DNA from: a bacterium
GTDB taxonomy: Bacteria; Electryoneota; Electryoneia; Electryoneales; Electryoneaceae
Direction: 5' to 3'
Length of the DNA stretch: 64,000 bases
Assembly: GCA_963675295.2 (NCBI GenBank)
Contig: CAXXKJ010000002.1
Location: 4,320,001-4,384,000 of the forward strand
Position 1 is the first letter of the stretch; every line of letters begins with the position of its first letter. Made by a program: the position numbers and the translations under genes. The notes under the pieces are model-generated. The model was not told where the DNA came from and made no database searches. It worked only from the letters and a program-made list of their open reading frames with translations. Shown piece after piece: positions 1-64,000 of this stretch.

Positions 1-1
1 G

Positions 2-1111
2 TACGTACAGTCGGAAGACAGCCCGAACCAGCCGGGGAATTTCGCCTGGGCTCAGGTGCTGAACATGTTTGGCGAGCCATTTGTCTGGTACGGTCCGGTT
101 CCCGGCAATATGCGCGCCACGGTTCATGGCCCGATCGGCGCGGAATACAACGCGGTTCCGATGCTGGTTGAACTGTACGATGGTTGTGACGGATATACCA
201 GCAATTATGTCCGCGGAACACTTCGGTTCCTCGGTGCTGAGCTCGGCTTCCTGTATAATCCCGCGAATGCTCCGTTCGCCGGTATGGCGGCGACCACCAC
301 GGACCAGGAGTGGATCCGTCTCGGGCTGAACCCGGCCTTGATGGAAAATATCATCGACTCGATCATCGATGATATGCCGCTCGATCGCATTATCCGTATC
401 AGCCCGAACCCGCCGGGTCCGGTGACTGTGCCGCTGGCTGGTGGTTCATTTGACTACGATGTTCAGATCAGCTATACCGATTGGGTTCCCGTGACCTTCC
501 GCGCATGGACGCGTCTGATCCTGCCGAGCGGTGCTGTCTGGGGCACGCTGGTCGGTCCGGCGACGATTTCCTGGGCTGCCCCGACCACGACCCCGGTGTT
601 CACCTTCACCCAGTTCATTCCGGGCTTTGCGCCGACAGGTTTGTACTTCGTGCAGGGTGTATTGGGTGATGTCTACCCTGGTTTCGCGACCTGTTTCGAC
701 TCGGACAATTTCATGTTCCAGAAGCTGCCGGTGAGCGCCAATGGTGCTTCGACGATTGAACCGGTGACCGAGTGGAAGTCGGAAGGATCGTTCAGCGTAG
801 CGTCGGATGAGGAATCCGCTCTTGAGCAGCCGTCCGCACTGCCGGATGAGTTCAGTGTTGGCCAGGCCTACCCGAACCCGTTCAACCCGTCGACCACGAT
901 TGACGTGTCTCTCGCGGACGCGGCGAACCTGACTGTGACGGTGTACGACGTACAGGGGCGTGAAGTCGCGACCCTAGCCCAGGGTGCGCACACCGCCGGG
1001 TTGCATTCGTTCAGCTTTGACGCCTCCGGCCTCGCCAGCGGTGTCTATTTCCTCCGCGCGAATGTGCCGGGTCAGTTGAACGAAACCCGCAAGCTGGTTC
1101 TGATGCGATAA
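2..1111 (+). CDS. Secreted protein, family A paralog 1 (5' truncated by window): alpha/beta N-domain + Ig-like module + T9SS type-A-like CTD
   Basis: Frame is open from base 2 (YVQSEDSPNQPGNFAW), aligning with IYIQSEIDPAFPGNTMW of the next gene; C-terminus AYPNPFNPSTTI...LASGVYFLRA...RKLVLMR. Confidence 0.85.
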   Translation, partial: YVQSEDSPNQPGNFAWAQVLNMFGEPFVWYGPVPGNMRATVHGPIGAEYNAVPMLVELYDGCDGYTSNYVRGTLRFLGAELGFLYNPANAPFAGMAATTTDQEWIRLGLNPALMENIIDSIIDDMPLDRIIRISPNPPGPVTVPLAGGSFDYDVQISYTDWVPVTFRAWTRLILPSGAVWGTLVGPATISWAAPTTTPVFTFTQFIPGFAPTGLYFVQGVLGDVYPGFATCFDSDNFMFQKLPVSANGASTIEPVTEWKSEGSFSVASDEESALEQPSALPDEFSVGQAYPNPFNPSTTIDVSLADAANLTVTVYDVQGREVATLAQGAHTAGLHSFSFDASGLASGVYFLRANVPGQLNETRKLVLMR

Positions 1112-1148
1112 CGACAGGCTGCCGCACCAGGTCATGAGTCAATGAACC

Positions 1149-1181
1149 CGGGGGTGCTTCCACGTGAAGCGCCCCCGTTTT
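1149..1181 (+). terminator. Intrinsic terminator
   Basis: cgggggtgcttc/gaagcgcccccg hairpin followed by TTTT, downstream of the CDS. Confidence 0.7.
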
Positions 1182-1346
1182 ATTCTGTACGTGACCTGGC
1201 ATTCGGTTCGAAAGCAAACGTACGACCGCCAGCCTATCTCCAATTATTTTCAGAAGTTACGGCTCCGCACTTGCATTTCTAGTTAGGATGTCCGAACTTT
1301 TGTTGAAATGGGGGAATTACAGGTTGTACGAGTCAGGAGGTGAGGG

Positions 1347-2780
1347 ATGAGGAATGCATTCAAGCTCTTTGCATGGGTTACTCTGCTACTGCTGTCTATT
1401 TCATTGGTATCGTCCGCGGCGACGGTGAAGATTATCGAGAGTCCATTGTCGCCGGGTGTGGACGTGGCGTGGGAAACGGTTGCCTTGGGTCTGGGCCATA
1501 CGGCCGCGATTTTTCCCGTGTCTGATCTGGATGTTACCGGGTGGATACCGGCGACCGATGTGCTGATCATCAGCGATCCGCTGCTGCCTTATACACCATT
1601 GCAGATGGGGAATGTTGCCACCGCGATGGCATCCGGGGTCAGCATCTACATCCAATCGGAGATCGACCCGGCATTTCCGGGCAATACCATGTGGGAATTC
1701 GTGGTGAATTCCACCGGTGCCGCCGGGTTTGCATGGTTTGGCGGACCTGTCCCGGGTCCGGTGGACGCGAAGATTTTCGGTCCGGTGGCGGCGCAGTTCA
1801 ACGCCCGGAAACCGGTACTCGCCATGATGGAAGCCTGTGTTGGCGGTAGTCCGGGTCCATTTACAGGCATCGTGCCGAATCTGGAAAGCCCGTTAGGGCC
1901 AGTTGGATTTCTGTACGATGACACCGTCCTGCCGGGCGCCGGCATGGTTGCGACGAACACGGATGTCGAGTGGATCATTCCGTTTGGTCCGGACATCATG
2001 TTGATGGAAAACTACCTCAACACGCTGATCACCAATGTTGAGCTGACCAAGTTCTTCCCGATTGTTGCACCTGCCGGCCTGATCTCCATTCCGTCCTCGG
2101 GTGCCACGATCACCTATACTGTCGAACCTACCAACATCGGCCTCAGCGTATTTCCGACGATTCTGTGGGTCCGGGCCATTCTGCCGAGTGGTGCCGTTTA
2201 TCCGCCGCCGCTTGCCGGGCCGGTTGCCTTGCTGATCCCCGCCATGACGTCGTTGGGACCGGTATCGTTGGCGATGAGCGTTCCGGCTTTCGCACCACCC
2301 GGATTGTATTTCATCCAGAACATGATGACTGCAGGTTTCCCGGGTATCGGGCTGGTGTACGATACCGATTTCTTCATGATTGAAAAAATGGTGATCGGAC
2401 CGGACGATGCGACACCGGCACCGGGCGACGGTGAGATCCTCTCCACCCATGGCGAACTCACCTTCCCGGCGGCAGCGTCGGCAGAGATCGACCAACCGGT
2501 ACATGAACTACCGCAGCAGTTTGCCGTCGGTCAGGCGTATCCGAACCCGTTTAACCCGTCCACCACGATCGACGTCTCCCTCGCGGACGCGGCGAATCTG
2601 ACGGTGACGGTCTTTGACGTGCAGGGCCGGGAAGTCGCGACCCTAGCCCAGGGTGCGCACACCGCCGGGTTGCATTCGTTCAGCTTTGACGCCTCCGGTC
2701 TCGCCAGCGGTGTCTATTTCCTCCGCGCGAATGTGCCGGGTCAGTTGAACGAAACCCGCAAGCTCGTCCTGATGCGGTAA
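1347..2780 (+). CDS. Secreted protein, family A paralog 2, with Ig-like module and CTD
   Basis: 477 aa; signal peptide; ggaggtgaggg RBS region; PNPFNP CTD nearly identical to paralog 1. Confidence 0.88.
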   Translation: MRNAFKLFAWVTLLLLSISLVSSAATVKIIESPLSPGVDVAWETVALGLGHTAAIFPVSDLDVTGWIPATDVLIISDPLLPYTPLQMGNVATAMASGVSIYIQSEIDPAFPGNTMWEFVVNSTGAAGFAWFGGPVPGPVDAKIFGPVAAQFNARKPVLAMMEACVGGSPGPFTGIVPNLESPLGPVGFLYDDTVLPGAGMVATNTDVEWIIPFGPDIMLMENYLNTLITNVELTKFFPIVAPAGLISIPSSGATITYTVEPTNIGLSVFPTILWVRAILPSGAVYPPPLAGPVALLIPAMTSLGPVSLAMSVPAFAPPGLYFIQNMMTAGFPGIGLVYDTDFFMIEKMVIGPDDATPAPGDGEILSTHGELTFPAAASAEIDQPVHELPQQFAVGQAYPNPFNPSTTIDVSLADAANLTVTVFDVQGREVATLAQGAHTAGLHSFSFDASGLASGVYFLRANVPGQLNETRKLVLMR

Positions 2781-3186
2781 GATTGGTTCGTAGTCTATGT
2801 AAGAACGCGGCCATGTCAGATAGTTTCAGACACGGCCGCGTTGCTCTCCCATGCCGACTCCTCCCCCTCCTTCGGTATCGGTTGTCAGCTGCTCATCACG
2901 TTCTACATTTCCCCACACTTTCACCATCGCCCCAACTCGGTCTCCTCTCCCGACTTCCATGATGTGCTCCCCATCAACTCACGACCTGGCTCCTCGCATA
3001 TATTGTTAGGCAAGCTTAACAAACACCATAGTGGGCGCCCGCAAATCCGCTACACCTGCAGGGACAAGGCGTCACAAACATGTATCACAAACACCCCGGA
3101 TCCTGCGACTCCAGATATGGAGTTCGGAGATCCTGACACATATCAAACAGAGCCACCGAACATGGGCAAAGAGAGAGGGAGTTACC

Positions 3187-4605
3187 ATGAAACACCTTAT
3201 CACATGCGTGATCCTGCTGCTGGCAGTGACCGCACTTCTGGGCGTGAGTGTTTCTCACGCCGCCAACATCCTGATCGTAGAGTCGCAAAGTTACAGCACC
3301 GCACAGAATCAGGACACTCAGTGGCAGATCGCTGCCACCAACATGGGCCATTCTGCGACGATCGTCCCGCAAACCACCCTGGACAACACCGGCTTCATCG
3401 CGACCACTGACCTGCTGATCGTCTCCTCCGGCGTCATCACGTTACCGGCGAATCGTGTAGCCAGCATTCAGGCGATGATGGAGGCGGGCAAGCCGGTCTA
3501 CCTGCAGTGTGAGTACCCGATGACAGTCACCACAACGCAGGCGTTCGAGGACATTGTCAACAATCTCGGCTATCCGTTCACTTCCTTCAGTTGGCTGGGG
3601 TAGACCATTTCCACAATTCCCCCGGTTCAGATCAATGGTACGTTGGCGACCACACCGAACTTCGTCAACTCATTAACCACCTTCTCCAATGGTGTTTACG
3701 GCAGTGGCGGATTCAGCATCGTCAACGACATGTATTCGAATTTTAACACGTACGGCTACACGTTCTACCCCCCGAACGGTTCTTACGGCATGATGTGCTG
3801 CTCAACGGATCAGGATTGGACGATTGTCGACCCACAGCGCATCAACCTGATGGAGAATTACATCTACCGGCTGTTTGCGTATTCCCCGGGCGGTCCGGTC
3901 TGGATCGGGGTTGCACCCTTAAACACGCAGATCCCGGCTGGCGGAGGTACGTTGAACTACCTCGCGCAGATCACCAACGGTAGCGGATCGACATGGACGG
4001 GTGACGCCTGGACCAACGTGATCCTTCCGAACGGCAATTTCCTCGGAAATGCGCTGATGGTCCGTCCGAACTTGACCTTCCCTGATGGGACCGTCACCCC
4101 GGTTTACTCGCTAAGCCAGTATGTGCCCAGTTTCGCACCGGCGGGCCATTACCAGTTCTTCGCCTTCCTCGGAACGTATCCGACCAACGTCGAAACAAGC
4201 TGGCATTTCGACATGTACAAGCTGGTGATCGCGCCGGATGATGTCCCCGCGGAACCGTCACTCAACGACACGTGGCACGGCGACAACTGGTCTGCCGTCG
4301 CAAATGAATTCACAGAGCAGCCGATTGAAACGGCGCTTCCCGAACAGTTCCAGCTTGGCGATCCGTACCCGAACCCGTTCAACCCGAGCACAACGATCGA
4401 GCTTAGTCTGCCGGAAACACGGAACTTGAGCGTGGTGGTGTATGACGTGCAGGGGCGTGAAGTCGCGACTCTGGCGCAGGGGAATTACCATGCGGGTGAG
4501 CACCGGTTCAGCTTCGATGCACGAGGTCTCGCCAGCGGGATTTACTTCCTTCGCGCGCAGTCTGGTTCGGAGATGCAGACCCGGAAGCTGATGCTGCTGC
4601 ACTAA
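3187..4605 (+). pseudogene. Family A paralog 3 interrupted by an in-frame TAG at 3601-3603
   Basis: ORFs 3031-3603 and 3643-4605 are in the same frame; read-through WLG*TISTIPPVQINGTLAT aligns without gaps to WQQSYFGDLVPMQITGDLAT of paralog 4; ATG 3187 follows gagaggga and starts a signal peptide; CTD intact. Confidence 0.8.
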
Positions 4606-4857
4606 ACGAGGTGAGAGAGCCGGGTTCGTGGGTGAGCTGTGATCTGCCGCACTCGCGGCGGCGATCAAGGCTAACCCATTGTTAAAGTGAAAGATAAACA
4701 GGTTGTTAGGTGAAGCTGGCAACCTGTTTTCTGTTTTTTCGGGCTCTGTCTCTCATGGAGACACGATTGGGGGTTGTTCTGCGAGAGAATTTCCGGACAA
4801 TTTCTCGTACATCTGGTCATACACAACATCCGTAGTTCCCTAACATGAGAGAGGACC

Positions 4858-6249
4858 ATGAAGAAATTATCGATCTTTGCGATCGCAATGGGACTGTTGT
4901 TCGTCGCCGGTATGGCTACAGCGGCAAATATTGCGATCATCGAAAGCCAGAGTGCAAACCCGGCTTTCCACCAGGATGAAATCTGGCAGGACGTGGCCCA
5001 GGGACTTGGCCACACGGCTTTCATTTACCAGCAATCGTACCTCGATGAGCCGAACAACGCGCACGACATCGATTTGCTGATCATCTCGTCCGGTGTCATC
5101 GACATCCCGCAGCAGCGGAAGGCATACATCCGCGAGTTCCTGCGCATGGGCACCCCGGTGTACCTGCAGTGCGAATATGACGCCAGCTTTGGTTCGAACG
5201 AAACCTGGGTCGCTTTGGTGCAGGCGATGGGCGGCATCTTCAACTGGCAGCAGAGTTACTTTGGCGACCTCGTCCCGATGCAGATCACCGGTGACCTGGC
5301 GACGGCGTACAACAACGTCTACACCATCAACGAGTATTTCGTGAATGGTTGTGCCGGCTTCGGTGGCTACAGTGTCGTGACGAACATGGAATACCAGAAC
5401 CATGCGTATGGCTGGTATTTCGATCCGCCGAACACTGATTTTGCCGCGTTGGCGACCAACACCGACCGCAACTGGATCCTGCAGGGCGATGGTACGTCGT
5501 TGATGGAAAACTACATCGAGCTGCTGCTTGCGGACACGGTGACGGTTCCGGTGCTGAACGTGGAGCCGGTCGGTTCGACCGTGATCCCCGCGTCCGGGGG
5601 TGTGTTGCACGCGGAAGCTCAGGTCATCAACAACAGCAACAGCTTCCTCAACGTCGACTTCTGGACCCGTGTGATCCTGCCGAGCGGCACGCCCTACGGC
5701 CCGCTCTTCCGTCAAACGGATAAGACGTTTGACGTCGGCTTCGTCTCGCCGTGGTATCCGCTGACCCAGATGATTCCGTTCAGCGCGCCGGCTGGTACGT
5801 ACCAGTACCAGGTCGTGATGGGCAACTTCGACTACCTCACTGAGTATGCGGTGGATGGTTTCGAGTGGACCAAGTCGGCGACCGGCACGGATGCCGTCTA
5901 CCAGGACTGGGCCGCCAGCGGTTTTGGCATGATGGACGCGAACACCGCGGCGACGGTTGACGAAAACGACGCCCTCCCGCTGCCGAACGAGTTCACGCTC
6001 AGCGATCCGTATCCGAACCCGTTCAACCCGTCCACGACGATCAACGTGTCGTTGGCAGAAACCGCGCCGCTTCAAGTCGCGGTGTATGATCTGCAGGGCC
6101 GGGTTGTGAGCACGTTGGCGAGCGGCACCTACATCGCCGGCAGCCACACGTTCAGCTTCGAGGCCCACGATCTCGCCAGTGGAGTGTACTTCGTGCAGGC
6201 GCAGACGAACGGGCTGGTTCAGACCCGCAAGCTGGTGCTGATGAAGTAG
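4858..6249 (+). CDS. Secreted protein, family A paralog 4, with Ig-like module and CTD
   Basis: 463 aa; signal peptide; shared motifs ANI.I.ESQS, VYLQCEY, LMENYI; PNPFNP CTD. Confidence 0.88.
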   Translation: MKKLSIFAIAMGLLFVAGMATAANIAIIESQSANPAFHQDEIWQDVAQGLGHTAFIYQQSYLDEPNNAHDIDLLIISSGVIDIPQQRKAYIREFLRMGTPVYLQCEYDASFGSNETWVALVQAMGGIFNWQQSYFGDLVPMQITGDLATAYNNVYTINEYFVNGCAGFGGYSVVTNMEYQNHAYGWYFDPPNTDFAALATNTDRNWILQGDGTSLMENYIELLLADTVTVPVLNVEPVGSTVIPASGGVLHAEAQVINNSNSFLNVDFWTRVILPSGTPYGPLFRQTDKTFDVGFVSPWYPLTQMIPFSAPAGTYQYQVVMGNFDYLTEYAVDGFEWTKSATGTDAVYQDWAASGFGMMDANTAATVDENDALPLPNEFTLSDPYPNPFNPSTTINVSLAETAPLQVAVYDLQGRVVSTLASGTYIAGSHTFSFEAHDLASGVYFVQAQTNGLVQTRKLVLMK

Positions 6250-6280
6250 GAAGACAGTCCTGAGTCTTGAGAAACACAAC

Positions 6281-6316
6281 ACGGGAACGCTTTGATCAGA
6301 AAGCGTTCCCGTTTTT
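6281..6316 (+). terminator. Intrinsic terminator
   Basis: acgggaacgcttt/aaagcgttcccgt hairpin + T tract. Confidence 0.75.
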
Positions 6317-6369
6317 ACTCCTTCACAGCGGTTACAGCGGTGTGATGCCCATCCAGCTCCACCTCTACG

Positions 6370-6821
6370 GAATCCGCTGCACTCTCAGCCCGCCGCGTAG
6401 CGGCGAGGGGTGGATAGCGTGTGGCTTCCTCAGCGACGAGAGCTGCACCCAGCCGCCTCCCAGCCGAATCCGCTACACTCTCAGCCCGCCGCGTAGCGGC
6501 GATGGGTGGGTACCGTTTGGCTTCCTCAGCGACGAGAGCTACACCCAGCCGCCTCCCAGCCGAATCCGCTGCACTCTCAGCCCGCCGCGTAGCGGCGAGG
6601 GGTGGATAGCGTGTGGCTTCCTCAGCGACGAGAGCTGCACCCAGCCGCCTCCCAGCCGAATCCGCTACACTCTCAGCCCGCCGCGTAGCGGCGATGGGTG
6701 GGTACCGTTTGGCTTCCTCAGCGACGAGAGCTACACCCAGCCGCCTCCCAGCCGAATCCGCTACACTCTCAGCCCGCCGTGTAGCGGCGATGGGTGGATA
6801 GCGTGTGGCTTCAGCCACACG
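6370..6821. repeat. 96-bp tandem repeat (~4.7 units, alternating A/B variants) containing a REP-like unit
   Basis: gaatccgct recurs at 6370, 6466, 6562, 6658, 6754; core ccgcgtagcgg...tagcgtgtggcttc also occurs at 15901-16011. Confidence 0.9.
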
Positions 6822-7054
6822 AACGGACGCCTCCCCCCTTCCCCCCGCCTTGCCACTAGCCGCCCGTCCTGTAGGGACGGCGCACCCAGACGCACTTTTC
6901 GGGCATTCACTCGAACCGGCACCCATCCTTTCTGCCAAACGCGACTCACCCCATCGCCTTCTCCAACCCACCACCCAACCCGTGACATCCCGATCTACCG
7001 CCACCAAAATGAAAAACCCATGCTCGCTTGCGAACACGGGTCTGGATTTTCCTC

Positions 7055-7253
7055 AAGACTCAGATCTCGAGTCCTTCATCTTTGCCTCAAATCTCAGATC
7101 TCAGATCTCAAGTCCCTTGTCTTTGTCTCAGGACTCAGGTCTCAGGTCTCAGGTCACAGGTCTTAAGTCCTTTGTCTCAGGACTCAAGTCTCACATCTCA
7201 AGTCCTTTGTCTTTGTCTTTTTCTCAGGACTCAGGACTCAAGACTCAGGACTG
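7055..7253. repeat. Degenerate heptamer tract (e.g. ggactca, ggtctca, gatctca)
   Basis: Visible 7-bp periodicity just past the stop of the TonB-dependent receptor gene. Confidence 0.8.
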
Positions 7254-7261
7254 CCTTTCGA

Positions 7262-9754
7262 TCACATCCCGCCTTCGTCGTCGAATCCGTTGTCCATCAT
7301 CCCACCGGGCTGCCGTTTCTGGCGTTCATCCTGGTTGAACCGGTAGGTGAGGTTGAGCATGAACGTGCGTCCGCGCCACTGGAATTCCGAATCCGAATAG
7401 AACGTGTCGGTGGTGGTTTTCATGTTGCGTTTGCGCGTGTCGAACAGGTCGCGCACATTGAACGCGAGCGTCAGGTTGTTGTCCAGGAAATTCTGGCTGA
7501 GGCCGAGATCCAGCGCGTAGATCGGATCGCGTTCAGATTGCAGCAATTCACGCGGGCCCATGTAAAAGAACCGCAGCTGCAACTGGGAGGTCTTGGTGAA
7601 CTGCCAGCGGGTGCTCGCGCGGGAAAACCAAGTGAGGAATTCACGGTCATACGACACCCCACCGAACGAGCCACTCGATTGCGACTGGTAGATGTTCATG
7701 CTGGCCTGCATGTTCAGCCGCTTCATCAGCTGATACATCACCTCGAACTCGAAGCCGTAGTGGTCGGCGTCCCCGATATTGTACGGCTGCGAAACGATCA
7801 CATCACCTTCCGTTGTCTCGAACCACTCAATCACACCGGTCGAGTGCCGGTAGTAGACACTGCTGCTGACCGATCCCTTGTCGGTGTGGAACAGGTGGCC
7901 GATCTCGAAGCTGTTCGAGTACTCCGGATCGAGGTTCGGGTTGCCGCGACGGATGTTCCGGCTGTCGGTGTAGTTCCAGAACGGAATCAGGAACCAGTGA
8001 TGCGGTCGCATCAGCCGCCGCGAATAACTCGCTTGGATCGAGTTGACCGGGGTGATTTCGTAAGTCAGGAACGCGGACGGGAACAGATCAAAGTAGTCGC
8101 GTTCGTTGATTTCGTTCGTCTCACGGTACTCGGTGGTAATGTCGGAATACTCACCGCGCAGGCCGATCTGGTAGGACCACGTGTCGTTCAGCAGATTCGA
8201 GAAGGTGAAGTACCCGGCATAGATGTTCTCATCGTAAATCAGGTGATTGCTGACATCCACCGTCGTGCCGGTGCCGCCTTCGATCACTTCGTAGTCGTGA
8301 TCCAGCTCTCGCATGTTGCCCTTGACACCCGCCTCGATCTTGTGCTTCTCGCTGTACGGGTGCACATAATCGAGTTGGAACAGGTGCCGGGTTTCGCCCT
8401 CGAGGTTGTCCACGTATTCGACGAGATCGTTGTCCGGGCCTACGAGCACGTCTTCCGTGATGACGGACAGCTCGTTCTCCGACCCGGTCTCGAACTGGTA
8501 GTCGGCGGTGAATTCGTGGCCCTTGGTGTCAAACAGGTGCCGGTAGCCGAAGTCGAAACCGTTATAACGTTCCGTCTCCTCTTCCGGGTTGTTGCGGTAG
8601 ATGTCGGATGCCAACACGCCGTTGTCGTCGAAGTAACGGTAGTGCACGTAGGCATCGGTCTCATCCTCGCCGTAGTCGTTGAACGCCGACACGGTCACCG
8701 TATTCTTGTCATCGTGCATGTATTCGAAGCCGAAGCGGACGTAGTTGCTCCAGCCGGACCGGTCAAATTCTTCGTCCTCGTCCAACGTCGCGAACGGGGC
8801 ATCGGGGCTGTAGTATTCCTGGTACGTCGACCCGCCACCGTCATGGCTGCGATACCGTAGTTGCTCGTTGATGAAGTAGTTCATCTTGCCGGTGCGGTAG
8901 TTCAGGTTGAATCCACCGCCGTAGCCTTCGGGGATCGAGCCGGACACGTTCACCGACCCGTTCACACCCTTTTCCCGTTCCTGCTTCAGGATGATGTTCA
9001 GAATGCCGGCGTCGCCCTGGGCATCGTACTTCGCGGACGGATTGGTCATCACTTCGACACGATCCACCATCTCCGCGGAAAGCTGCTGCAACGCTTCGCC
9101 CGGATCGAGACCGACACGGGTGGACGGCTTCCCGTTAATCAGGATGCGCACGTTGCTGTTGCCTCGCAGACTGACCGTGCCCTCGAGGTCGACGGTAACC
9201 GAGGGGATTTCCTCGAGTGCGTCCGCGACCGTACCGCCGGCATCCGCAACGCTGGAGCTGATGCGGTAGATCTTGCGATCCGGCGCGAGGGTCACCTCTG
9301 TGCTTTCCACACGCAGCTCGACCTCTTCCAGTTCGAGTGTGGTGGAATTGAGCGTCAACTTCCCGAGATTGACACGCGGCGACTCTTCGTTGATCTCAAT
9401 ATTCTCAACCAGCACCTGGTTGTAGCCAAGCGCGCGAATGAGCAGGTCGTACGTTCCTTCCGGCACCGCCATGATGCGGAATCCGCCGTCATCCTCGGAC
9501 GCAGCACCTCGCACGGCGGCATCGTTGTCTACGGTCTCACCTTCGTGCAGCACCCCGTCCGGAAACAGCATGATATTCGCGCCGGGGATCGGCATGTCGG
9601 CGTCATTGTCGGACACACTCCCCATGATCATCCACATCCGAGGCGAGGCGTCGCCAGCGGTCTGCGGCTGAACTTGCGCAAACAGCGTATTTGAGACACC
9701 AAAAAAGAAACCGGCCAGCAAAACGATCGTCAGGACCGGTGAGTTGCGGTGCAT
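7262..9754 (-). CDS. TonB-dependent receptor / outer-membrane beta-barrel with N-terminal carboxypeptidase-regulatory-like domain
   Basis: Plug motifs IPSVTVDLEG.VSLRG, ILINGKPS, VDRVEVMTNPSAKYDAQGDAGILNIILK; GNPNLDPEYSNSFE; likely start MHRNSPV. Confidence 0.9.
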   Translation of the reverse strand: MHRNSPVLTIVLLAGFFFGVSNTLFAQVQPQTAGDASPRMWMIMGSVSDNDADMPIPGANIMLFPDGVLHEGETVDNDAAVRGAASEDDGGFRIMAVPEGTYDLLIRALGYNQVLVENIEINEESPRVNLGKLTLNSTTLELEEVELRVESTEVTLAPDRKIYRISSSVADAGGTVADALEEIPSVTVDLEGTVSLRGNSNVRILINGKPSTRVGLDPGEALQQLSAEMVDRVEVMTNPSAKYDAQGDAGILNIILKQEREKGVNGSVNVSGSIPEGYGGGFNLNYRTGKMNYFINEQLRYRSHDGGGSTYQEYYSPDAPFATLDEDEEFDRSGWSNYVRFGFEYMHDDKNTVTVSAFNDYGEDETDAYVHYRYFDDNGVLASDIYRNNPEEETERYNGFDFGYRHLFDTKGHEFTADYQFETGSENELSVITEDVLVGPDNDLVEYVDNLEGETRHLFQLDYVHPYSEKHKIEAGVKGNMRELDHDYEVIEGGTGTTVDVSNHLIYDENIYAGYFTFSNLLNDTWSYQIGLRGEYSDITTEYRETNEINERDYFDLFPSAFLTYEITPVNSIQASYSRRLMRPHHWFLIPFWNYTDSRNIRRGNPNLDPEYSNSFEIGHLFHTDKGSVSSSVYYRHSTGVIEWFETTEGDVIVSQPYNIGDADHYGFEFEVMYQLMKRLNMQASMNIYQSQSSGSFGGVSYDREFLTWFSRASTRWQFTKTSQLQLRFFYMGPRELLQSERDPIYALDLGLSQNFLDNNLTLAFNVRDLFDTRKRNMKTTTDTFYSDSEFQWRGRTFMLNLTYRFNQDERQKRQPGGMMDNGFDDEGGM

Positions 9755-10003
9755 GGAATCCGTCTCCCAATTTATCATGAATAAAATCAAGCCTTTCGCT
9801 TCACGAAAACCTGTCGGTTCTCGAGTATGCTATATAGACGATGAACAGCCTGAAATGTTTAACTCCCCCGGAGCCAGCATCGCCGAATCCTGAGCAAAGC
9901 GTGGAAACCCGAAAAACTTCCTCTACTTAGTCGCAGTTTTACTTGCGAATCTTGAGAATGTTCACCATATTGCCCGGCGCAGTTAAGTTCGGCATTCCTA
10001 ACG

Positions 10004-11308
10004 ATGGAATCACCCATGGATGCGACTCAGGCAGCATTGATCGAGGCAACCCGGAGCATGTTGAATGCGGACCGGACGCTCGATGTTATCGAACGCATCC
10101 TCCATTCAGCCCAGTCGCTTTTAAACGCGCAGGCGGCGTCGGTGTTCCTGATCGACAACCGGAGGCGGAATCTGGAGATGGTCGCGTCGACCAATCTTCC
10201 CCGTCACGTGGTCGAAAGCATCCGATTCCCGCTTGGCGAAGGCGTAGCTGGCTGGGTCGCACAGCACAACGAGACGGTCTTGCTGGAGGATCTCACCAGT
10301 GATCCGCGATATTACGCCGGTGTCGCGAAGAAAACCGGTTTCGAGACTCGCGGGTACCTCTGTGTTCCGCTGGCTGTAAATGGAACATCGATTGGTACGG
10401 TGCAAGTGTTGAACCAGAATGTGGGACCTGCGTTCAACGCGGCCGACCAGCAACTACTCGAAAATTTCGCCGTGATCGCCGCCCTGGCGATTGAGAAGTA
10501 CCGTCTGCACAGCCTCGCGGTCGAGAAGGAACGCATCGAAGCAGAGCTGGCTGTCGGTAAAGCCTTCCAGTCAACTCTGCTGCCGTCTAAGTTCACACCA
10601 CCTGACCCCTGGCGGATTGCGGCGTTCAATGAGCCCGCTCGCTTGATGGGCGGCGACTTGTACGATGCGTTGCCGATCAACGGCAAATACATGGTCGCTC
10701 TCGGGGATGTCAGCGGCAAGGGACCGGGCGCAGCGTTCTGGATGTCCGGCTTCGCCCACGTGCTGCGGTTCATCGTCGAGCAGGACAAAGATCCCATCGA
10801 TCACATCAGGATGCTCGACGAGCATCTGCACAACACCATGCCCTCCGACAGTTTCCTCACCCTCTTTCTCGCCGTCTTTGAAGAGGGCGGCTTCCGTTAC
10901 ACCAGCGCCGGGCACAACCCGATGCTGTTGTTGCATGCGAACGGAGAGATTGAGTGGTTGGGCGCGACCGGCCTGCCATTATCGCTGCTACCCTTTTCCC
11001 CACGGGAGACGAAATGGGTCGAGATGCGTCCCGGCTCACGGTTGGTATTATTCTCGGACGGTCTCACCGAAGCGGAGAATTGCCACGGGTTGATGTATGA
11101 GGAGAAGCGGCTCGAGCGGATGGTCCGTCGCACGATGGATCTGCCGGGCGAAGAAGCGATCTACCGGCTGATCCGTTCGGTGAAACGTTTCGCCTGCGGA
11201 CAAGAACAGTCGGACGACCTGACGGTGATGACCGTAACCCACACCGGCGATCCGGAATCGGCCGCGGTCGAAATCGTGGAAACCAAATCAGAATCCATCG
11301 CGGCGTAG
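10004..11308 (+). CDS. GAF domain + SpoIIE/PP2C protein phosphatase (RsbU-like)
   Basis: GEGVAGWVA GAF motif; GGDLYD, LGDVSGKG, SAGHNP, LFSDGLTEA, DDLT. Confidence 0.92.
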   Translation: MESPMDATQAALIEATRSMLNADRTLDVIERILHSAQSLLNAQAASVFLIDNRRRNLEMVASTNLPRHVVESIRFPLGEGVAGWVAQHNETVLLEDLTSDPRYYAGVAKKTGFETRGYLCVPLAVNGTSIGTVQVLNQNVGPAFNAADQQLLENFAVIAALAIEKYRLHSLAVEKERIEAELAVGKAFQSTLLPSKFTPPDPWRIAAFNEPARLMGGDLYDALPINGKYMVALGDVSGKGPGAAFWMSGFAHVLRFIVEQDKDPIDHIRMLDEHLHNTMPSDSFLTLFLAVFEEGGFRYTSAGHNPMLLLHANGEIEWLGATGLPLSLLPFSPRETKWVEMRPGSRLVLFSDGLTEAENCHGLMYEEKRLERMVRRTMDLPGEEAIYRLIRSVKRFACGQEQSDDLTVMTVTHTGDPESAAVEIVETKSESIAA

Positions 11309-11328
11309 GTTGCGCCGCCTCGCGCAGG

Positions 11329-11895
11329 TTATACTTTCCGTTGAAACACCATCCCCGCACTGCTCATGTTCTTCAGCGGTTTCACAGGTGACAGACCAGC
11401 GTTCTCGGCTGTGCGGATCGCCTGATTGATTTGCTCCGGGGACGCGTGCCCTTTCGGCTCCAGCATCAACAGGTAGCCGCCGGGTTTCACCAGCGACGCC
11501 GCCTCGGTGACAAACGCGATCGGGTCCGGTGTTTCGTGGATCACGTGGACCGTCAGAACGAGATCCGCCTCCACATCCTCGAGCCCGATCCCATCCGGCG
11601 GACACAGGTGGGTGGTGATGCGGTCCGCGACCCCGCGTTTCCGCGCCAGCTTGCCGAGGATGTCGAACATTTCCGCCTGCATGTCAACGCTGACTACTCG
11701 CCCCTTTGGTCCCACCAACTGCGCCGCGACGACGCTGAAGATGCCTCCACCACAACCGAGATCGACAACGGTGTGCCCCGGTTGAGTGTACGGCTTCAGT
11801 AGCCGCTTCGGACTCTCCAACAGGGTACGCAACGGACTATTCAGCCATTTCGCGACGGACGGGGGGCAAACATCGTGTTTGTGTTCCTGCGGCAT
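11329..11895 (-). CDS. Class I SAM-dependent methyltransferase
   Basis: VVDLGCGGG motif I, VKPGGYLL; probable start MPQEHKH. Confidence 0.88.
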   Translation of the reverse strand: MPQEHKHDVCPPSVAKWLNSPLRTLLESPKRLLKPYTQPGHTVVDLGCGGGIFSVVAAQLVGPKGRVVSVDMQAEMFDILGKLARKRGVADRITTHLCPPDGIGLEDVEADLVLTVHVIHETPDPIAFVTEAASLVKPGGYLLMLEPKGHASPEQINQAIRTAENAGLSPVKPLKNMSSAGMVFQRKV

Positions 11896-12032
11896 GTCCA
11901 ACTCCAGGTAGCAGCTGTGACTTGCGGTCAATGTAACGAAATCAGGGGGAAAACTGCTGTCGCAGTAGCGGGCGGTACTTGGGTTTATCAGGGGAATTGT
12001 GCGTCAGTTCAATCCGGGCCGGAATCCCGCCC

Positions 12033-12434
12033 TCAAATCGACTTCAGCCAGGCGCGGCCTTCCTTGATCGAGTCGAACACATTCAGGATCAGCCCCTGGT
12101 CGCGGTAGAGGTTGATGAAGGACCGCATGCTGAGGTTGCCCATGATGCTGACCGGTTCGACAATCCCCCAGTACTTCCAACCAGCCTCCATCATCCGGGG
12201 AAACCAATCGGTGTTGATCCAGTCCACGTCCGCCTGCTGATACGGTTTCAGGTAACGGTTATCCGACAGCCATTTGCAGCCCTTGTGCGTGCGCATGGCC
12301 TCGTAGCCGGCATTGAATGCTTCCCGCATTTCAATCCCGCCGACATAGCCGTTGAACTGCTTGAGCAGGATCTTGTCCTCTTCCAGCCATTCGATCCTGG
12401 TGTGCTCAGATTCATGCACCAGCATGAAACCCAT
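12033..12434 (-). CDS. STAS/SEC14 (SpoIIAA-like) domain protein
   Basis: KWLSDNR, DVDWINTDWFPR..EAG.KYWGIV and FDSI.E.RAWL pattern. Confidence 0.7.
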   Translation of the reverse strand: MGFMLVHESEHTRIEWLEEDKILLKQFNGYVGGIEMREAFNAGYEAMRTHKGCKWLSDNRYLKPYQQADVDWINTDWFPRMMEAGWKYWGIVEPVSIMGNLSMRSFINLYRDQGLILNVFDSIKEGRAWLKSI

Positions 12435-12561
12435 CTCCCTGAACGATTCCCAATGGGAGGAGTATACGCAGCGCCCGGAATCCGGACAATGAGAAGATTA
12501 CTCGTGCTGGAACTGCTGGGGACGGCTGCTTTGGATGGAAATCGCAGTATGCAAGGTGGGT

Positions 12562-12789
12562 TCAGATACGATCCGTATCGCCGGAATCCTCGTCGTCTCG
12601 GCGATCACGTTCTTCCATGACATGTTCCATTGCCGCTTGTTGTGCCTGCGCCTGATAGTTGTGCATCGTGACTTCTGCTGCGAATTTGCTCTGGTGGAAC
12701 AACAGGTGACGCCGCTTCCACCCCATCACCACCAACCACACAAACACTGGCACTGTAACCACCGCGAAAACGGTTCCAACGATATCCAT
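12562..12789 (-). CDS. Small membrane protein, hypothetical
   Basis: gggagg RBS; N-terminal hydrophobic helix; acidic tail. Confidence 0.5.
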   Translation of the reverse strand: MDIVGTVFAVVTVPVFVWLVVMGWKRRHLLFHQSKFAAEVTMHNYQAQAQQAAMEHVMEERDRRDDEDSGDTDRI

Positions 12790-12838
12790 TGATCCCTCCC
12801 ATCATGGGAATATAATCCAGGATCTACAGTGCCTGCGA

Positions 12839-13951
12839 CTAATACTTTACCTGTAGCGTCAACTGGTACCAGAATTCGGTGTCACGGGAATTCGCGGCGT
12901 AGTCTTTCGCATCGTAGTCGAACAGCAGCAGGTTGTGGTTGCCGAAATCGTAGCCGACGCCGCCGTAATAGATCGAATAGTGGTCGTTGGAGATGTCGAG
13001 ATCGGGGTCGAACGCATCCATCCCGCCGATCAGCCGCCAGTGTGTAGTCGGCTTCAGCTCAACAAAGAATGAGTGGCCTTCGTAGTCCACGGCTTCCGTC
13101 GGATTGGCCGCTTCGACCCATTCGCCGTTCTGGTTGCCGAGGCCGTGAAGGTATTGTGCGGCAACGGTGAAGTACTGATGCTCGTAGGACAGCATTCCGA
13201 GCAGCGCGTTCCAGTCGGGAATGTGGTTGGTGGTTGTGCCGGCGCCATTGCCCTTGCCGACGATGCCGAACCCGGACAGTTGCAAGCCGGGAAACGTATC
13301 CGGCAACGGTCGCACAGTCAGCCGCGCCTCGAACACCGTGTTTGTGTTCTCCTCGACCGCGTGGTAGCCGCCCCCGTTGTAGACGCCGAACGCCATGCTG
13401 CCATACCGGCCGGCGTACTTGCTGTTGACTGTCTTCTTGAAGTCGTCGTCGAGCTCGCCGCCGAGGTAGGTTGCGTAGGTCACCCCGAAGTCCGCGGAGT
13501 TGATCACACCGGCCCGTTCGATGAACATCCGCTCGCGCATCCGGTAGTAGTTGACATGTTCCTCGAAATCCAGCCACGGCGCGTGCACAATCCCCACCTC
13601 GAGCGACTGCTTGTTGAAGAAGCCATAATCCGGAAAGTGGAACTTGGCATACGCGTACTTGATCCGAACTTCCATGTCGCCGCGCCCGTCCCCGTCCATA
13701 TCCTGGTTCGTGTCCAGTGTGATGCGTGCATCCATGTACGGCAGCACCGTCTTCTCCGCCGTCAGGTACGCCCGCCGCAGATAAAAACCGGCATACTCGC
13801 CATCTTCCGACTCACCGTACTGGTACGAGATGAAGAACACGCCGCCGATCGCGTGATCGTTACTCTGCACAACGGCATCGGATTGAATGGCGGGAATCAG
13901 CGTGAGCAGCAGCAAAACGGGCAACACGGTGAACAGACGGCAGCGGGCCAT
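12839..13951 (-). CDS. Outer-membrane porin-like beta-barrel protein
   Basis: Signal peptide; FYLRRAYLT and IKYAYAKF motifs resemble phosphate-selective porin-like families; aromatic C-terminus QVKY. Confidence 0.7.
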   Translation of the reverse strand: MARCRLFTVLPVLLLLTLIPAIQSDAVVQSNDHAIGGVFFISYQYGESEDGEYAGFYLRRAYLTAEKTVLPYMDARITLDTNQDMDGDGRGDMEVRIKYAYAKFHFPDYGFFNKQSLEVGIVHAPWLDFEEHVNYYRMRERMFIERAGVINSADFGVTYATYLGGELDDDFKKTVNSKYAGRYGSMAFGVYNGGGYHAVEENTNTVFEARLTVRPLPDTFPGLQLSGFGIVGKGNGAGTTTNHIPDWNALLGMLSYEHQYFTVAAQYLHGLGNQNGEWVEAANPTEAVDYEGHSFFVELKPTTHWRLIGGMDAFDPDLDISNDHYSIYYGGVGYDFGNHNLLLFDYDAKDYAANSRDTEFWYQLTLQVKY

Positions 13952-14266
13952 GAGGGGCTCCCCGGGTGGTGTGGCAAAGGGTGTTCGCTAACACTCGGAA
14001 CCCGGTCACGTCCCGGCGCAACAGGGGCGTTACAACGGTCATAGCATGAAGTTGGCCGGATTCCGAACGGCTTGATGCGTGTTCGCAGATGGTTACAATT
14101 GTATGAATTTTCGGTTAGCATGGCGAACGCGCGGGAGGCGTGAAACGAGAGCCTGGCTTGATGTTTCAGCAACAACAATGACCTCTTTTCCTGTACTTCT
14201 GGACAGCGGTCGTATATGTTATATATAGATGTGAATGGTTCGTCACGGTCTACGGGGGAATGGATC

Positions 14267-15016
14267 ATGGCTCGGTTTATCTTTCCTGCACTTCTGCTAC
14301 TCGTTTTCGCGTTCGCTGGGTGCAACAATGCGCCAACCAACCCGGATGACTTTGGTTCGACCGGTTTCGAGCAGCTCGATGACAATCCGGTTACGGTCGA
14401 CACCAAGGCATACTACGTCGGCCCGTTGGACAAATACGTCGTCGTGCCGGTGCAAAGTCACACTCGTGACGCCTTCATCGCCAACAACCTGTTGAGTGCG
14501 ACACCGCATATCGATTGGATCGAGTCGATCAGTTGGCCGAACACCGAAGTCGCTGCTTATGGCAGCACCGCGATGACGGTTGAGGTAGACCGGTCCGAGT
14601 ACCGGGCAACCGGTTTGTATAGCGGTTTCCTCACACTCTGGTACGATGACCACTACATGCAGCTCGTGGAAGTGCGGATGCAGGTCGGCACGCCGGACGC
14701 TGTGCCGATTGGTGTGAACTGGAACTACATCGAAGTTCCAGCCGATCTGGACTATGCGAGAATTGGTCTGATTAATAATTCAGACGCTACCTGGTGGGAT
14801 TCCGCTGGGTACAGTATGGTTTCGACTTCGATAGATCCTTTTCTTCGAGTGTTTGGCGTGACATTCGCAACGGTGCCACCTGGTGAAACTGGTGGGTTCA
14901 ATCTTCTAATAGATAGATCAACACTGCTTCCAGGGATTCATGAATCGCAGGTCAAGATCTATTGGTACGGCGAGCTTGTCCAAACGATCATTCTTGAAGT
15001 TGAAGTCACAAATTAG
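14267..15016 (+). CDS. Lipoprotein with two BACON/Ig-like repeats
   Basis: Lipobox FAGC; internal repeat (VEVDRS / LLIDRS); paralog of next gene. Confidence 0.75.
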   Translation: MARFIFPALLLLVFAFAGCNNAPTNPDDFGSTGFEQLDDNPVTVDTKAYYVGPLDKYVVVPVQSHTRDAFIANNLLSATPHIDWIESISWPNTEVAAYGSTAMTVEVDRSEYRATGLYSGFLTLWYDDHYMQLVEVRMQVGTPDAVPIGVNWNYIEVPADLDYARIGLINNSDATWWDSAGYSMVSTSIDPFLRVFGVTFATVPPGETGGFNLLIDRSTLLPGIHESQVKIYWYGELVQTIILEVEVTN

Positions 15017-15075
15017 AAAGGATTGATGTAAACCTGAACGGGACGATTTGACTTTGACGTTGATTTCTGGGGGGA

Positions 15076-15807
15076 ATGATGAACAGCCGAATTGCCGTAT
15101 TGGTAACCGTATTCGCACTGCTTATGCTTGCTGGCTGCAACGACTCACCGACGAACCCGAACGACGAGTCGCCGGACAACCCGGCGGTCAGCGTATCCAG
15201 CAATACCGCGTATGTCCCCGCGGATGCCGGCGCTGTCGAACTCATGGTCTACAATGAGTCGGACGACGTCCTCATCTGGGGCGAATTACTGGATGTATCG
15301 TCCACAGTGAACTGGATCGATCTGGTCGTCACGAACGAAGATTTCCAGCCCGGCGATAGCACGACACTGGGGATCCGTGTCGATCGTAGCGGGATCGGGC
15401 CTGGCATTTCGGATGGCGAGGTTGAACTGCGCTACAACGATGAGGTCGTCCAGACGATCGCCGTGACGATGCAAACCGGTACCCCGGACGCCGTTCCCAT
15501 CGGTGTCTACACCAACTTCCTGCGTATCCCGGCGGATGTGGACATGGTCGACATCGGCCTGATCAACAATTCGGGTGAATCGTGGGGATCGCCGACCTTG
15601 TGGCCGGCTTGGGTTACACTGCCAGACTTCCTGACGCAATCGCCGTACGCACAACAGGTCATTCTTGAACCCGGCGGTAGCGGGAACCTCGAATTGATCG
15701 TTGATCGCGATTTCATGTCACCGGGCATATATGGCGCGGTAATCGTACTGTCCTGGTATGGCAGTCCGGTACAATCGGTCAACATCGAGCTGGAAGTCGG
15801 GGAATAA
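15076..15807 (+). CDS. Lipoprotein with two BACON/Ig-like repeats (paralog)
   Basis: Lipobox LAGC; shares MQ.GTPDAVPIGV and IGLINNS with the previous gene. Confidence 0.78.
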   Translation: MMNSRIAVLVTVFALLMLAGCNDSPTNPNDESPDNPAVSVSSNTAYVPADAGAVELMVYNESDDVLIWGELLDVSSTVNWIDLVVTNEDFQPGDSTTLGIRVDRSGIGPGISDGEVELRYNDEVVQTIAVTMQTGTPDAVPIGVYTNFLRIPADVDMVDIGLINNSGESWGSPTLWPAWVTLPDFLTQSPYAQQVILEPGGSGNLELIVDRDFMSPGIYGAVIVLSWYGSPVQSVNIELEVGE

Positions 15808-15900
15808 ACCGAACGGTGTCCCTCAAGCTGGAGGTTGAAGTCGGCGGCGAGTAGCGTGCTTCTTCCACATGGATAGTGGATCTGACCATTCCACCACCCA

Positions 15901-16011
15901 CCGCGTAGCGGTGAAGCTTGGTTAGCGTGTGGCTTCAGCCTGCAGGGACGGGACCCGGTCCACTCACCGCGTAGCGGTGGAGCCTGGTTAGCGTGTGGCT
16001 TCAGCCACACG
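15901..16011. repeat. Two REP-like units
   Basis: ccgcgtagcggtg...ggttagcgtgtggcttcagcc occurs twice, between convergent genes. Confidence 0.75.
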
Positions 16012-16175
16012 AACTGATCGTCTTTCTTCCCCCTTCCCGCAATCAACCACCTACCCATCCCGCGCGTCCTGTAGGGACGCAGCCGTGGTTGCCCGGCTGA
16101 AGCCTGATGCCTATGATAATCAGGCGAAGCTGGTTATTGCGGCTCAGCTACCGTGACGCATAGTCCTAAGACATT

Positions 16176-16205
16176 AAAACGCCACCCCCTTTCGGAGGTG
16201 GCGTT
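16176..16205 (-). terminator. Terminator downstream of aprA
   Basis: aacgccacc...ggtggcgtt hairpin followed by a T tract on the minus strand. Confidence 0.7.
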
Positions 16206-16234
16206 GGTGGTTCTACGGGACTTCGGATCAGCGA

Positions 16235-18127
16235 CTAGTCTTTGAAGATGTACTTGACCGGGCGCTTGATCATTTCCCACTCGCCGGTGGCCGGATCCCA
16301 CTTGGCGTTCGCGAACGCGAGCCAGTTTTCCTCGTCCATCTTCGGCGTATCGGCACGGAAGTAGTATCCCGGCCAGCGGGTTTCTTCGCGGAAGAGCATC
16401 GTGCGGACGTGCACTTCGGCCTGCCACATGCGCTGGATATTTTCCCAGACACGCATGAGTTCGTGCAGGTCTTCGGCGGCCAACAGCTTGCTGTCTTCCT
16501 TGAGCATGTCGAGCAGCTCGAGGGCGCGTTCCAGCGAGGCCTTGTTGGTCGTGAACTGGGCGCTCACGCCGCCGGCGTACTCGTCCATGATCTTCTGCAG
16601 ACGGAACATGAACATCTTCGGACGCATGTATTCCGGGTTGATGTCGTTGTCCGAGGTGGCGTTTGCCTTCTGCTCAAACAGATCCAGCGGAGCGAGCAGG
16701 GTGTTCTTCATCTCTTCGACGAGATCATCCGGGATAGCCGGAGCATCGCCCTTGTCCATCGCGTACTTCACGGCGGACTTACCGGCGATACGACCTTCCG
16801 CGTGCGAACCGGAGGAGAACTTATGCGAGCTGGCGCCAGAGGCGTCACCGGCGTGGAACAGGCCTTCGACGGTGGACATCTGCGCGTAGCCCCAGAAGTA
16901 CTCATCCTTGGTGTTGGCGTTCTGGATGTCTTCCGGACCGGAGACCCAGGCACCGGAGGCGCCGGAGTGCGAACCGATGAAGTACGGTTCGGCGGCGGCG
17001 ATTTCCGAGGACTTCTCTTCCGGCTGGACGTTGCTGGCGGCCCACAGGAGCGCCTGCGAAATCGTCATGTCGAGGAAGTCTTCCCAGGCTTCGTTCTCGA
17101 GTTCCTTCTTCTTTTTCTTGTAGCCCTTTTCGTCATCCTTGTAGGCATCGGCAATCTTCTGCATCGCTTCTTCGGTGCGCATGAAGATCGGGCCCTTACC
17201 TTCCATGATGTCGAGCATGCCGAGCCAGTTACGGAGGTTGGCCGGGATCGGCTTCACCTTACCGTACGGAGCCCAGTTTTCGAGCTCGTCACGACGTTCC
17301 ACCATGTACTCACCGCCCATGGCGTTGGTCGCGCGGGATTTGAAGAGCAGGAACCAGGCGCCGACCGGGCCATACCCGTCCTTGAAGCGGACCGGAATGA
17401 AGCGGACTTCCTGGCAGGTCTGCTCAGCGCCGGCGCGCGCGGAGAAGTACAGGGACGAACCGGTATTCCACGGCGGATACCAGGCGCGGCCGAGACCTTC
17501 ACCCGTGCTGCGGGGCTTGAAGACGTGCACAGCGCCACCCATACCGGCGAAGACGGCCTTGGCATGGAAGACGTAGAACTTGTTTTCGCGGGTGCTGAAG
17601 CCGGCGGCGCCGACGCAGCGGCCGTCGATCACGATCGGTTCAACGACGAAAACGCGTTCGTAGATGTTGTCGAGTCCGAGGGCGTTCTTGGCGGCTTCGG
17701 CAACGACGACCTTGTAGGATTCGCCGTTGATCATGACCTGCCAGCGGCCTTCGTGCACGTAGTTGCCGTCCTCATCCTTCCAGATCGGGAGTCCCCACTT
17801 CTCGAAGAGATGGACGGTGCTGTCGACGTGACGTGCAATGTTGGCAACGAGGTCTTCACGGGTGATGCCCATGAGGTCGTTGCGGACGTAGTCGACGTAG
17901 TCCTTGATGGTGTTCTTGCCACCCTTGAGGTCGACGTACTGGTTGATGGCGGAGAGGCCCATCGCGACGGCGCCGGAGCGGTCCATCGCGGCCTTGTCCA
18001 CCAAGGTGACCTTAAGGCCGTTCTTCTTGGCCCAGTAAGCCGCTTCAACCGCGGCACCACAGGCCGACATGCCGCCACCGATAATCAGGACGTCGGTTTC
18101 GACCTTGACGGTTTCGAAATTCGCCAC
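16235..18127 (-). CDS. aprA: Adenylylsulfate (APS) reductase alpha subunit
   Basis: IIGGGMSACG FAD motif, DRSGAVAMGLSAIN, WQVMINGESYK, RFKDGYGPVGAWFL, HKFSSGSHAEGR, REETRWPGYY. Confidence 0.97.
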   Translation of the reverse strand: MANFETVKVETDVLIIGGGMSACGAAVEAAYWAKKNGLKVTLVDKAAMDRSGAVAMGLSAINQYVDLKGGKNTIKDYVDYVRNDLMGITREDLVANIARHVDSTVHLFEKWGLPIWKDEDGNYVHEGRWQVMINGESYKVVVAEAAKNALGLDNIYERVFVVEPIVIDGRCVGAAGFSTRENKFYVFHAKAVFAGMGGAVHVFKPRSTGEGLGRAWYPPWNTGSSLYFSARAGAEQTCQEVRFIPVRFKDGYGPVGAWFLLFKSRATNAMGGEYMVERRDELENWAPYGKVKPIPANLRNWLGMLDIMEGKGPIFMRTEEAMQKIADAYKDDEKGYKKKKKELENEAWEDFLDMTISQALLWAASNVQPEEKSSEIAAAEPYFIGSHSGASGAWVSGPEDIQNANTKDEYFWGYAQMSTVEGLFHAGDASGASSHKFSSGSHAEGRIAGKSAVKYAMDKGDAPAIPDDLVEEMKNTLLAPLDLFEQKANATSDNDINPEYMRPKMFMFRLQKIMDEYAGGVSAQFTTNKASLERALELLDMLKEDSKLLAAEDLHELMRVWENIQRMWQAEVHVRTMLFREETRWPGYYFRADTPKMDEENWLAFANAKWDPATGEWEMIKRPVKYIFKD

Positions 18128-18142
18128 GTTTGTTTCCTCCGG

Positions 18143-18583
18143 TTACTGGTTCAACTTGAAGAAGTCGGCCTGGACGGATTCCGGCTCGGTGAACAGCATC
18201 GGGCTGTTGATGTCACCATCGCCTTCCTCAAAGCCACCGTTCGGGACCGCGGTACCTTCTTCAGTGGTACGGATCGGGAACTTGAAGCGTTTGAGGTTTC
18301 CGTTACGGAACTTCACCGTCCACATGATGCTGTCGGACCCGCGCATCGGGGACACCGTCGCACCCATCGGGACAAAGTCCGCGTAGCCGCGTACTTCGAT
18401 CGCCTGCACCGGGCAGATCTTGACGCAGTTGTAGCATTCCCAGCACAGTTCCGGTTCCCGATTGTAGGCCTTCATGAGATCCTTGTTCAGGACCATGAGG
18501 TCATTCGGGCAGATGTACTGGCACGCGGTTTTGTCGAGCGCCTTGCACCCGTCGCACTTGTCGAGGATTACGTAACTTGGCAT
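18143..18583 (-). CDS. aprB: APS reductase beta subunit
   Basis: KCDGCKALDKTACQYICPNDLM, CWECYNCVKICP, KRFKFPIRTT. Confidence 0.97.
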   Translation of the reverse strand: MPSYVILDKCDGCKALDKTACQYICPNDLMVLNKDLMKAYNREPELCWECYNCVKICPVQAIEVRGYADFVPMGATVSPMRGSDSIMWTVKFRNGNLKRFKFPIRTTEEGTAVPNGGFEEGDGDINSPMLFTEPESVQADFFKLNQ

Positions 18584-18680
18584 GTTGCCTTTCCTCCCAG
18601 TCTGCCTTGCCGCCTTTTGTGACGGCCCACTTGACTTCGGTTTGGTTTGTTCGGTTTGTTGAACGTGAATTCTTGCTTGT

Positions 18681-18698
18681 TTGTGAATGATAGCACAA
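18681..18698. promoter_or_regulatory. Rex-like operator upstream of aprB
   Basis: TTGTGAA-tgat-AGCACAA versus Rex consensus TTGTGAA-N4-TTCACAA. Confidence 0.65.
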
Positions 18699-18808
18699 AC
18701 TGGAGCTGGTAAAGCCGCCGTTCCCCCCGGCGTCTTTGACTCAACTCTCAGCGAAAATCGCAGCCGTGTCCGCCCGTTCGGACGGACACAGCTACGCAGG
18801 AATCGTGC

Positions 18809-20038
18809 TTACTGACCGAGACTCGCCCGGTGTTCCTTGACTTCAACCTTCTCCTCAAGACTGGCGTAATACTCCACGAGAATCTTGAGCACTTCCGGAC
18901 GGCTGAATTCTTTCGGAACTTCGTCCGCCTGGTCTTCGCTGAGCATTTTGCGCAGCTTCGTACCGGACAGGAAAAGACGCTCTTCCTTGCTGTGCGGGCA
19001 GGTCTTCATCGAGGCCATGCCGTTACAGGTGTAGCACCAGAAGGTCCAGTCGATCTTCAGCGGCTGGGTGATCAACGCACCATCCCACAGCGTGTCGAAG
19101 ATTTCCTGGGCGTCGAACGGGCCGTAGTAGTCGCCCACACCGGCGTGGTCGCGGCCGATGATCATGTGCGAGCAGCCGAAGTTCTGACGGAACACGGCGT
19201 GCAGCAGGGCTTCACGCGGGCCGGCATAACGCATGTCGAGCGGATACCCACCCTGGAACACGCGTTCCTTGACGAAATAATTTTCGACGAGGGTGTCGAT
19301 GCACTTGACGCGCACGTCCGCCGGGATGTCGCCGGGCTTCAGCTTGCCGACGAGCTGGTGGATGTACACACCGTCCATCACGTCCACCGCGATCTTCGCG
19401 AGGAACTCGTGGCTGCGGTGCATCGGGTTACGGAGCTGCAACGCTGCGACGTCTTTCCAGCCACGCTTGTCGAATTCGGCGCGGGATTCCCACGGACGCT
19501 GGTAGATACCGGCGAATTCCGTCGGGAACGGACCTTCGGAGAGGACCTTGATCGGGCCACCGAGGTTCACAGCCTTCTGCTCCATCACCATCTTCACACC
19601 GGGGTGCTCGAGATCGGTGGTGGTGTAGACATGCTTGCATTCGAATTCGCGGTCGATTTCATACTTCTCTTCGACCTTCATCGTGCCCATGATCTCGCCG
19701 TATTCCTCGGAATACAACGCGACTTCCTCACCGACCTCGATCGAATCGGCGAGTTCTTTGTCGGCGGACAGAGTGACCGGGATTGGCCAGAAGGTGCCAC
19801 CCATGCTCGGCATCTTCATCTCGGAGCAGACATGCTCCCAGTCTTCCTTGCCCATGAAGCCCTTCAGCGGGGTGAAACCGCCGATGCCCATCATGATCAG
19901 GTCGCCCGTCTCACGGCTGGACAGCGGGACTTTCTTCAGTCCTTCGGCCTTCTTGAGTTCCGCTTCCTTTTCCTGGCCCTCGAGCAGGAGAATGACGAGT
20001 TCGTCACTGCCATGAGGGGGCACCAATTTCGATGCCAT
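18809..20038 (-). CDS. sat: Sulfate adenylyltransferase (ATP sulfurylase)
   Basis: [55 protein letters not shown]. Confidence 0.97.
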
Positions 20039-20057
20039 GAAAACCTCCCCTTCCTCT

Positions 20058-20075
20058 ACGTGAATCCGTTCACTA
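20058..20075. promoter_or_regulatory. Rex-like operator upstream of sat
   Basis: acGTGAA-tccg-TTCACta; weaker second site TTGTGcg-aaaa-TTCgCgA at 20177-20194. Confidence 0.6.
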
Positions 20076-20400
20076 AGCGAAACTTAACGCATGCTCTCGA
20101 AAACGAACAACCTGCGGGAGGACTGTTTGCCTCCCCTTATACCTAAAGATGTCAACAGTTTTTGTTCGTTCCCTGTTTGTGCGAAAATTCGCGAAGTGCC
20201 TGAAAATCTTGTGACTATGAATTACTCTAACTAAAATGTTCAGCTATCCTAACAGTAAACCGGCAAGGTAGGCCGTCCGGGGGGACGGCACAACCTTTCG
20301 TACAGTGTCTTTCGTCTCTCGTCCTTTGACTCGCGAAAGATGCCGCCCTTCTCAATCAAGCATCTCAGAACCAAAGACTCTGGACTCGTGACGGTTGTTC

Positions 20401-22659
20401 CTAGAAATCCTTGAACGGGTTCGGCCCGATCTCTTCGATTTCCTCGGCATAATCGTCGAGCATCTTCGTGATCTTGTCGTACTCGTCGATCGCGAGCGAC
20501 GTGACCTGCACACGTTCAGTTTCCAGCTGCATCTGCTGCAGTTTTTCCTGCACGTTGTCCATGCGGTATTCGGCCAGTTCCGAGCCGCGCACGAAGTGGC
20601 ACTGGTAATCATCGCCGTGCTTGCAGCCGATTAGCATGATGCCGTCGAAGCCGGCGTCCAGGCAGTTCGTCAGCCACACCGAGTTCACCGAACCGAGGCA
20701 GCGCACCGGAATGATGCGAACCCACGGGTTGAACTTCATGCGTTTCCGGGCCGCGGTTTCGAGGGCCGGCAACGCATCGTTTTCGCAAACGAATGCGACC
20801 AGGCGCGGTTTCTCCTCTTCTTCTTCCGGAACTTCGACGGCCTTGATCATCGCATTACCCATCGGCACGCTGTAGTTCTGGAAGTTGATGATGCGTTCCG
20901 GGCATGCGCCCATGCACGTACCGCAACGGCGGCAGCGTGCGAGGTTCGGCTTCGGTGTTCCCTTTTCGTCCTCGTCCAACGCACCGAACGGGCAGTCTTC
21001 CGTACAGCGTTTACACTGCGTGCAACGTTGCAGGAAGAAGTCCGGGAAGCTGAGGTCACGGCTGCGCGGATGCAGTGCCTGGCCCTTTTCGACCATCTCG
21101 AGTGCTTGCACGGCCTTCAGAGAGGCACCGTTCGCATCCATCCGTGCCTGCGCGGTGTCCATCGGCGCGCGCACGGTCCCGGCGGCGAAAATCGCCGTAC
21201 GCCGGGTTTCGTACGGGAAGCAGATGAAGTGACTGTCCGGGAAACCGTACTTCAGCGTCGGCAGGTCGGTACCCTGGCGGTAGCTCAGGTTCAGAATCTT
21301 CGCACCGGCTTCCGCTCCGGCGGCGGCTTTCTTGCCACCGAGCCCGTCATCTTCGTCCTCGACCGGTGAATCCGGCTTACCCTCTTCCATCAGATCCTCA
21401 GCGAAGATGCCGTCTTCGACGCGTGTCGTCGGGACCATACCGGTCGCGAGTACCAGCATGTCGGCTTCGACGCTGATCTTGTCTCCGAGCAGAGTTTCGT
21501 CGAGATCGATGGCCAGCTTGCCACCTTTTTCGTCGACGTTGACCACTTCGCCCTTGGTGAAGAAAAAGCCCGGATCGTCCTGAGCCTTCTGGTAGAAGAG
21601 CTCATACTGGGCCGGGGAACGGATATCCTTGTAAAGGATGTAGACCTTGGTGTCCGGATACATCTCGCGGATCTGCATCGCGTGCTTCAGGCTCGCGCGG
21701 CAGCAAACCGTCGAACAATACGGCAGGTGGTCCTTGTCACGCGACCCGGCGCACTGGATGAACGCGATCGAGTCCGGCGCGGAACCGTCCGCCTTGATCA
21801 CGGCGCCGTTGCTCAACATCTCTTCCATCTGGATGTTGGTGACAACGTTCTTCTTGCCATAGCCGAGATGCGGCAGGCGGGCGGGATTGTACGGCTTCCA
21901 CCCGGTCGCCTGGATCACCGATCCGACGATCAGGTCTTCCGGCGCGCCACCGTTCTGCAGGATCGTGGCAAACTGGCCCGGCTGGCCGGAAATCCGCTTG
22001 ACCTTCGTGTTCAACTTGACGTCGATCAGATCATGCGCGTTGACACGTTCGATCAGATCATTGATCGGGGAATCGGCGAGCTGATCGTACGGCGGGGCGG
22101 TCGGGAACGACTTGCTGAATTTCTTCGACCAGCCGCCGAGTGCCGCTTCCTTTTCCACCAGCGTCACTGGCACACCGGCATCCGCCGTGTTCAACGCGGA
22201 GCGCAGGCCGGCAACACCACCACCGACCACCAGCACCCGTTTTTCAACCGGTTCGAGGTTCGGTTCGGGGACGTGAATGTTCTTGCATCGCGCCGTGTAC
22301 ATGCGGAGATAGTCTTCCGCCAGCATCTGTGTGTCTTCATCGTTCGGCTCATGGGTCCAGACGACGAGTTCACGCAGCGCGACCTGGTCCACCAGCACAT
22401 TCGGGCCGAAATCAAACAGGCCGGGGAACGCGCGCGGGCTGCGGTCGAGCACAACGACGTGGCTCAAGCTGTTTTCTTCAACATCGGCACGGATCATATC
22501 CGCGCCTTCTGGTGTGGAGATGTTCGGCACGGCTTTGTACACCGCAGCCTTCATCTCCTTGGTCGCGACCTTCTCGAGGGCGTCCATGTCAAGCGCGGAC
22601 GTAATCTCCTCATCGGCCGCCACATACACACCAACCTTCAGTTCCGGGGTATCGGCCAT
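20401..22659 (-). CDS. qmoB: Quinone-interacting membrane-bound oxidoreductase subunit B (HdrA-like FAD/FeS + MvhD-like domain)
   Basis: VVGGGVAG, FIQCAGSRD..HLPYCS.VCC, DSHFICFPYETRRT, ferredoxin CTQCKRC...CP, C-terminal VRCLGS...GCKHGDDYQCHF. Confidence 0.93.
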   Translation of the reverse strand: MADTPELKVGVYVAADEEITSALDMDALEKVATKEMKAAVYKAVPNISTPEGADMIRADVEENSLSHVVVLDRSPRAFPGLFDFGPNVLVDQVALRELVVWTHEPNDEDTQMLAEDYLRMYTARCKNIHVPEPNLEPVEKRVLVVGGGVAGLRSALNTADAGVPVTLVEKEAALGGWSKKFSKSFPTAPPYDQLADSPINDLIERVNAHDLIDVKLNTKVKRISGQPGQFATILQNGGAPEDLIVGSVIQATGWKPYNPARLPHLGYGKKNVVTNIQMEEMLSNGAVIKADGSAPDSIAFIQCAGSRDKDHLPYCSTVCCRASLKHAMQIREMYPDTKVYILYKDIRSPAQYELFYQKAQDDPGFFFTKGEVVNVDEKGGKLAIDLDETLLGDKISVEADMLVLATGMVPTTRVEDGIFAEDLMEEGKPDSPVEDEDDGLGGKKAAAGAEAGAKILNLSYRQGTDLPTLKYGFPDSHFICFPYETRRTAIFAAGTVRAPMDTAQARMDANGASLKAVQALEMVEKGQALHPRSRDLSFPDFFLQRCTQCKRCTEDCPFGALDEDEKGTPKPNLARCRRCGTCMGACPERIINFQNYSVPMGNAMIKAVEVPEEEEEKPRLVAFVCENDALPALETAARKRMKFNPWVRIIPVRCLGSVNSVWLTNCLDAGFDGIMLIGCKHGDDYQCHFVRGSELAEYRMDNVQEKLQQMQLETERVQVTSLAIDEYDKITKMLDDYAEEIEEIGPNPFKDF

Positions 22660-22663
22660 GGGA

Positions 22664-23920
22664 TCAGGACCTCCTCGCCATCTGCAGCGCCTTCATCGCG
22701 GCGCCGGTCGCATCCTGCAACGTTTCCGCCACACCACACGGACGCACGGCCGTGCCGACGCCGTAGTGGGCGGACGCTTCGTCATCCTGGATGAAGAACC
22801 CATTCTCGTCCAGGTTCGCCTTGATCGGCAGCGGTTCGAGTGCAGCGGTCGGCTGCATGCCGGTGGCGAGCACGACGAGATCGACGGTCACATTTTCCGT
22901 GTCGCCGGTCAGGGTATTCTCCGCAGTGACCACCAGGCCGCCGCCGTTCTCCTCGACCTTCGCCACCTTGCCGCGATGCAAATTGATCTGCGGATCGTCC
23001 TGCCGAGCCTGGTAGAAATCTTCCAGACGGCCGGGAGTGCGCACGTCGATGTAGAACATGTGGATTTCAGCATCCGGCAGCTTGTCGCGCACATACGTCG
23101 CCTGCTTCAGGCTCGCCGCGCAGCAGATGCCGGAACAGAACGGAAGGTGGTTTTCGTCACGGCTGCCCGCGCACTGCACGAACGCGACTTTCTTCACCTC
23201 ACGGCCGGACGGGGCCTTCAGCTCGCCCTTCGTCGGACCGTTCGGCGCGCTCAAGCGCTCGAACATCACGTTGGTCAACACATCCGGCGATGTGCCGAAT
23301 CCGAGCAGGTCGAGGTTGGTCGGATCGTACGGCGTCCAACCGGTCGCCCACGCCATCGACTTGCCGGTGATCGTGATCGTCTCTTCCTTCTGGGTCAGAT
23401 CAATCCCGCCAGCCGGATCACCCTTCGCCCACTCTTCGAACTCGGCGTTTCCAATCGCGCGTTCGTCGACCATCCACTGTGCCGGGTAGGCGTTTTCCCA
23501 CGGGTAGAACAGCGCCTTGCGCTTCGCCATCCCGTAGTTGTATGGATCGTCAAAGTCGACCGGGCAGGATTCCGCCCACTCGGTATAGTCGAACGCCACC
23601 GGTTTCGTGTAGCGTGGGGTCAGCTTGATCGTCGCTTGAATGCTCGGTGCATCTCCCTCAACCTTTTCGATGTTGGCGAGGGTGAAGACGGTGACATTCG
23701 GGTTTCCACGGATCCTGCGGTAGTTGATCTCGAGGCCGCAGCTCGGTGGGCACAGCTTCGGGAAGTAGTGGTGGAAACGGGCAACGCGTCCTCCCAACGT
23801 CGGTTCCTTCTCGACGAGGGCGACTGTCAGCCCGGCTTCCGCCGCTTCGATGGCTGTGGTGATCCCGGCGACACCGCCACCGACCACGATGAGGTCAAAG
23901 GCGGTTTTGTCCTGGCTCAT
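22664..23920 (-). CDS. qmoA: Quinone-interacting membrane-bound oxidoreductase subunit A
   Basis: VVGGGVAG, YFPKLCPPSCGLEIN, FVQCAGSRDENHLPFCS..CC; start MSQDKTA after a ggagg RBS. Confidence 0.93.
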   Translation of the reverse strand: MSQDKTAFDLIVVGGGVAGITTAIEAAEAGLTVALVEKEPTLGGRVARFHHYFPKLCPPSCGLEINYRRIRGNPNVTVFTLANIEKVEGDAPSIQATIKLTPRYTKPVAFDYTEWAESCPVDFDDPYNYGMAKRKALFYPWENAYPAQWMVDERAIGNAEFEEWAKGDPAGGIDLTQKEETITITGKSMAWATGWTPYDPTNLDLLGFGTSPDVLTNVMFERLSAPNGPTKGELKAPSGREVKKVAFVQCAGSRDENHLPFCSGICCAASLKQATYVRDKLPDAEIHMFYIDVRTPGRLEDFYQARQDDPQINLHRGKVAKVEENGGGLVVTAENTLTGDTENVTVDLVVLATGMQPTAALEPLPIKANLDENGFFIQDDEASAHYGVGTAVRPCGVAETLQDATGAAMKALQMARRS

Positions 23921-23951
23921 GTGCCATTCCTCCGGAAAGATGATGCCTTTA

Positions 23952-23969
23952 TCGTGAATCCTTTCACAC
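23952..23969. promoter_or_regulatory. Rex-like operator upstream of qmoA
   Basis: TcGTGAA-tcct-TTCACAc about 30 bp upstream of the ATG. Confidence 0.65.
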
Positions 23970-24483
23970 AATCCTTTGAAAAGAAAGGCTGTAAGGGTGC
24001 AAGCAGCCCTCAAAGCCAGCACACCGGCACACCATCAGGTGGCCGGCCGGCCGTTCGGATTGCGAACGTCTTTTCAATCGATCCCTGAACTATTTCAACG
24101 GTTCCGCGCCAGAAACCAGACTTCTCAGTAAAGATTCCGCGATTTCAAGGGGCGCGGACAGAGTGGGGACCACGTCGCATGGAAGGTAGACTCGAGCTCA
24201 CGGGTTAGTCAAACGGTTAAGGGGGACTAACACGGTGCAATTTCTTGATTTGCCTCGACGAGGCCACATGCAGCCTTGAGAATCTCTTGTTCCATCTTTT
24301 CACAAAGCCAAATTTGCCGAATCCTGCGGCGACTGTCAATTTGCCGCAGGCCTCTGGAGACGTCAAGCATGCAAGAAAAACAGGAATTGAATCAAAGTTG
24401 TTGCCTGAATCCATTCACGGTTCTACATACTGTCATACATGGCAAGATGTATCATGGTTACCATTGCACTGGGGGGAGTTATT

Positions 24484-25893
24484 ATGCGTCATCTCTTGTT
24501 ATCTACTGTCTTGTTCCTCATCTCCATCACCACCTTCGCTCAAGTTGAGTACGTTGAGATCACCATTTCCACCAACGCCGACGGTGTCCAGAACTTCACA
24601 ACCGGTGACATGGATGGCGATGGCGATCTCGATGTCGTCGCCGCAATCCGCATCGGCAACGCCATTCACTGGTACGAAAATACAGGGAACCTGCTGTCCT
24701 GGCCAACACACATCGTCGACACGCAATATGACGTAGCGGAGGTCGAAACGGTCGACATGGACGCGGACGGCGACCTTGACATTGTCTCCGCCGGAAACGG
24801 TTCGGAAAGCGTGTTCTGGTGGGAGAATGACGGCGGCGATACCTGGACTCAGCACGTCATTGCAGCTGACCTCGGTTTTCCGTTCGCCATCGAAGTTGTA
24901 GACGCTGACGGCGACGGCGATCAGGACGTCTACGTCGCCAGTGACGGCATCAACCGCCTGTCCTTCTGCGAGAACCTAGGCACATCCTGGAGCACGGTGT
25001 TCATTTACGACGGCTTCATCGAACGGGTGAACGGCATCAGCGCCGCCGACCTCGACAATGACGGCGATATCGACCTGGCATCCGCTCTGGAGTACGACGA
25101 GGAGTTTGTCTGGTGGGAGAAGCAGGATTCCACGTGGCTCGTCCACCAGCTGCACACCAACCTGCCTGGCCCGACCGAAGTGCACTGCGCGGACATGAAT
25201 GGTGACGGCGACCCGGATGTTCTCGGCCTGGTGTTCGGCAGCGGCGACCTGTATTATCATGAGAACGACGGAACCGGCGATTTCGATTCGGATTGGCTCG
25301 GCACTGGCTGGATTCCGAGTTCCGTCAACGCGGCGGACCTGGATGAGGACGGCGACCTTGATGTCCTCGCCACGTACAGCGGCGACGGTGACGTGTTGTG
25401 GTACGAGAACACCGGCACCGACTGGGTTCTGCACTACATTTCACCGCAATTGCAGAATGCGTACTGCCCGGTGGTCGTTGACCTGGACCAGGACGGTCAC
25501 CTCGATGTCCTCGCCGCCTCGCCAATTCATAACGAAATCCGTTACTTCCGTCAGGCCGCCGACCCGCAGTTTTCGGTTCAGCTTAACCCGACAACCCTCA
25601 CCTTGCCCCCCGGGGGTGGCAGGTTGATCTTTGACGCGATTTTCGGCAACAACACGGCTTCACCGCAAAACCTGCAGGCGTGGGCGGTCTTCATCCAGCT
25701 CGGAACCGGCGGCGCCCCGGCGCAGACACGAAACATCACCCTCGAGCCCGGTACGACGACGTACGAGGATGTCGCGCTGCAGGTCGGCCAGACGCAGCAC
25801 GATGGCGGGCTGGACGTGTTCGTTAACCTCGGCCAGCGTAGTCCGCGTGTGGTCGTCGCGGCGGACAGCTTCCGCGTCGAGCGAAGTCAGTAG
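24484..25893 (+). CDS. FG-GAP/VCBS-repeat beta-propeller protein with C-terminal Ig-like module, no CTD
   Basis: Signal peptide; seven D.D.DGD.D repeats with W(Y/W)EN; LPPGGGRLIFDA module. Confidence 0.88.
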   Translation: MRHLLLSTVLFLISITTFAQVEYVEITISTNADGVQNFTTGDMDGDGDLDVVAAIRIGNAIHWYENTGNLLSWPTHIVDTQYDVAEVETVDMDADGDLDIVSAGNGSESVFWWENDGGDTWTQHVIAADLGFPFAIEVVDADGDGDQDVYVASDGINRLSFCENLGTSWSTVFIYDGFIERVNGISAADLDNDGDIDLASALEYDEEFVWWEKQDSTWLVHQLHTNLPGPTEVHCADMNGDGDPDVLGLVFGSGDLYYHENDGTGDFDSDWLGTGWIPSSVNAADLDEDGDLDVLATYSGDGDVLWYENTGTDWVLHYISPQLQNAYCPVVVDLDQDGHLDVLAASPIHNEIRYFRQAADPQFSVQLNPTTLTLPPGGGRLIFDAIFGNNTASPQNLQAWAVFIQLGTGGAPAQTRNITLEPGTTTYEDVALQVGQTQHDGGLDVFVNLGQRSPRVVVAADSFRVERSQ

Positions 25894-26013
25894 TTGTCAG
25901 TTGTCTGTGGTTCGTGATCCGCGGTCTGTGGTCTGTAGACTGTTGACTGTAGACTGCGGACTGGGGACTCAGGACTCAGGACTCAGGACTCAGGACTCAG
26001 GACTCAGGACTCA
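25894..26013. repeat. Heptamer tract ending in (GGACTCA)7
   Basis: Seven perfect copies at 25965-26013, preceded by degenerate gtctgtg/gactgta units. Confidence 0.9.
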
Positions 26014-26020
26014 GGAAAAT

Positions 26021-26166
26021 GTGCCCCTGATGGCTCCGCCAGCAGCGATCATCCGCACCATATACCCCTGTCCCCCGATACGCGTGTAAGCCCTCGGGCT
26101 TCAGACCGGGATTGCCAACCGGTCAAGCACCCACCGCCCCCACGCCCTCGGGCTTCAGTCCGGGAT
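26021..26166. repeat. REP-like hairpin cluster
   Basis: gtgcccctgatggctccgccagcag (also at 29671, 53053, 53214) and two gccctcgggcttcag.ccggg units. Confidence 0.75.
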
Positions 26167-26267
26167 ACGGTTCCCACAGACCCCATCCGAGAGACAATCC
26201 CCCTGGAAGCGAGGGACGAGTGGCGAGCTAACGAGAGACGAGGGACCAGAGACGAGCGACTGCCGTC

Positions 26268-26942
26268 CTACCGCCCCACCAGCAGCCGTTCGGCCAGGAA
26301 CGGTGGCAGGCCTTCGATGATGATCGCATCTTTCGCGGCGTGGACGTCGTACTCGACGCGCATCAGCTTGCGTTCGCCGGACTCGCTGTCGAACAGTGTC
26401 CATGCGGCGCGTGGGTCGCCGTCGCGCGGTTGCCCGGCGGAGCCGACGTTGATGATGCGGCCGTTGCGGGTCATGTAGTCGAAGGGGACGTGCGTATGCC
26501 CGACGAAGACGGTGCCGGCCAGGGCGGCCTGCATCGCCATCTGGGCGTCATCCTTGGAGAAGATGTAGTACCAGCGGGCGGGTTCGACGGGGCTGGCGTG
26601 GACAAACTGCACCTCACCGTCCACTTTCACCAGCGGTTGCGACTGCAGCCACTTGATGTTATCGGTGGTCAGTTGGTCACGGGTCCACATCACGGCGCGG
26701 TGCGCGAACTCGTTGAAGAAGGAAACGTCGGTCAGGCCGACCGCGGCGTGGTCATGGTTGCCGGCGATGACGATATCGCAGGCTTCACGGACCTTGTCGA
26801 CCACCGGATTCGGGAACGCGCCATAGCCGACGAGATCCCCGAGACAGACGACTTTGTCCGGGTTGTGGCTGGCGATGTCGTCGAGCACACGATTCAGCGC
26901 GTGCAGGTTGGCGTGTACATCGGAGAAGATCGCGTACTTCAC
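26268..26942 (-). CDS. Metallophosphoesterase family protein
   Basis: SDVHAN, LGDLVGYG, AGNHD, VHASP, GHTHVP, NVGSAGQPRDGDPRA. Confidence 0.92.
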   Translation of the reverse strand: MKYAIFSDVHANLHALNRVLDDIASHNPDKVVCLGDLVGYGAFPNPVVDKVREACDIVIAGNHDHAAVGLTDVSFFNEFAHRAVMWTRDQLTTDNIKWLQSQPLVKVDGEVQFVHASPVEPARWYYIFSKDDAQMAMQAALAGTVFVGHTHVPFDYMTRNGRIINVGSAGQPRDGDPRAAWTLFDSESGERKLMRVEYDVHAAKDAIIIEGLPPFLAERLLVGR

Positions 26943-27508
26943 CGTTTTCCACCCCCCCTGTTGTTTCCGTTCTGCTTTTTCGCTGCCGGGCCGGGACCAT
27001 TCGGCTTCTTGTGCGGCGCATTGTGCTTCGGCTTGTGTGGGGCGGCTTTCGCGGCCTCACTTTTCTTCTTGCCGAGGATCTCCTGCTCATGCTCGAGGTA
27101 GATCGCGTCGAGCAGGCCGTTGATGAACCGTCCCGACTGATCGGTGCTGAAATCCTTGCCGAGTTCGATCGCTTCATTGATCGTCACTTTCGGCGGGATG
27201 TCGGGCATGTGGTACAGTTCGCACAGCGCCATGCGCAGGATGATATGGTCGATCAGAGCGATGCGGTCGATGTTCCAGCGTTCGGATTTCGAACCGATCA
27301 GCTCGTCCATGCGATTACGGTAACGATGGGTGGTGTGTACAAGGGTCCGCACGAATTCCCGGTGACGCTCTTCTCCGTTTTCCATCATCCGGAGAGCGTC
27401 CTCGGGGTCCTGCTGCGTGAGCTCGACGGCGTAGAGCACCTGCAGCGCGACCATGCGCGCGTCCTTGCGTGTTTTCGGACCGGGGATGTCCATCAGGCGT
27501 CTCGACAA
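26939..27508 (-). CDS. nusB: Transcription antitermination factor NusB
   Basis: R..ARMVALQVLY, W.IDRIALID..ILR, VTINEAIELGK.F, FINGLLD; start could be ATG 27493. Confidence 0.93.
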   Translation of the reverse strand: MSRRLMDIPGPKTRKDARMVALQVLYAVELTQQDPEDALRMMENGEERHREFVRTLVHTTHRYRNRMDELIGSKSERWNIDRIALIDHIILRMALCELYHMPDIPPKVTINEAIELGKDFSTDQSGRFINGLLDAIYLEHEQEILGKKKSEAAKAAPHKPKHNAPHKKPNGPGPAAKKQNGNNRGGGKR

Positions 27509-27840
27509 AGCGGTTCAGTGGCGGCACGTTCGATAGCCTGTGTGTGAAAGAACGAGCCATTCATGAACCTAAGATAGAAAAAAAGGAGGGGGTTGTCACC
27601 GGGAGCCGGGTATTCGTGCAAAAATTGGGTGAATGGTAATCCACCTGCGCCGTCTTGGTGTCATCAAGCGAACTCGACCATGCACCCCACGCTCCGCTAC
27701 CTTACTGAGTAGATGCTCTCGGGCTTCAGCCCGGGCTGGTCCACCCTCGACCCATTCTGAGATAGGTCCGCCCCACACGTTGCTTTCCACCGTGCTGGAT
27801 TGACAGATTATATCAACACTCGAAACCCGAGACCGGACGA

Positions 27841-29610
27841 ATGAAACGCATGGGCCCATCGTTCAACTTCCACCGGCCAAAGCTGCTCGCGGTCAAGCTC
27901 ATACTGTTTGTAATGCTGCTGCTATCATCCTCCGCCCTCGCCCAATGGTCTTCTGAGGGTGTTCTGCTGGTAGATCGAGGTCCGTTGTCAGGGGACATGT
28001 GTCCGGACGGTCAAGGTGGACTGTGGTATGCTCAGCTTGCTACGGATCCTGTTGTTCAGCAGGTTGTTGTCCAGCATCTCGACAGCGAGGGATACCGGTC
28101 CTTTGATTTGCAGGGGATTCCCGTGGCGCGGGATTCGACGCACTACCTGTGTGGAATTCAGCCTGGTCCGGATGGTGATTGCATTGTCATGTACTCGCGT
28201 GGCTACCTTGACAACCAGGAAGTGATCTGGGACATCTATGCGCAACGGATCACCCAGCAGGGCGAACTCTTGTGGGGTGAGTTGGGCCTGGATATCAGCA
28301 CTCATAGCCACACCTACAAAATGCCGATGAGCTTCCTCGGCCATTGGACACTTTCCGATGGCGCTGGTGGATTGTGGGGAATCTGGAGATTGGGTATTGG
28401 TAACTATGACGCCTTCGTGTGTGGTGTCAACGCCGATGGCACACTGAAGTGTCCGGACGGCGATCTCCATGTTGGATTCGCTACCAACAATCAACTACCC
28501 TGTGAGTTTGTTGACGATGGCGCGGGGGGCATGGTCGTCCTTTACGGTACAGATGCTGACGGCTACTGGGGAGTTCGGCACATTTATGCCCAGCGAATCC
28601 TTGCTGATGGATCCACGTTGTATGATGACGCGTTGCTGGTAATGGACAAACCTCTGGGTAATGCTGATGTCTATGGCAATTGGCACGACATCTATCTTCG
28701 CCGTGATCCCCAAGGTGGGTATGTGATCACCACACCGATCTATTGGCAGCGGCTTTCTGATGATCTCGTTCCGCAATGGGCGATCGAAGGTGTTGAGGTA
28801 TATAATACCTGGGAGCCAACCTGGCACTATCGTGGTGATCAATCCAGCCCAGTAATCCTTGCGGATCGCACTGTACAACAACTCTGCCTTGACAGCCGTC
28901 ATGCGCGTCCACGCTTTGAACAACTGCTGCTTGATGGCACACGCCGTCACGGGACAGACTGGGGGCCTGCCGCAGGTGACAGTACCGTCGAACAATACTC
29001 ACCGGGACCGGATTTGCTCTCTCCTGATGGTGAATCGGTCATTTGCTATTACAAAGGCGCTATTGGTTTCGAGGATTATCAAGAATTCCTGGTTCAACGG
29101 ATCACACCGGATGGTGATAATATCTGGCCCCAAATCACAGTTCTTGGTGTTGATAGTTTTTCTTACGGAGTTAAGGAGTATGCTGGTTTCTATCTCGATG
29201 ATGAAAGTGTTGCATATGTAGCTGGTAGTGTTGATCCCTATCGTAATTTCGCGTTCAAAGTCTATATTGACGATGGTTCCGTAGCTGGTGATAATGATGT
29301 AGCATCTTCGCCAGCAACCGCCATTCTCCCTTCAGATTCACCTGTCCTGATTACGAATACCTACCCGAATCCGTTCAACAGCAGCATCGCTCTGACGATC
29401 TCGGTTCGCGATCCAGGTGTTTACGACCTCATCGTCCGCAATGTATTGGGACAGACACTCCACCGGGAAGCTATGGACATCCACGCGCCCGGCGAATTTG
29501 TTCAGACCCTGACCATGCCGGAGGGTAGCGCGTCGGGGATTTACTTCCTCACGTTGCAGCACGCGGATGGTCACAACCTGAGCCAGAAGAAGGTCGTGTA
29601 TTTGCGGTGA
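27841..29610 (+). CDS. Secreted repeat protein (DG.GG repeats, probable beta-propeller) with T9SS-like CTD
   Basis: Repeats PDGQGG/SDGAGG/DDGAGG and IYAQRI; C-terminal YPNPFNSS...SGIYFL...KKVVYLR. Confidence 0.82.
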   Translation: MKRMGPSFNFHRPKLLAVKLILFVMLLLSSSALAQWSSEGVLLVDRGPLSGDMCPDGQGGLWYAQLATDPVVQQVVVQHLDSEGYRSFDLQGIPVARDSTHYLCGIQPGPDGDCIVMYSRGYLDNQEVIWDIYAQRITQQGELLWGELGLDISTHSHTYKMPMSFLGHWTLSDGAGGLWGIWRLGIGNYDAFVCGVNADGTLKCPDGDLHVGFATNNQLPCEFVDDGAGGMVVLYGTDADGYWGVRHIYAQRILADGSTLYDDALLVMDKPLGNADVYGNWHDIYLRRDPQGGYVITTPIYWQRLSDDLVPQWAIEGVEVYNTWEPTWHYRGDQSSPVILADRTVQQLCLDSRHARPRFEQLLLDGTRRHGTDWGPAAGDSTVEQYSPGPDLLSPDGESVICYYKGAIGFEDYQEFLVQRITPDGDNIWPQITVLGVDSFSYGVKEYAGFYLDDESVAYVAGSVDPYRNFAFKVYIDDGSVAGDNDVASSPATAILPSDSPVLITNTYPNPFNSSIALTISVRDPGVYDLIVRNVLGQTLHREAMDIHAPGEFVQTLTMPEGSASGIYFLTLQHADGHNLSQKKVVYLR

Positions 29611-29631
29611 TGTGGATGGGTTAAGTCATCA

Positions 29632-29700
29632 TGTGCCCCAGACATTCATGTCTGGGATAATCCGCGCCATGTGCCCCTGATGGCTCCGCCAGCAGGGATC
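29632..29700. repeat. REP-like hairpin pair
   Basis: gtgccccagacattcatgtctggga followed by gtgcccctgatggctccgccagcagggat. Confidence 0.7.
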
Positions 29701-29873
29701 ACAGTTCGACAAATCGGTTGGTAAAATCCGCACGTGGTCGGTGTGCTATGGTTGGTGTGAGTTTGGTTGTCTGATTTAGCTCACAGCTCACCGCTGCTTT
29801 CCGCAACCTGTAGCCCGCCTACCGCCGACCGCAGTCCGCAGCCCTGTGTTCCTCATACCTCACACCTTCCCCA

Positions 29874-30482
29874 TCACGTCCCAAAATACCGGTCGCCGTA
29901 GTCACCCAGTCCGGGCACGATGTACTTCTTGTCGTTGAGCATCGGATCGATCGCGGCGATGGTGATGTGATCTTCGGGGATGTGTTCGGCGAGCCGGTTG
30001 AACCCCTGCTGTGCGGCGACGACCCCGGCGAAATAGATCTGCTCGGCGTCGTAGCCTTCGTCCTTAAGGATGTTCACCGCCATCACGGCCGACCCGGCGG
30101 TCGCGAGCATCGGATCGAGGATGATGACGTGCTTCGGTAACGGGTGCGGCAGCTTCTTGTAATACAACTTCGGCTGCGCGGTTTCTTCGTTGCGCTGGAT
30201 CAGCACCGACCCCACGGCCGCATTCGGCACCACCCCGAGGAACGCCTGCACCAGGGACTGCCCGGCACGGTAGATCGGCAGCACCATCAGGTCGGTGTCG
30301 AGTCGTTCCCCGGTGGCTTTCCCGACCGGCGTTTCGATCTCGATCTCACGGTGCGGCAGCTTGCCGGTCGCCTCGATGCACAGCAGCCGTGCGAGGTTGT
30401 CCGACGCCCAGCGGAACCGGACCGCGTCCGTGTTCTTGTCACGCAGATAGCTGAGAAACCGTTCGGTGGAATGGGAATTCAT
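29874..30482 (-). CDS. upp: Uracil phosphoribosyltransferase
   Basis: PIYRAG, IQRNEETAQP..YY.KLP, ILDPMLATAGS, YIVPGLGDYGDRYFGT. Confidence 0.95.
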   Translation of the reverse strand: MNSHSTERFLSYLRDKNTDAVRFRWASDNLARLLCIEATGKLPHREIEIETPVGKATGERLDTDLMVLPIYRAGQSLVQAFLGVVPNAAVGSVLIQRNEETAQPKLYYKKLPHPLPKHVIILDPMLATAGSAVMAVNILKDEGYDAEQIYFAGVVAAQQGFNRLAEHIPEDHITIAAIDPMLNDKKYIVPGLGDYGDRYFGT

Positions 30483-30585
30483 GGGGCTGTCCGGGTTGTG
30501 GATCGTGTTGTCCGACGCTGCACAACATACAACAGGGGCACTTTCTCCGAAAGTGCCCCTGAAAAGGTGAATTACACAACAGCGA

Positions 30586-31590
30586 TCAATCAAAATCCAC
30601 GAACGTCAGCCAGTTGGCCGGGTCGGGTTTACGTCCGTCGATGACGTCGAAGTAGGCTTCCTGCATCATCTTCGCGACCGGTCCGCGTTTGCCTTCGCCG
30701 ACCTTGATCTGGTCGATGCTGCGGATCGGGGTGACTTCGGACGCGGTCCCGGTGAAGAAGACTTCGTCCGCGATGTACAGCATTTCGCGCGGGATGATCT
30801 GTTCGACGATTTCGAGGCCCATTTCTTCGGCCAGTGTCAGGATCGTGTGACGGGTGATGCCCGGCAGCACGCTCGAGCCCAGCGGCGTGGTGATCAGCTG
30901 GTCCTTGCCGCCCTTGCCCTTGCCGTGGAAGACGACGAACAGGTTTTCGCCGGAGCCTTCCGACACGAAGCCGTTGGTGCTCATCGCGATGCCTTCGACG
31001 TAGCCGTTCTCGAGCGCGTCCATCTTGATCAGCTGGCTGTTCATGTAGTTCGCGCCGGTTTTGGCCAACGCCGGCAGGGTGTTCGGCGCGAAACGGTTCC
31101 AATTCGAGACGCATACGTCCACGCCCTGTTCCAACGCTTCCGGGCCGAGATACTTGCCCCAGCGCCAGGTCATGATGGTCAGGTCGACCGGGCACGGCCG
31201 TGGGTCAACCCCGAGGCTGGCGTAACCGCGGTAGAGCACCGGCCGGATGTACGCGTCCCGGTCGCCGTTCGCCTGGAGCGTGTCGATGCAGGCCTGAATC
31301 ATCTCATCGACCGAATATGTCAGGCGGCGGTCTTTGATCTTACGTTCCCGCAGCGGGGCTTCGTCGGGGGTCATCCGGTAGATTTTCGCCGAATTGTACA
31401 GCCGTTCGATGTGGTCCTTCAGCCGGAACACCACGCTCTTGCCGTCGGTCGATTCACGATGGTACATGCGAATGCCTTCGAACACGCTGGTTCCGTAGTG
31501 AATGACGTGCGCGCCGACATGGAGGGTAGCATCGTTCCAGTCCACCAGCTCGCCGTTCATCCAGATCTTGCCGCTTCCGTCGAAACCCAT
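30586..31590 (-). CDS. ilvE: Branched-chain amino acid aminotransferase
   Basis: HYGTSVFEGIR, YIRP, AKTGANYMNSQL, SEGSGENLF, LPGITR, ADEVFFTGTASEVTPI. Confidence 0.95.
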   Translation of the reverse strand: MGFDGSGKIWMNGELVDWNDATLHVGAHVIHYGTSVFEGIRMYHRESTDGKSVVFRLKDHIERLYNSAKIYRMTPDEAPLRERKIKDRRLTYSVDEMIQACIDTLQANGDRDAYIRPVLYRGYASLGVDPRPCPVDLTIMTWRWGKYLGPEALEQGVDVCVSNWNRFAPNTLPALAKTGANYMNSQLIKMDALENGYVEGIAMSTNGFVSEGSGENLFVVFHGKGKGGKDQLITTPLGSSVLPGITRHTILTLAEEMGLEIVEQIIPREMLYIADEVFFTGTASEVTPIRSIDQIKVGEGKRGPVAKMMQEAYFDVIDGRKPDPANWLTFVDFD

Positions 31591-31767
31591 GATCCGCCCC
31601 TTTCTTCTCAGTTTGGATGGTGTTGTGAGGATGTTGTCACAAAGATGAAAGGAGAAACCGCCCGGGGCAAGCGAGGCTCGGGCGGGGCTGTTGTGAGAAG
31701 CGTATATTGATTTCCGTAGAGTGATCAAAACCGGGCAGCTCAGATCCTTCTATGGGGGAAGAGAACC

Positions 31768-33600
31768 ATGCGACAGCTCGCCATAATTATTGTCACCATC
31801 TTTATTGCTACTGCTTCATCCGCGCAAGAGTGGACCAAACTCACCATTGATAGCAACTTCGCTGACGCTTGGGCCGTGTACGCAACGGATGTGGACTGTG
31901 ACGGCGACACCGACGTCCTCGGGGCAGCGCATGAAGGTGATGAAATCAAGTGGTGGGAGAACACAGATGGTTCCGGCTCGGCTTGGATCGAACACACCGT
32001 TGATGATGACTTCACTGGCGCATCATCTGTCTATGCAGCGGATGTAGACGGTGACGGCGACATCGACGTGTTGGGTTCGGCTACCGGTTGGCAAGAGGGT
32101 TTCAGATGGTGGGAGAACGCTGATGGTGTAGGCACGTCATGGACTGAACATAACATTATCGGCAACTTCAATCATGCGTACTCAGTGTATGCGGCGGACA
32201 TGGACGGAGACGGCGATATTGACGCGCTAGGAGCGTGGTCTTCCCGCGACTACATCACATGGTGGGAAAACGACAATGGCGTTGGCACGATGTGGACCGA
32301 ACACATCGTGGATGGCGACTTCGATGGCGCTTACTCAGCACTTGCCACAGATATTGACGGTGATGGCGACATAGATGTAGTGGCTGCTGCCTGGGTGAGC
32401 GACACTATAGCATGGTGGGAAAACGTTGATGGTGTGGGCACGATGTGGACCGAGCACATTGTGGATGGCAACTTTATTAGCGTTCTCTCTGTGTATGCTA
32501 CGGACATGGACGGGGACGGCGATATCGACGTGCTTGGAGGGGCGGGTTCTCCCCATAACCTCGCATGGTGGGAAAACGCCAATGGTGGGGGCACGCAGTG
32601 GATAGAACACACTGTGGACGGCGACTTCTTTTGCAATTCTGTGTACGCAACCGACGTTGACGGAGATGGCGACACTGATGTGCTGGGTGCGAATTTCTCT
32701 GATGGCGAAATTGTGTGGTGGGAAAACGCCAATGGTGTAGGTACAATGTGGACCGAACATATCTTGGATGACTGGTTCTATGGCGCTAATTCCGTATACG
32801 CAACGGATGTGGACAGTGACGGCGACACCGACATCCTCGGTGCGGCGTCCATTAACGAGATCGCCTGGTGGGAACAGCCCGGATCTCCTTACCCTGACCT
32901 GATTGAAATATCCCTTGTATCTGTTCAACCGATTCAAGTACCTCGTGGTGGTAGTTTCCAATACGAAGCCCTTGTAACCAGCAACCTTCCATCCCCGTAC
33001 AATGTGGATTTCTGGACCTACGTCATCCTGCCGAACGGTTCGCCGTATGGCCCCTTGCAGCAGCTCAACAACGTTCCGATGACACCTGCGACCATCATTG
33101 GACCAGTCAACCTGGGACTTGCCATTCCGCAGAACGCTTTTCTCGGTGAATACTCATTCCACATGCAGGCTGGCCGATTCCCGACAACAATCGTCGGTGA
33201 AGACGAGTTCCCCTTTGAAGTTGTTGCCGCAACCGGCACAAGCGGCTTGCCTTCCACCGATTGGTCAGCATGGGGACTGGAACAACTGTACCAGACTGGT
33301 AGCGAACAAATGGTTGCTGATGTGGGCACACCTGCTACCTACTCGCTTTCTGATGCCTACCCCAACCCGTTCAACGCAGCCACAACCCTGACCGTGAACC
33401 TGCCAGCGTCGTCTGAGCTGCAGGTGACTGTTTACAATTTACAGGGACGCCATGTCGCTGAACTGGCCAACGGTTCATATACCACCGGCACACACCGCTT
33501 CACCTTTGACGCATCCACCCTCGCCAGCGGCCTGTACTTCGTCCGTGCGACAGCACCCGGTCAATTCGAGCAAACGCAGAAGCTGGTGCTGATGCGATAG
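31768..33600 (+). CDS. FG-GAP repeat beta-propeller + Ig-like module + CTD
   Basis: Seven ~49-aa repeats SVYATD.DGDGD.DVLGA...WWEN; VPRGGSFQY module; YPNPFN CTD. Confidence 0.9.
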   Translation: MRQLAIIIVTIFIATASSAQEWTKLTIDSNFADAWAVYATDVDCDGDTDVLGAAHEGDEIKWWENTDGSGSAWIEHTVDDDFTGASSVYAADVDGDGDIDVLGSATGWQEGFRWWENADGVGTSWTEHNIIGNFNHAYSVYAADMDGDGDIDALGAWSSRDYITWWENDNGVGTMWTEHIVDGDFDGAYSALATDIDGDGDIDVVAAAWVSDTIAWWENVDGVGTMWTEHIVDGNFISVLSVYATDMDGDGDIDVLGGAGSPHNLAWWENANGGGTQWIEHTVDGDFFCNSVYATDVDGDGDTDVLGANFSDGEIVWWENANGVGTMWTEHILDDWFYGANSVYATDVDSDGDTDILGAASINEIAWWEQPGSPYPDLIEISLVSVQPIQVPRGGSFQYEALVTSNLPSPYNVDFWTYVILPNGSPYGPLQQLNNVPMTPATIIGPVNLGLAIPQNAFLGEYSFHMQAGRFPTTIVGEDEFPFEVVAATGTSGLPSTDWSAWGLEQLYQTGSEQMVADVGTPATYSLSDAYPNPFNAATTLTVNLPASSELQVTVYNLQGRHVAELANGSYTTGTHRFTFDASTLASGLYFVRATAPGQFEQTQKLVLMR

Positions 33601-33638
33601 GTAACGGGTATCCGTGAAGAGAAGCACACGAAGTTAGT

Positions 33639-34280
33639 TTATCCCGTCCATTCAATTTCCATCCACTCCGGCGGGTTGGGCGGTGAAGGCGTATCGGGAT
33701 ACGTCAACCCGTTCAGGTGTTGCAGCAGGGCGCGTAGTGTTCCCCGATGGGCGACGATCAGCAGCGGCTGGTTGTCCCAACGTGCGAGCGCGGCGTTGAC
33801 CGCGTCGACCGCACGGCTGCGCATCTCGATCAACGTTTCGCCTTCCGGTGGTGCCCATTCTTCGTAATGCCACAGCTTGTGGTTGGGATCTTTGGCGGAC
33901 GCGTCTTTCCACAACGCCGGATCGTTGCCGAGGTCTTCGTACGGCCGGCCGGTCCATTCGCCGTAGTTGCGTTCACGCAGGCCCGGGTCGGTTTCGACGG
34001 GCAGGTTGAGCGCCTTGTTCAGCAGCTTGGTGGTACGGTGTGCGCGGTAGAGGTCGCTGGAGATGATCGCGACGGGCCGGATCAGGCTTTCCTCGCCCGG
34101 TTCCGCAGTCGGGTCGATCTCCGGGTCGAAGTAGCGTTGTTTGAGACGCCGGCCCAGTTCATGCGCCTGGTCGACGCCTTCATGTGTCAGATCAACATCA
34201 TTCCGCCAGCCGGAGATCCACTTGCCGACGTTGGCCGTGGTCTGGGCGTGACGGGCGAGCAGCAGCGGTATCGTTTCCAT
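33639..34280 (-). CDS. Histidine phosphatase (phosphoglycerate mutase-like) family protein
   Basis: LARHAQT, SSDLYRA..T, LRERNYGEWTG, VAHRG. Confidence 0.9.
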   Translation of the reverse strand: METIPLLLARHAQTTANVGKWISGWRNDVDLTHEGVDQAHELGRRLKQRYFDPEIDPTAEPGEESLIRPVAIISSDLYRAHRTTKLLNKALNLPVETDPGLRERNYGEWTGRPYEDLGNDPALWKDASAKDPNHKLWHYEEWAPPEGETLIEMRSRAVDAVNAALARWDNQPLLIVAHRGTLRALLQHLNGLTYPDTPSPPNPPEWMEIEWTG

Positions 34281-34348
34281 GCAGGAAGCTACAGAAAAAG
34301 GGCGCCGCAGCGCGACGCCCATGACGGTCTCTGAAGTCGATATCGAAC

Positions 34349-35494
34349 CTACTTCTCGTCGAGAATACTCCGTGCGATCACGATCCGCTGGATCTCGTTG
34401 GTGCCTTCGTAGATCTCGGTAATCTTGGCGTCACGCAACATCCGCTCCACCGGATAATCCTTGGTGTAGCCGTAGCCGCCGTGGATCTGGATCGCTTCCA
34501 GCGCGCAGTACGTAGCAGTTTCAGAGCAATACACCTTTGCCATCGCCGCTTCCTGGTTGAACGACAACCCGTTGTCCTTGCGCCACGCGGCGTAGCGCAG
34601 CAGCTGACGGGCGGCGGTGATGCGTGTACCCATGTCCGCGATCTTGTTACGGATCGCCTGGAATTTGCTGATCGACTTGCCGAACTGGACACGTTCCTTC
34701 GAATACTGCACCGCGGCCTCGAACGCACCCTGCGCGATGCCCAATCCCTGGGCGGCGACACCCATGCGGCCGCTGTCCAGCGCGGACAACATGATCTTGA
34801 AGCCGTCACCAGGCTTGCCGACGATGTTCGCCGCCGGGACACGCACATCCTGCAACGTCAACGACACGGTGTCGGTGGCGCGAATGCCCATCTTCTCTTC
34901 CGGCTTGCCGATCTCGATGCCCGGCGTATCTTTGGGGACGACGAACGTGGTCGTGCCACGGTGTCCGGATTCCGGATCGGTCTTCACAACCATCATGTAC
35001 GCGTCGCAGTTCTTCCCGTTGGTGATCCAGTTCTTCGATCCGTTGATCACCCACTCGTCGCCGTCCTGCTCGGCGGTCGTGGTCATCGCGGCGGCGTCCG
35101 ACCCCGAACCCGGCTCGGTCAGGCAGAAGGCACCCAGCCACTCGCCGGTCGCGAACTTCTTGAGGAAGTTTTCCTTGATGTAGTCGTTGCCGTGCTTTTC
35201 GAGGGCGTAGCAAACGAGGGAATTGTTGACCGAGCAGATGATCTCGGTGGACGGGTCGACCCGTGCGAGCTCTTCCATCGCGGTGATGTAGGTGACGGTG
35301 TCAAAGCCCGATCCGCCCCACTCTTCGCTGACGATCATCCCCATGAACCCGAGCTCACCAAGCTTCTGGATCGCCTCACGGGGGAAGATTTCCTTCTCAT
35401 CACGTTCCGCGACTCCGGGCCGCAGTTCATTTTCAGCGAAATCTCGTGCGGTCTGGCGCACCATCTCCTGCTCTTCAGTCAGCCGGAAGTCCAT
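34349..35494 (-). CDS. Acyl-CoA dehydrogenase
   Basis: FCLTEPGSGSDA, INGSKNWITNG, QIHGGYGYTKDYPVER.LRDAKITEIYEGTNEIQR. Confidence 0.95.
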   Translation of the reverse strand: MDFRLTEEQEMVRQTARDFAENELRPGVAERDEKEIFPREAIQKLGELGFMGMIVSEEWGGSGFDTVTYITAMEELARVDPSTEIICSVNNSLVCYALEKHGNDYIKENFLKKFATGEWLGAFCLTEPGSGSDAAAMTTTAEQDGDEWVINGSKNWITNGKNCDAYMMVVKTDPESGHRGTTTFVVPKDTPGIEIGKPEEKMGIRATDTVSLTLQDVRVPAANIVGKPGDGFKIMLSALDSGRMGVAAQGLGIAQGAFEAAVQYSKERVQFGKSISKFQAIRNKIADMGTRITAARQLLRYAAWRKDNGLSFNQEAAMAKVYCSETATYCALEAIQIHGGYGYTKDYPVERMLRDAKITEIYEGTNEIQRIVIARSILDEK

Positions 35495-35660
35495 GTTCTC
35501 CTCGTTCACAATTGGTTGCAACGTCTCGGGTTAACGATCCCCCCTGGCGCACATCGGCAACAGGAGTTGCCGGGCCTAGAAGTATACGCAACCGGTCCAA
35601 GCTGTGCCAACTGAACGAACAGCGGCAGCCACCCTCATCCCCAGTGACGATCCTTTTAGT

Positions 35661-35673
35661 AATCAAATGGTTA
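35661..35673 (+). promoter_or_regulatory. IHF-like binding site in the divergent intergenic region
   Basis: AATCAAATGGTTA matches WATCAANNNNTTR exactly; another exact match at 58361-58373. Confidence 0.4.
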
Positions 35674-35810
35674 CAACGTATGGACCGTTGTCCAGCCGCC
35701 TCTCGAGGGCGGCCAGGAAATTGCAAAAAAACGACATCCTGCCTAGGGATCAGGGTTAGGCTTGATTTACTTTTACGCATCACATGTGGGCATACAGGGA
35801 GAGAGAAACG

Positions 35811-37511
35811 ATGAGACAGATCAGTGGAGTTCTGCTTGTGGCACTGTTGGCTGCTGCATGCGCATACGGACAGGCGATTCCGCCAATCAACCTGAGCGCC
35901 GAATTGTTGCAGGCCGGCGAAGTGTCCCTGACCTGGGAGGAGCCGCCGGACGGACTGTTCGAAGATTTCAATGACGGCCTGGCGCAGGGATTTGTCTGGG
36001 AACTGTTTAATGGTTCGCTGCTGATCGAAGAAGGGTATGCCAAGGTCGATGTCACCAACAACGGGTCGGACTGGGGCTCGGCATATTACGAACCGGTGCA
36101 GTTCGACAACTTCACCGCGGAAATCACATATGAAGAAGTCGTCAGCACCTACTCGCGCGGCATGATCTTCCGCACTGACGGCCCGCTCGACAGCGATTGC
36201 AACGGTTACGGCTACTGGACAGCGGGCGGCAGCTATTCCGTCTGGAAGATGACCGGCGGCAACTTCAGCAACCTGGTTTCCTGGACCAGCAGCGCGCTGA
36301 TCAACACGGGCACCGGCGCCGTGAATACGCTGAAAATCATTGCCGACGGCAACAGCTTCACGCTATACATCAACGGTACACAAGTGAACTCGTTTACCGA
36401 CGACAGTTACTCGACCGGCTATGTCGGCCCGGTGACCGCGTACACCAACATCGTGTGGTACGACGAGATGAGCTGTGTCCTCGGTGCGATTCCCGTCCCT
36501 GATGACACACCGGTTCTCCACGGACAGCCGCTACTGGGCGACTTCGATCCGATGGGCCGCCCGTTGAACGACGTCGCAGTGCGTGAGCAGCAGCAGATGC
36601 TGGCGACCGCGCAGTCCGGCAACCCCAGCGGCGGCGATCTCAACGAGATCGACGAGTTCATCGAATACCGCATCTACCGCGACGGAACGTATCTCGGCAG
36701 CTCGACGACCGAAGCCTACACCGACAACCTGCCGCAGCCGGGCGAATACAACTACACCGTGACGGCGTACTACGATCCGGAAGGGGAATCGTCCCCGGCC
36801 GGCCCGCTACTGGTCAACTGGGAACCGGTGGTCCTGACCCTTACCGGACAGATCACCTCGGTTCCGCCGCAGGGTGGGTTGATTTACTACGATGTCTCGG
36901 TCTGGAATACGCTGCCGCAGACATTTAACAACGTCGACTGGTGGACGACGGTGGAATTCCCCAACGGCCAGGAGTTCGGTCCGTTGATGCAGATGAATGT
37001 GACCATCCCCGGCTTCCTCAACACGACGGTTCAGGGCCTGACCCAGAACATTCCGGCTCTCGCGCCGGGCGGCCAGTACATCTTCACCGGTCACATGGGC
37101 AACTACCCCAACAGCATCCTGCATGATAGCTTCACCTTTGAGAAGCAGGGTGTAGGCACCGACGTCATCAGCTTTAACCCGGAAGACTGGATCGGATCGG
37201 AATTCACGCTCGCGTCGGATGAAGCGTCAGTAACCGGTCTACCGTCCGCCTATACACTGAGTGCAGCCTACCCGAACCCGTTCAACCCGAGCACCTCGTT
37301 CAGCGTCAGCCTGCCGGATGCGGCTGACCTGACGGTCACGGTGTACAACATCGCCGGCCAACGTGTCGCGACCCTCGCGGACGGTATGACCAGCGCTGGT
37401 CAGCACGAATTCACCTTCGACGCGCACGGCCTCGCCAGCGGTCTGTACTTCGTGCAGGCGGTGGTCCCGGGTCAGCTGAACCAGATCCGCAAGGTGACCT
37501 TGCTGCGCTAG
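35811..37511 (+). CDS. Family B paralog 1: split FN3 / DUF1080-like lectin-fold insert / Ig-like module / CTD
   Basis: Signal peptide; PPINL...VSLTWEEPP; beta-sandwich NTLKI...FTLYING..V; YRIYRDG...YTVTAYY...ES; PNPFNP CTD. Confidence 0.88.
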   Translation: MRQISGVLLVALLAAACAYGQAIPPINLSAELLQAGEVSLTWEEPPDGLFEDFNDGLAQGFVWELFNGSLLIEEGYAKVDVTNNGSDWGSAYYEPVQFDNFTAEITYEEVVSTYSRGMIFRTDGPLDSDCNGYGYWTAGGSYSVWKMTGGNFSNLVSWTSSALINTGTGAVNTLKIIADGNSFTLYINGTQVNSFTDDSYSTGYVGPVTAYTNIVWYDEMSCVLGAIPVPDDTPVLHGQPLLGDFDPMGRPLNDVAVREQQQMLATAQSGNPSGGDLNEIDEFIEYRIYRDGTYLGSSTTEAYTDNLPQPGEYNYTVTAYYDPEGESSPAGPLLVNWEPVVLTLTGQITSVPPQGGLIYYDVSVWNTLPQTFNNVDWWTTVEFPNGQEFGPLMQMNVTIPGFLNTTVQGLTQNIPALAPGGQYIFTGHMGNYPNSILHDSFTFEKQGVGTDVISFNPEDWIGSEFTLASDEASVTGLPSAYTLSAAYPNPFNPSTSFSVSLPDAADLTVTVYNIAGQRVATLADGMTSAGQHEFTFDAHGLASGLYFVQAVVPGQLNQIRKVTLLR

Positions 37512-37533
37512 TCACGCGTTTCACAGGTTTTTC

Positions 37534-37567
37534 AAGGGGAAACGGGCAGTTTGGCCGTCTCCCTTTT
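37534..37567 (+). terminator. Intrinsic terminator
   Basis: GC hairpin + T tract, nearly identical to 39398-39432. Confidence 0.7.
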
Positions 37568-37686
37568 ATGCTCCCAACTGCTCCATATGCTTGAAAAAAA
37601 TACTGAAAAGCGCAGATTCTCGAGTCTTTCTGGCAGATTGAGCTGTATTTTTATGTTCGTCATGAGGGATTACATGTGAGGGAGAG

Positions 37687-39375
37687 ATGAGAACGTATCT
37701 GGTGCTGTTGCTGGGTTTGCTGATCGTCGGCAGTGCGTTCGGGCAGGCCGTGCCGCCGATCAATCTGCAGGCTGAGTTATTGCAGGGGGGCAATGTTTCG
37801 CTGACGTGGGATCCGCCACCGGATGGTCTGGTCGAGGACTTTGAGGACGGCCTGGCGCAGGATTTCGACTGGTTTGCTCCAGGCGGGACCTATGTCATTG
37901 AGGATGGATACGCGAAGATTGACATGACCACTGGAAGCGATTGGGGATCTGGGGTCTACACTGGCGTAACCTTTGACAACCTGACAGTTTCTACCACTTT
38001 CGAGTACGTTGAGGGTCAGTTGTCGCGCGGCCTGTTGTTCCGTGCCGATGGCCCGAAGGACTCGGATTACACAGGCTACGGCTACTGGATCGCGCACACG
38101 TTGGATGCCTACTCCCTGTGGAAATACAATAATGGCGCGATTACGAACGTCGTCCCCTGGACCGATAGCGCGTTGATCAATGACGGCGTCGGTGCGATCA
38201 ACACGTTGACCTTGACCGCTGACGGTTCAACCTTCGACATGTACATCAATGGTACCTATGTCAGCTCCGTCACGGACGCCTCCCACGCCTCCGGGTATGT
38301 CGGTATCGTCTCCGCCTACGACAACGAAGTCTGGTACGACGACATCACCGGCCTGTTCGGCATCGTGCCGCCGGGCACGGATAACGTGGAAATCGGCACC
38401 CCGATCGCCGGCAATTATGACGATCTCGGCCGTCCCACCGACCAGGTGTACACGCCGTCCGGCACCGTCTTCAACAAGTACGAACAGGGCTGGTCGTCCT
38501 CCAACGAGATCGACGAATTCGTTGAGTATCGCGTCTACCTTGACGGTGACTACGTTGGGTCAACCACAACCGAATCCTTTGACGATACGCTGCCATCGCT
38601 GGGCGAGCACACCTACACCGTGACTGCTTTTTACGATCCGGAAGGTGAATCGTCCCCGGCCGGCCCGGTCCTGGTGAATTGGGAACCGGTGGTCTTGACC
38701 CTTACCGGGCAGGTCACCACTGTCCCACCGGAGGGCGGTATGATTTTCTACGACGTGTCCATCTGGAACACGTTGCCGCAATCCTTCCCGAACGTCAACT
38801 GGTGGACCGAGGTCGAGCTGCCGAACGGTCAGTTGTTCGGCCCGTTGATGACCCGCACGGTCACCATTCCGGGCTTCCTCGACATTACCGTGCAGGCGAT
38901 GAACCAGGACATTCCGAGTCTCGCCCCCGGCGGCGAGTACATCTTCTACGGGCACTTGGGCCATTACCCGACAAGCCTGCTGATGGACAGTTTTACGTTT
39001 ACCAAGGAAGGTGTGGCCACGGACAACATTGAGTTTGATCCGGAGCACTGGGCCGCCGGCGGCGAGTTCAGCATCGCGGCCGATGGCGAAACCGTCGTCT
39101 CGCAACCGTCAACCTACGCGTTGAGCTCAGCATGGCCAAACCCGTTCAACCCGAGCACCTCGTTCAGTGTCAGCCTGCCGGATGCGGCTGACCTGACGGT
39201 CACGGTGTACAACATCGCCGGCCAACGTGTCGCGACCCTCGCGGATGGCATGACCAGCGCCGGACAGCATCAGTACACCTTCGACGCGCACGGCCTCGCC
39301 AGCGGCCTGTACTTCGTGCAGGCGGTGGTCCCGGGTCAGCTGAACGAGATCCGCAAGGTGACCTTGCTGCGCTAG
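37687..39375 (+). CDS. Family B paralog 2
   Basis: Same architecture, 562 aa. Confidence 0.88.
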   Translation: MRTYLVLLLGLLIVGSAFGQAVPPINLQAELLQGGNVSLTWDPPPDGLVEDFEDGLAQDFDWFAPGGTYVIEDGYAKIDMTTGSDWGSGVYTGVTFDNLTVSTTFEYVEGQLSRGLLFRADGPKDSDYTGYGYWIAHTLDAYSLWKYNNGAITNVVPWTDSALINDGVGAINTLTLTADGSTFDMYINGTYVSSVTDASHASGYVGIVSAYDNEVWYDDITGLFGIVPPGTDNVEIGTPIAGNYDDLGRPTDQVYTPSGTVFNKYEQGWSSSNEIDEFVEYRVYLDGDYVGSTTTESFDDTLPSLGEHTYTVTAFYDPEGESSPAGPVLVNWEPVVLTLTGQVTTVPPEGGMIFYDVSIWNTLPQSFPNVNWWTEVELPNGQLFGPLMTRTVTIPGFLDITVQAMNQDIPSLAPGGEYIFYGHLGHYPTSLLMDSFTFTKEGVATDNIEFDPEHWAAGGEFSIAADGETVVSQPSTYALSSAWPNPFNPSTSFSVSLPDAADLTVTVYNIAGQRVATLADGMTSAGQHQYTFDAHGLASGLYFVQAVVPGQLNEIRKVTLLR

Positions 39376-39397
39376 TCACGCGTTTCACAGGTTTTTC

Positions 39398-39432
39398 AAG
39401 GGGAGACGGGCAGTTTGGCCGTCTCCCTTTTT
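39398..39432 (+). terminator. Intrinsic terminator
   Basis: gggagacgg/ccgtctccc hairpin + T tract. Confidence 0.75.
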
Positions 39433-39633
39433 ATCCGCCAAACTGCCGCGCTGCTTGTTAGACAGTGAGTTCAGCTGCTTCTTCTTCCTTGAGTGGTTCA
39501 ATGTCTCTCGCGGCAATTCAGAAAAAACTGGAAACAATGAGAAAACAGTTCTCAGCAACCCGGAGATGCGTTAGATTCCAGCAAACCTGAGAAAGTTGGA
39601 GAAAACCGTTTTCGTTTACAGGGGGAGGTTAAG

Positions 39634-41301
39634 ATGCGTTTCCTGGCAGCGTTGTGTGTCGTATGCCTGTTGGTGGGAGTTTCGGTCGGGCAGGTTGTCC
39701 CACCGATCAACCTGGAGGCTGAGCTGTTGCAGGCCGGAGAAGTGGCACTCACTTGGGATGCACCACCGGACGGGTTAGTTGAAGATTTTGAGGACGGATT
39801 GGCTCAGGATTTCGAGTTCTATCCTGACCCCAATGACTTCATCGTCCAGGATGGATACCTCAAGATGTTGACCAGTTCGGCCTGGCAGTGTGCCTGGTAC
39901 ACCGGCATGCAGTTCACGGATTTCGACATGGAAGCCACGTTCCAGAATGTCGCCAGCAACAATTCCCGCGGTATCCAGTTCCGTGCGGACGGACCCCGGG
40001 ATACCGATTACAACGGCTACAATTTCTATGTCGCCTTGACATCCGGCAACTATTCCATCTACAAGTTTGTCAACGGTTCAAGTTCCACGCCGATTTCGTG
40101 GACGACCAGTCCGTACGTCAACACCGGACAGGGAGAAACCAACACCCTGCGAGTCGTCGGGTCCGGCAACTCCTTTGACTTGTATATCAACGGGAATTAC
40201 GTCGATTCCTTCACCGACGACGATCACCCGTCTGGCATGGTCAGCTGCATTGCGTCCAGCGCGGCAACGGTCTGGTACGATGAGATTACCTGCATTCCGG
40301 CGGCAACACTGGTTCCCGCATCGATGCATCCGCAGGAAACGGTACCAAGTATCGAGTGCGATGAGCAGGGACAGCCGCTGGATGGACGGATTGTCGATCT
40401 GATCCAGCCGCGTATTCCCGTCACCCCGGTTTCGCGCGAAATCGATGAGTTCATCGAATACCGCATCTATCGCGACAACGTTCAGATCGGTACCTCGACG
40501 ACCGAAAGCTACACCGACAATCTGCCGTCGATAGGCGAGTACACCTATACCGTAACCGCCTACTACGACGAAGGCGAATCCAGCCATTCGAATGAGGCTG
40601 TGGTGAACTGGCAGTTGGTGTTCCTCGACCTCACCGGTCAGATTACCCAGATCCCGCCGGAGGGCGGTACGGTCTTCTACGACGCGCACGTGTGGAACAC
40701 CACCGCGCAGACATTCCAGAACGTTCGTTACTGGACTATGGTGGAACTGCCGAACTCACAGGTGTTTGGTCCGCTGACCATGGTCAACGTGAACATCACT
40801 GGCTTCATGAACACGACGGTTCAGGGCCTGACTCAGGATATTCCGGTGTACGCGCCGGAAGGAACCTACACCCTCACCGGTCATCTCGGTTTCTACCCGG
40901 TCAGCTACCTCAGTGACAGCTTCGAATTCGAGAAGCTGGGCACGGGTGTTGACGCGGTGGACTTCAATCCGTCGGACTGGTCCGGTTCTGCTCTGACTCT
41001 GGCGTCGGATGATGAAGCGGCTGTTTCGCTGCCGTCAGCCTACGCGTTGAGTGCAGCGTACCCGAACCCGTTCAACCCGAGCACCTCGTTCAGCGTCAGC
41101 CTGCCCGAATCGGCTGAGCTGACGGTCACGGTCTACAACATCGCCGGTCAGCGTGTCGCGACCCTCGCGGACGGCATGACCAGCGCCGGACAGCATGAGT
41201 ACACCTTCGACGCGCACGGCCTCGCCAGCGGCCTGTACTTCGTGCAGGCAGTGGTTCCGGGCCAGCTGAACGTGATCCGCAAGATCACGCTGCTGCGATA
41301 A
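39634..41301 (+). CDS. Family B paralog 3
   Basis: Same architecture, 555 aa; ggaggt RBS. Confidence 0.88.
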   Translation: MRFLAALCVVCLLVGVSVGQVVPPINLEAELLQAGEVALTWDAPPDGLVEDFEDGLAQDFEFYPDPNDFIVQDGYLKMLTSSAWQCAWYTGMQFTDFDMEATFQNVASNNSRGIQFRADGPRDTDYNGYNFYVALTSGNYSIYKFVNGSSSTPISWTTSPYVNTGQGETNTLRVVGSGNSFDLYINGNYVDSFTDDDHPSGMVSCIASSAATVWYDEITCIPAATLVPASMHPQETVPSIECDEQGQPLDGRIVDLIQPRIPVTPVSREIDEFIEYRIYRDNVQIGTSTTESYTDNLPSIGEYTYTVTAYYDEGESSHSNEAVVNWQLVFLDLTGQITQIPPEGGTVFYDAHVWNTTAQTFQNVRYWTMVELPNSQVFGPLTMVNVNITGFMNTTVQGLTQDIPVYAPEGTYTLTGHLGFYPVSYLSDSFEFEKLGTGVDAVDFNPSDWSGSALTLASDDEAAVSLPSAYALSAAYPNPFNPSTSFSVSLPESAELTVTVYNIAGQRVATLADGMTSAGQHEYTFDAHGLASGLYFVQAVVPGQLNVIRKITLLR

Positions 41302-41326
41302 ATACTGGCTTTTCTGGAGTCGAACA

Positions 41327-41362
41327 CGGGGAACCGGCAGATTCGCCGGTTCCCCGCTTTTT
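41327..41362 (+). terminator. Intrinsic terminator
   Basis: cggggaaccggc/gccggttccccg hairpin + T tract. Confidence 0.75.
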
Positions 41363-41504
41363 CCAAGGGAAGCAGTGTGGAGACCGAGCCGCTTCGGCTC
41401 TGATCCACCAACAAGAATTTATCGTTTCCACGGTACAGCCGTGATCTGGCAGCGAATCAGGTAGTACGTTATGCCAGCTTAACGGTAACCAAAGGGAGGG
41501 AAAG

Positions 41505-43205
41505 ATGAAACTGCTGGCAGGAGTAGCGTTGATAGCTTTCTTGGTGTCGAGCGTATTTGGTCAGGCGATTCCGCCGATCAACCTCAACGCCGAATTGTTA
41601 CAGGCGGGGGAAGTATCCCTGACATGGGAAGAGCCGCCGGATGGGCTGTTTGAAGACTTCAACGACGGCGTCGCCCAGGGATTTGAGTGGCTGCTGTACA
41701 ACGGATCGTATGTCATAGAGGACGGGTATGCCAAGGTAGACGTCACCACGAACGTCAGCGGCCAGTGGGGAACAGGCGTCTACACACCGGTCGTGTTTGA
41801 TGACTTTACTGCGGAAGTAACCTACGAGGGTTACGAAGGATATACTTCCCGCGGGATGGTTTTCCGCTGTGACGGCAATTTCGACAGTAATTTCAATGGC
41901 TACGGATTCTGGACATCCAACACTTCATTTTCAGTCTGGAAATATGTGAACGGATCGGAAACCAATGCCTTCAGTTGGACAACCAGCAGCTATATCAACA
42001 CCGGCACCGGCGAGTCCAACACCCTGAAGGTGACCGGCGAGGGCAGCACCTTCACCCTTTACATCAACGGCCATAACGTGGGATCGTTCACCGACACCGC
42101 GCATGCGACCGGACATGTCGGCGTCGTCGCAGCGTATGGCGACCTGATCTGGTTTGACGAACTCACGAGTGTCTTCGGCATTCTCCCCGGTGCGGACAGC
42201 GTTTCGGGTGAGCCAGGCGAACCTCTGCAGGGTCAGTTCGACTCGATGGGCCGTCCGTTGAACGATGTTGCCGTGCGTGAACAGCAGCAGATGCGGGCGA
42301 CTGCGCAGTCGGGCAACCCCAGCGGTGGCGACCTCAACGAGATCGACGAGTTCATTGAATACCGCATCTACCGAGACGGAACCTACATCGGCGCTGCAAC
42401 AACTGAAGCCTACACCGACAACCTGCCGCAACCGGGTGAGTACGAATACACCGTGACGGCCTATTATGATCCGGAGGGCGAATCGTCCCCGGCCGGCCCG
42501 CTGATGGTCAACTGGGAACCGGTTGTCTTGACCCTCACCGGGCAAATCACCACAGTCCCGCCGCAGGGTGGGCTGATTTACTACGATGTCTCGGTCTGGA
42601 ATACGTTGCCGCAGACATTCAACAACGTCAACTGGTGGACGACGGTTCAACTCCCGAACGGACAGATGTTCGGACCGCTCACACTGATGAACGTGACTAT
42701 CCCCGGCTTCATCAACACGACTGTTCAGGGGCTGACCCAGAACATTCCGAACCTCGCACCGAGTGGTGACTACATCTTCACCGGTCACCTGGGTAACTAC
42801 CCAAACAGCATTCTGAACGACAGCTTCACGTTTGAGAAGCAGGGTGTGAGTAGCGACGCCATCAACTTCAACCCGGAAGACTGGGTCGGATCTGAATTCA
42901 CGCTCGCGTCCGATGAGGCGTCGGTAACCGGTCTGCCTTCCGCCTACGCACTGAGCGCGGCGTATCCGAACCCGTTCAACCCGAGCAACTCGTTCAGTGT
43001 CAGCCTGCCTGACGCCGCCGAGCTGACGGTCACGGTCTACAACATCGCCGGTCAACGTGTCGCGACCATCGCGGACGGCATGACCAGCGCCGGCCAGCAC
43101 GAGTACACCTTCGACGCATCCGGTTTGGCCAGCGGGTTGTACTTTATTCGAGCAGTTGTACCCGGTGAACTGGATCAGATTCGGAAGGTTACGCTGATCC
43201 GTTAA
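41505..43205 (+). CDS. Family B paralog 4
   Basis: Same architecture, 566 aa; C-terminal half nearly identical to paralog 1. Confidence 0.88.
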   Translation: MKLLAGVALIAFLVSSVFGQAIPPINLNAELLQAGEVSLTWEEPPDGLFEDFNDGVAQGFEWLLYNGSYVIEDGYAKVDVTTNVSGQWGTGVYTPVVFDDFTAEVTYEGYEGYTSRGMVFRCDGNFDSNFNGYGFWTSNTSFSVWKYVNGSETNAFSWTTSSYINTGTGESNTLKVTGEGSTFTLYINGHNVGSFTDTAHATGHVGVVAAYGDLIWFDELTSVFGILPGADSVSGEPGEPLQGQFDSMGRPLNDVAVREQQQMRATAQSGNPSGGDLNEIDEFIEYRIYRDGTYIGAATTEAYTDNLPQPGEYEYTVTAYYDPEGESSPAGPLMVNWEPVVLTLTGQITTVPPQGGLIYYDVSVWNTLPQTFNNVNWWTTVQLPNGQMFGPLTLMNVTIPGFINTTVQGLTQNIPNLAPSGDYIFTGHLGNYPNSILNDSFTFEKQGVSSDAINFNPEDWVGSEFTLASDEASVTGLPSAYALSAAYPNPFNPSNSFSVSLPDAAELTVTVYNIAGQRVATIADGMTSAGQHEYTFDASGLASGLYFIRAVVPGELDQIRKVTLIR

Positions 43206-43254
43206 ACGTGTTGTTCCTGAGCAACTTGAGAATAAGATTTCGCGTCAAAAAGAG

Positions 43255-43285
43255 ACAACCCCGGTCATTCTGGCCGGGGTTGTTT
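43255..43285. terminator. Hairpin terminator between convergent genes
   Basis: acaaccccgg/ccggggttgt. Confidence 0.7.
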
Positions 43286-43312
43286 ATCGCAGGAGTTAAC
43301 GATCAGCGGAGA

Positions 43313-43969
43313 TCAGTGGTCGAAGAACTGCAGGCCGAGGTTCACGCTGACCGTTCGGAAACGATCGTCTTGTCCGGAGGTATAGAACCCGGCTTCGGTT
43401 CCGGCCACCAGCACCGTGGTGATCCCGCCGAGTTGGAACCGCACTGGTGTGCGCACTGTCACCGCCGGCGCCAGCAACATGTACGATTGGCGCGTGATGC
43501 CGATGACGTCGATTGCCTCCCGTCGTTCCCGTTCGGCGAACGCCCAGCCCCACTTCATGCTGAACTCGGTCGCCAGCGACTCCTCGTAGAAGTCGGCGGA
43601 ATTGGTCCATGCCAGGGTGAACAGCAGGCCGGTCCGCGCGACGTCATTCAGCACACCATTGCCGTCATCATACGGCGCGCCACCATCCACGTTGCTGTAG
43701 CCTCCGAATACGCCGACGCCGTACCCCATGCTCGGCTCCGGTAACGGGTCCATCGGCCCGCTCAGTCCATTGATCCAGTTTCGCCGCCAGGCGGCTTCCA
43801 CGCCGATTGAACGATCAGGGCTCAAGGTCGCGGTGGACTCGGTGGTGGTTTCGGTGCGTGCGTCCACCTCGAACGCGTTCTGCTGGATGAATCGTTCGGA
43901 CGCGCACCCGCTCAGCGCCAACAGGGTGGCGATCAACAGCACGGTGCGGACGGTGAAAGTGGTCGTCAT
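43313..43969 (-). CDS. Putative lipoprotein / small outer-membrane beta-barrel
   Basis: Lipobox LSGC; amphipathic strands, VSVNLGLQF near the C-terminus; aagggg RBS. Confidence 0.65.
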   Translation of the reverse strand: MTTTFTVRTVLLIATLLALSGCASERFIQQNAFEVDARTETTTESTATLSPDRSIGVEAAWRRNWINGLSGPMDPLPEPSMGYGVGVFGGYSNVDGGAPYDDGNGVLNDVARTGLLFTLAWTNSADFYEESLATEFSMKWGWAFAERERREAIDVIGITRQSYMLLAPAVTVRTPVRFQLGGITTVLVAGTEAGFYTSGQDDRFRTVSVNLGLQFFDH

Positions 43970-44865
43970 GGTTCCCCTTGATTCCGGTCGGCTGCCGCTT
44001 CACATGACACGATTCTTCTGTTGTACGCCTCGAAGGTACGTCCGGTTCGCGGCAATGGGCACGCTGCCTCCCCTCTCACAGGGATCAGGGATCGAGCAAG
44101 TCCTGGATCGGCCTCCCATCGGGATCGGCATGACTCTGGAGGACTGTGGAAATTTCAAGAAAATCGTCGAGTGGATGGTGGATTTCTCCTTTCGTTTTCT
44201 ATCTTGTGCATGAGGGATTCATCTGCGGAAGGTGAGCCGCAGATGGGGCTTGTTGCTCATCCAAACTCTTGGAATAACAAGTCTTTCCCTTGAATTGGAC
44301 GCTGCTATCGCGGCTGGCCTGCACAGGGTTTTACAGCTGAATGGTGGCGTATGCTCTTTCAGGTACCCCCCGGAAACGGTCCATTCTGACAGCATCTGTA
44401 TTGTGAACCGGATGATAATGACGGGCCGCACTTCCTTCACCGATCTGGTGAATTTCAGCCGTCGAAAGACAGTAGAACCCGGAACTTGCTGCTCCACGAG
44501 CGAGGATGGTGAATGCAAAAAATTCCCATCGGGTCTTGCGGGCGGCACGAATTATGTGCATGCTCTGACGCTTGGGTGAACTGGCTTTCTTTTGCTGTAC
44601 GATCTGGCACAAAACGCGATCTGTGACCTCGGGTCACTGGAAAACAAGCACCGACTGTTCACACTGATTTGGGAGACTTCGCCGTCTGTTTTCGAGGGGG
44701 TGGGTCTCCCTCTGTTGTCTTGGCAGTTGATGGTTTTTCCAAGGCATCGAGGTGGGAAGTCGTGCACGAAATTCCAGGTTCGGCTGAGTCACAGATCCTC
44801 ACAACGTAGTTCAAGGCAGCAGCGTGGACTCGTCCATGCAGGGTCAAACCTAAAAGGGGAAAGAG

Positions 44866-46557
44866 ATGAAACATGTAGTCATGCTCGTGCTCGGATTGCT
44901 GGTGGCCGGTATGGCTTTCGGCCAGGCAATACCTCCGATGAATCTGCAGGCTGAAGTGTTGACGGCCGGTGATGTCGAGTTGACGTGGGAAGAACCGCCG
45001 GAGGGTCTGGTTGAGGACTTCAATGACGGTCTTGCTCAGGGATTCGAATTTTTCGTTGGCCCTGGTTCATACATGATTGATGGTGGTTTCTGCAAATTTG
45101 ACGTCGTCGGCAACACCACCGACTGGGGTTCTGGTACCTACATGAACCTCGCGTTCGATAACTTCAGCTGCAGCACGACCATTCAGTATCAGGTCACGCA
45201 GGGTTATTCGACCGGTCTGCTGTTCTGCGGTAACGGCCCCCAGGATGGCGACTACGAAGGCTACGCGGTGTACATCAGCAACACCAGCTATTCCGCGTGG
45301 TACTACGTTGCCGGTGCCCCGACCAACATCATTGGTTGGACGACCGGCACCGCGATCAACACCGGTGTTGGCGCGGTGAACGTGCTGCAGATTGACGGCA
45401 GCAACGGCACCTTCGACATCACCATCAACGGCAACTACGAAGGCAGCTTCACGAACGCGACGTATCCGTCCGGTTATGTTGGCATGGCATGCGCTTACAC
45501 CAACGAAACCTGGTTCGATGACATCAACTGCATGTTCGCCGCCAATGCTCCGGATGCCCCGGCGCAGATGGGCGAGCTGGAAACCGTGCTTCGTGACGAC
45601 ATGGGTCGTGTGATCACCAACCCGGATGATTTCTACGTCCAGGGCCGTGCCTTTGACCGCTACGGCGAAGGTGGCAACGCCCTTGATGAACTGCTGGGCT
45701 ACAACATCTACCGTGATGGTAACCTTGTCGGCAGTGTTGGCATGGCGAACTTGAGCTACATCGATACGATGCCGACGCTCAACGAAACCTACGAATACAC
45801 CGTCACCGCGGTGTACGATCCGGAAGGCGAATCGTCTCCGGCCGGCCCGGTTGTCGTGACCTGGGATCCGGTCTTCTTCACGCTTGAAGGCCAGATCACG
45901 GAAATCCCGGCGGCGGGTGGTGGGATGTACTACGATGCGCACCTGCTCAACACACTTCCGCAGACCTTCTCGCAGGGTGTGTTCTACAAAACCTACGTGA
46001 CCTTCCCGAATGGTCAGAGCTTCGGTCCGCTGAGCCAGCAGCCGGTCGTGATCCCGGGCTTCGTCAACACGACGGTTGAAGGTCTGTTCCTGATGCTGCC
46101 GGCGCATGCTCCGGCGGGTAACTATGTCTTCACGGGCCGTCTTGGCACCAACAATACGTACGTGGAAGACACGGTTGACTTCACCAAGCTCGCGGCTGCG
46201 ACGGACAACACCTACGTGTCCGACCCGAGCGCCTGGGCGCAGAACAGCACGCTCGCGTTTGAAGACCTGAACACTCCAGTTGAGGTTCCGGTTGACTATG
46301 CGATGAGCGCTGCGTATCCGAACCCGTTCAACCCGACCACCACCATCAGCATCACCATGCCGGAAGCGGCGGATCTGTCGGTCGTGGTGTACAACGTTCA
46401 GGGTCAGAAGGTTGCGACGCTGGCGCATGGCCAGATCAATGCCGGCCAGCACACCTTCACGTTTGATGCCAACGGTCTCGCCAGTGGCCTGTACTTCGTG
46501 CATGCCGTGGTTCCGGGACAGCTGGATCAGATTCGCAAGGTGACCTTGCTGCGTTAA
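44866..46557 (+). CDS. Family B paralog 5
   Basis: Same architecture, 563 aa. Confidence 0.88.
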   Translation: MKHVVMLVLGLLVAGMAFGQAIPPMNLQAEVLTAGDVELTWEEPPEGLVEDFNDGLAQGFEFFVGPGSYMIDGGFCKFDVVGNTTDWGSGTYMNLAFDNFSCSTTIQYQVTQGYSTGLLFCGNGPQDGDYEGYAVYISNTSYSAWYYVAGAPTNIIGWTTGTAINTGVGAVNVLQIDGSNGTFDITINGNYEGSFTNATYPSGYVGMACAYTNETWFDDINCMFAANAPDAPAQMGELETVLRDDMGRVITNPDDFYVQGRAFDRYGEGGNALDELLGYNIYRDGNLVGSVGMANLSYIDTMPTLNETYEYTVTAVYDPEGESSPAGPVVVTWDPVFFTLEGQITEIPAAGGGMYYDAHLLNTLPQTFSQGVFYKTYVTFPNGQSFGPLSQQPVVIPGFVNTTVEGLFLMLPAHAPAGNYVFTGRLGTNNTYVEDTVDFTKLAAATDNTYVSDPSAWAQNSTLAFEDLNTPVEVPVDYAMSAAYPNPFNPTTTISITMPEAADLSVVVYNVQGQKVATLAHGQINAGQHTFTFDANGLASGLYFVHAVVPGQLDQIRKVTLLR

Positions 46558-46600
46558 CAGCTTGATCGGCTGAATGCCGTATTCCTTCCGATTGAGAGGG

Positions 46601-46634
46601 CACCCCGGACTGGCAACAGTTCGGGGTGTTTTTT
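46601..46634 (+). terminator. Intrinsic terminator
   Basis: caccccggact/agttcggggtg hairpin + T6. Confidence 0.75.
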
Positions 46635-46991
46635 GTCTCTCTTGCGTCCCTCGGGGTACCCGTTCACGTTTGACAAAAACGCCAAACCGCTTGCAAAACG
46701 AGCTCGAATTGTGCAATGTCTAGGGGTCGTTCAGAATACAGTTGAGCCGACTTGCACGGGCCGCGTAGATCGACGCTGAACGGAAGGCTGTGCACGATAC
46801 CTCTCCGCTTCCGACGACGCGCCTGCAAAGGCGTGCCCACCAGGCCAGGCTTGACAAAGTCCCCCTCTCGATCGAGTTTTACGCAGCACAAACGTGGTCA
46901 ACGAGACGCGTGGATCATCCTGACCAAAATGGAATATTCAGCTCTTTCCATAGCAGTGATACGATACAGGGTCCAACACAAGGGGATTAAC

Positions 46992-48677
46992 ATGAAGCAA
47001 GTCGTCCTGTTTGCATTGGGAATGCTGTTCGTCGCTTCGGCGTTCGGGCAGGCGATTCCCCCGATGAATCTCGCCGCGGAGGTGCTGACCGACGGCGACG
47101 TCGAGTTGACGTGGGAAGAACCGCCGGAGGGGTTGGCGGAAACGTTTGACAGCGATCCGGGTGATTCCTGGAACTGGCTGGTTCAATCGATCAGTTTCGA
47201 AGACGGCTATGCCAAGATCAATGGTAGCGGTGCGAGCGACTGGCAGACCGGCGCGTACGAAAATCTGGAGTTCAGCAGCTTTACGCTGAACAGCACCTTT
47301 GAGATTCAGGATGCCTCCACTTCTTCGCGTGGTGTCATGTGGTGCGTCAACGGCCCGCGCGATGCCGACTTCCAGGGCTATGGCATGTACATCTCCAACA
47401 CCAGCTGGTCGGTCTGGAAATACACCAACGGCTCGGCGTCCAGCGTCATTTCCTGGAGCACCGGCACCGGCATCAACACTGGTCAGGGCGCGGTCAACAC
47501 GATGGAAGTCCAGGGAGCTGATGGCACGTTCGATCTCTACATCAACGGCACCTACCACAACAGCTTCACCGACAACAGTTATCCCCAGGGTTTCGTTGGC
47601 GTGATTGAAGCATACAACGTCACCTGGTACGACGAGATTTCCTGCATCTTCAGTGCCGCGCCGGACGCCGTCCCCGCCCCGGCTCAGCCGGGCGAACCGG
47701 TCGCCGGTTACTTCGATGACATGGGCAATCCGGTCAACGAACCGTTGCCGGTAGCTGAAAACGTGCGTGTTTTTGACCGCTACGGCCAGGGTGGTGGCAA
47801 TGCGCTGGACGAACTGGTTGGCTACAACATTTACCGTGATGGCAACCTCGTTGGCAGCGTAGGCGCGACCACGTTCAGCTACGTTGACACCATGCCGACA
47901 CTGTGGGAAACGTACGAATACACCGTCACCGCAGATTACGATCCGGAAGGCGAATCCGCCCCGGCAGGCCCGGTCAGCGTAACCTGGGATGCGGTCTATT
48001 TCACCCTCACCGGTGTCATCACCGAAATCCCGGCCAACGGCGGCACGCTGTTCTATGACGCCAGCGTGATCAACACTCTCGGCACTACGTTCAACCAGGG
48101 TGTGACTTACAAGACGTTCCTCAACTTCCCGAACGGCCAGTTTTTCGGGCCGATCAGCGCGTCTCCGGTCACCATTGCAGCGTACCTGAACACCACGGTT
48201 CAAGGTCTGTCGCTGAGCCTTCCGGCGCTTGCCCCGGCTGGCGAGTACATCTTCACCGGCCGTCTCGGCACAAACAATACGTACGTCGAAGACTCATTCA
48301 CCTTCACCAAGTTGAGCAGCGGCACCGACGGTGTTGTTTCCGATCCCAGCACCTGGGCGCAGAACAGCACGCTCGCGTTCGAGGACCTGAGCACGCCGGT
48401 TGAAGTCCCGGTTGACTTTGCGATGAGCGCGGCGTACCCGAACCCGTTCAATCCGACCACCTCGGTCAGCATCACGATGCCGGAAGCCGGTGAGTTGAGC
48501 CTGACCGTCTACAACATCCAGGGCCAGGTTGTCGCGACCCTCAGCGATGGCATGATCAGCGCGGGCAGCCACCAGTTCACGGTTGACGCTAACGATCTCG
48601 CCAGCGGTCTGTATTTCATCCGCGCGTCGGTTCCGGGCAAGCTGAACCAGGTTCAGAAGGTGACCTTGCTGCAGTAA
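46992..48677 (+). CDS. Family B paralog 6
   Basis: Start MKQVVLF after agggga RBS; same architecture. Confidence 0.88.
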   Translation: MKQVVLFALGMLFVASAFGQAIPPMNLAAEVLTDGDVELTWEEPPEGLAETFDSDPGDSWNWLVQSISFEDGYAKINGSGASDWQTGAYENLEFSSFTLNSTFEIQDASTSSRGVMWCVNGPRDADFQGYGMYISNTSWSVWKYTNGSASSVISWSTGTGINTGQGAVNTMEVQGADGTFDLYINGTYHNSFTDNSYPQGFVGVIEAYNVTWYDEISCIFSAAPDAVPAPAQPGEPVAGYFDDMGNPVNEPLPVAENVRVFDRYGQGGGNALDELVGYNIYRDGNLVGSVGATTFSYVDTMPTLWETYEYTVTADYDPEGESAPAGPVSVTWDAVYFTLTGVITEIPANGGTLFYDASVINTLGTTFNQGVTYKTFLNFPNGQFFGPISASPVTIAAYLNTTVQGLSLSLPALAPAGEYIFTGRLGTNNTYVEDSFTFTKLSSGTDGVVSDPSTWAQNSTLAFEDLSTPVEVPVDFAMSAAYPNPFNPTTSVSITMPEAGELSLTVYNIQGQVVATLSDGMISAGSHQFTVDANDLASGLYFIRASVPGKLNQVQKVTLLQ

Positions 48678-48706
48678 TCCGGTCGATTCATCATCGATGT
48701 TTACTT

Positions 48707-48740
48707 ATCCCCGGGCCGATACAGGTCCGGGGATTTTTTT
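48707..48740 (+). terminator. Intrinsic terminator
   Basis: atccccgggcc/ggtccggggat hairpin + T tract. Confidence 0.75.
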
Positions 48741-49183
48741 GCGTCTTGTCCTCCGGCGAGAAACCATTTCTACAGTAAATCCATGAGAAATCTAAAGCTG
48801 AACATGCTTTCGGCAACTCCTTAACCTCGCTCTCTGAGGCTAGTTAACGAGTTTAGTTTTCATGCCCGGCTTGCAAACTCGTTGTGTTTGATGCAAATTC
48901 CTGAGACACGCTGCTGTCGGGTGCGCAGCAGACCCGAACAAACGCTGGAAAGGGCTGTTTTGGCGAATTTCACTTGAGACAATCGTCGACGGCCGGCGTT
49001 GAACAGGAGAATATCCCAAGGGGGGATATTCTCCTTTTTCGTCAAGGGTGGACGTATCGGTCAATCGACGTGAATCACGGGTAGTTGCAGGCAGATCTGC
49101 GCAGATCTGCCAACGGATAGCCTGTCAATCAGAGTTGCAGTGGCGTGAGTTGATTGTGTGCACGTCAAACAAGGGGGGTAACG

Positions 49184-50872
49184 ATGAAACATTTTCTGTT
49201 GGTCATCCTGGGAGTGGCGGTTGCCGGACTTGTTTTCGGACAAGCGGTGCCTCCGATGAACCTCGCTGCCGAGGTGTTGACTGCCGGGCAGGTTGAGCTG
49301 ACCTGGGACGAACCGCCGCCCGGATTGGTCGAGTCATTTGACGCGGATCCGGGCACCGCTTGGAATTGGCTTTATGTTGGCGGAACACTGGTGTTCGATG
49401 GTGGCTACGCCAAGATGGATGTCACCGGCACCAATGCCTGGGGGACGGGTGCATACGAGATGCTCGAATTTGACAACTTCGCCCTCGATTGCACCTTCGA
49501 AATTCAGGACACACAAACCAGTTCGCGTGGTGTGATGTGGTGTACCAACGGACCGCGTGACGCCGATTTCCAGGGCTACGGCTGCTATGTAAGTAGCACT
49601 AGTTATTCTGTCTGGAAGTACACGGCGGGCAGCGCATCAAGCATCATTTCATGGACTACCGGCACCGGGATCAACACCGGCATCGGCGCTGTGAACCAGA
49701 TGCATGTCGATGGTTCCAACGGAACCTACGATATCTACATCAACGGCACGTACCACAACAGCTTCACCGATGCGTCCTACCCGCAGGGCTATGTCGGCGT
49801 GATCGAAGCCTACAACATCACCTGGTGGGATGAGATCACCTGCTTCTTCGGTGCGGCGGCTGCACCGGACGCACCCGCGTACCATGGCACGCCGGTCGAG
49901 GGCTGTTTCGACGACATGCACAATCCCGTCGACACCCCGCTGCCGGTTGCGGAAGGTGTGCGCGTGTTTGACCGCTATGGTCAGAGTGGTGGAAACGCGC
50001 TGGATGAGCTGCTCGGGTATCGCATCTACCGCGATGGAGCAGAAGTCGGCGCTGTGGGTCCGGCCACACTCAGCTTCATCGACACCATGCCCACGCTGAA
50101 CGAAACCTACGAATACACCGTCACTGCGGTCTACGATCCGGAAGGCGAATCGTCACCGGCAGGCCCGTTGTATGTGACCTGGGAACCGGTGTATCTCGAC
50201 TTGATCGGTCAGATTACCGAAATCCCGGCCTCCGGTGGGTCGATGTACTATGACGCCCATGTGCTGAACACTCTGCCGACCACCTTCAGCCAGGGAGTGA
50301 CCTACAAAACGTACGTTCAGTTCCCCAACGCACAGGTCTTCGGTCCGTTGAGCATGCAGCCGGTCGTCATTCAGGGCTACATGAACACCACGGTCAACGG
50401 CCTGTTCCTGACGCTACCAGCCCATGCTCCGGCCGGCGACTACGTGTTCCGTGGCAGGTTGGGCACGAACAACATGTACCTCGAGGATACGGTGGACTTC
50501 ACCAAGCTTCCCAGTGCTGCGGATAGCTGGGTCTCAGACCCGTCCACCTGGCCGCAGAACCACACGCTTACGCTGGAGGACCTGACCACGCCGGTCTCAG
50601 CTCCAGTCGGCTATGCGTTGAGCGCGGCGTATCCGAATCCGTTCAACCCGAGCACGTCCATAAGCGTCACCATGCCCGAGGCGGGTGAACTGGCGATCGT
50701 GGTCTACAACATTCAGGGCCGGCAGGTCGCCACGTTGACGCAGGGCCAGCTCAATGCCGGCCGTCACACATTCACTTTCAACGCCGACGGTCTCGCCAGC
50801 GGTTTGTATTTCGTGCACGCCGTTGTCCCGGGCCAGTTGGACCAGATCCAAAAAGTGACTTTGCTGCGGTAA
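49184..50872 (+). CDS. Family B paralog 7
   Basis: Start MKHFLL; same architecture. Confidence 0.88.
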   Translation: MKHFLLVILGVAVAGLVFGQAVPPMNLAAEVLTAGQVELTWDEPPPGLVESFDADPGTAWNWLYVGGTLVFDGGYAKMDVTGTNAWGTGAYEMLEFDNFALDCTFEIQDTQTSSRGVMWCTNGPRDADFQGYGCYVSSTSYSVWKYTAGSASSIISWTTGTGINTGIGAVNQMHVDGSNGTYDIYINGTYHNSFTDASYPQGYVGVIEAYNITWWDEITCFFGAAAAPDAPAYHGTPVEGCFDDMHNPVDTPLPVAEGVRVFDRYGQSGGNALDELLGYRIYRDGAEVGAVGPATLSFIDTMPTLNETYEYTVTAVYDPEGESSPAGPLYVTWEPVYLDLIGQITEIPASGGSMYYDAHVLNTLPTTFSQGVTYKTYVQFPNAQVFGPLSMQPVVIQGYMNTTVNGLFLTLPAHAPAGDYVFRGRLGTNNMYLEDTVDFTKLPSAADSWVSDPSTWPQNHTLTLEDLTTPVSAPVGYALSAAYPNPFNPSTSISVTMPEAGELAIVVYNIQGRQVATLTQGQLNAGRHTFTFNADGLASGLYFVHAVVPGQLDQIQKVTLLR

Positions 50873-50904
50873 CATCTTTCCCCACGACCCTGCAGAGTTC
50901 ACAT

Positions 50905-50934
50905 CACCCCGGGCCGTTCGGTCCGGGGTGTTTT
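50905..50934 (+). terminator. Intrinsic terminator
   Basis: caccccgggcc/ggtccggggtg hairpin + TTTT. Confidence 0.72.
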
Positions 50935-51042
50935 GTGTCCTCCCGCACGAATTGAGCGTGATCTCCCCCTCAACGCCACCAGCTTCCTGAGTATGACTCC
51001 CTTAACTCGGCTAACAGTAGCATCTTCACGGTGTTGGTCAAT

Positions 51043-52174
51043 CCAAAATTCTAAAATCAATCGCACAGGGCTCGGGTTTTGAAGAGAAGTGGCACTGCCG
51101 TCTTGTTCTGTATTTTGGGTTTGAGAGAACACAAAAACGGAACGAGGAACAGCAATGCCACAAGGTCAACTTACGCTCCGTGAGCGTGAGATGATAGCCT
51201 GTCAGCATCATCGGGGAGAGAGTGTCCCGGAGATCGCGAGACAGCTTGGACGTCACCGGACGACGATCAGTCGTGAGCTGCAGCGGAACCGGGATTCAGC
51301 AGGCGACTACCTGCCCGCCAGCGCCCATCAGCAGGCGTTTGAGCGACGGTCGGCGATCCGTGCCGGACACAGCAGGATCAGTGAAAACGAGGCGCTGAGA
51401 GCGTACCTGGAAGTGCATCTGCGCGGCGAGTACTGGTCGCCGGATGTGTTGGCCGGTCGTCTGCGGCGGGAGTTTCGTGACGACCCGTCGATGCAGGTGA
51501 GCACGCAGACGATCTACAGCTGGATCCGCCGTGACCAGGACAACGGCGGCACGCTTCACCTGTGCCTGAATCACGGGCGTCGCGGCTATCGCAAACGTGG
51601 GTCACGCAAGGACTTCCGTGGCATGATCCGCAACCGGACGGGCATCGAAGAACGTCCGGAGATCGTTGACAAACTGGGCCGTGCGGGCGACTGGGAGTCG
51701 GACACGATCCACGGCAAGGGGCACAAGGGAGCGATTGCCAGCCACGTCGAGCGACGCAGCAAATACACCGTGCTGGCGCTGCTGCCCGACCTTCGTGCCG
51801 AGACCTTCAGCACGCGTTCCGTCGCCGCGTTTCAACGCCACTGGAAGCAGCGAAAGCTTCCCCTGCACACGCTGACAGCGGATAACGGCGGTGAGTTCGC
51901 GCGGCATGAATGGCTGGCTGAACGGCTGGGTGTGACGGTCTATTTCGCGCATCCGTACAGCTCGTGGGAGCGGGCACGCAACGAGAACATGAACCGGATG
52001 GTACGGCAGTGGTTTCCGAAGGGGCTGGACTTCCGGTCACTTCACGATCTGGACGTCCATTCGGTCGAACAGCAACTCAACAACAGACCCAGAAAATCAC
52101 TCGGATACAGAACACCAAAAGAGGTCCTCTTCAATCACAAAACCTGATCGGTGCATTTGATCTTGGAATTTGCA
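51043..52174 (+). mobile_element. IS30-family insertion sequence (ends approximate)
   Basis: Imperfect terminal IRs aaattctaaaatcaatcgcac / gtgcatttgatcttggaattt flank the transposase; target duplication not resolved. Confidence 0.8.
51155..52147 (+). CDS. IS30-family transposase
   Basis: IARQLGRHRTTISRELQRN HTH; GDWESDT, TADNGGEF, YFAHPYSSWERARNEN.N, LNNRPRKSLGYRTP. Confidence 0.95.
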   Translation: MPQGQLTLREREMIACQHHRGESVPEIARQLGRHRTTISRELQRNRDSAGDYLPASAHQQAFERRSAIRAGHSRISENEALRAYLEVHLRGEYWSPDVLAGRLRREFRDDPSMQVSTQTIYSWIRRDQDNGGTLHLCLNHGRRGYRKRGSRKDFRGMIRNRTGIEERPEIVDKLGRAGDWESDTIHGKGHKGAIASHVERRSKYTVLALLPDLRAETFSTRSVAAFQRHWKQRKLPLHTLTADNGGEFARHEWLAERLGVTVYFAHPYSSWERARNENMNRMVRQWFPKGLDFRSLHDLDVHSVEQQLNNRPRKSLGYRTPKEVLFNHKT

Positions 52175-52316
52175 AATCACCGTTTGACCACTACCAGTGA
52201 ATTGGACGAATGAATGCTTGACCTGCAACTGAGATTGACATAAACTATCTGTATGCCTGGCTTTCGCCGAATTGATCACAAGGTTGGTGTTCCATCGATC
52301 CAACCGGGAGTCACAA

Positions 52317-52982
52317 ATGACTGTACAACGTCAATCAGCTTGTCTCTTCGCTGTCATTCTGGGTTGTCTTGCGCTGTACGCCTGCTACCCACGCATCCCG
52401 GTTTACCTCCACGCCGATCTTTCCGCAAATCCCATCGACAGCGTGTTCATCTTCACCGCGTTCAGTTCCTGCACCGACAGCACGGATTCCACCGACTACC
52501 ACCAGCACGCCGTCCTCGAAGCGAAACGCTGTCTTGAAGAGCGTGGATATACCGTTTCATGTGCAGATCCGGACAATGCCAACCGCAGACTGTTCGCCCG
52601 GAATTCGATGGCGACAAGCATTCAACTCGATTGGATTGACAGCCTTAATGGTAATGAGCGGGGCTATGTCATGGTCCTTGAGTTGCAGACCGCGGATTCT
52701 GGATGGTTTTTTGAAGAGTACATCGACGTGAAGGTGTATGGCTATCTCTTTGATACCCGTTCCAGATCACTGGTATGGCAGGATCAGGGAGAGGGTGAAG
52801 TTACGGAGTACCCCGGCGGACTGATCGGAGCGTTGAATCCGATTGAACTGGGACGGGGAGTCGAATTGGCCGTCCAGAACCTGATGATGAGTTTTCCGAT
52901 GCGTGGCAAACGGTTCCGGTCCACATCCCTGTCCACCCCCAGCCCGATGGATCCGTCCGTGTCCAATAACGACGATCACTGA
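52317..52982 (+). CDS. Putative lipoprotein
   Basis: gggag RBS; lipobox-like LYAC; LFDTRSRSLVWQ motif as in DUF4136-like lipoproteins. Confidence 0.6.
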   Translation: MTVQRQSACLFAVILGCLALYACYPRIPVYLHADLSANPIDSVFIFTAFSSCTDSTDSTDYHQHAVLEAKRCLEERGYTVSCADPDNANRRLFARNSMATSIQLDWIDSLNGNERGYVMVLELQTADSGWFFEEYIDVKVYGYLFDTRSRSLVWQDQGEGEVTEYPGGLIGALNPIELGRGVELAVQNLMMSFPMRGKRFRSTSLSTPSPMDPSVSNNDDH

Positions 52983-52997
52983 CTTTCCAGCAGATGT

Positions 52998-53299
52998 CCG
53001 CGGGAGCTTCTGTTCGCTACCGCGGATGATCCACCGACCGTAATCGAGGAACGTGCCCCTGATGGCTCCGCCAGCAGGGATGATCCGCCCTCGAACCACC
53101 CGCAGTAGCCGTCACAAACAGACGTGACGGACAATCACAATCCCCGATGCCCGCGGGAGCTTCTGTTCGCTACCGCGGATCATCCACCGTCCGTAATCCG
53201 CAGCCGGAAGAATGTGCCCCTGATGGCTCCGCCAGCAGGGATGATCCGCCCTCAGATCACCCGCGATAGCCGTCACAAACCAACGTGACGGACAATCAC
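52998..53299. repeat. Two ~150-bp tandem copies of a three-hairpin BIME-like unit
   Basis: Units start at 52998 and 53151; each holds ccgcgg..ccgcgg, gtgcccctgatgg..cagggat and agccgtcac..gtgacgg hairpins. Confidence 0.85.
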
Positions 53300-53396
53300 G
53301 GGCACCGTCACAACAGCAATAACAGACCATCACGGGCACCAGTGTCCTCTCTCGGGTCGTATATTGCCAGATATCTCGAATCCACCGAGGCGCCCA

Positions 53397-55001
53397 ATGA
53401 CACGCCCAATCCCGACCCGGACACGCTGCTCCCTCACGCACACACGCCGATTCCTCGCCCTGATCGCCTTCTCTTTGCTGATCTCGTCTACCCCCTCTGC
53501 CCAACCTCCCGACACCTTGGGAACAAAGATCTGGGATTACGATACGTTCTATGAGCGGATTGAGTGTGTATCCGCTGTACCAGACGGTGGGTATATCACT
53601 TCGGGATTTACTTACTACGAGGATTTGGATTTTCGGACATGGACTGCTCGACTTGACGATGACGGGAATGATATCTGGATCCTCATTGATGACTTTGGCT
53701 CGGTGTTCACCGACGCCTCATACCACATCGAGCCAACGTCTGATGGGGCCTTCATCGAATGCGGCGAAACCTGGTCGGATACACCTTCATTCGGTGCAAA
53801 CGCATTCATCCGGAAACTCAGTAGCGACGGCGACATCATCTGGTCTCACGTGTATGACTATGGAAGTCCAATCGAGTACCTGACACACCTACGGGAAGTT
53901 GTTGCAGGTGGTTACATCGCTGCTGGGAAAATCGGTACGCAATCAAACATCATCCGTTTTGATGAAAATGGTGACTTTGTCTGGCAATGGCCGCTTCCAG
54001 ATCCTTTCGAAACTATCCATTGGGTTGAACCTACTGCCGATGGTGGATTCGTCATCCCGGCTGAACATTGGAACTCTAACGCTCAAGCCCGTGTGTATTC
54101 GCTCTACAAAATTGACGCCGGTGGAAATCAGCTTTGGATGAATGATGAAGTTGATCCGGATGGAACCCCGAAACACGGTGTTGCTTTTTGCGTGCGTGAA
54201 GATGAACAAGGATATCTTTATAGCTGCGGTGGAGTTCTTACGGATTCAACCCATTTTGATTTCTACGTCTCAAAACGAAATTCGGACGGTTCAGTGATCT
54301 GGTCGCAGTATCTTGATCGTAGTGGTGGCGGGGACGAAGCTGTTGAGCTGAGTATTTTGGCCGATGGGACGATTGAAGCAGTGGGACATGCGCAGGACGA
54401 ATCGAACAATTATATGCTATGGCTTGTGAAATATTCATCCAATGGGGAAGTCCTGTGGCTGTCTGAATTGCAGATGGGCGCTGAAGATACGAAAGCGACA
54501 TCCATGACACAGGGGCGAGATGGATCAATCGTCGCGGCCTACCTTCCTGAGGAAGACAATGATCCACTTGACCTTGCTTTGGTGAAATGGAAACCGGAAG
54601 TCCGGGTTGAATTACAGCCCAGAATGTCCGTTGTGCCTTCGCAAGGCCTTACGCTCCATTATCAGACCTTTGTCAGCAACATTCTGCTCGATCCAACGCC
54701 GCTCGATGTCTGGGCCACAGTCACCACCCCCGCCGGGAACACGTTCCCACTGCAGCAAATCTCGGTGACACTACAGCCGGGCGGGATGTTCTACCGTCCC
54801 TACGTCCCGCTGGATATCCCTGCCGCCGCACCACCGGGAGAGTACACGTTCGAGCTACATATCGGTGTCGCGCCGCCCGATGATCCACCCGGCGGCGCGA
54901 CCGGCAGCCGTCACATGGGACTGGGATCGTTTACCTTCGAAAAAGGGACCGGCACATCGGTGCCCGACGGTTCCGATTGGCTGCCGGACGGCACGCACTG
55001 A
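53397..55001 (+). CDS. Secreted beta-propeller repeat protein (T.DGG.I repeats) + Ig-like module; CTD lost
   Basis: Signal peptide ending PSA-Q; repeats K.D..G...W; module DVWATVTTPAG...IPAAAPPGEY. Confidence 0.8.
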   Translation: MTRPIPTRTRCSLTHTRRFLALIAFSLLISSTPSAQPPDTLGTKIWDYDTFYERIECVSAVPDGGYITSGFTYYEDLDFRTWTARLDDDGNDIWILIDDFGSVFTDASYHIEPTSDGAFIECGETWSDTPSFGANAFIRKLSSDGDIIWSHVYDYGSPIEYLTHLREVVAGGYIAAGKIGTQSNIIRFDENGDFVWQWPLPDPFETIHWVEPTADGGFVIPAEHWNSNAQARVYSLYKIDAGGNQLWMNDEVDPDGTPKHGVAFCVREDEQGYLYSCGGVLTDSTHFDFYVSKRNSDGSVIWSQYLDRSGGGDEAVELSILADGTIEAVGHAQDESNNYMLWLVKYSSNGEVLWLSELQMGAEDTKATSMTQGRDGSIVAAYLPEEDNDPLDLALVKWKPEVRVELQPRMSVVPSQGLTLHYQTFVSNILLDPTPLDVWATVTTPAGNTFPLQQISVTLQPGGMFYRPYVPLDIPAAAPPGEYTFELHIGVAPPDDPPGGATGSRHMGLGSFTFEKGTGTSVPDGSDWLPDGTH

Positions 55002-55099
55002 CCTTCGACACCTCACACCTCGCCAGCGGGTCGTACTTTCTTCGAGCAATTGTACCCGGCCAGATAGACGAAATCCGCAAAATCACTCTACTTCGCTGA
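55001..55099 (+). pseudogene. Frameshifted remnant of a CTD
   Basis: Reads TFDTSHLASGSYFLRAIVPGQIDEIRKITLLR* in the -1 frame, overlapping the upstream stop. Confidence 0.85.
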
Positions 55100-55341
55100 A
55101 ACCCTTCACGCAGGAGTTAAACATCCTGTTCCTGAGTGATTTGCACCATTAAATCGGGGACAGACGGTGGATTTTACGTGACGAAATTCACAGAAAACCT
55201 ACCGTCTGTCCCTGATTTAGACGCTGTCGAGCAATTTTCGAGCATCTCTCCCGCAACGTACCTACGGGCCCGGCGTGCTTATTTTGTACAACGCGAACGT
55301 ATGCTACCTGACCTGTTCCTCAATCCCGGCTGGAGTGTCCG

Positions 55342-57705
55342 ATGCGGTTCCGTTCGATCCTGGCAACCATCCTGTTCCCCGTTCTCGTGCTGGCCCTGTT
55401 CACCGGACCGGCGTCCGCGCAGAAGATCCACATCGCGTTTTTGTGGCACATGCACCAGCCGATTTATTACCCGGGCGAGACAATCGTCGAAACCGAAGCC
55501 GCGAACCATTACGACTATTCGGTCTACGACATCCACACCACCCGCACCGGCCCGTACACCTGGTGGCCGGCGGACGCGGTGCAAATGGGCATCAACGCCG
55601 GCATGGACCACTTCGGCGCGCAGGTATCGTTCACCGGCAGCCTCGTCGAAAACCTGAACGCCCTCGAGAACGCCGGCGTCGCCTTCAGCAACTGGCACAC
55701 GCCATGGAACCAGATGTCCACCACCTACACCGCCCTCGGCAACCCGCGCATCGACATGGTCGGCTTCGGCTACTTCCACCCGTTGATGGGCCTGCTCTGG
55801 GACAGCGACACCGCCATGCAGATCGCGAACCACCGCGCGCTCGACCTGCAGGAATTTGACGGCGGCTCATCCAACGGCATCTTCCCACCGGAGAATGCGT
55901 TCAGCATCGAGATGATCCCCGCGCTGGTCGATCAGGGGCTGGACTGGGTGCTGGTCGATAATATCCATTTCGATCGCGCATGCCAGGGGTATCCGTGGAC
56001 ATCCGGCGGATCGGTGGTTGAACCGAACGCTTCTGAGGTCCGCAACCCGAACCCGGGTGACTGGCTTGCGATGGACGGTCTCTGGGCACCGACACAAGTC
56101 TCCGCGCAATGGGGCCATCAGCCGCATTACGTCGAACACGTCGACCCGGTGACGAACCAGACCCGTCGCATCATCGCCGTCCCGGCCAGCCGCTACTTGG
56201 GCAACGAGGACGGCCGTGGCGGTTTCGGCGCGCTGCAGTACGACTATGTCATGAGCCAGCTCGAGCCGTACAACACCGACCCAGCGCACCCGATCCTCGT
56301 CGTGCTGCACCATGACGGCGACAACCACGGCGGCGGCACCGATTCCTACTACCACAACAATTTCCAAGCGTTCGTCAATTGGCTCGCCGCCAACGATGAC
56401 CGTTTCGAGTGCACCACCATCGAAGATTATCTCGAACGCTTCCCTCCCGCGCAAAATGACATCATTCACGTCGAGCCCGGCTCTTGGGCCGGTGCGGACG
56501 CCGGCGATCCGGAATTCAAGAAATGGCTTGGCGATCCGTACCAGGGCTACAGCCCGGACATCAACAGCTGGGGCGTGATCACCGCCGCGAAACACATCGT
56601 TACCGCCGCGTGGCTCAACGCATCCGGCAACGCCGACGTGCAGCAAGCCGCGCGCTACCTGCACATGGGCCAGGCGTCTGATTACTGGTACTGGGACGGG
56701 TCGCAGGGCGGCATCTGGGACACGCACCCGACCCGCGCCGCGAACCTCGCGATTCCACTGGCGCAGCCGTACGCCGCGAACGCCGACCTCGGCCCGACCA
56801 TCTTCCTCCCGCAACGCGAACCGTACAACCCCGGCGCGACCGAGTGGGATTTGCAGCAACCGGCGGCGTTTGACGTCTGGACCTACGCCTACGACCTCGA
56901 CGGCATCGCGTCGGTCGAGCTGCTGGTCCGCGTGGACGCCGACGGTGTCAACGATCCGTCCACCCACGCCAACGAGACGTACATCGGTGGGCCGGGGGTC
57001 AGCGCGTGGCGATCGTTGCCGATGGCGGCGTCGTGGATCGAGCCGCAGACCAACGACGACCCACTCGCGAAAGCGTACGAGTACCGCCGGACCGTGCCCG
57101 GGATTGCGTCCAACCGCCTGCTCGACTACTACGTCAAGGCGACCGACACGCAGGGCCACGTGACGCGCAGCCCGATCCAGCATGTCTACGTCGGCCCGTA
57201 CGGCGGCGGAGGCGGAGGTGGCGGCTGGGTGATCGACGGCACGCTCGACGACGACGCGCGCCTGTTGTACCAGAGCGGCGAGTTTTCGTTGTGGGGCGGG
57301 ATTCGTGGCGACTCGCTTTACGTTGCCGCAACCGCCGCGCCGGAGTTGGGTGAGGATGTCTTCATCGTGATCGCGGAGCAGCCGGGCGCGTTGCAGGACG
57401 CCATGTGGGCGAAGGCGGGACAGGTGGCGGCGTGGGATCTGTTCATCGGCAACGAGTCCACGAACAACTGGAGCGGACCCTTCGACAACCAGTCGGACAT
57501 CCAGACGGCGTCCGGCACCGTCGTCGAAGCCCTGATTCGCATGTCCGAGGAATGGCCGGGTGGCGTCGACGGCCTGTATTTCTTCGCCGCCACCTACGAA
57601 ACCCCCGACGGCGGCTCGTTAACGGGTCAGCTCCCGACCGCCAACAATGACAATACTGTTCCGAGCAGCGAGTGGGGGTATCGGGGATTCAGTAGATTGC
57701 GTTGA
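55342..57705 (+). CDS. Secreted glycoside hydrolase family 57-like protein with C-terminal beta-sandwich domain
   Basis: Signal peptide; WHMHQP, YFHPL, FPPENAF, HDGDN; poly-Gly linker then VIDGTLDD. Confidence 0.82.
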   Translation: MRFRSILATILFPVLVLALFTGPASAQKIHIAFLWHMHQPIYYPGETIVETEAANHYDYSVYDIHTTRTGPYTWWPADAVQMGINAGMDHFGAQVSFTGSLVENLNALENAGVAFSNWHTPWNQMSTTYTALGNPRIDMVGFGYFHPLMGLLWDSDTAMQIANHRALDLQEFDGGSSNGIFPPENAFSIEMIPALVDQGLDWVLVDNIHFDRACQGYPWTSGGSVVEPNASEVRNPNPGDWLAMDGLWAPTQVSAQWGHQPHYVEHVDPVTNQTRRIIAVPASRYLGNEDGRGGFGALQYDYVMSQLEPYNTDPAHPILVVLHHDGDNHGGGTDSYYHNNFQAFVNWLAANDDRFECTTIEDYLERFPPAQNDIIHVEPGSWAGADAGDPEFKKWLGDPYQGYSPDINSWGVITAAKHIVTAAWLNASGNADVQQAARYLHMGQASDYWYWDGSQGGIWDTHPTRAANLAIPLAQPYAANADLGPTIFLPQREPYNPGATEWDLQQPAAFDVWTYAYDLDGIASVELLVRVDADGVNDPSTHANETYIGGPGVSAWRSLPMAASWIEPQTNDDPLAKAYEYRRTVPGIASNRLLDYYVKATDTQGHVTRSPIQHVYVGPYGGGGGGGGWVIDGTLDDDARLLYQSGEFSLWGGIRGDSLYVAATAAPELGEDVFIVIAEQPGALQDAMWAKAGQVAAWDLFIGNESTNNWSGPFDNQSDIQTASGTVVEALIRMSEEWPGGVDGLYFFAATYETPDGGSLTGQLPTANNDNTVPSSEWGYRGFSRLR

Positions 57706-57765
57706 TACTATTAAATAGTATATTTTGCAATTAATTGGACAGTCGAAAACGCTTTGGAGGATCAT

Positions 57766-58056
57766 ATGTTTGAATTTGCACTAATTATTGGTGCGGTAGT
57801 AGTTCTGATAAGTTGGGCAATTAATTCTTCAAAAGAAAAGAGGCGAATTCGAGAATTGGAGAAGGACATTGATCAAGAATATGATGAGAAGTTACGTATT
57901 AAGTTACAAGAAATCGATGATGAATATTAGCGAAATTTAGCTGAAATAGACTATGATTATGAGGAGTTAGGTCGTCGCAATGAAGCTGGAGACCTTTCGG
58001 AAGAAGAATATCAGAATGAAATTGAACGTTTAAACCAGAAGTGGGGTAAACACTAG
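57766..58056 (+). pseudogene. AT-rich small membrane protein with SHOCT-like C-terminus, in-frame TAG at 57928-57930
   Basis: ggagg RBS; MFEFALIIGAVVVLISW TM helix; ...EIDDEY*RNLAEID...GDLSEEEYQNEIERL. Confidence 0.65.
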
Positions 58057-58070
58057 AAATCTTAGCCAGC

Positions 58071-58164
58071 GTAACCCGTCACTCCCAATGCCGGGACACC
58101 GATTACCACGGACTTCAGTCCGTGGTATAAAATAACCCGGCAACCAGCCGATTGCCGGGCTACA
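58071..58164. repeat. REP-doublet (REPIN/MITE-like) element, uninterrupted copy
   Basis: Left hairpin, central palindrome ccacggacttcagtccgtgg, right hairpin cccggcaaccagccgattgccgggctac. Confidence 0.8.
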
Positions 58165-58532
58165 GGGTGTTACTCACAGCTCATAGCTCACAAGCCCCCC
58201 CCACCACACGCCTTCCTCCCCGATTCCCAACCACCAACCCATCCCCCATCCGCTAGCTAGTCCGCACCCGATCCAACACCCTGCATCTGTCAGCGCGGCA
58301 CCCTTTGCCCCACACCAGCAATTGACCATCATGAAAGTTCCATAATAGTAACGCCTTATTTATCAAGATTTTATCCCACACGCTGAATATTTCCCGAGTT
58401 ACACGGCAGGTCTCTGATTATCGATTCACTGTAGATAGTGTATTGAACTACTGACTTTTCTTTCAAAGCTTTTGGATCAGCAGAAACGATCACACAGATC
58501 GTATTAAAGGAAAAACTGAGGGGGATTGGGGG

Positions 58533-60560
58533 ATGAAGACGTTTCGTGTTGTCGCGCGAACCATGCTGCTGCTTGGGTTGTTGCTGCTGGTTGCCGGGTG
58601 TCCTGAGGGGGACAGTTTGTTGGTCGAGGCGGATGGGGATTACCACGACGGACGTGTGCGTGCCACAGTTCATGGCACAGTGATGGCGAATGATACGCAG
58701 ACGCCGATTCAGGGTGTGCAGGTCATTTATTCGCTGAACAATGAGACCATTGAAACGACCACGGACGCAAACGGTTACTACGAGAGTGCCTTACTGACGG
58801 AAGGGCAGTACGTTTTCACGTTCAACTCTCCGGACGCGGATTATGCGAGCTGGCAGGAGATGGTCAATGTCGTGTATGGCCAGGCGCAGCAGGTTCCGTC
58901 CCAGGAGGATTTCATCCAGAATATCGGGCGGAATGTCTTTCTGTTCCGAACCGATGCCGGCGTCAAGGGCTACGTTTACGCGCAGATGAACGATGAAGAA
59001 ACCGTCGTTGCGGAGGGTGCGGTTGTCCGGGTGATGAACCTGGCTGGAATCGTCAACCAGGATTACAGCGATACCACAGACGCCGACGGGTTTTTCATGA
59101 TTGATGAACTTCCCGCCGTCGCCGGAGCGCAGCTTCTGGTGCTCCCGTGGGAGAATGACGACGTCGAATTCGCGCCCACAACCCGGAACATTCAGCTGAC
59201 GCAGGGCGCAACGGTAACAGTGAATCCCGTTGTGGTTTTACCCAACGCGGGCGGCGTGATGGTGCTGTCGAACAATTTCGCGAATGGTGACGTGGCTGCC
59301 GATCAGAGTTTCGATCTCGTGTTCAACCGTCCCATCCTGGAGGACGAGTTGAATGTCGTCCTCACCCGGATCAATTCGGGGACGACCATTTCGACAACGG
59401 TAACCGTCGATCCTACCATGTTGCAGGTAACGGTACAACCCGTTGTCCCGCTGCAGCTCAGCCAGTTTTACCGGCTCGATGTGGACGGTACCACCGTTGA
59501 CTTCCAGGATTTCGATTTCAGCTGGAATTTCACCACCGAAGACGGGATCATGCTGGAATCCCATAACCTCGAGATCGCGGACGGCATCCCGCGTGAATTT
59601 GAACTCACCGAGGCGGCCGAGTTTACGTTCAACATCCCGGTGGACCCGAACAATCTGGGCAATGTGGTTGAGGTTCAGCGCGGCGGCACCGATGTCCTGG
59701 TCACGTGGAATCTGACCAATGACAACAAAACGCTGGAGGTTGAACCTGTCGGCAGCTATCTGTTCGATACGGCCTACATGATCGAGTTCACCATGTTCTC
59801 GGAGAAGGTGAACGACAGCTACACCACCCCGGGACCATTGACGATCCAGACGATTTCCAACACGATCGCTCCCGACCCGGTAACCGGCCTGGAGCTGGAC
59901 GAGCTTTCCATTCCGGACGGCGTGGACTGGAATACGACCAACATTCCGCTGCAGTGGGATGCGCAGGAAAACGTGTCGGTGTACCAGGTGTACGCAACGA
60001 ATTCCTACAGCGTGACCGACAATGTCCTGATTGCCGAGTTTCCGCCAAGCGTACTCAACGGCACCGAGTACCGGTTCGTCAACCTGGCCAACAAGCCTGA
60101 ATTTGACTGGATTGACGGGGATGGAATCCAGACACCGTTTACCGATGGCATCGAAACAGACTTCATGGTTCGTGCGGTGAACGGCGCGGGGTTCGGCGAG
60201 TTTTCGAACGACCTCACCGTCGAAGATACCCGCGCTCCGGTTCTGCCCGGCCTGTTGCAAAATGGATCGGTGAACAATCCCACGGATGCCGAGGTAACGG
60301 TGATCATCACCTTCGCGAACAACATGGAGTACTGCTCGGAAAGCGCACCGACGGTCTTGTTCCTCGACGGCGGCACCCCGGATGACACCCTTTCACCCAG
60401 CGACACGGAGTGGACGTGGAATCCCAACATGCGCAACGGGGAACTCGTGATCACTGTCCCGCCGCAATTCAACGGTTCCGGCGATACCCTGATCATTTCC
60501 AACATCAGCGACAGCAGCGGCAATCTGTCCGATGGCACGACGAGCCGTGTGCTGTTCTAA
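58533..60560 (+). CDS. Large lipoprotein: carboxypeptidase-regulatory-like, Ig-like (Big_5-like) and FN3 domains
   Basis: Lipobox VAGC; TTTDANGYY, TTDADGFF; LVFNRPI, FTFNIPVD; APDPVTGL...FMVRAVNGAGFGEFS. Confidence 0.82.
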   Translation: MKTFRVVARTMLLLGLLLLVAGCPEGDSLLVEADGDYHDGRVRATVHGTVMANDTQTPIQGVQVIYSLNNETIETTTDANGYYESALLTEGQYVFTFNSPDADYASWQEMVNVVYGQAQQVPSQEDFIQNIGRNVFLFRTDAGVKGYVYAQMNDEETVVAEGAVVRVMNLAGIVNQDYSDTTDADGFFMIDELPAVAGAQLLVLPWENDDVEFAPTTRNIQLTQGATVTVNPVVVLPNAGGVMVLSNNFANGDVAADQSFDLVFNRPILEDELNVVLTRINSGTTISTTVTVDPTMLQVTVQPVVPLQLSQFYRLDVDGTTVDFQDFDFSWNFTTEDGIMLESHNLEIADGIPREFELTEAAEFTFNIPVDPNNLGNVVEVQRGGTDVLVTWNLTNDNKTLEVEPVGSYLFDTAYMIEFTMFSEKVNDSYTTPGPLTIQTISNTIAPDPVTGLELDELSIPDGVDWNTTNIPLQWDAQENVSVYQVYATNSYSVTDNVLIAEFPPSVLNGTEYRFVNLANKPEFDWIDGDGIQTPFTDGIETDFMVRAVNGAGFGEFSNDLTVEDTRAPVLPGLLQNGSVNNPTDAEVTVIITFANNMEYCSESAPTVLFLDGGTPDDTLSPSDTEWTWNPNMRNGELVITVPPQFNGSGDTLIISNISDSSGNLSDGTTSRVLF

Positions 60561-60663
60561 CCGGTAGCCATGTTGTGTGGGCAGGTAATGCAGCTCGAAA
60601 CCGTTCGGTAAAAGCCTTGCGGTAATTGCAGAGTGGTAAATGCAATGCGGAAAACACGGAGTG

Positions 60664-60695
60664 GCCCGGTTTGCTTGTCAAGCCGGGCTTTTTTT
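60664..60695 (+). terminator. Intrinsic terminator
   Basis: gcccggttt/aagccgggc hairpin + T7. Confidence 0.75.
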
Positions 60696-60819
60696 GGCGA
60701 ATTGGATTGGCCGACCGAAACCGCGTGTTGGACAACAGCCAGTGTAGCCCGGCACATTGCGTCAAGGTAGCCCGGCACTCCCAGTGCCGGGACTTCGATT
60801 ACCACGGACTTTAGTCCGT

Positions 60820-62433
60820 CAGACTGCTGACAAAGTCCCCACGGGCTCTCGACCTGTGGGGATTTGTTTTGTATCTTTGTAGATGCTACCTACTTCCAAA
60901 GCTCATCAAAGCGCAGCGGAGCTTATTTACATTGACGATTTGGTCCCGGACGATCATCTTTTGCGGAAGATTGATGCGGCAATTGATTTTTCGTTTATCC
61001 GGGATCGTGTAAAGCATCTCTACAGCGCCGACAATGGCCGTCCGGCTGTTGACCCTGTCCTTCTGTTCAAGATGTTGTTCATCGGTTACCTGTACGGAAT
61101 TCGGTCCGAGCGTCAGCTGGTGCGTGAGATCCAGGTCAATGTTGCCTATCGCTGGTTCCTCGGGCTGGATCTGCGTGACAAGGTGCCGGACGCGTCCACG
61201 ATCAGCCAGAATCGACGACGCCGTTTCCGTGAAAGCACCATCTTCCAGGAGATCTTCGACGAGATCGTGCTGCTGGCGATCCGTCGTGGCCTGGTCGATG
61301 GCCGGGTCTTGTTCACCGATTCGACGCACCTGAAAGCCAGCGCGAACAAGAAGAAGTTCAAGAAGCGGCAGGTGACAGTGGCGACGAAGTCGTATCTGTC
61401 CGATCTGGAAGAGGCGGTGGATGCGGATCGCCTGGCGCATGGCAAAAAGCCACTGAAGAAACGTGACAATGACGATTCATCACCGCCGGCGACAAAGGAA
61501 ATCAAGGTCAGCACCACCGATCCGGACAGCGGCTTCATGGTGCGGGACGGCAAGCCGCAGGGCTTTTTCTACCTTGACCACCGTACCGTAGACAACAAGG
61601 CCGGAATCATCACCGACACGCATGTCACCCCCGGCAATGTGCATGACAGCACCCCCTACCTTGAGCGCCTCGATGCGCAGATCTGCAAATTCCACTTCCC
61701 GGTGGAAAGGGTCGGTCACGACGCCGGCTACAATACCGCCGCCATCTGCAAGGGGCTGGAGGATCGAAAGATCGACGGCGTGATCGGCTCGGTACGTACG
61801 ACACGCAAGAAGGGAATGCTGGCAAAACGACTGTTTGTGTACGATTCGCTGGGGGATGTCTACCACTGTCCCGGCGGCCAGACACTACCGTATCGCACGA
61901 CGACACGTGAAGGCTACCAGGAATATGTTTCCGACCCGTCGCGCTGTGTCCTCTGTCCCCTGTTGCAGCAATGCACCGAAAGCGCCAATCACCGCAAGGT
62001 GGTCACCCGGCACGTGTGGCAGGCCAGCCGTGAAAAGATGATCGCGACCGCTCGGACAGAACGCGGACGGGCCACGTACCGGCGACGACGGGAGACGGTC
62101 GAACGCAGCTTCGGCGAAGCCAAACAACTGTATGGCCATCGCTATGCCCGGCTGCGCTCGATAGCCGGAGCACGTGAACAATGCCTGCTGTCCGCCGCCT
62201 GCCAGAACATGAAGAAGATCGCCATGACAATGGCGAAACACCCCTCTATCTCAAGACTATGGACCTATTTAGCCGGTCTTCTATCCCAGCGCACCACGCT
62301 CAACGGTCTCGATAGAAAAATCGAGCGAAGAACCAAACACAACCTGCCAACTACACCACAAATCCAACCAGTAGGATGTGCCGTGTGAATACAAAACAAA
62401 CCCCATCAAATGACGGGGTTTGTCAGCAGTCTG
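60820..62433 (+). mobile_element. IS1182-family insertion sequence
   Basis: IRs cagactgctgacaaa / tttgtcagcagtctg; 16-bp direct repeat acggactttagtccgt at 60804-60819 and 62434-62449. Confidence 0.92.
60883..62388 (+). CDS. IS1182-family transposase
   Basis: LVPDDHLLRKID, GRPAVDP..LFKMLFIGYLYGIRSER, DSTHLKASAN, STTDPDSG, DAGY, RRETVERSF.EAK. Confidence 0.95.
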   Translation: MLPTSKAHQSAAELIYIDDLVPDDHLLRKIDAAIDFSFIRDRVKHLYSADNGRPAVDPVLLFKMLFIGYLYGIRSERQLVREIQVNVAYRWFLGLDLRDKVPDASTISQNRRRRFRESTIFQEIFDEIVLLAIRRGLVDGRVLFTDSTHLKASANKKKFKKRQVTVATKSYLSDLEEAVDADRLAHGKKPLKKRDNDDSSPPATKEIKVSTTDPDSGFMVRDGKPQGFFYLDHRTVDNKAGIITDTHVTPGNVHDSTPYLERLDAQICKFHFPVERVGHDAGYNTAAICKGLEDRKIDGVIGSVRTTRKKGMLAKRLFVYDSLGDVYHCPGGQTLPYRTTTREGYQEYVSDPSRCVLCPLLQQCTESANHRKVVTRHVWQASREKMIATARTERGRATYRRRRETVERSFGEAKQLYGHRYARLRSIAGAREQCLLSAACQNMKKIAMTMAKHPSISRLWTYLAGLLSQRTTLNGLDRKIERRTKHNLPTTPQIQPVGCAV

Positions 62434-62484
62434 ACGGACTTTAGTCCGTGGCATTGGACTTGCCCTGAATTCACGGACACTTTA

Positions 62485-63309
62485 CTACACCCGTTTGAAG
62501 TCCTTCATGGCTTCAGCGGGTGTTTTGTAGTTCAGGCTTGAGTGTCTTCTTTTGGTGTTGTAGAACCGTTCAATATACTGGTACAGGCTTCGTTTGGCAT
62601 CTTCACGTGTGCCATAGCGTGCGTCGTTGACTTCTTCGATTTTCAGCGTGCAGAAGAAGCTTTCGATCATAGCGTTGTCCCAGCAGTTGCCTTTGCGGCT
62701 CATGGACGGCAGCATCTGGCAAGAGGCAAGGGCCGCCTGGTATTGGTCGCTGGCGTATTGCGAGCCCTGATCGGAGTGATGGATCAGGCCAGCAGCGGGT
62801 CTGCGGCGTTGCTGTGCCATCATCAGACTGCGCAAGGTCAACTGGCGGGTCAGTCGCCTGGATGTTGCCCAGCCGACGATCATCCGCGTACCCAGATCCA
62901 GCACCGCCGCTAGATACAACCACCCTTCATCCGTGGCAATGTAGGTGATATCTGCCACCCAGGCCCAGTCGGGGACACCGGCGTCAAAGCGACGGGAAAG
63001 AAGATTCGGCGCCACAGCAGTCTGTCCGGAGGAACGGGTGGTTTGCGGACGATACCCGCGACGTTGTTTGGCACGTATGCGGTGCTCCCGCATCAGCCGC
63101 GCGACACGGTGACGTCCACAAGCAAACCCACGCGCCACAAGCTCGCGATGCATACGCGGGCTGCCATACGTAAAACGGACTTGCGGATGGATCGTACGTA
63201 TCACATCCACCAGAACCGCATTCTGACAGGCTCGCGCGCTGGGCGCACGGTCACGCCAAGCGTAATATCCACTGCGTGAAACACGCAAAAGACGGCACAT
63301 CACAGCCAC
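62485..63309 (-). CDS. IS3 transposase OrfB (DDE), likely fused to OrfA by -1 frameshift
   Basis: VSRSGYY, YGSPR, WVADITY, HHSDQGSQY, GNCWDNA..ESFF; frame is open back to the A7 run at 63381-63387. Confidence 0.93.
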   Translation of the reverse strand: MAVMCRLLRVSRSGYYAWRDRAPSARACQNAVLVDVIRTIHPQVRFTYGSPRMHRELVARGFACGRHRVARLMREHRIRAKQRRGYRPQTTRSSGQTAVAPNLLSRRFDAGVPDWAWVADITYIATDEGWLYLAAVLDLGTRMIVGWATSRRLTRQLTLRSLMMAQQRRRPAAGLIHHSDQGSQYASDQYQAALASCQMLPSMSRKGNCWDNAMIESFFCTLKIEEVNDARYGTREDAKRSLYQYIERFYNTKRRHSSLNYKTPAEAMKDFKRV

Positions 63310-63317
63310 GGGATAAA

Positions 63318-63638
63318 TCAGCGCCTTTTCCCGGATGAATCGGTACCGATGCTCGATTCCTTCCCGAAAAAGGCCATGGCTTTTTTTAAGATCTCGTTCT
63401 CCTGACGAAGACGAGCATTCTCGCGCTCTAGCTGGCGCTGCTTCGCTGCCGAACTGCGAACATGACCACTGCCCGGAAACGAATCCGATCCCTCGCGATC
63501 CAACTGACGCTTCCAGCGGCGAACAACGCTGGGATCCAAACCCATGTCCAAGGCAACTCGATTGCAGCGGAGGCCGCTGTCCTCAATCCGCTGCAAGACC
63601 TCCACCTTGAACGAACGGCTGAAGTGACGACGCTTCAT
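63318..63638 (-). CDS. IS3 transposase OrfA (HTH + leucine zipper)
   Basis: RRHFSRSFKVEVL, LERENARLRQENEILKKA; ggaggt RBS. Confidence 0.9.
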   Translation of the reverse strand: MKRRHFSRSFKVEVLQRIEDSGLRCNRVALDMGLDPSVVRRWKRQLDREGSDSFPGSGHVRSSAAKQRQLERENARLRQENEILKKAMAFFGKESSIGTDSSGKRR

Positions 63639-63792
63639 CGTGACCTCCTATCCTTCCAATATCGGACTTCTTTCACTGTCCGTGAAAAGAGGGGAGGTCC
63701 ACATAGAAAAGCCCGGCAACCAGCCGATTGCCGGGCTACAGGTTTTGCTCACCGCTAAGAGCTTACAACTCACCACTCACCACTGTCCCACC

Positions 63793-63999
63793 TCACCGTT
63801 CACCGAACTTGGTTCCGTCGCCCATCTGCTTGGTGACGGATTTCCAGTTCTTGGTGATGGCTTTCCAACGTTGTTTTGGATTCGCGGCCTGGACGGGGTC
63901 GTCCCGCCGGTCCATGTACGCCGCTTCCTTTTGCAGCTTGCGGTAGCTGTCCAGGCGTGCCGGGTCGAGTTCGCCGTTTTCGACGGCTTCGAGCACCGT
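63793..63999 (-). CDS. rsgA: Ribosome small subunit-dependent GTPase A, 3' end (partial)
   Basis: VLEAVENGELDPARLDSYRKLQKE resembles the RsgA C-terminal helix region; gene runs off the window. Confidence 0.7.
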   Translation of the reverse strand, partial: TVLEAVENGELDPARLDSYRKLQKEAAYMDRRDDPVQAANPKQRWKAITKNWKSVTKQMGDGTKFGER

Positions 64000-64000
64000 G

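Follow-up and report, generated by a model that had tools for sequence, protein, structure and literature searches.

A seven-gene array of putative surface lectins with a CBM66/DUF1080-type domain nested in a split FN3 domain

Seven paralogous genes in a 64,000-nucleotide stretch of an Electryoneaceae genome (the window) encode proteins in which, as two-piece profile matches indicate, an inserted lectin-fold domain interrupts FN3 after strand B. We consider it reasonably probable that the array as a whole is a repertoire of surface lectins in which the lectin domain sits in the FN3 B-C loop, the two parts of the FN3 domain fold together within one molecule, and the proteins leave the cell through its type IX secretion system (T9SS).

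Results

Organization of the array

The seven genes lie on the same strand and follow a common plan (Table 1). From the amino terminus, each protein consists of a signal peptide, FN3 strands A-B, a beta-sandwich (of ~178 aa, rather than the ~190 aa of the original prediction), a predicted disordered linker of ~55 aa, FN3 strands C-G, an Ig-like module and a T9SS type A CTD. Identity to gene 1 across the paralogous proteins is 49–76%. Upstream of each ATG is a purine-rich Shine-Dalgarno-like run, which backs the called starts; apart from this ribosome-binding run, the upstream regions of the array genes hold no common motif, and sigma-70-like promoter matches at the array are not enriched (3 observed versus 5.9 expected). 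The lipoprotein-like ORF that interrupts the array has no family match. It has a 92% identical counterpart at the same position in the congener G001 and, of 31 related genomes, was found in only two, both of them carriers of the array. Among the window proteins scanned, we saw no glycoside hydrolase or transporter genes adjoining the array.

Table 1. Features of the array, with the domains of gene 1 (positions are those of the window).
Feature	Position	Strand	Size or residues	Remarks
Whole array	35811-50872	+	555-566 aa	seven paralogs
Gene 1	35811..37511	+	566 aa
Gene 1 signal peptide	35811-35870		res 1-20
Gene 1 FN3 strands A-B	35871-35954		res 21-48
Gene 1 CBM66/DUF1080-like insert	35955-36488		res 49-226
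Gene 1 disordered linker	36489-36650		res 227-280	predicted
Gene 1 FN3 strands C-G	36651-36824		res 281-338
Gene 1 Ig-like module	36825-37148		res 339-446
Gene 1 second linker	37149-37265		res 447-485
Gene 1 T9SS type A CTD	37266-37508		res 486-566
Gene 2	37687..39375	+	562 aa	common plan; ortholog G4 in congener G001
Gene 3	39634..41301	+	555 aa	common plan; ortholog G2 in congener G001
Terminator-like hairpin	41327-41356			after gene 3
Gene 4	41505..43205	+	566 aa	common plan; no one-to-one ortholog in G001
Lipoprotein-like ORF	43313..43969	-	217 aa	lipobox-like LSGC; between genes 4 and 5
Gene 5	44866..46557	+	563 aa	group B paralog
Terminator-like hairpin	46595-46634			after gene 5
Gene 6	46992..48677	+	561 aa	counted from ATG 46992; ORF open from 46752
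Terminator-like hairpin	48707-48734			after gene 6
Gene 7	49184..50872	+	562 aa	counted from ATG 49184; mosaic
Terminator-like hairpin	50905-50930			after gene 7

The insert is flanked by two motifs, and the motif-flanked plan that had been predicted for the seven genes is confirmed throughout. The N-terminal motif, present in all seven proteins, has the invariant residues Q21, P24, P25, N27, L28, A30, E31, L33, G36, V38, L40, T41, W42, P45 and P46. An invariant D281-E282 closes the linker in every protein, and the second motif, likewise found in 7/7, keeps Y286, Y289, D291, G296, Y315-T-V-T-A319, Y321, D322 and E324-G-E-S327. The L that replaces R in the second motif of gene 2 was already allowed for by the predicted consensus, but the DN that gene 3 carries instead of DG was not.

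Export and surface attachment

All seven proteins matched PF18962 (30.4–38.9 bits; cut-off 27), and the four tested against TIGR04183 all matched it (35.9–38.5 bits; cut-off 23). The genome also encodes PorU (NF033707, 708.7 bits; cut-off 420). With a CTD in each protein and PorU in the genome, the array proteins can be classed from their sequences as T9SS type A cargo. The Ig-like module together with the type A CTD forms a cassette that recurs in far more than a hundred of the genome's cargo proteins. In the ESM Atlas, the Ig-like module found scores of ≤0.85 only, with T9SS-tail and CARDB leads. The proteins would be exported by Sec, with the signal peptide cut before the invariant Gln, and then by the T9SS. 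If P. gingivalis is a guide, the T9SS would recognize the CTD and the PorU sortase would take it off as the protein is fixed at the cell surface; surface anchoring of the array proteins is likely.

The insert has a lectin fold

The insert adopts a lectin fold of the CBM66/DUF1080 type. The DUF1080-type lectin fold that had been proposed for it was borne out by fold searches, by profile comparison and, in three of the seven proteins, by PF06439. Aligned with VIA-align to the CBM66 of the Bacillus subtilis levanase SacC (PDB 4azz, 4b1l, 4b1m), the insert gave a Z of 21.7 and an rmsd of 1.9 over 156 of 165 residues, with only ~16% identity; this CBM66 was its best structural match among the matches listed (Z 20.0 in the wide search). 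A family profile covering all members reached the DUF1080 protein 4jqt (BT3469; E=1.2e-11) as well as CBM66 (E=3.1e-7). PF06439 scored above its cut-off of 26.8 bits in genes 1–3 (28.3, 33.2 and 36.8 bits, respectively) and just under it in gene 4 (26.0 bits), with no match at E<=0.01 in genes 5–7. A phmmer search of PDB sequences with the insert alone returned nothing at E<=1; CBM66 and DUF1080 were reached by profiles only. DUF1080 proteins, including BT3469 and the BT2/AL2 lyase/hydratases, thus belong to the same superfamily as the insert by profile, and by Pfam in three of the seven. In the levanase, CBM66 lies C-terminal to a GH32 enzyme and, according to PMC12678895, binds the terminal fructose of levan. 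In contrast, the array insert is nested in an FN3 loop and has no enzyme partner.

The heads might instead bind non-carbohydrate targets such as proteins, mineral or cell surfaces, or make up an abundant structural coat, with the concanavalin-like fold serving only as a scaffold. Among the matches listed, the fold is common to many protein-binding modules, including the thrombospondin C-terminal domain and phage receptor-binding proteins, and no carbohydrate-active genes flank the array. We nevertheless regard this alternative as unlikely: among relatives that can be detected by sequence and whose function is known, a CBM and DUF1080 proteins that act on sugars lie closest, and the aromatic residues conserved in the insert (W88, Y93, F98, Y133, W158 and W216) are of the kind typical of sugar-binding sites. 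These features suggest that carbohydrate is the ligand class of the heads.

It is very unlikely that the inserts are surface-displayed DUF1080 3-keto-glycoside lyase/hydratase enzymes of the BT2/AL2 type rather than lectins. PF06439, above cut-off in 3/7 proteins, does carry the name of a 3-keto-disaccharide hydrolase, and the 3-keto-glycoside eliminase/hydratase 9fbe aligns to the insert at Z 16.5. However, the site proposed for BT2 is made up of Glu, Asn, Glu, Gln, Tyr, Lys, Gln and His and is described as conserved over 3,183 homologues (bioRxiv 10.1101/2024.03.25.586180), whereas in an indirect, array-wide comparison the insert columns that are invariant in the seven proteins contain no Glu, Gln or His. 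A BT2-type site therefore cannot be conserved across the array, and the check for 3-keto-glycoside hydrolase catalytic residues that accompanied the original prediction did not recover the BT2/AL2 site across the seven inserts. The BT2/AL2 enzymes are also larger, with five “finger” extensions around a conserved Glu/Gln/His-containing site in the same preprint's account, while the insert is compact and CBM66-sized. In addition, the hydratase 8v31 fits it poorly (rmsd 6.7 by Foldseek), and the scanned proteins of the window included no Gfo/Idh/MocA oxidoreductase that could be its partner.

Paralogs diverge while orthologs are conserved

The array is syntenic in G001, where five of its genes have one-to-one orthologs. 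Between paralogs, conservation is highest in the FN3 pieces (mean identity 74% and 66%), and among the folded parts the insert diverges most (38–73% identity). Because dS among the seven paralogs is saturated (>1 in most regions), the orthologs from G001 were used for dN/dS. Ortholog inserts are 87–95% identical in four of the five pairs, with a pooled dN/dS of 0.12, and neither paralog nor ortholog comparisons gave any sign of positive selection. These values indicate that purifying selection between species acts strongly on the insert of each paralog. The proposal of a diversified glycan-binding repertoire is thus supported in part, by the divergence between paralogs, but loops do not stand out in that divergence (identity of 0.47 in strands versus 0.45 elsewhere), and no hypervariability focused on them was seen.

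The scaffold of gene 4 is 93% identical to that of gene 1, its insert only 58%, and gene 7 is a mosaic whose insert and linker are nearest to gene 6 (70–73%) and whose Ig module is nearest to gene 5 (79%). Judged by sequence comparison, the array is old and mosaic recombination has occurred within it. The seven genes would then be long-standing paralogs that have remained transcription units of their own. Inserts that differ strongly among paralogs, yet are conserved between species, most likely represent a repertoire for binding carbohydrate (or other surface) ligands that vary from one protein to the next.

The FN3 domain is split at the B-C loop

We compared the proteins with a custom FN3 profile of 88 contiguous, unsplit repeats, including those of P0124, a protein that Pfam fn3 itself scores at 285 bits. 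FN3 was recognized by the conserved Trp of strand B, Tyr of strand C and Y-x-Y-x-V-x-A of strand F, matched collinearly. The profile matched the array proteins as two collinear pieces with the break in the B-C loop, between profile positions 32 and 34. In six proteins (genes 1 and 3–7), the N-piece covers profile positions 3/7-30/32 at residues ~17–48, with 6.4–9.5 bits each (weak singly), and the C-piece covers positions 34-82/88 at residues ~271–331, with 28–52 bits; gene 2 gave 7.1 bits for the N-piece and 29.7 bits for its best domain. N-piece-only matches of at least 6 bits numbered 12 among the 8,820 ORFs of the genome (2.83 million residues); seven were the array genes and three were further split-FN3 relatives. 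Because such matches are nearly confined to the array family genome-wide, the split is not a chance pattern. The Pfam fn3 model had no match at E<=0.01 in the seven proteins, as might be expected of a domain split by ~230 residues.

An AlphaFold2 model of residues 20–340, built on a 34-sequence alignment, reached a pLDDT of 86 and a pTM of 0.72. The blocks with the A-B hairpin scored 77, 93 and 85 and the last six blocks, with strands C-G, 82–95; model residues 235–261, in the linker, fell below 50. All seven FN3 strands are assigned in this model. The monomer prediction suggested for this array thus yields one confident two-domain body, with FN3 assembly read from confidence scores only. Because the lectin domain occupies every one of the 50 fold-search matches listed for the head, with none on the FN3 halves, fold searches give no view of those halves; the first Foldseek list also mixes in multi-domain matches (rmsd >19). 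Two-piece profile matches, insert fold matches and the AlphaFold2 model together support the predicted splitting of FN3 by a lectin-fold insert, and model confidence, as opposed to inspected contacts, points to intramolecular packing of the halves.

The head would accordingly be pictured as an FN3 beta-sandwich whose opened B-C loop carries an entire lectin domain of the CBM66/DUF1080 type and, after it, a flexible return linker of ~55 residues. Its first two and last five strands, ~230 residues apart, would fold together in one chain. Each such putative binding head, with no enzyme domain attached, would stand on the Ig-like “stalk” module and the type A CTD.

The FN3-plus-insert unit is widespread

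Both FN3 halves and the insert occur in one stretch in 37 of the 150 representatives listed, some of them proteins of 1,700–3,200 aa with Peptidase_C10, MAM or Fib_succ_major domains. Split FN3 domains are present in 43 of the 268 proteins compared, with gaps of 175–322 aa; the relative with the 175-aa gap, from this genome, has the insert and lacks the long linker. The unit recurs as a single block across many unrelated T9SS cargo proteins, also in genomes with few copies, and a CBM66/DUF1080 insert in a split FN3 is also found in MAGs labelled Calditrichota and Delongbacteria. Permissive Pfam identified none of the possible inserts of protein L001.

That the FN3 halves pair between molecules, A-B of one completing C-G of another to build hetero-polymers or a surface layer as originally envisaged, would fit the conservation of the FN3 pieces, which makes cross-pairing sterically possible, a long disordered linker that would permit domain swapping, and reports that processed gingipain adhesin fragments remain non-covalently associated (PMC5266723, PMC10319874), but it found no support and is highly improbable, since the model of a single chain comes out as one confidently predicted body, the unit needs no partner because it is found once per protein in large unrelated cargo, the 175-aa relative does without the long linker, proximity should favor cis pairing, and no half-FN3 orphan was identified, the “C-part only” family members showing a diverged N-terminal motif by eye.

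Discussion

The surface lectin repertoire proposed here has its closest parallel in the gingipain (RgpA, Kgp) and HagA adhesins of Porphyromonas, T9SS cargo in which “adhesin binding motifs” (ABMs) flank Cleaved_Adhesin domains. In a P. loveana protein of the HagA/gingipain type (L014), our FN3 profile finds an N-piece at 218–245 and a C-piece at 429–475 on either side of Pfam Cleaved_Adhesin (248–420), and a second split FN3 with pieces at 481–512 and 696–742. The break falls between profile positions 33 and 37, the same place as in the array proteins. What differs is the inserted domain, which is Cleaved_Adhesin (PF07675) in Porphyromonas and DUF1080/CBM66 in the array: PF07675 and DUF2436 (PF10365) both match the P. 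loveana protein strongly and have no match at E<=0.01 in the seven array proteins. In addition, gingipains are described as polyproteins with a protease domain that are cut into fragments (PMC5266723), whereas the array proteins have one head each and no protease. The profiles thus indicate that the array proteins share the split FN3 with the gingipain/HagA adhesins but are not members of that family. The original prediction had called FN3 completion in these adhesins established; the same split is indeed seen in P. loveana by profile, but the word was too strong, as the open literature describes ABMs but our searches of it did not turn up the assertion that ABMs complete an FN3 fold.

The same display principle is known from Gram-positive pilus tip adhesins such as RrgA and GBS104, in which a binding domain is inserted into a loop of an Ig-like stalk domain. 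These differ from the array proteins in placing vWA in CnaB/Ig-like folds and in being secreted and anchored through sortase pili, and the two are not known to be homologous.

We speculate, as a tentative proposal that we hold at rather less than even, that one FN3 subfamily provides T9SS adhesins across the Bacteroidota-related phyla with a general “socket” in its B-C loop, open to various binding domains of beta-sandwich type (CBM66/DUF1080 in the array proteins and the MAGs labelled Calditrichota and Delongbacteria, Cleaved_Adhesin in Porphyromonas), and that the ABMs of gingipain/HagA adhesins are strands A-B of such split FN3 domains. If true, FN3 strands would flank an inserted cleavable domain, which would explain the non-covalent cohesion of processed gingipain fragments. 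The Porphyromonas parallel in this way gives the ABMs a structural reading that can be tested.

These data define a display unit of two domains that can be reused, in which an FN3 loop houses a lectin-type domain. The unit has spread through the T9SS cargo of poorly studied phyla, and domain databases miss it because the host FN3 is split. The array itself offers seven naturally diverged, probably differently specific putative heads on a constant scaffold, which would make it convenient for ligand discovery.

Architecture of the array

The array put forward in the original prediction is real and was well described. Its seven products, counted from the ATG behind the ribosome-binding run, are 555-566 aa long, can be aligned end to end and share 49-76% identity with the gene 1 product. 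All of the predicted motif elements were found in the seven-protein alignment, the sole lapse being N for G in gene 3. The N-terminal segment, Q-x-(I/V)-P-P-x-N-L-x-A-E ... V-x-L-T-W-x-x-P-P, has 15 invariant positions, an invariant D-E closes the linker, and the second segment, Y-x-(I/V)-Y-(R/L)-D ... Y-x-Y-T-V-T-A-x-Y-D-x-E-G-E-S, is also conserved.

Coordinates of the array and related features (window positions unless prefixed; genes 1-7 are ORFs, each with an ATG after a purine-rich ribosome-binding run)
Feature	Coordinates	Strand	Remark
Gene 1	35811-37511	+	
Gene 2	37687-39375	+	
Gene 3	39634-41301	+	
Gene 4	41505-43205	+	
Gene 5	44866-46557	+	
Gene 6	46992-48677	+	
Gene 7	49184-50872	+	
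Lipoprotein-like ORF	43313-43969	-	217 aa, inside array; congener counterpart L013:9052-9708
Second array, five related genes	G000:C1:182124-196543	-	on 274-kb contig

The genes fall into two groups, genes 1-4 (group A) and genes 5-7, with the lipoprotein-like ORF on the opposite strand between them. This ORF matched no Pfam or NCBIfam family. A 92% identical copy lies at the equivalent position in a congener, and among 31 related genomes the ORF was found in only two, both array holders; it might serve as a dedicated partner or as an anchor. Terminator-like hairpins lie 3' of genes 3, 5, 6 and 7 and the regions upstream of the seven genes are unrelated to one another; from these features, the genes look individually transcribed. 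Gene 7 is directly followed by an ORF that resembles a transposase and has an HTH_38 domain (51155-52147), and farther on lies a DDE transposase (DUF772/DDE_Tnp_1; 60883-62388). In the congener, a different 543-aa gene follows the sixth paralog in place of a gene 7 ortholog.

An FN3 domain split between strands B and C

Pfam detected no FN3 domain in any of the seven proteins. When gene 1 residues 20-340 were used as a library-wide query, they retrieved giant tandem-repeat proteins matching the C-terminal piece only; Pfam fn3 scored 285 bits in P0124, the one such giant scanned. In these tandem repeats, the counterparts of the two array motifs are direct neighbors, with a loop of about ten residues between them. 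We constructed an FN3 profile of 90 positions from 88 contiguous repeats cut out of six proteins. In six of the seven array proteins (all but gene 2), profile positions 3/7-30/32 (strands A-B, the N-piece) matched residues ~17-48 at 6.4-9.5 bits, and positions 34-82/88 (strands C-G, the C-piece) matched residues ~271-331 at 28-52 bits. The two pieces are collinear with the break between strands B and C, as expected if, as originally proposed, one FN3 domain is split in two. For gene 2, the best FN3-profile domain scored 29.7 bits, and its N-piece was matched in a genome-wide scan of all 8,820 ORFs with a minimum length of 150 aa (six frames, 2.83 million residues). That scan returned just 12 N-piece-only matches of at least 6 bits, seven of them array genes and three other split-FN3 relatives; by this measure, the weak N-piece matches are specific.

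AlphaFold2 modeling of the whole protein from 19 sequences was mediocre (pLDDT 74.8, pTM 0.43), while residues 20-340, modeled from 34 sequences of greater diversity, gave a pLDDT of 86 and a pTM of 0.72. In the latter model, pLDDT was 77-93 in the A-B blocks and 82-95 in the C-strand-to-G-strand blocks, and values below 50 were confined to the linker (model residues 235-261). A pTM of 0.72 indicates that the fixed arrangement extends past the 178-residue insert, and we infer that the FN3 domain is probably assembled and docked onto the insert. The matches listed in the fold-search tables for the head were all to the lectin domain. It had also been proposed that FN3 strands could be complemented between molecules. 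Such swapping between array proteins is possible in principle, but nothing in this analysis supports it. We are highly confident of the architecture, in which a CBM66/DUF1080 domain is nested in the FN3 B-C loop and the FN3 probably folds within one chain.

The inserted domain

The insert (gene 1 residues 49-226) is a concanavalin-like beta-sandwich. Structural comparison ranks the CBM66 domain of Bacillus subtilis levanase first (156/165 residues, rmsd 1.9, Z 21.7; Z 20.0 in a fold search of 48,161 representatives), followed by the galactocerebrosidase lectin domain and the DUF1080 protein BT3469. As a single-sequence query the insert matched no PDB sequence; the family profile matched 4jqt (E=1.2e-11) and CBM66 (E=3.1e-7). 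Pfam PF06439 scored above cut-off in genes 1-3 and narrowly below in gene 4, and was silent in genes 5-7. The predicted DUF1080-type lectin fold is thus supported by both structure and profile. The terminal fructose of levan is described as the CBM66 ligand (PMC12678895), but with only ~16% identity between insert and CBM66, no ligand can be transferred.

For the BT2/AL2 DUF1080 enzymes, a site conserved in 3,183 homologues is reported, with two Glu, two Gln and one His among its residues (bioRxiv 10.1101/2024.03.25.586180). In contrast, the insert columns invariant in the seven paralogs include no Glu, Gln or His, so a shared 3-keto-glycoside enzyme activity of this type is unlikely.

The linker (gene 1, 36489-36650, and equivalents) comprises ~55 residues and is predicted to be disordered; its D-x-(M/L/Q)-(G/H) patch includes an Asp, D246, that is invariant. 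The free-standing DUF1080 copy of 775-801-aa relatives is followed by a tail of similar kind, so the tail is part of the inserted module and no mere spacer.

Export signals and the C-terminal cassette

Each protein ends in an unnamed Ig-like module and a type A C-terminal sorting domain (CTD) of the T9SS, together the last ~230 residues (type: 36825-37508). Gene 1 had 155 matches in its own genome at E<=1e-5, and among the 150 listed, roughly 130 cover the C-terminal part only. Identity among sharers of the cassette is 35-57% (e.g. C2:4283581-4284270, C2:1458586-1459254); by sequence, it is the standard "stalk" for T9SS cargo genome-wide. The CTD exceeded the PF18962 cut-off in all seven proteins and matched TIGR04183 in all four tested, and the genome encodes a PorU sortase (708.7 bits).

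Gly-Gln is invariant in all seven proteins at the predicted signal-peptidase site (35868-35873 and equivalent codons), which would make Gln the first residue of the mature proteins. A "Q-rule" has been described for Bacteroidetes Sec substrates (PMC5837995, PMC10653852). The invariant Gln would fit this rule of pyroglutamate-capped secreted proteins, although the source organism is an uncultured relative and no classical member of the Bacteroidia.

Distribution of the module

The library-wide search with gene 1 residues 20-340 found 2,497 representatives at E<=0.001, and 37 of the 150 matches listed cover both FN3 halves and the insert in a single stretch. Four long matches of this kind that were scanned (P0136, P0151, P0158, P0166) bear further domains (MAM, InhA-like MAM, Fib_succ_major or Peptidase_C10), and a T9SS CTD is present in three of them. 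A split FN3 was present in 43 of 268 proteins examined with the FN3 profile (gaps of 175-322 aa, median 228), and one of these proteins combines three contiguous FN3 domains with two split ones. Where given, the source labels of module relatives are "bacterium", "Calditrichota bacterium" and "Candidatus Delongbacteria bacterium". Among the window's own genome and 30 relatives, the head was matched at E<=1e-10 in 14 of 31.

The window's genome holds 24 insert-like domains in 21 ORFs. A script called an FN3 C-piece behind 17 of the 24, with gene 2 a threshold miss; five are free-standing, in the second array. Three genes of that array encode, besides the split-FN3 head, another DUF1080-like domain that stands free between Ig module and CTD, and two encode a free-standing copy only. 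An 820-aa T9SS protein elsewhere in the genome (G000:C2:731886-734348) may contain a pair of split FN3 domains, with gaps of 200 and 158 aa and very weak N-pieces (0.8 and 1.2 bits); for their candidate inserts, neither Pfam nor the DUF1080-like profile gave a match. The family profile also matches, by the FN3 C-piece only (Y-x-I-x-R-D-G...), residues ~474-518 of Clostridium perfringens ZmpA/B/C glycopeptidases (PDB 5kdn, 5kdj, 7js4, 6xsz, 6xsx).

Evolution of the array

The congener has the array in an identical setting, where an acyl-CoA dehydrogenase gene is followed by four paralogs, then the oppositely oriented lipoprotein gene and two further paralogs. A maximum-likelihood tree of 13 proteins, which omits the seventh congener ORF because it is a different protein, contained five well-supported one-to-one ortholog pairs and left gene 4, gene 7 and the congener's third gene without partners. 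The proposed diversified repertoire holds insofar as inserts are only 38-73% identical between paralogs, against 52-94% for the FN3 pieces. However, the divergence is not focused on loops (pairwise identity 0.45 in loops, 0.47 in strands), insert identity between orthologs is 87-95% in four of five pairs, and pooled insert dN/dS between orthologs is 0.12. Inserts so unlike each other yet individually conserved are more in line with distinct functions that have become settled than with diversifying selection still under way.

The sequences also give a clear picture of a mosaic. Genes 1 and 4 and the congener's gene 1 have FN3 pieces 90-93% identical but inserts only 58-64% identical, and in the gene 1 ortholog pair dS reaches 1.31 in the insert, against 0.30-0.42 for the FN3 pieces on either side. 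Gene 7 is closest to gene 6 in insert and linker (70-73%) and to gene 5 in the Ig module (79%). Across the two species, group A CTDs are 82-96% identical in a pattern that does not follow orthology (CTD-coding ends 37266-37508, 39130-39372 and others), and CTD dS lies below that of other regions (pooled 0.30 vs 0.72 in the insert), which suggests gene conversion of the secretion tail among group A paralogs.

The Porphyromonas parallel

Adhesin binding motifs (ABMs) of RgpA, Kgp and HagA are described as lying between and flanking Cleaved_Adhesin and DUF2436 domains, and may act in assembling processed fragments into complexes (PMC5266723, PMC10319874). No statement of ABMs as FN3 strands was found in the portions consulted of the literature searched, including these papers and the DUF2436 structure paper (PMC11448926). 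A short degenerate pattern scan of the genome collection yielded three Porphyromonas loveana loci. One encodes an 819-aa HagA/gingipain-type protein with DUF2436 and two Cleaved_Adhesin stretches (best at 248-420), in which the FN3 profile matched two pairs of N-piece and C-piece, the first at 218-245 (10.0 bits) and 429-475 (20.1 bits), the second at 481-512 (5.9 bits) and 696-742 (42.6 bits). A gingipain C-terminal fragment from the same species has a contiguous FN3 at 38-116 (46.3 bits). Past it come an N-piece (120-150), Cleaved_Adhesin (154-324) and a match containing a C-piece (321-373). Pieces placed around Cleaved_Adhesin point to the same FN3 subfamily split at the same loop, with a different domain inserted: Cleaved_Adhesin there, CBM66/DUF1080 here. 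The predicted likeness to gingipain/HagA adhesins, whose two separated motifs were said to complete an FN3-like fold, is thus right in substance, on profile matches rather than a structure and in a relative of P. gingivalis.

Discussion

Taken together, we consider it somewhat probable that the array is a repertoire of T9SS-displayed lectin-type heads with CBM66/DUF1080 nested in the FN3 B-C loop; each head would present its lectin-type domain via the T9SS from the B-C loop of an intrachain-folded FN3. Insertion of domains into beta-sandwich stalks is an already known principle, and the array is therefore a variation on it, not a new one. Of greater interest is a possible extension of this reading, in which the B-C loop would be a shared insertion socket of T9SS adhesins and would underlie the gingipain ABMs.
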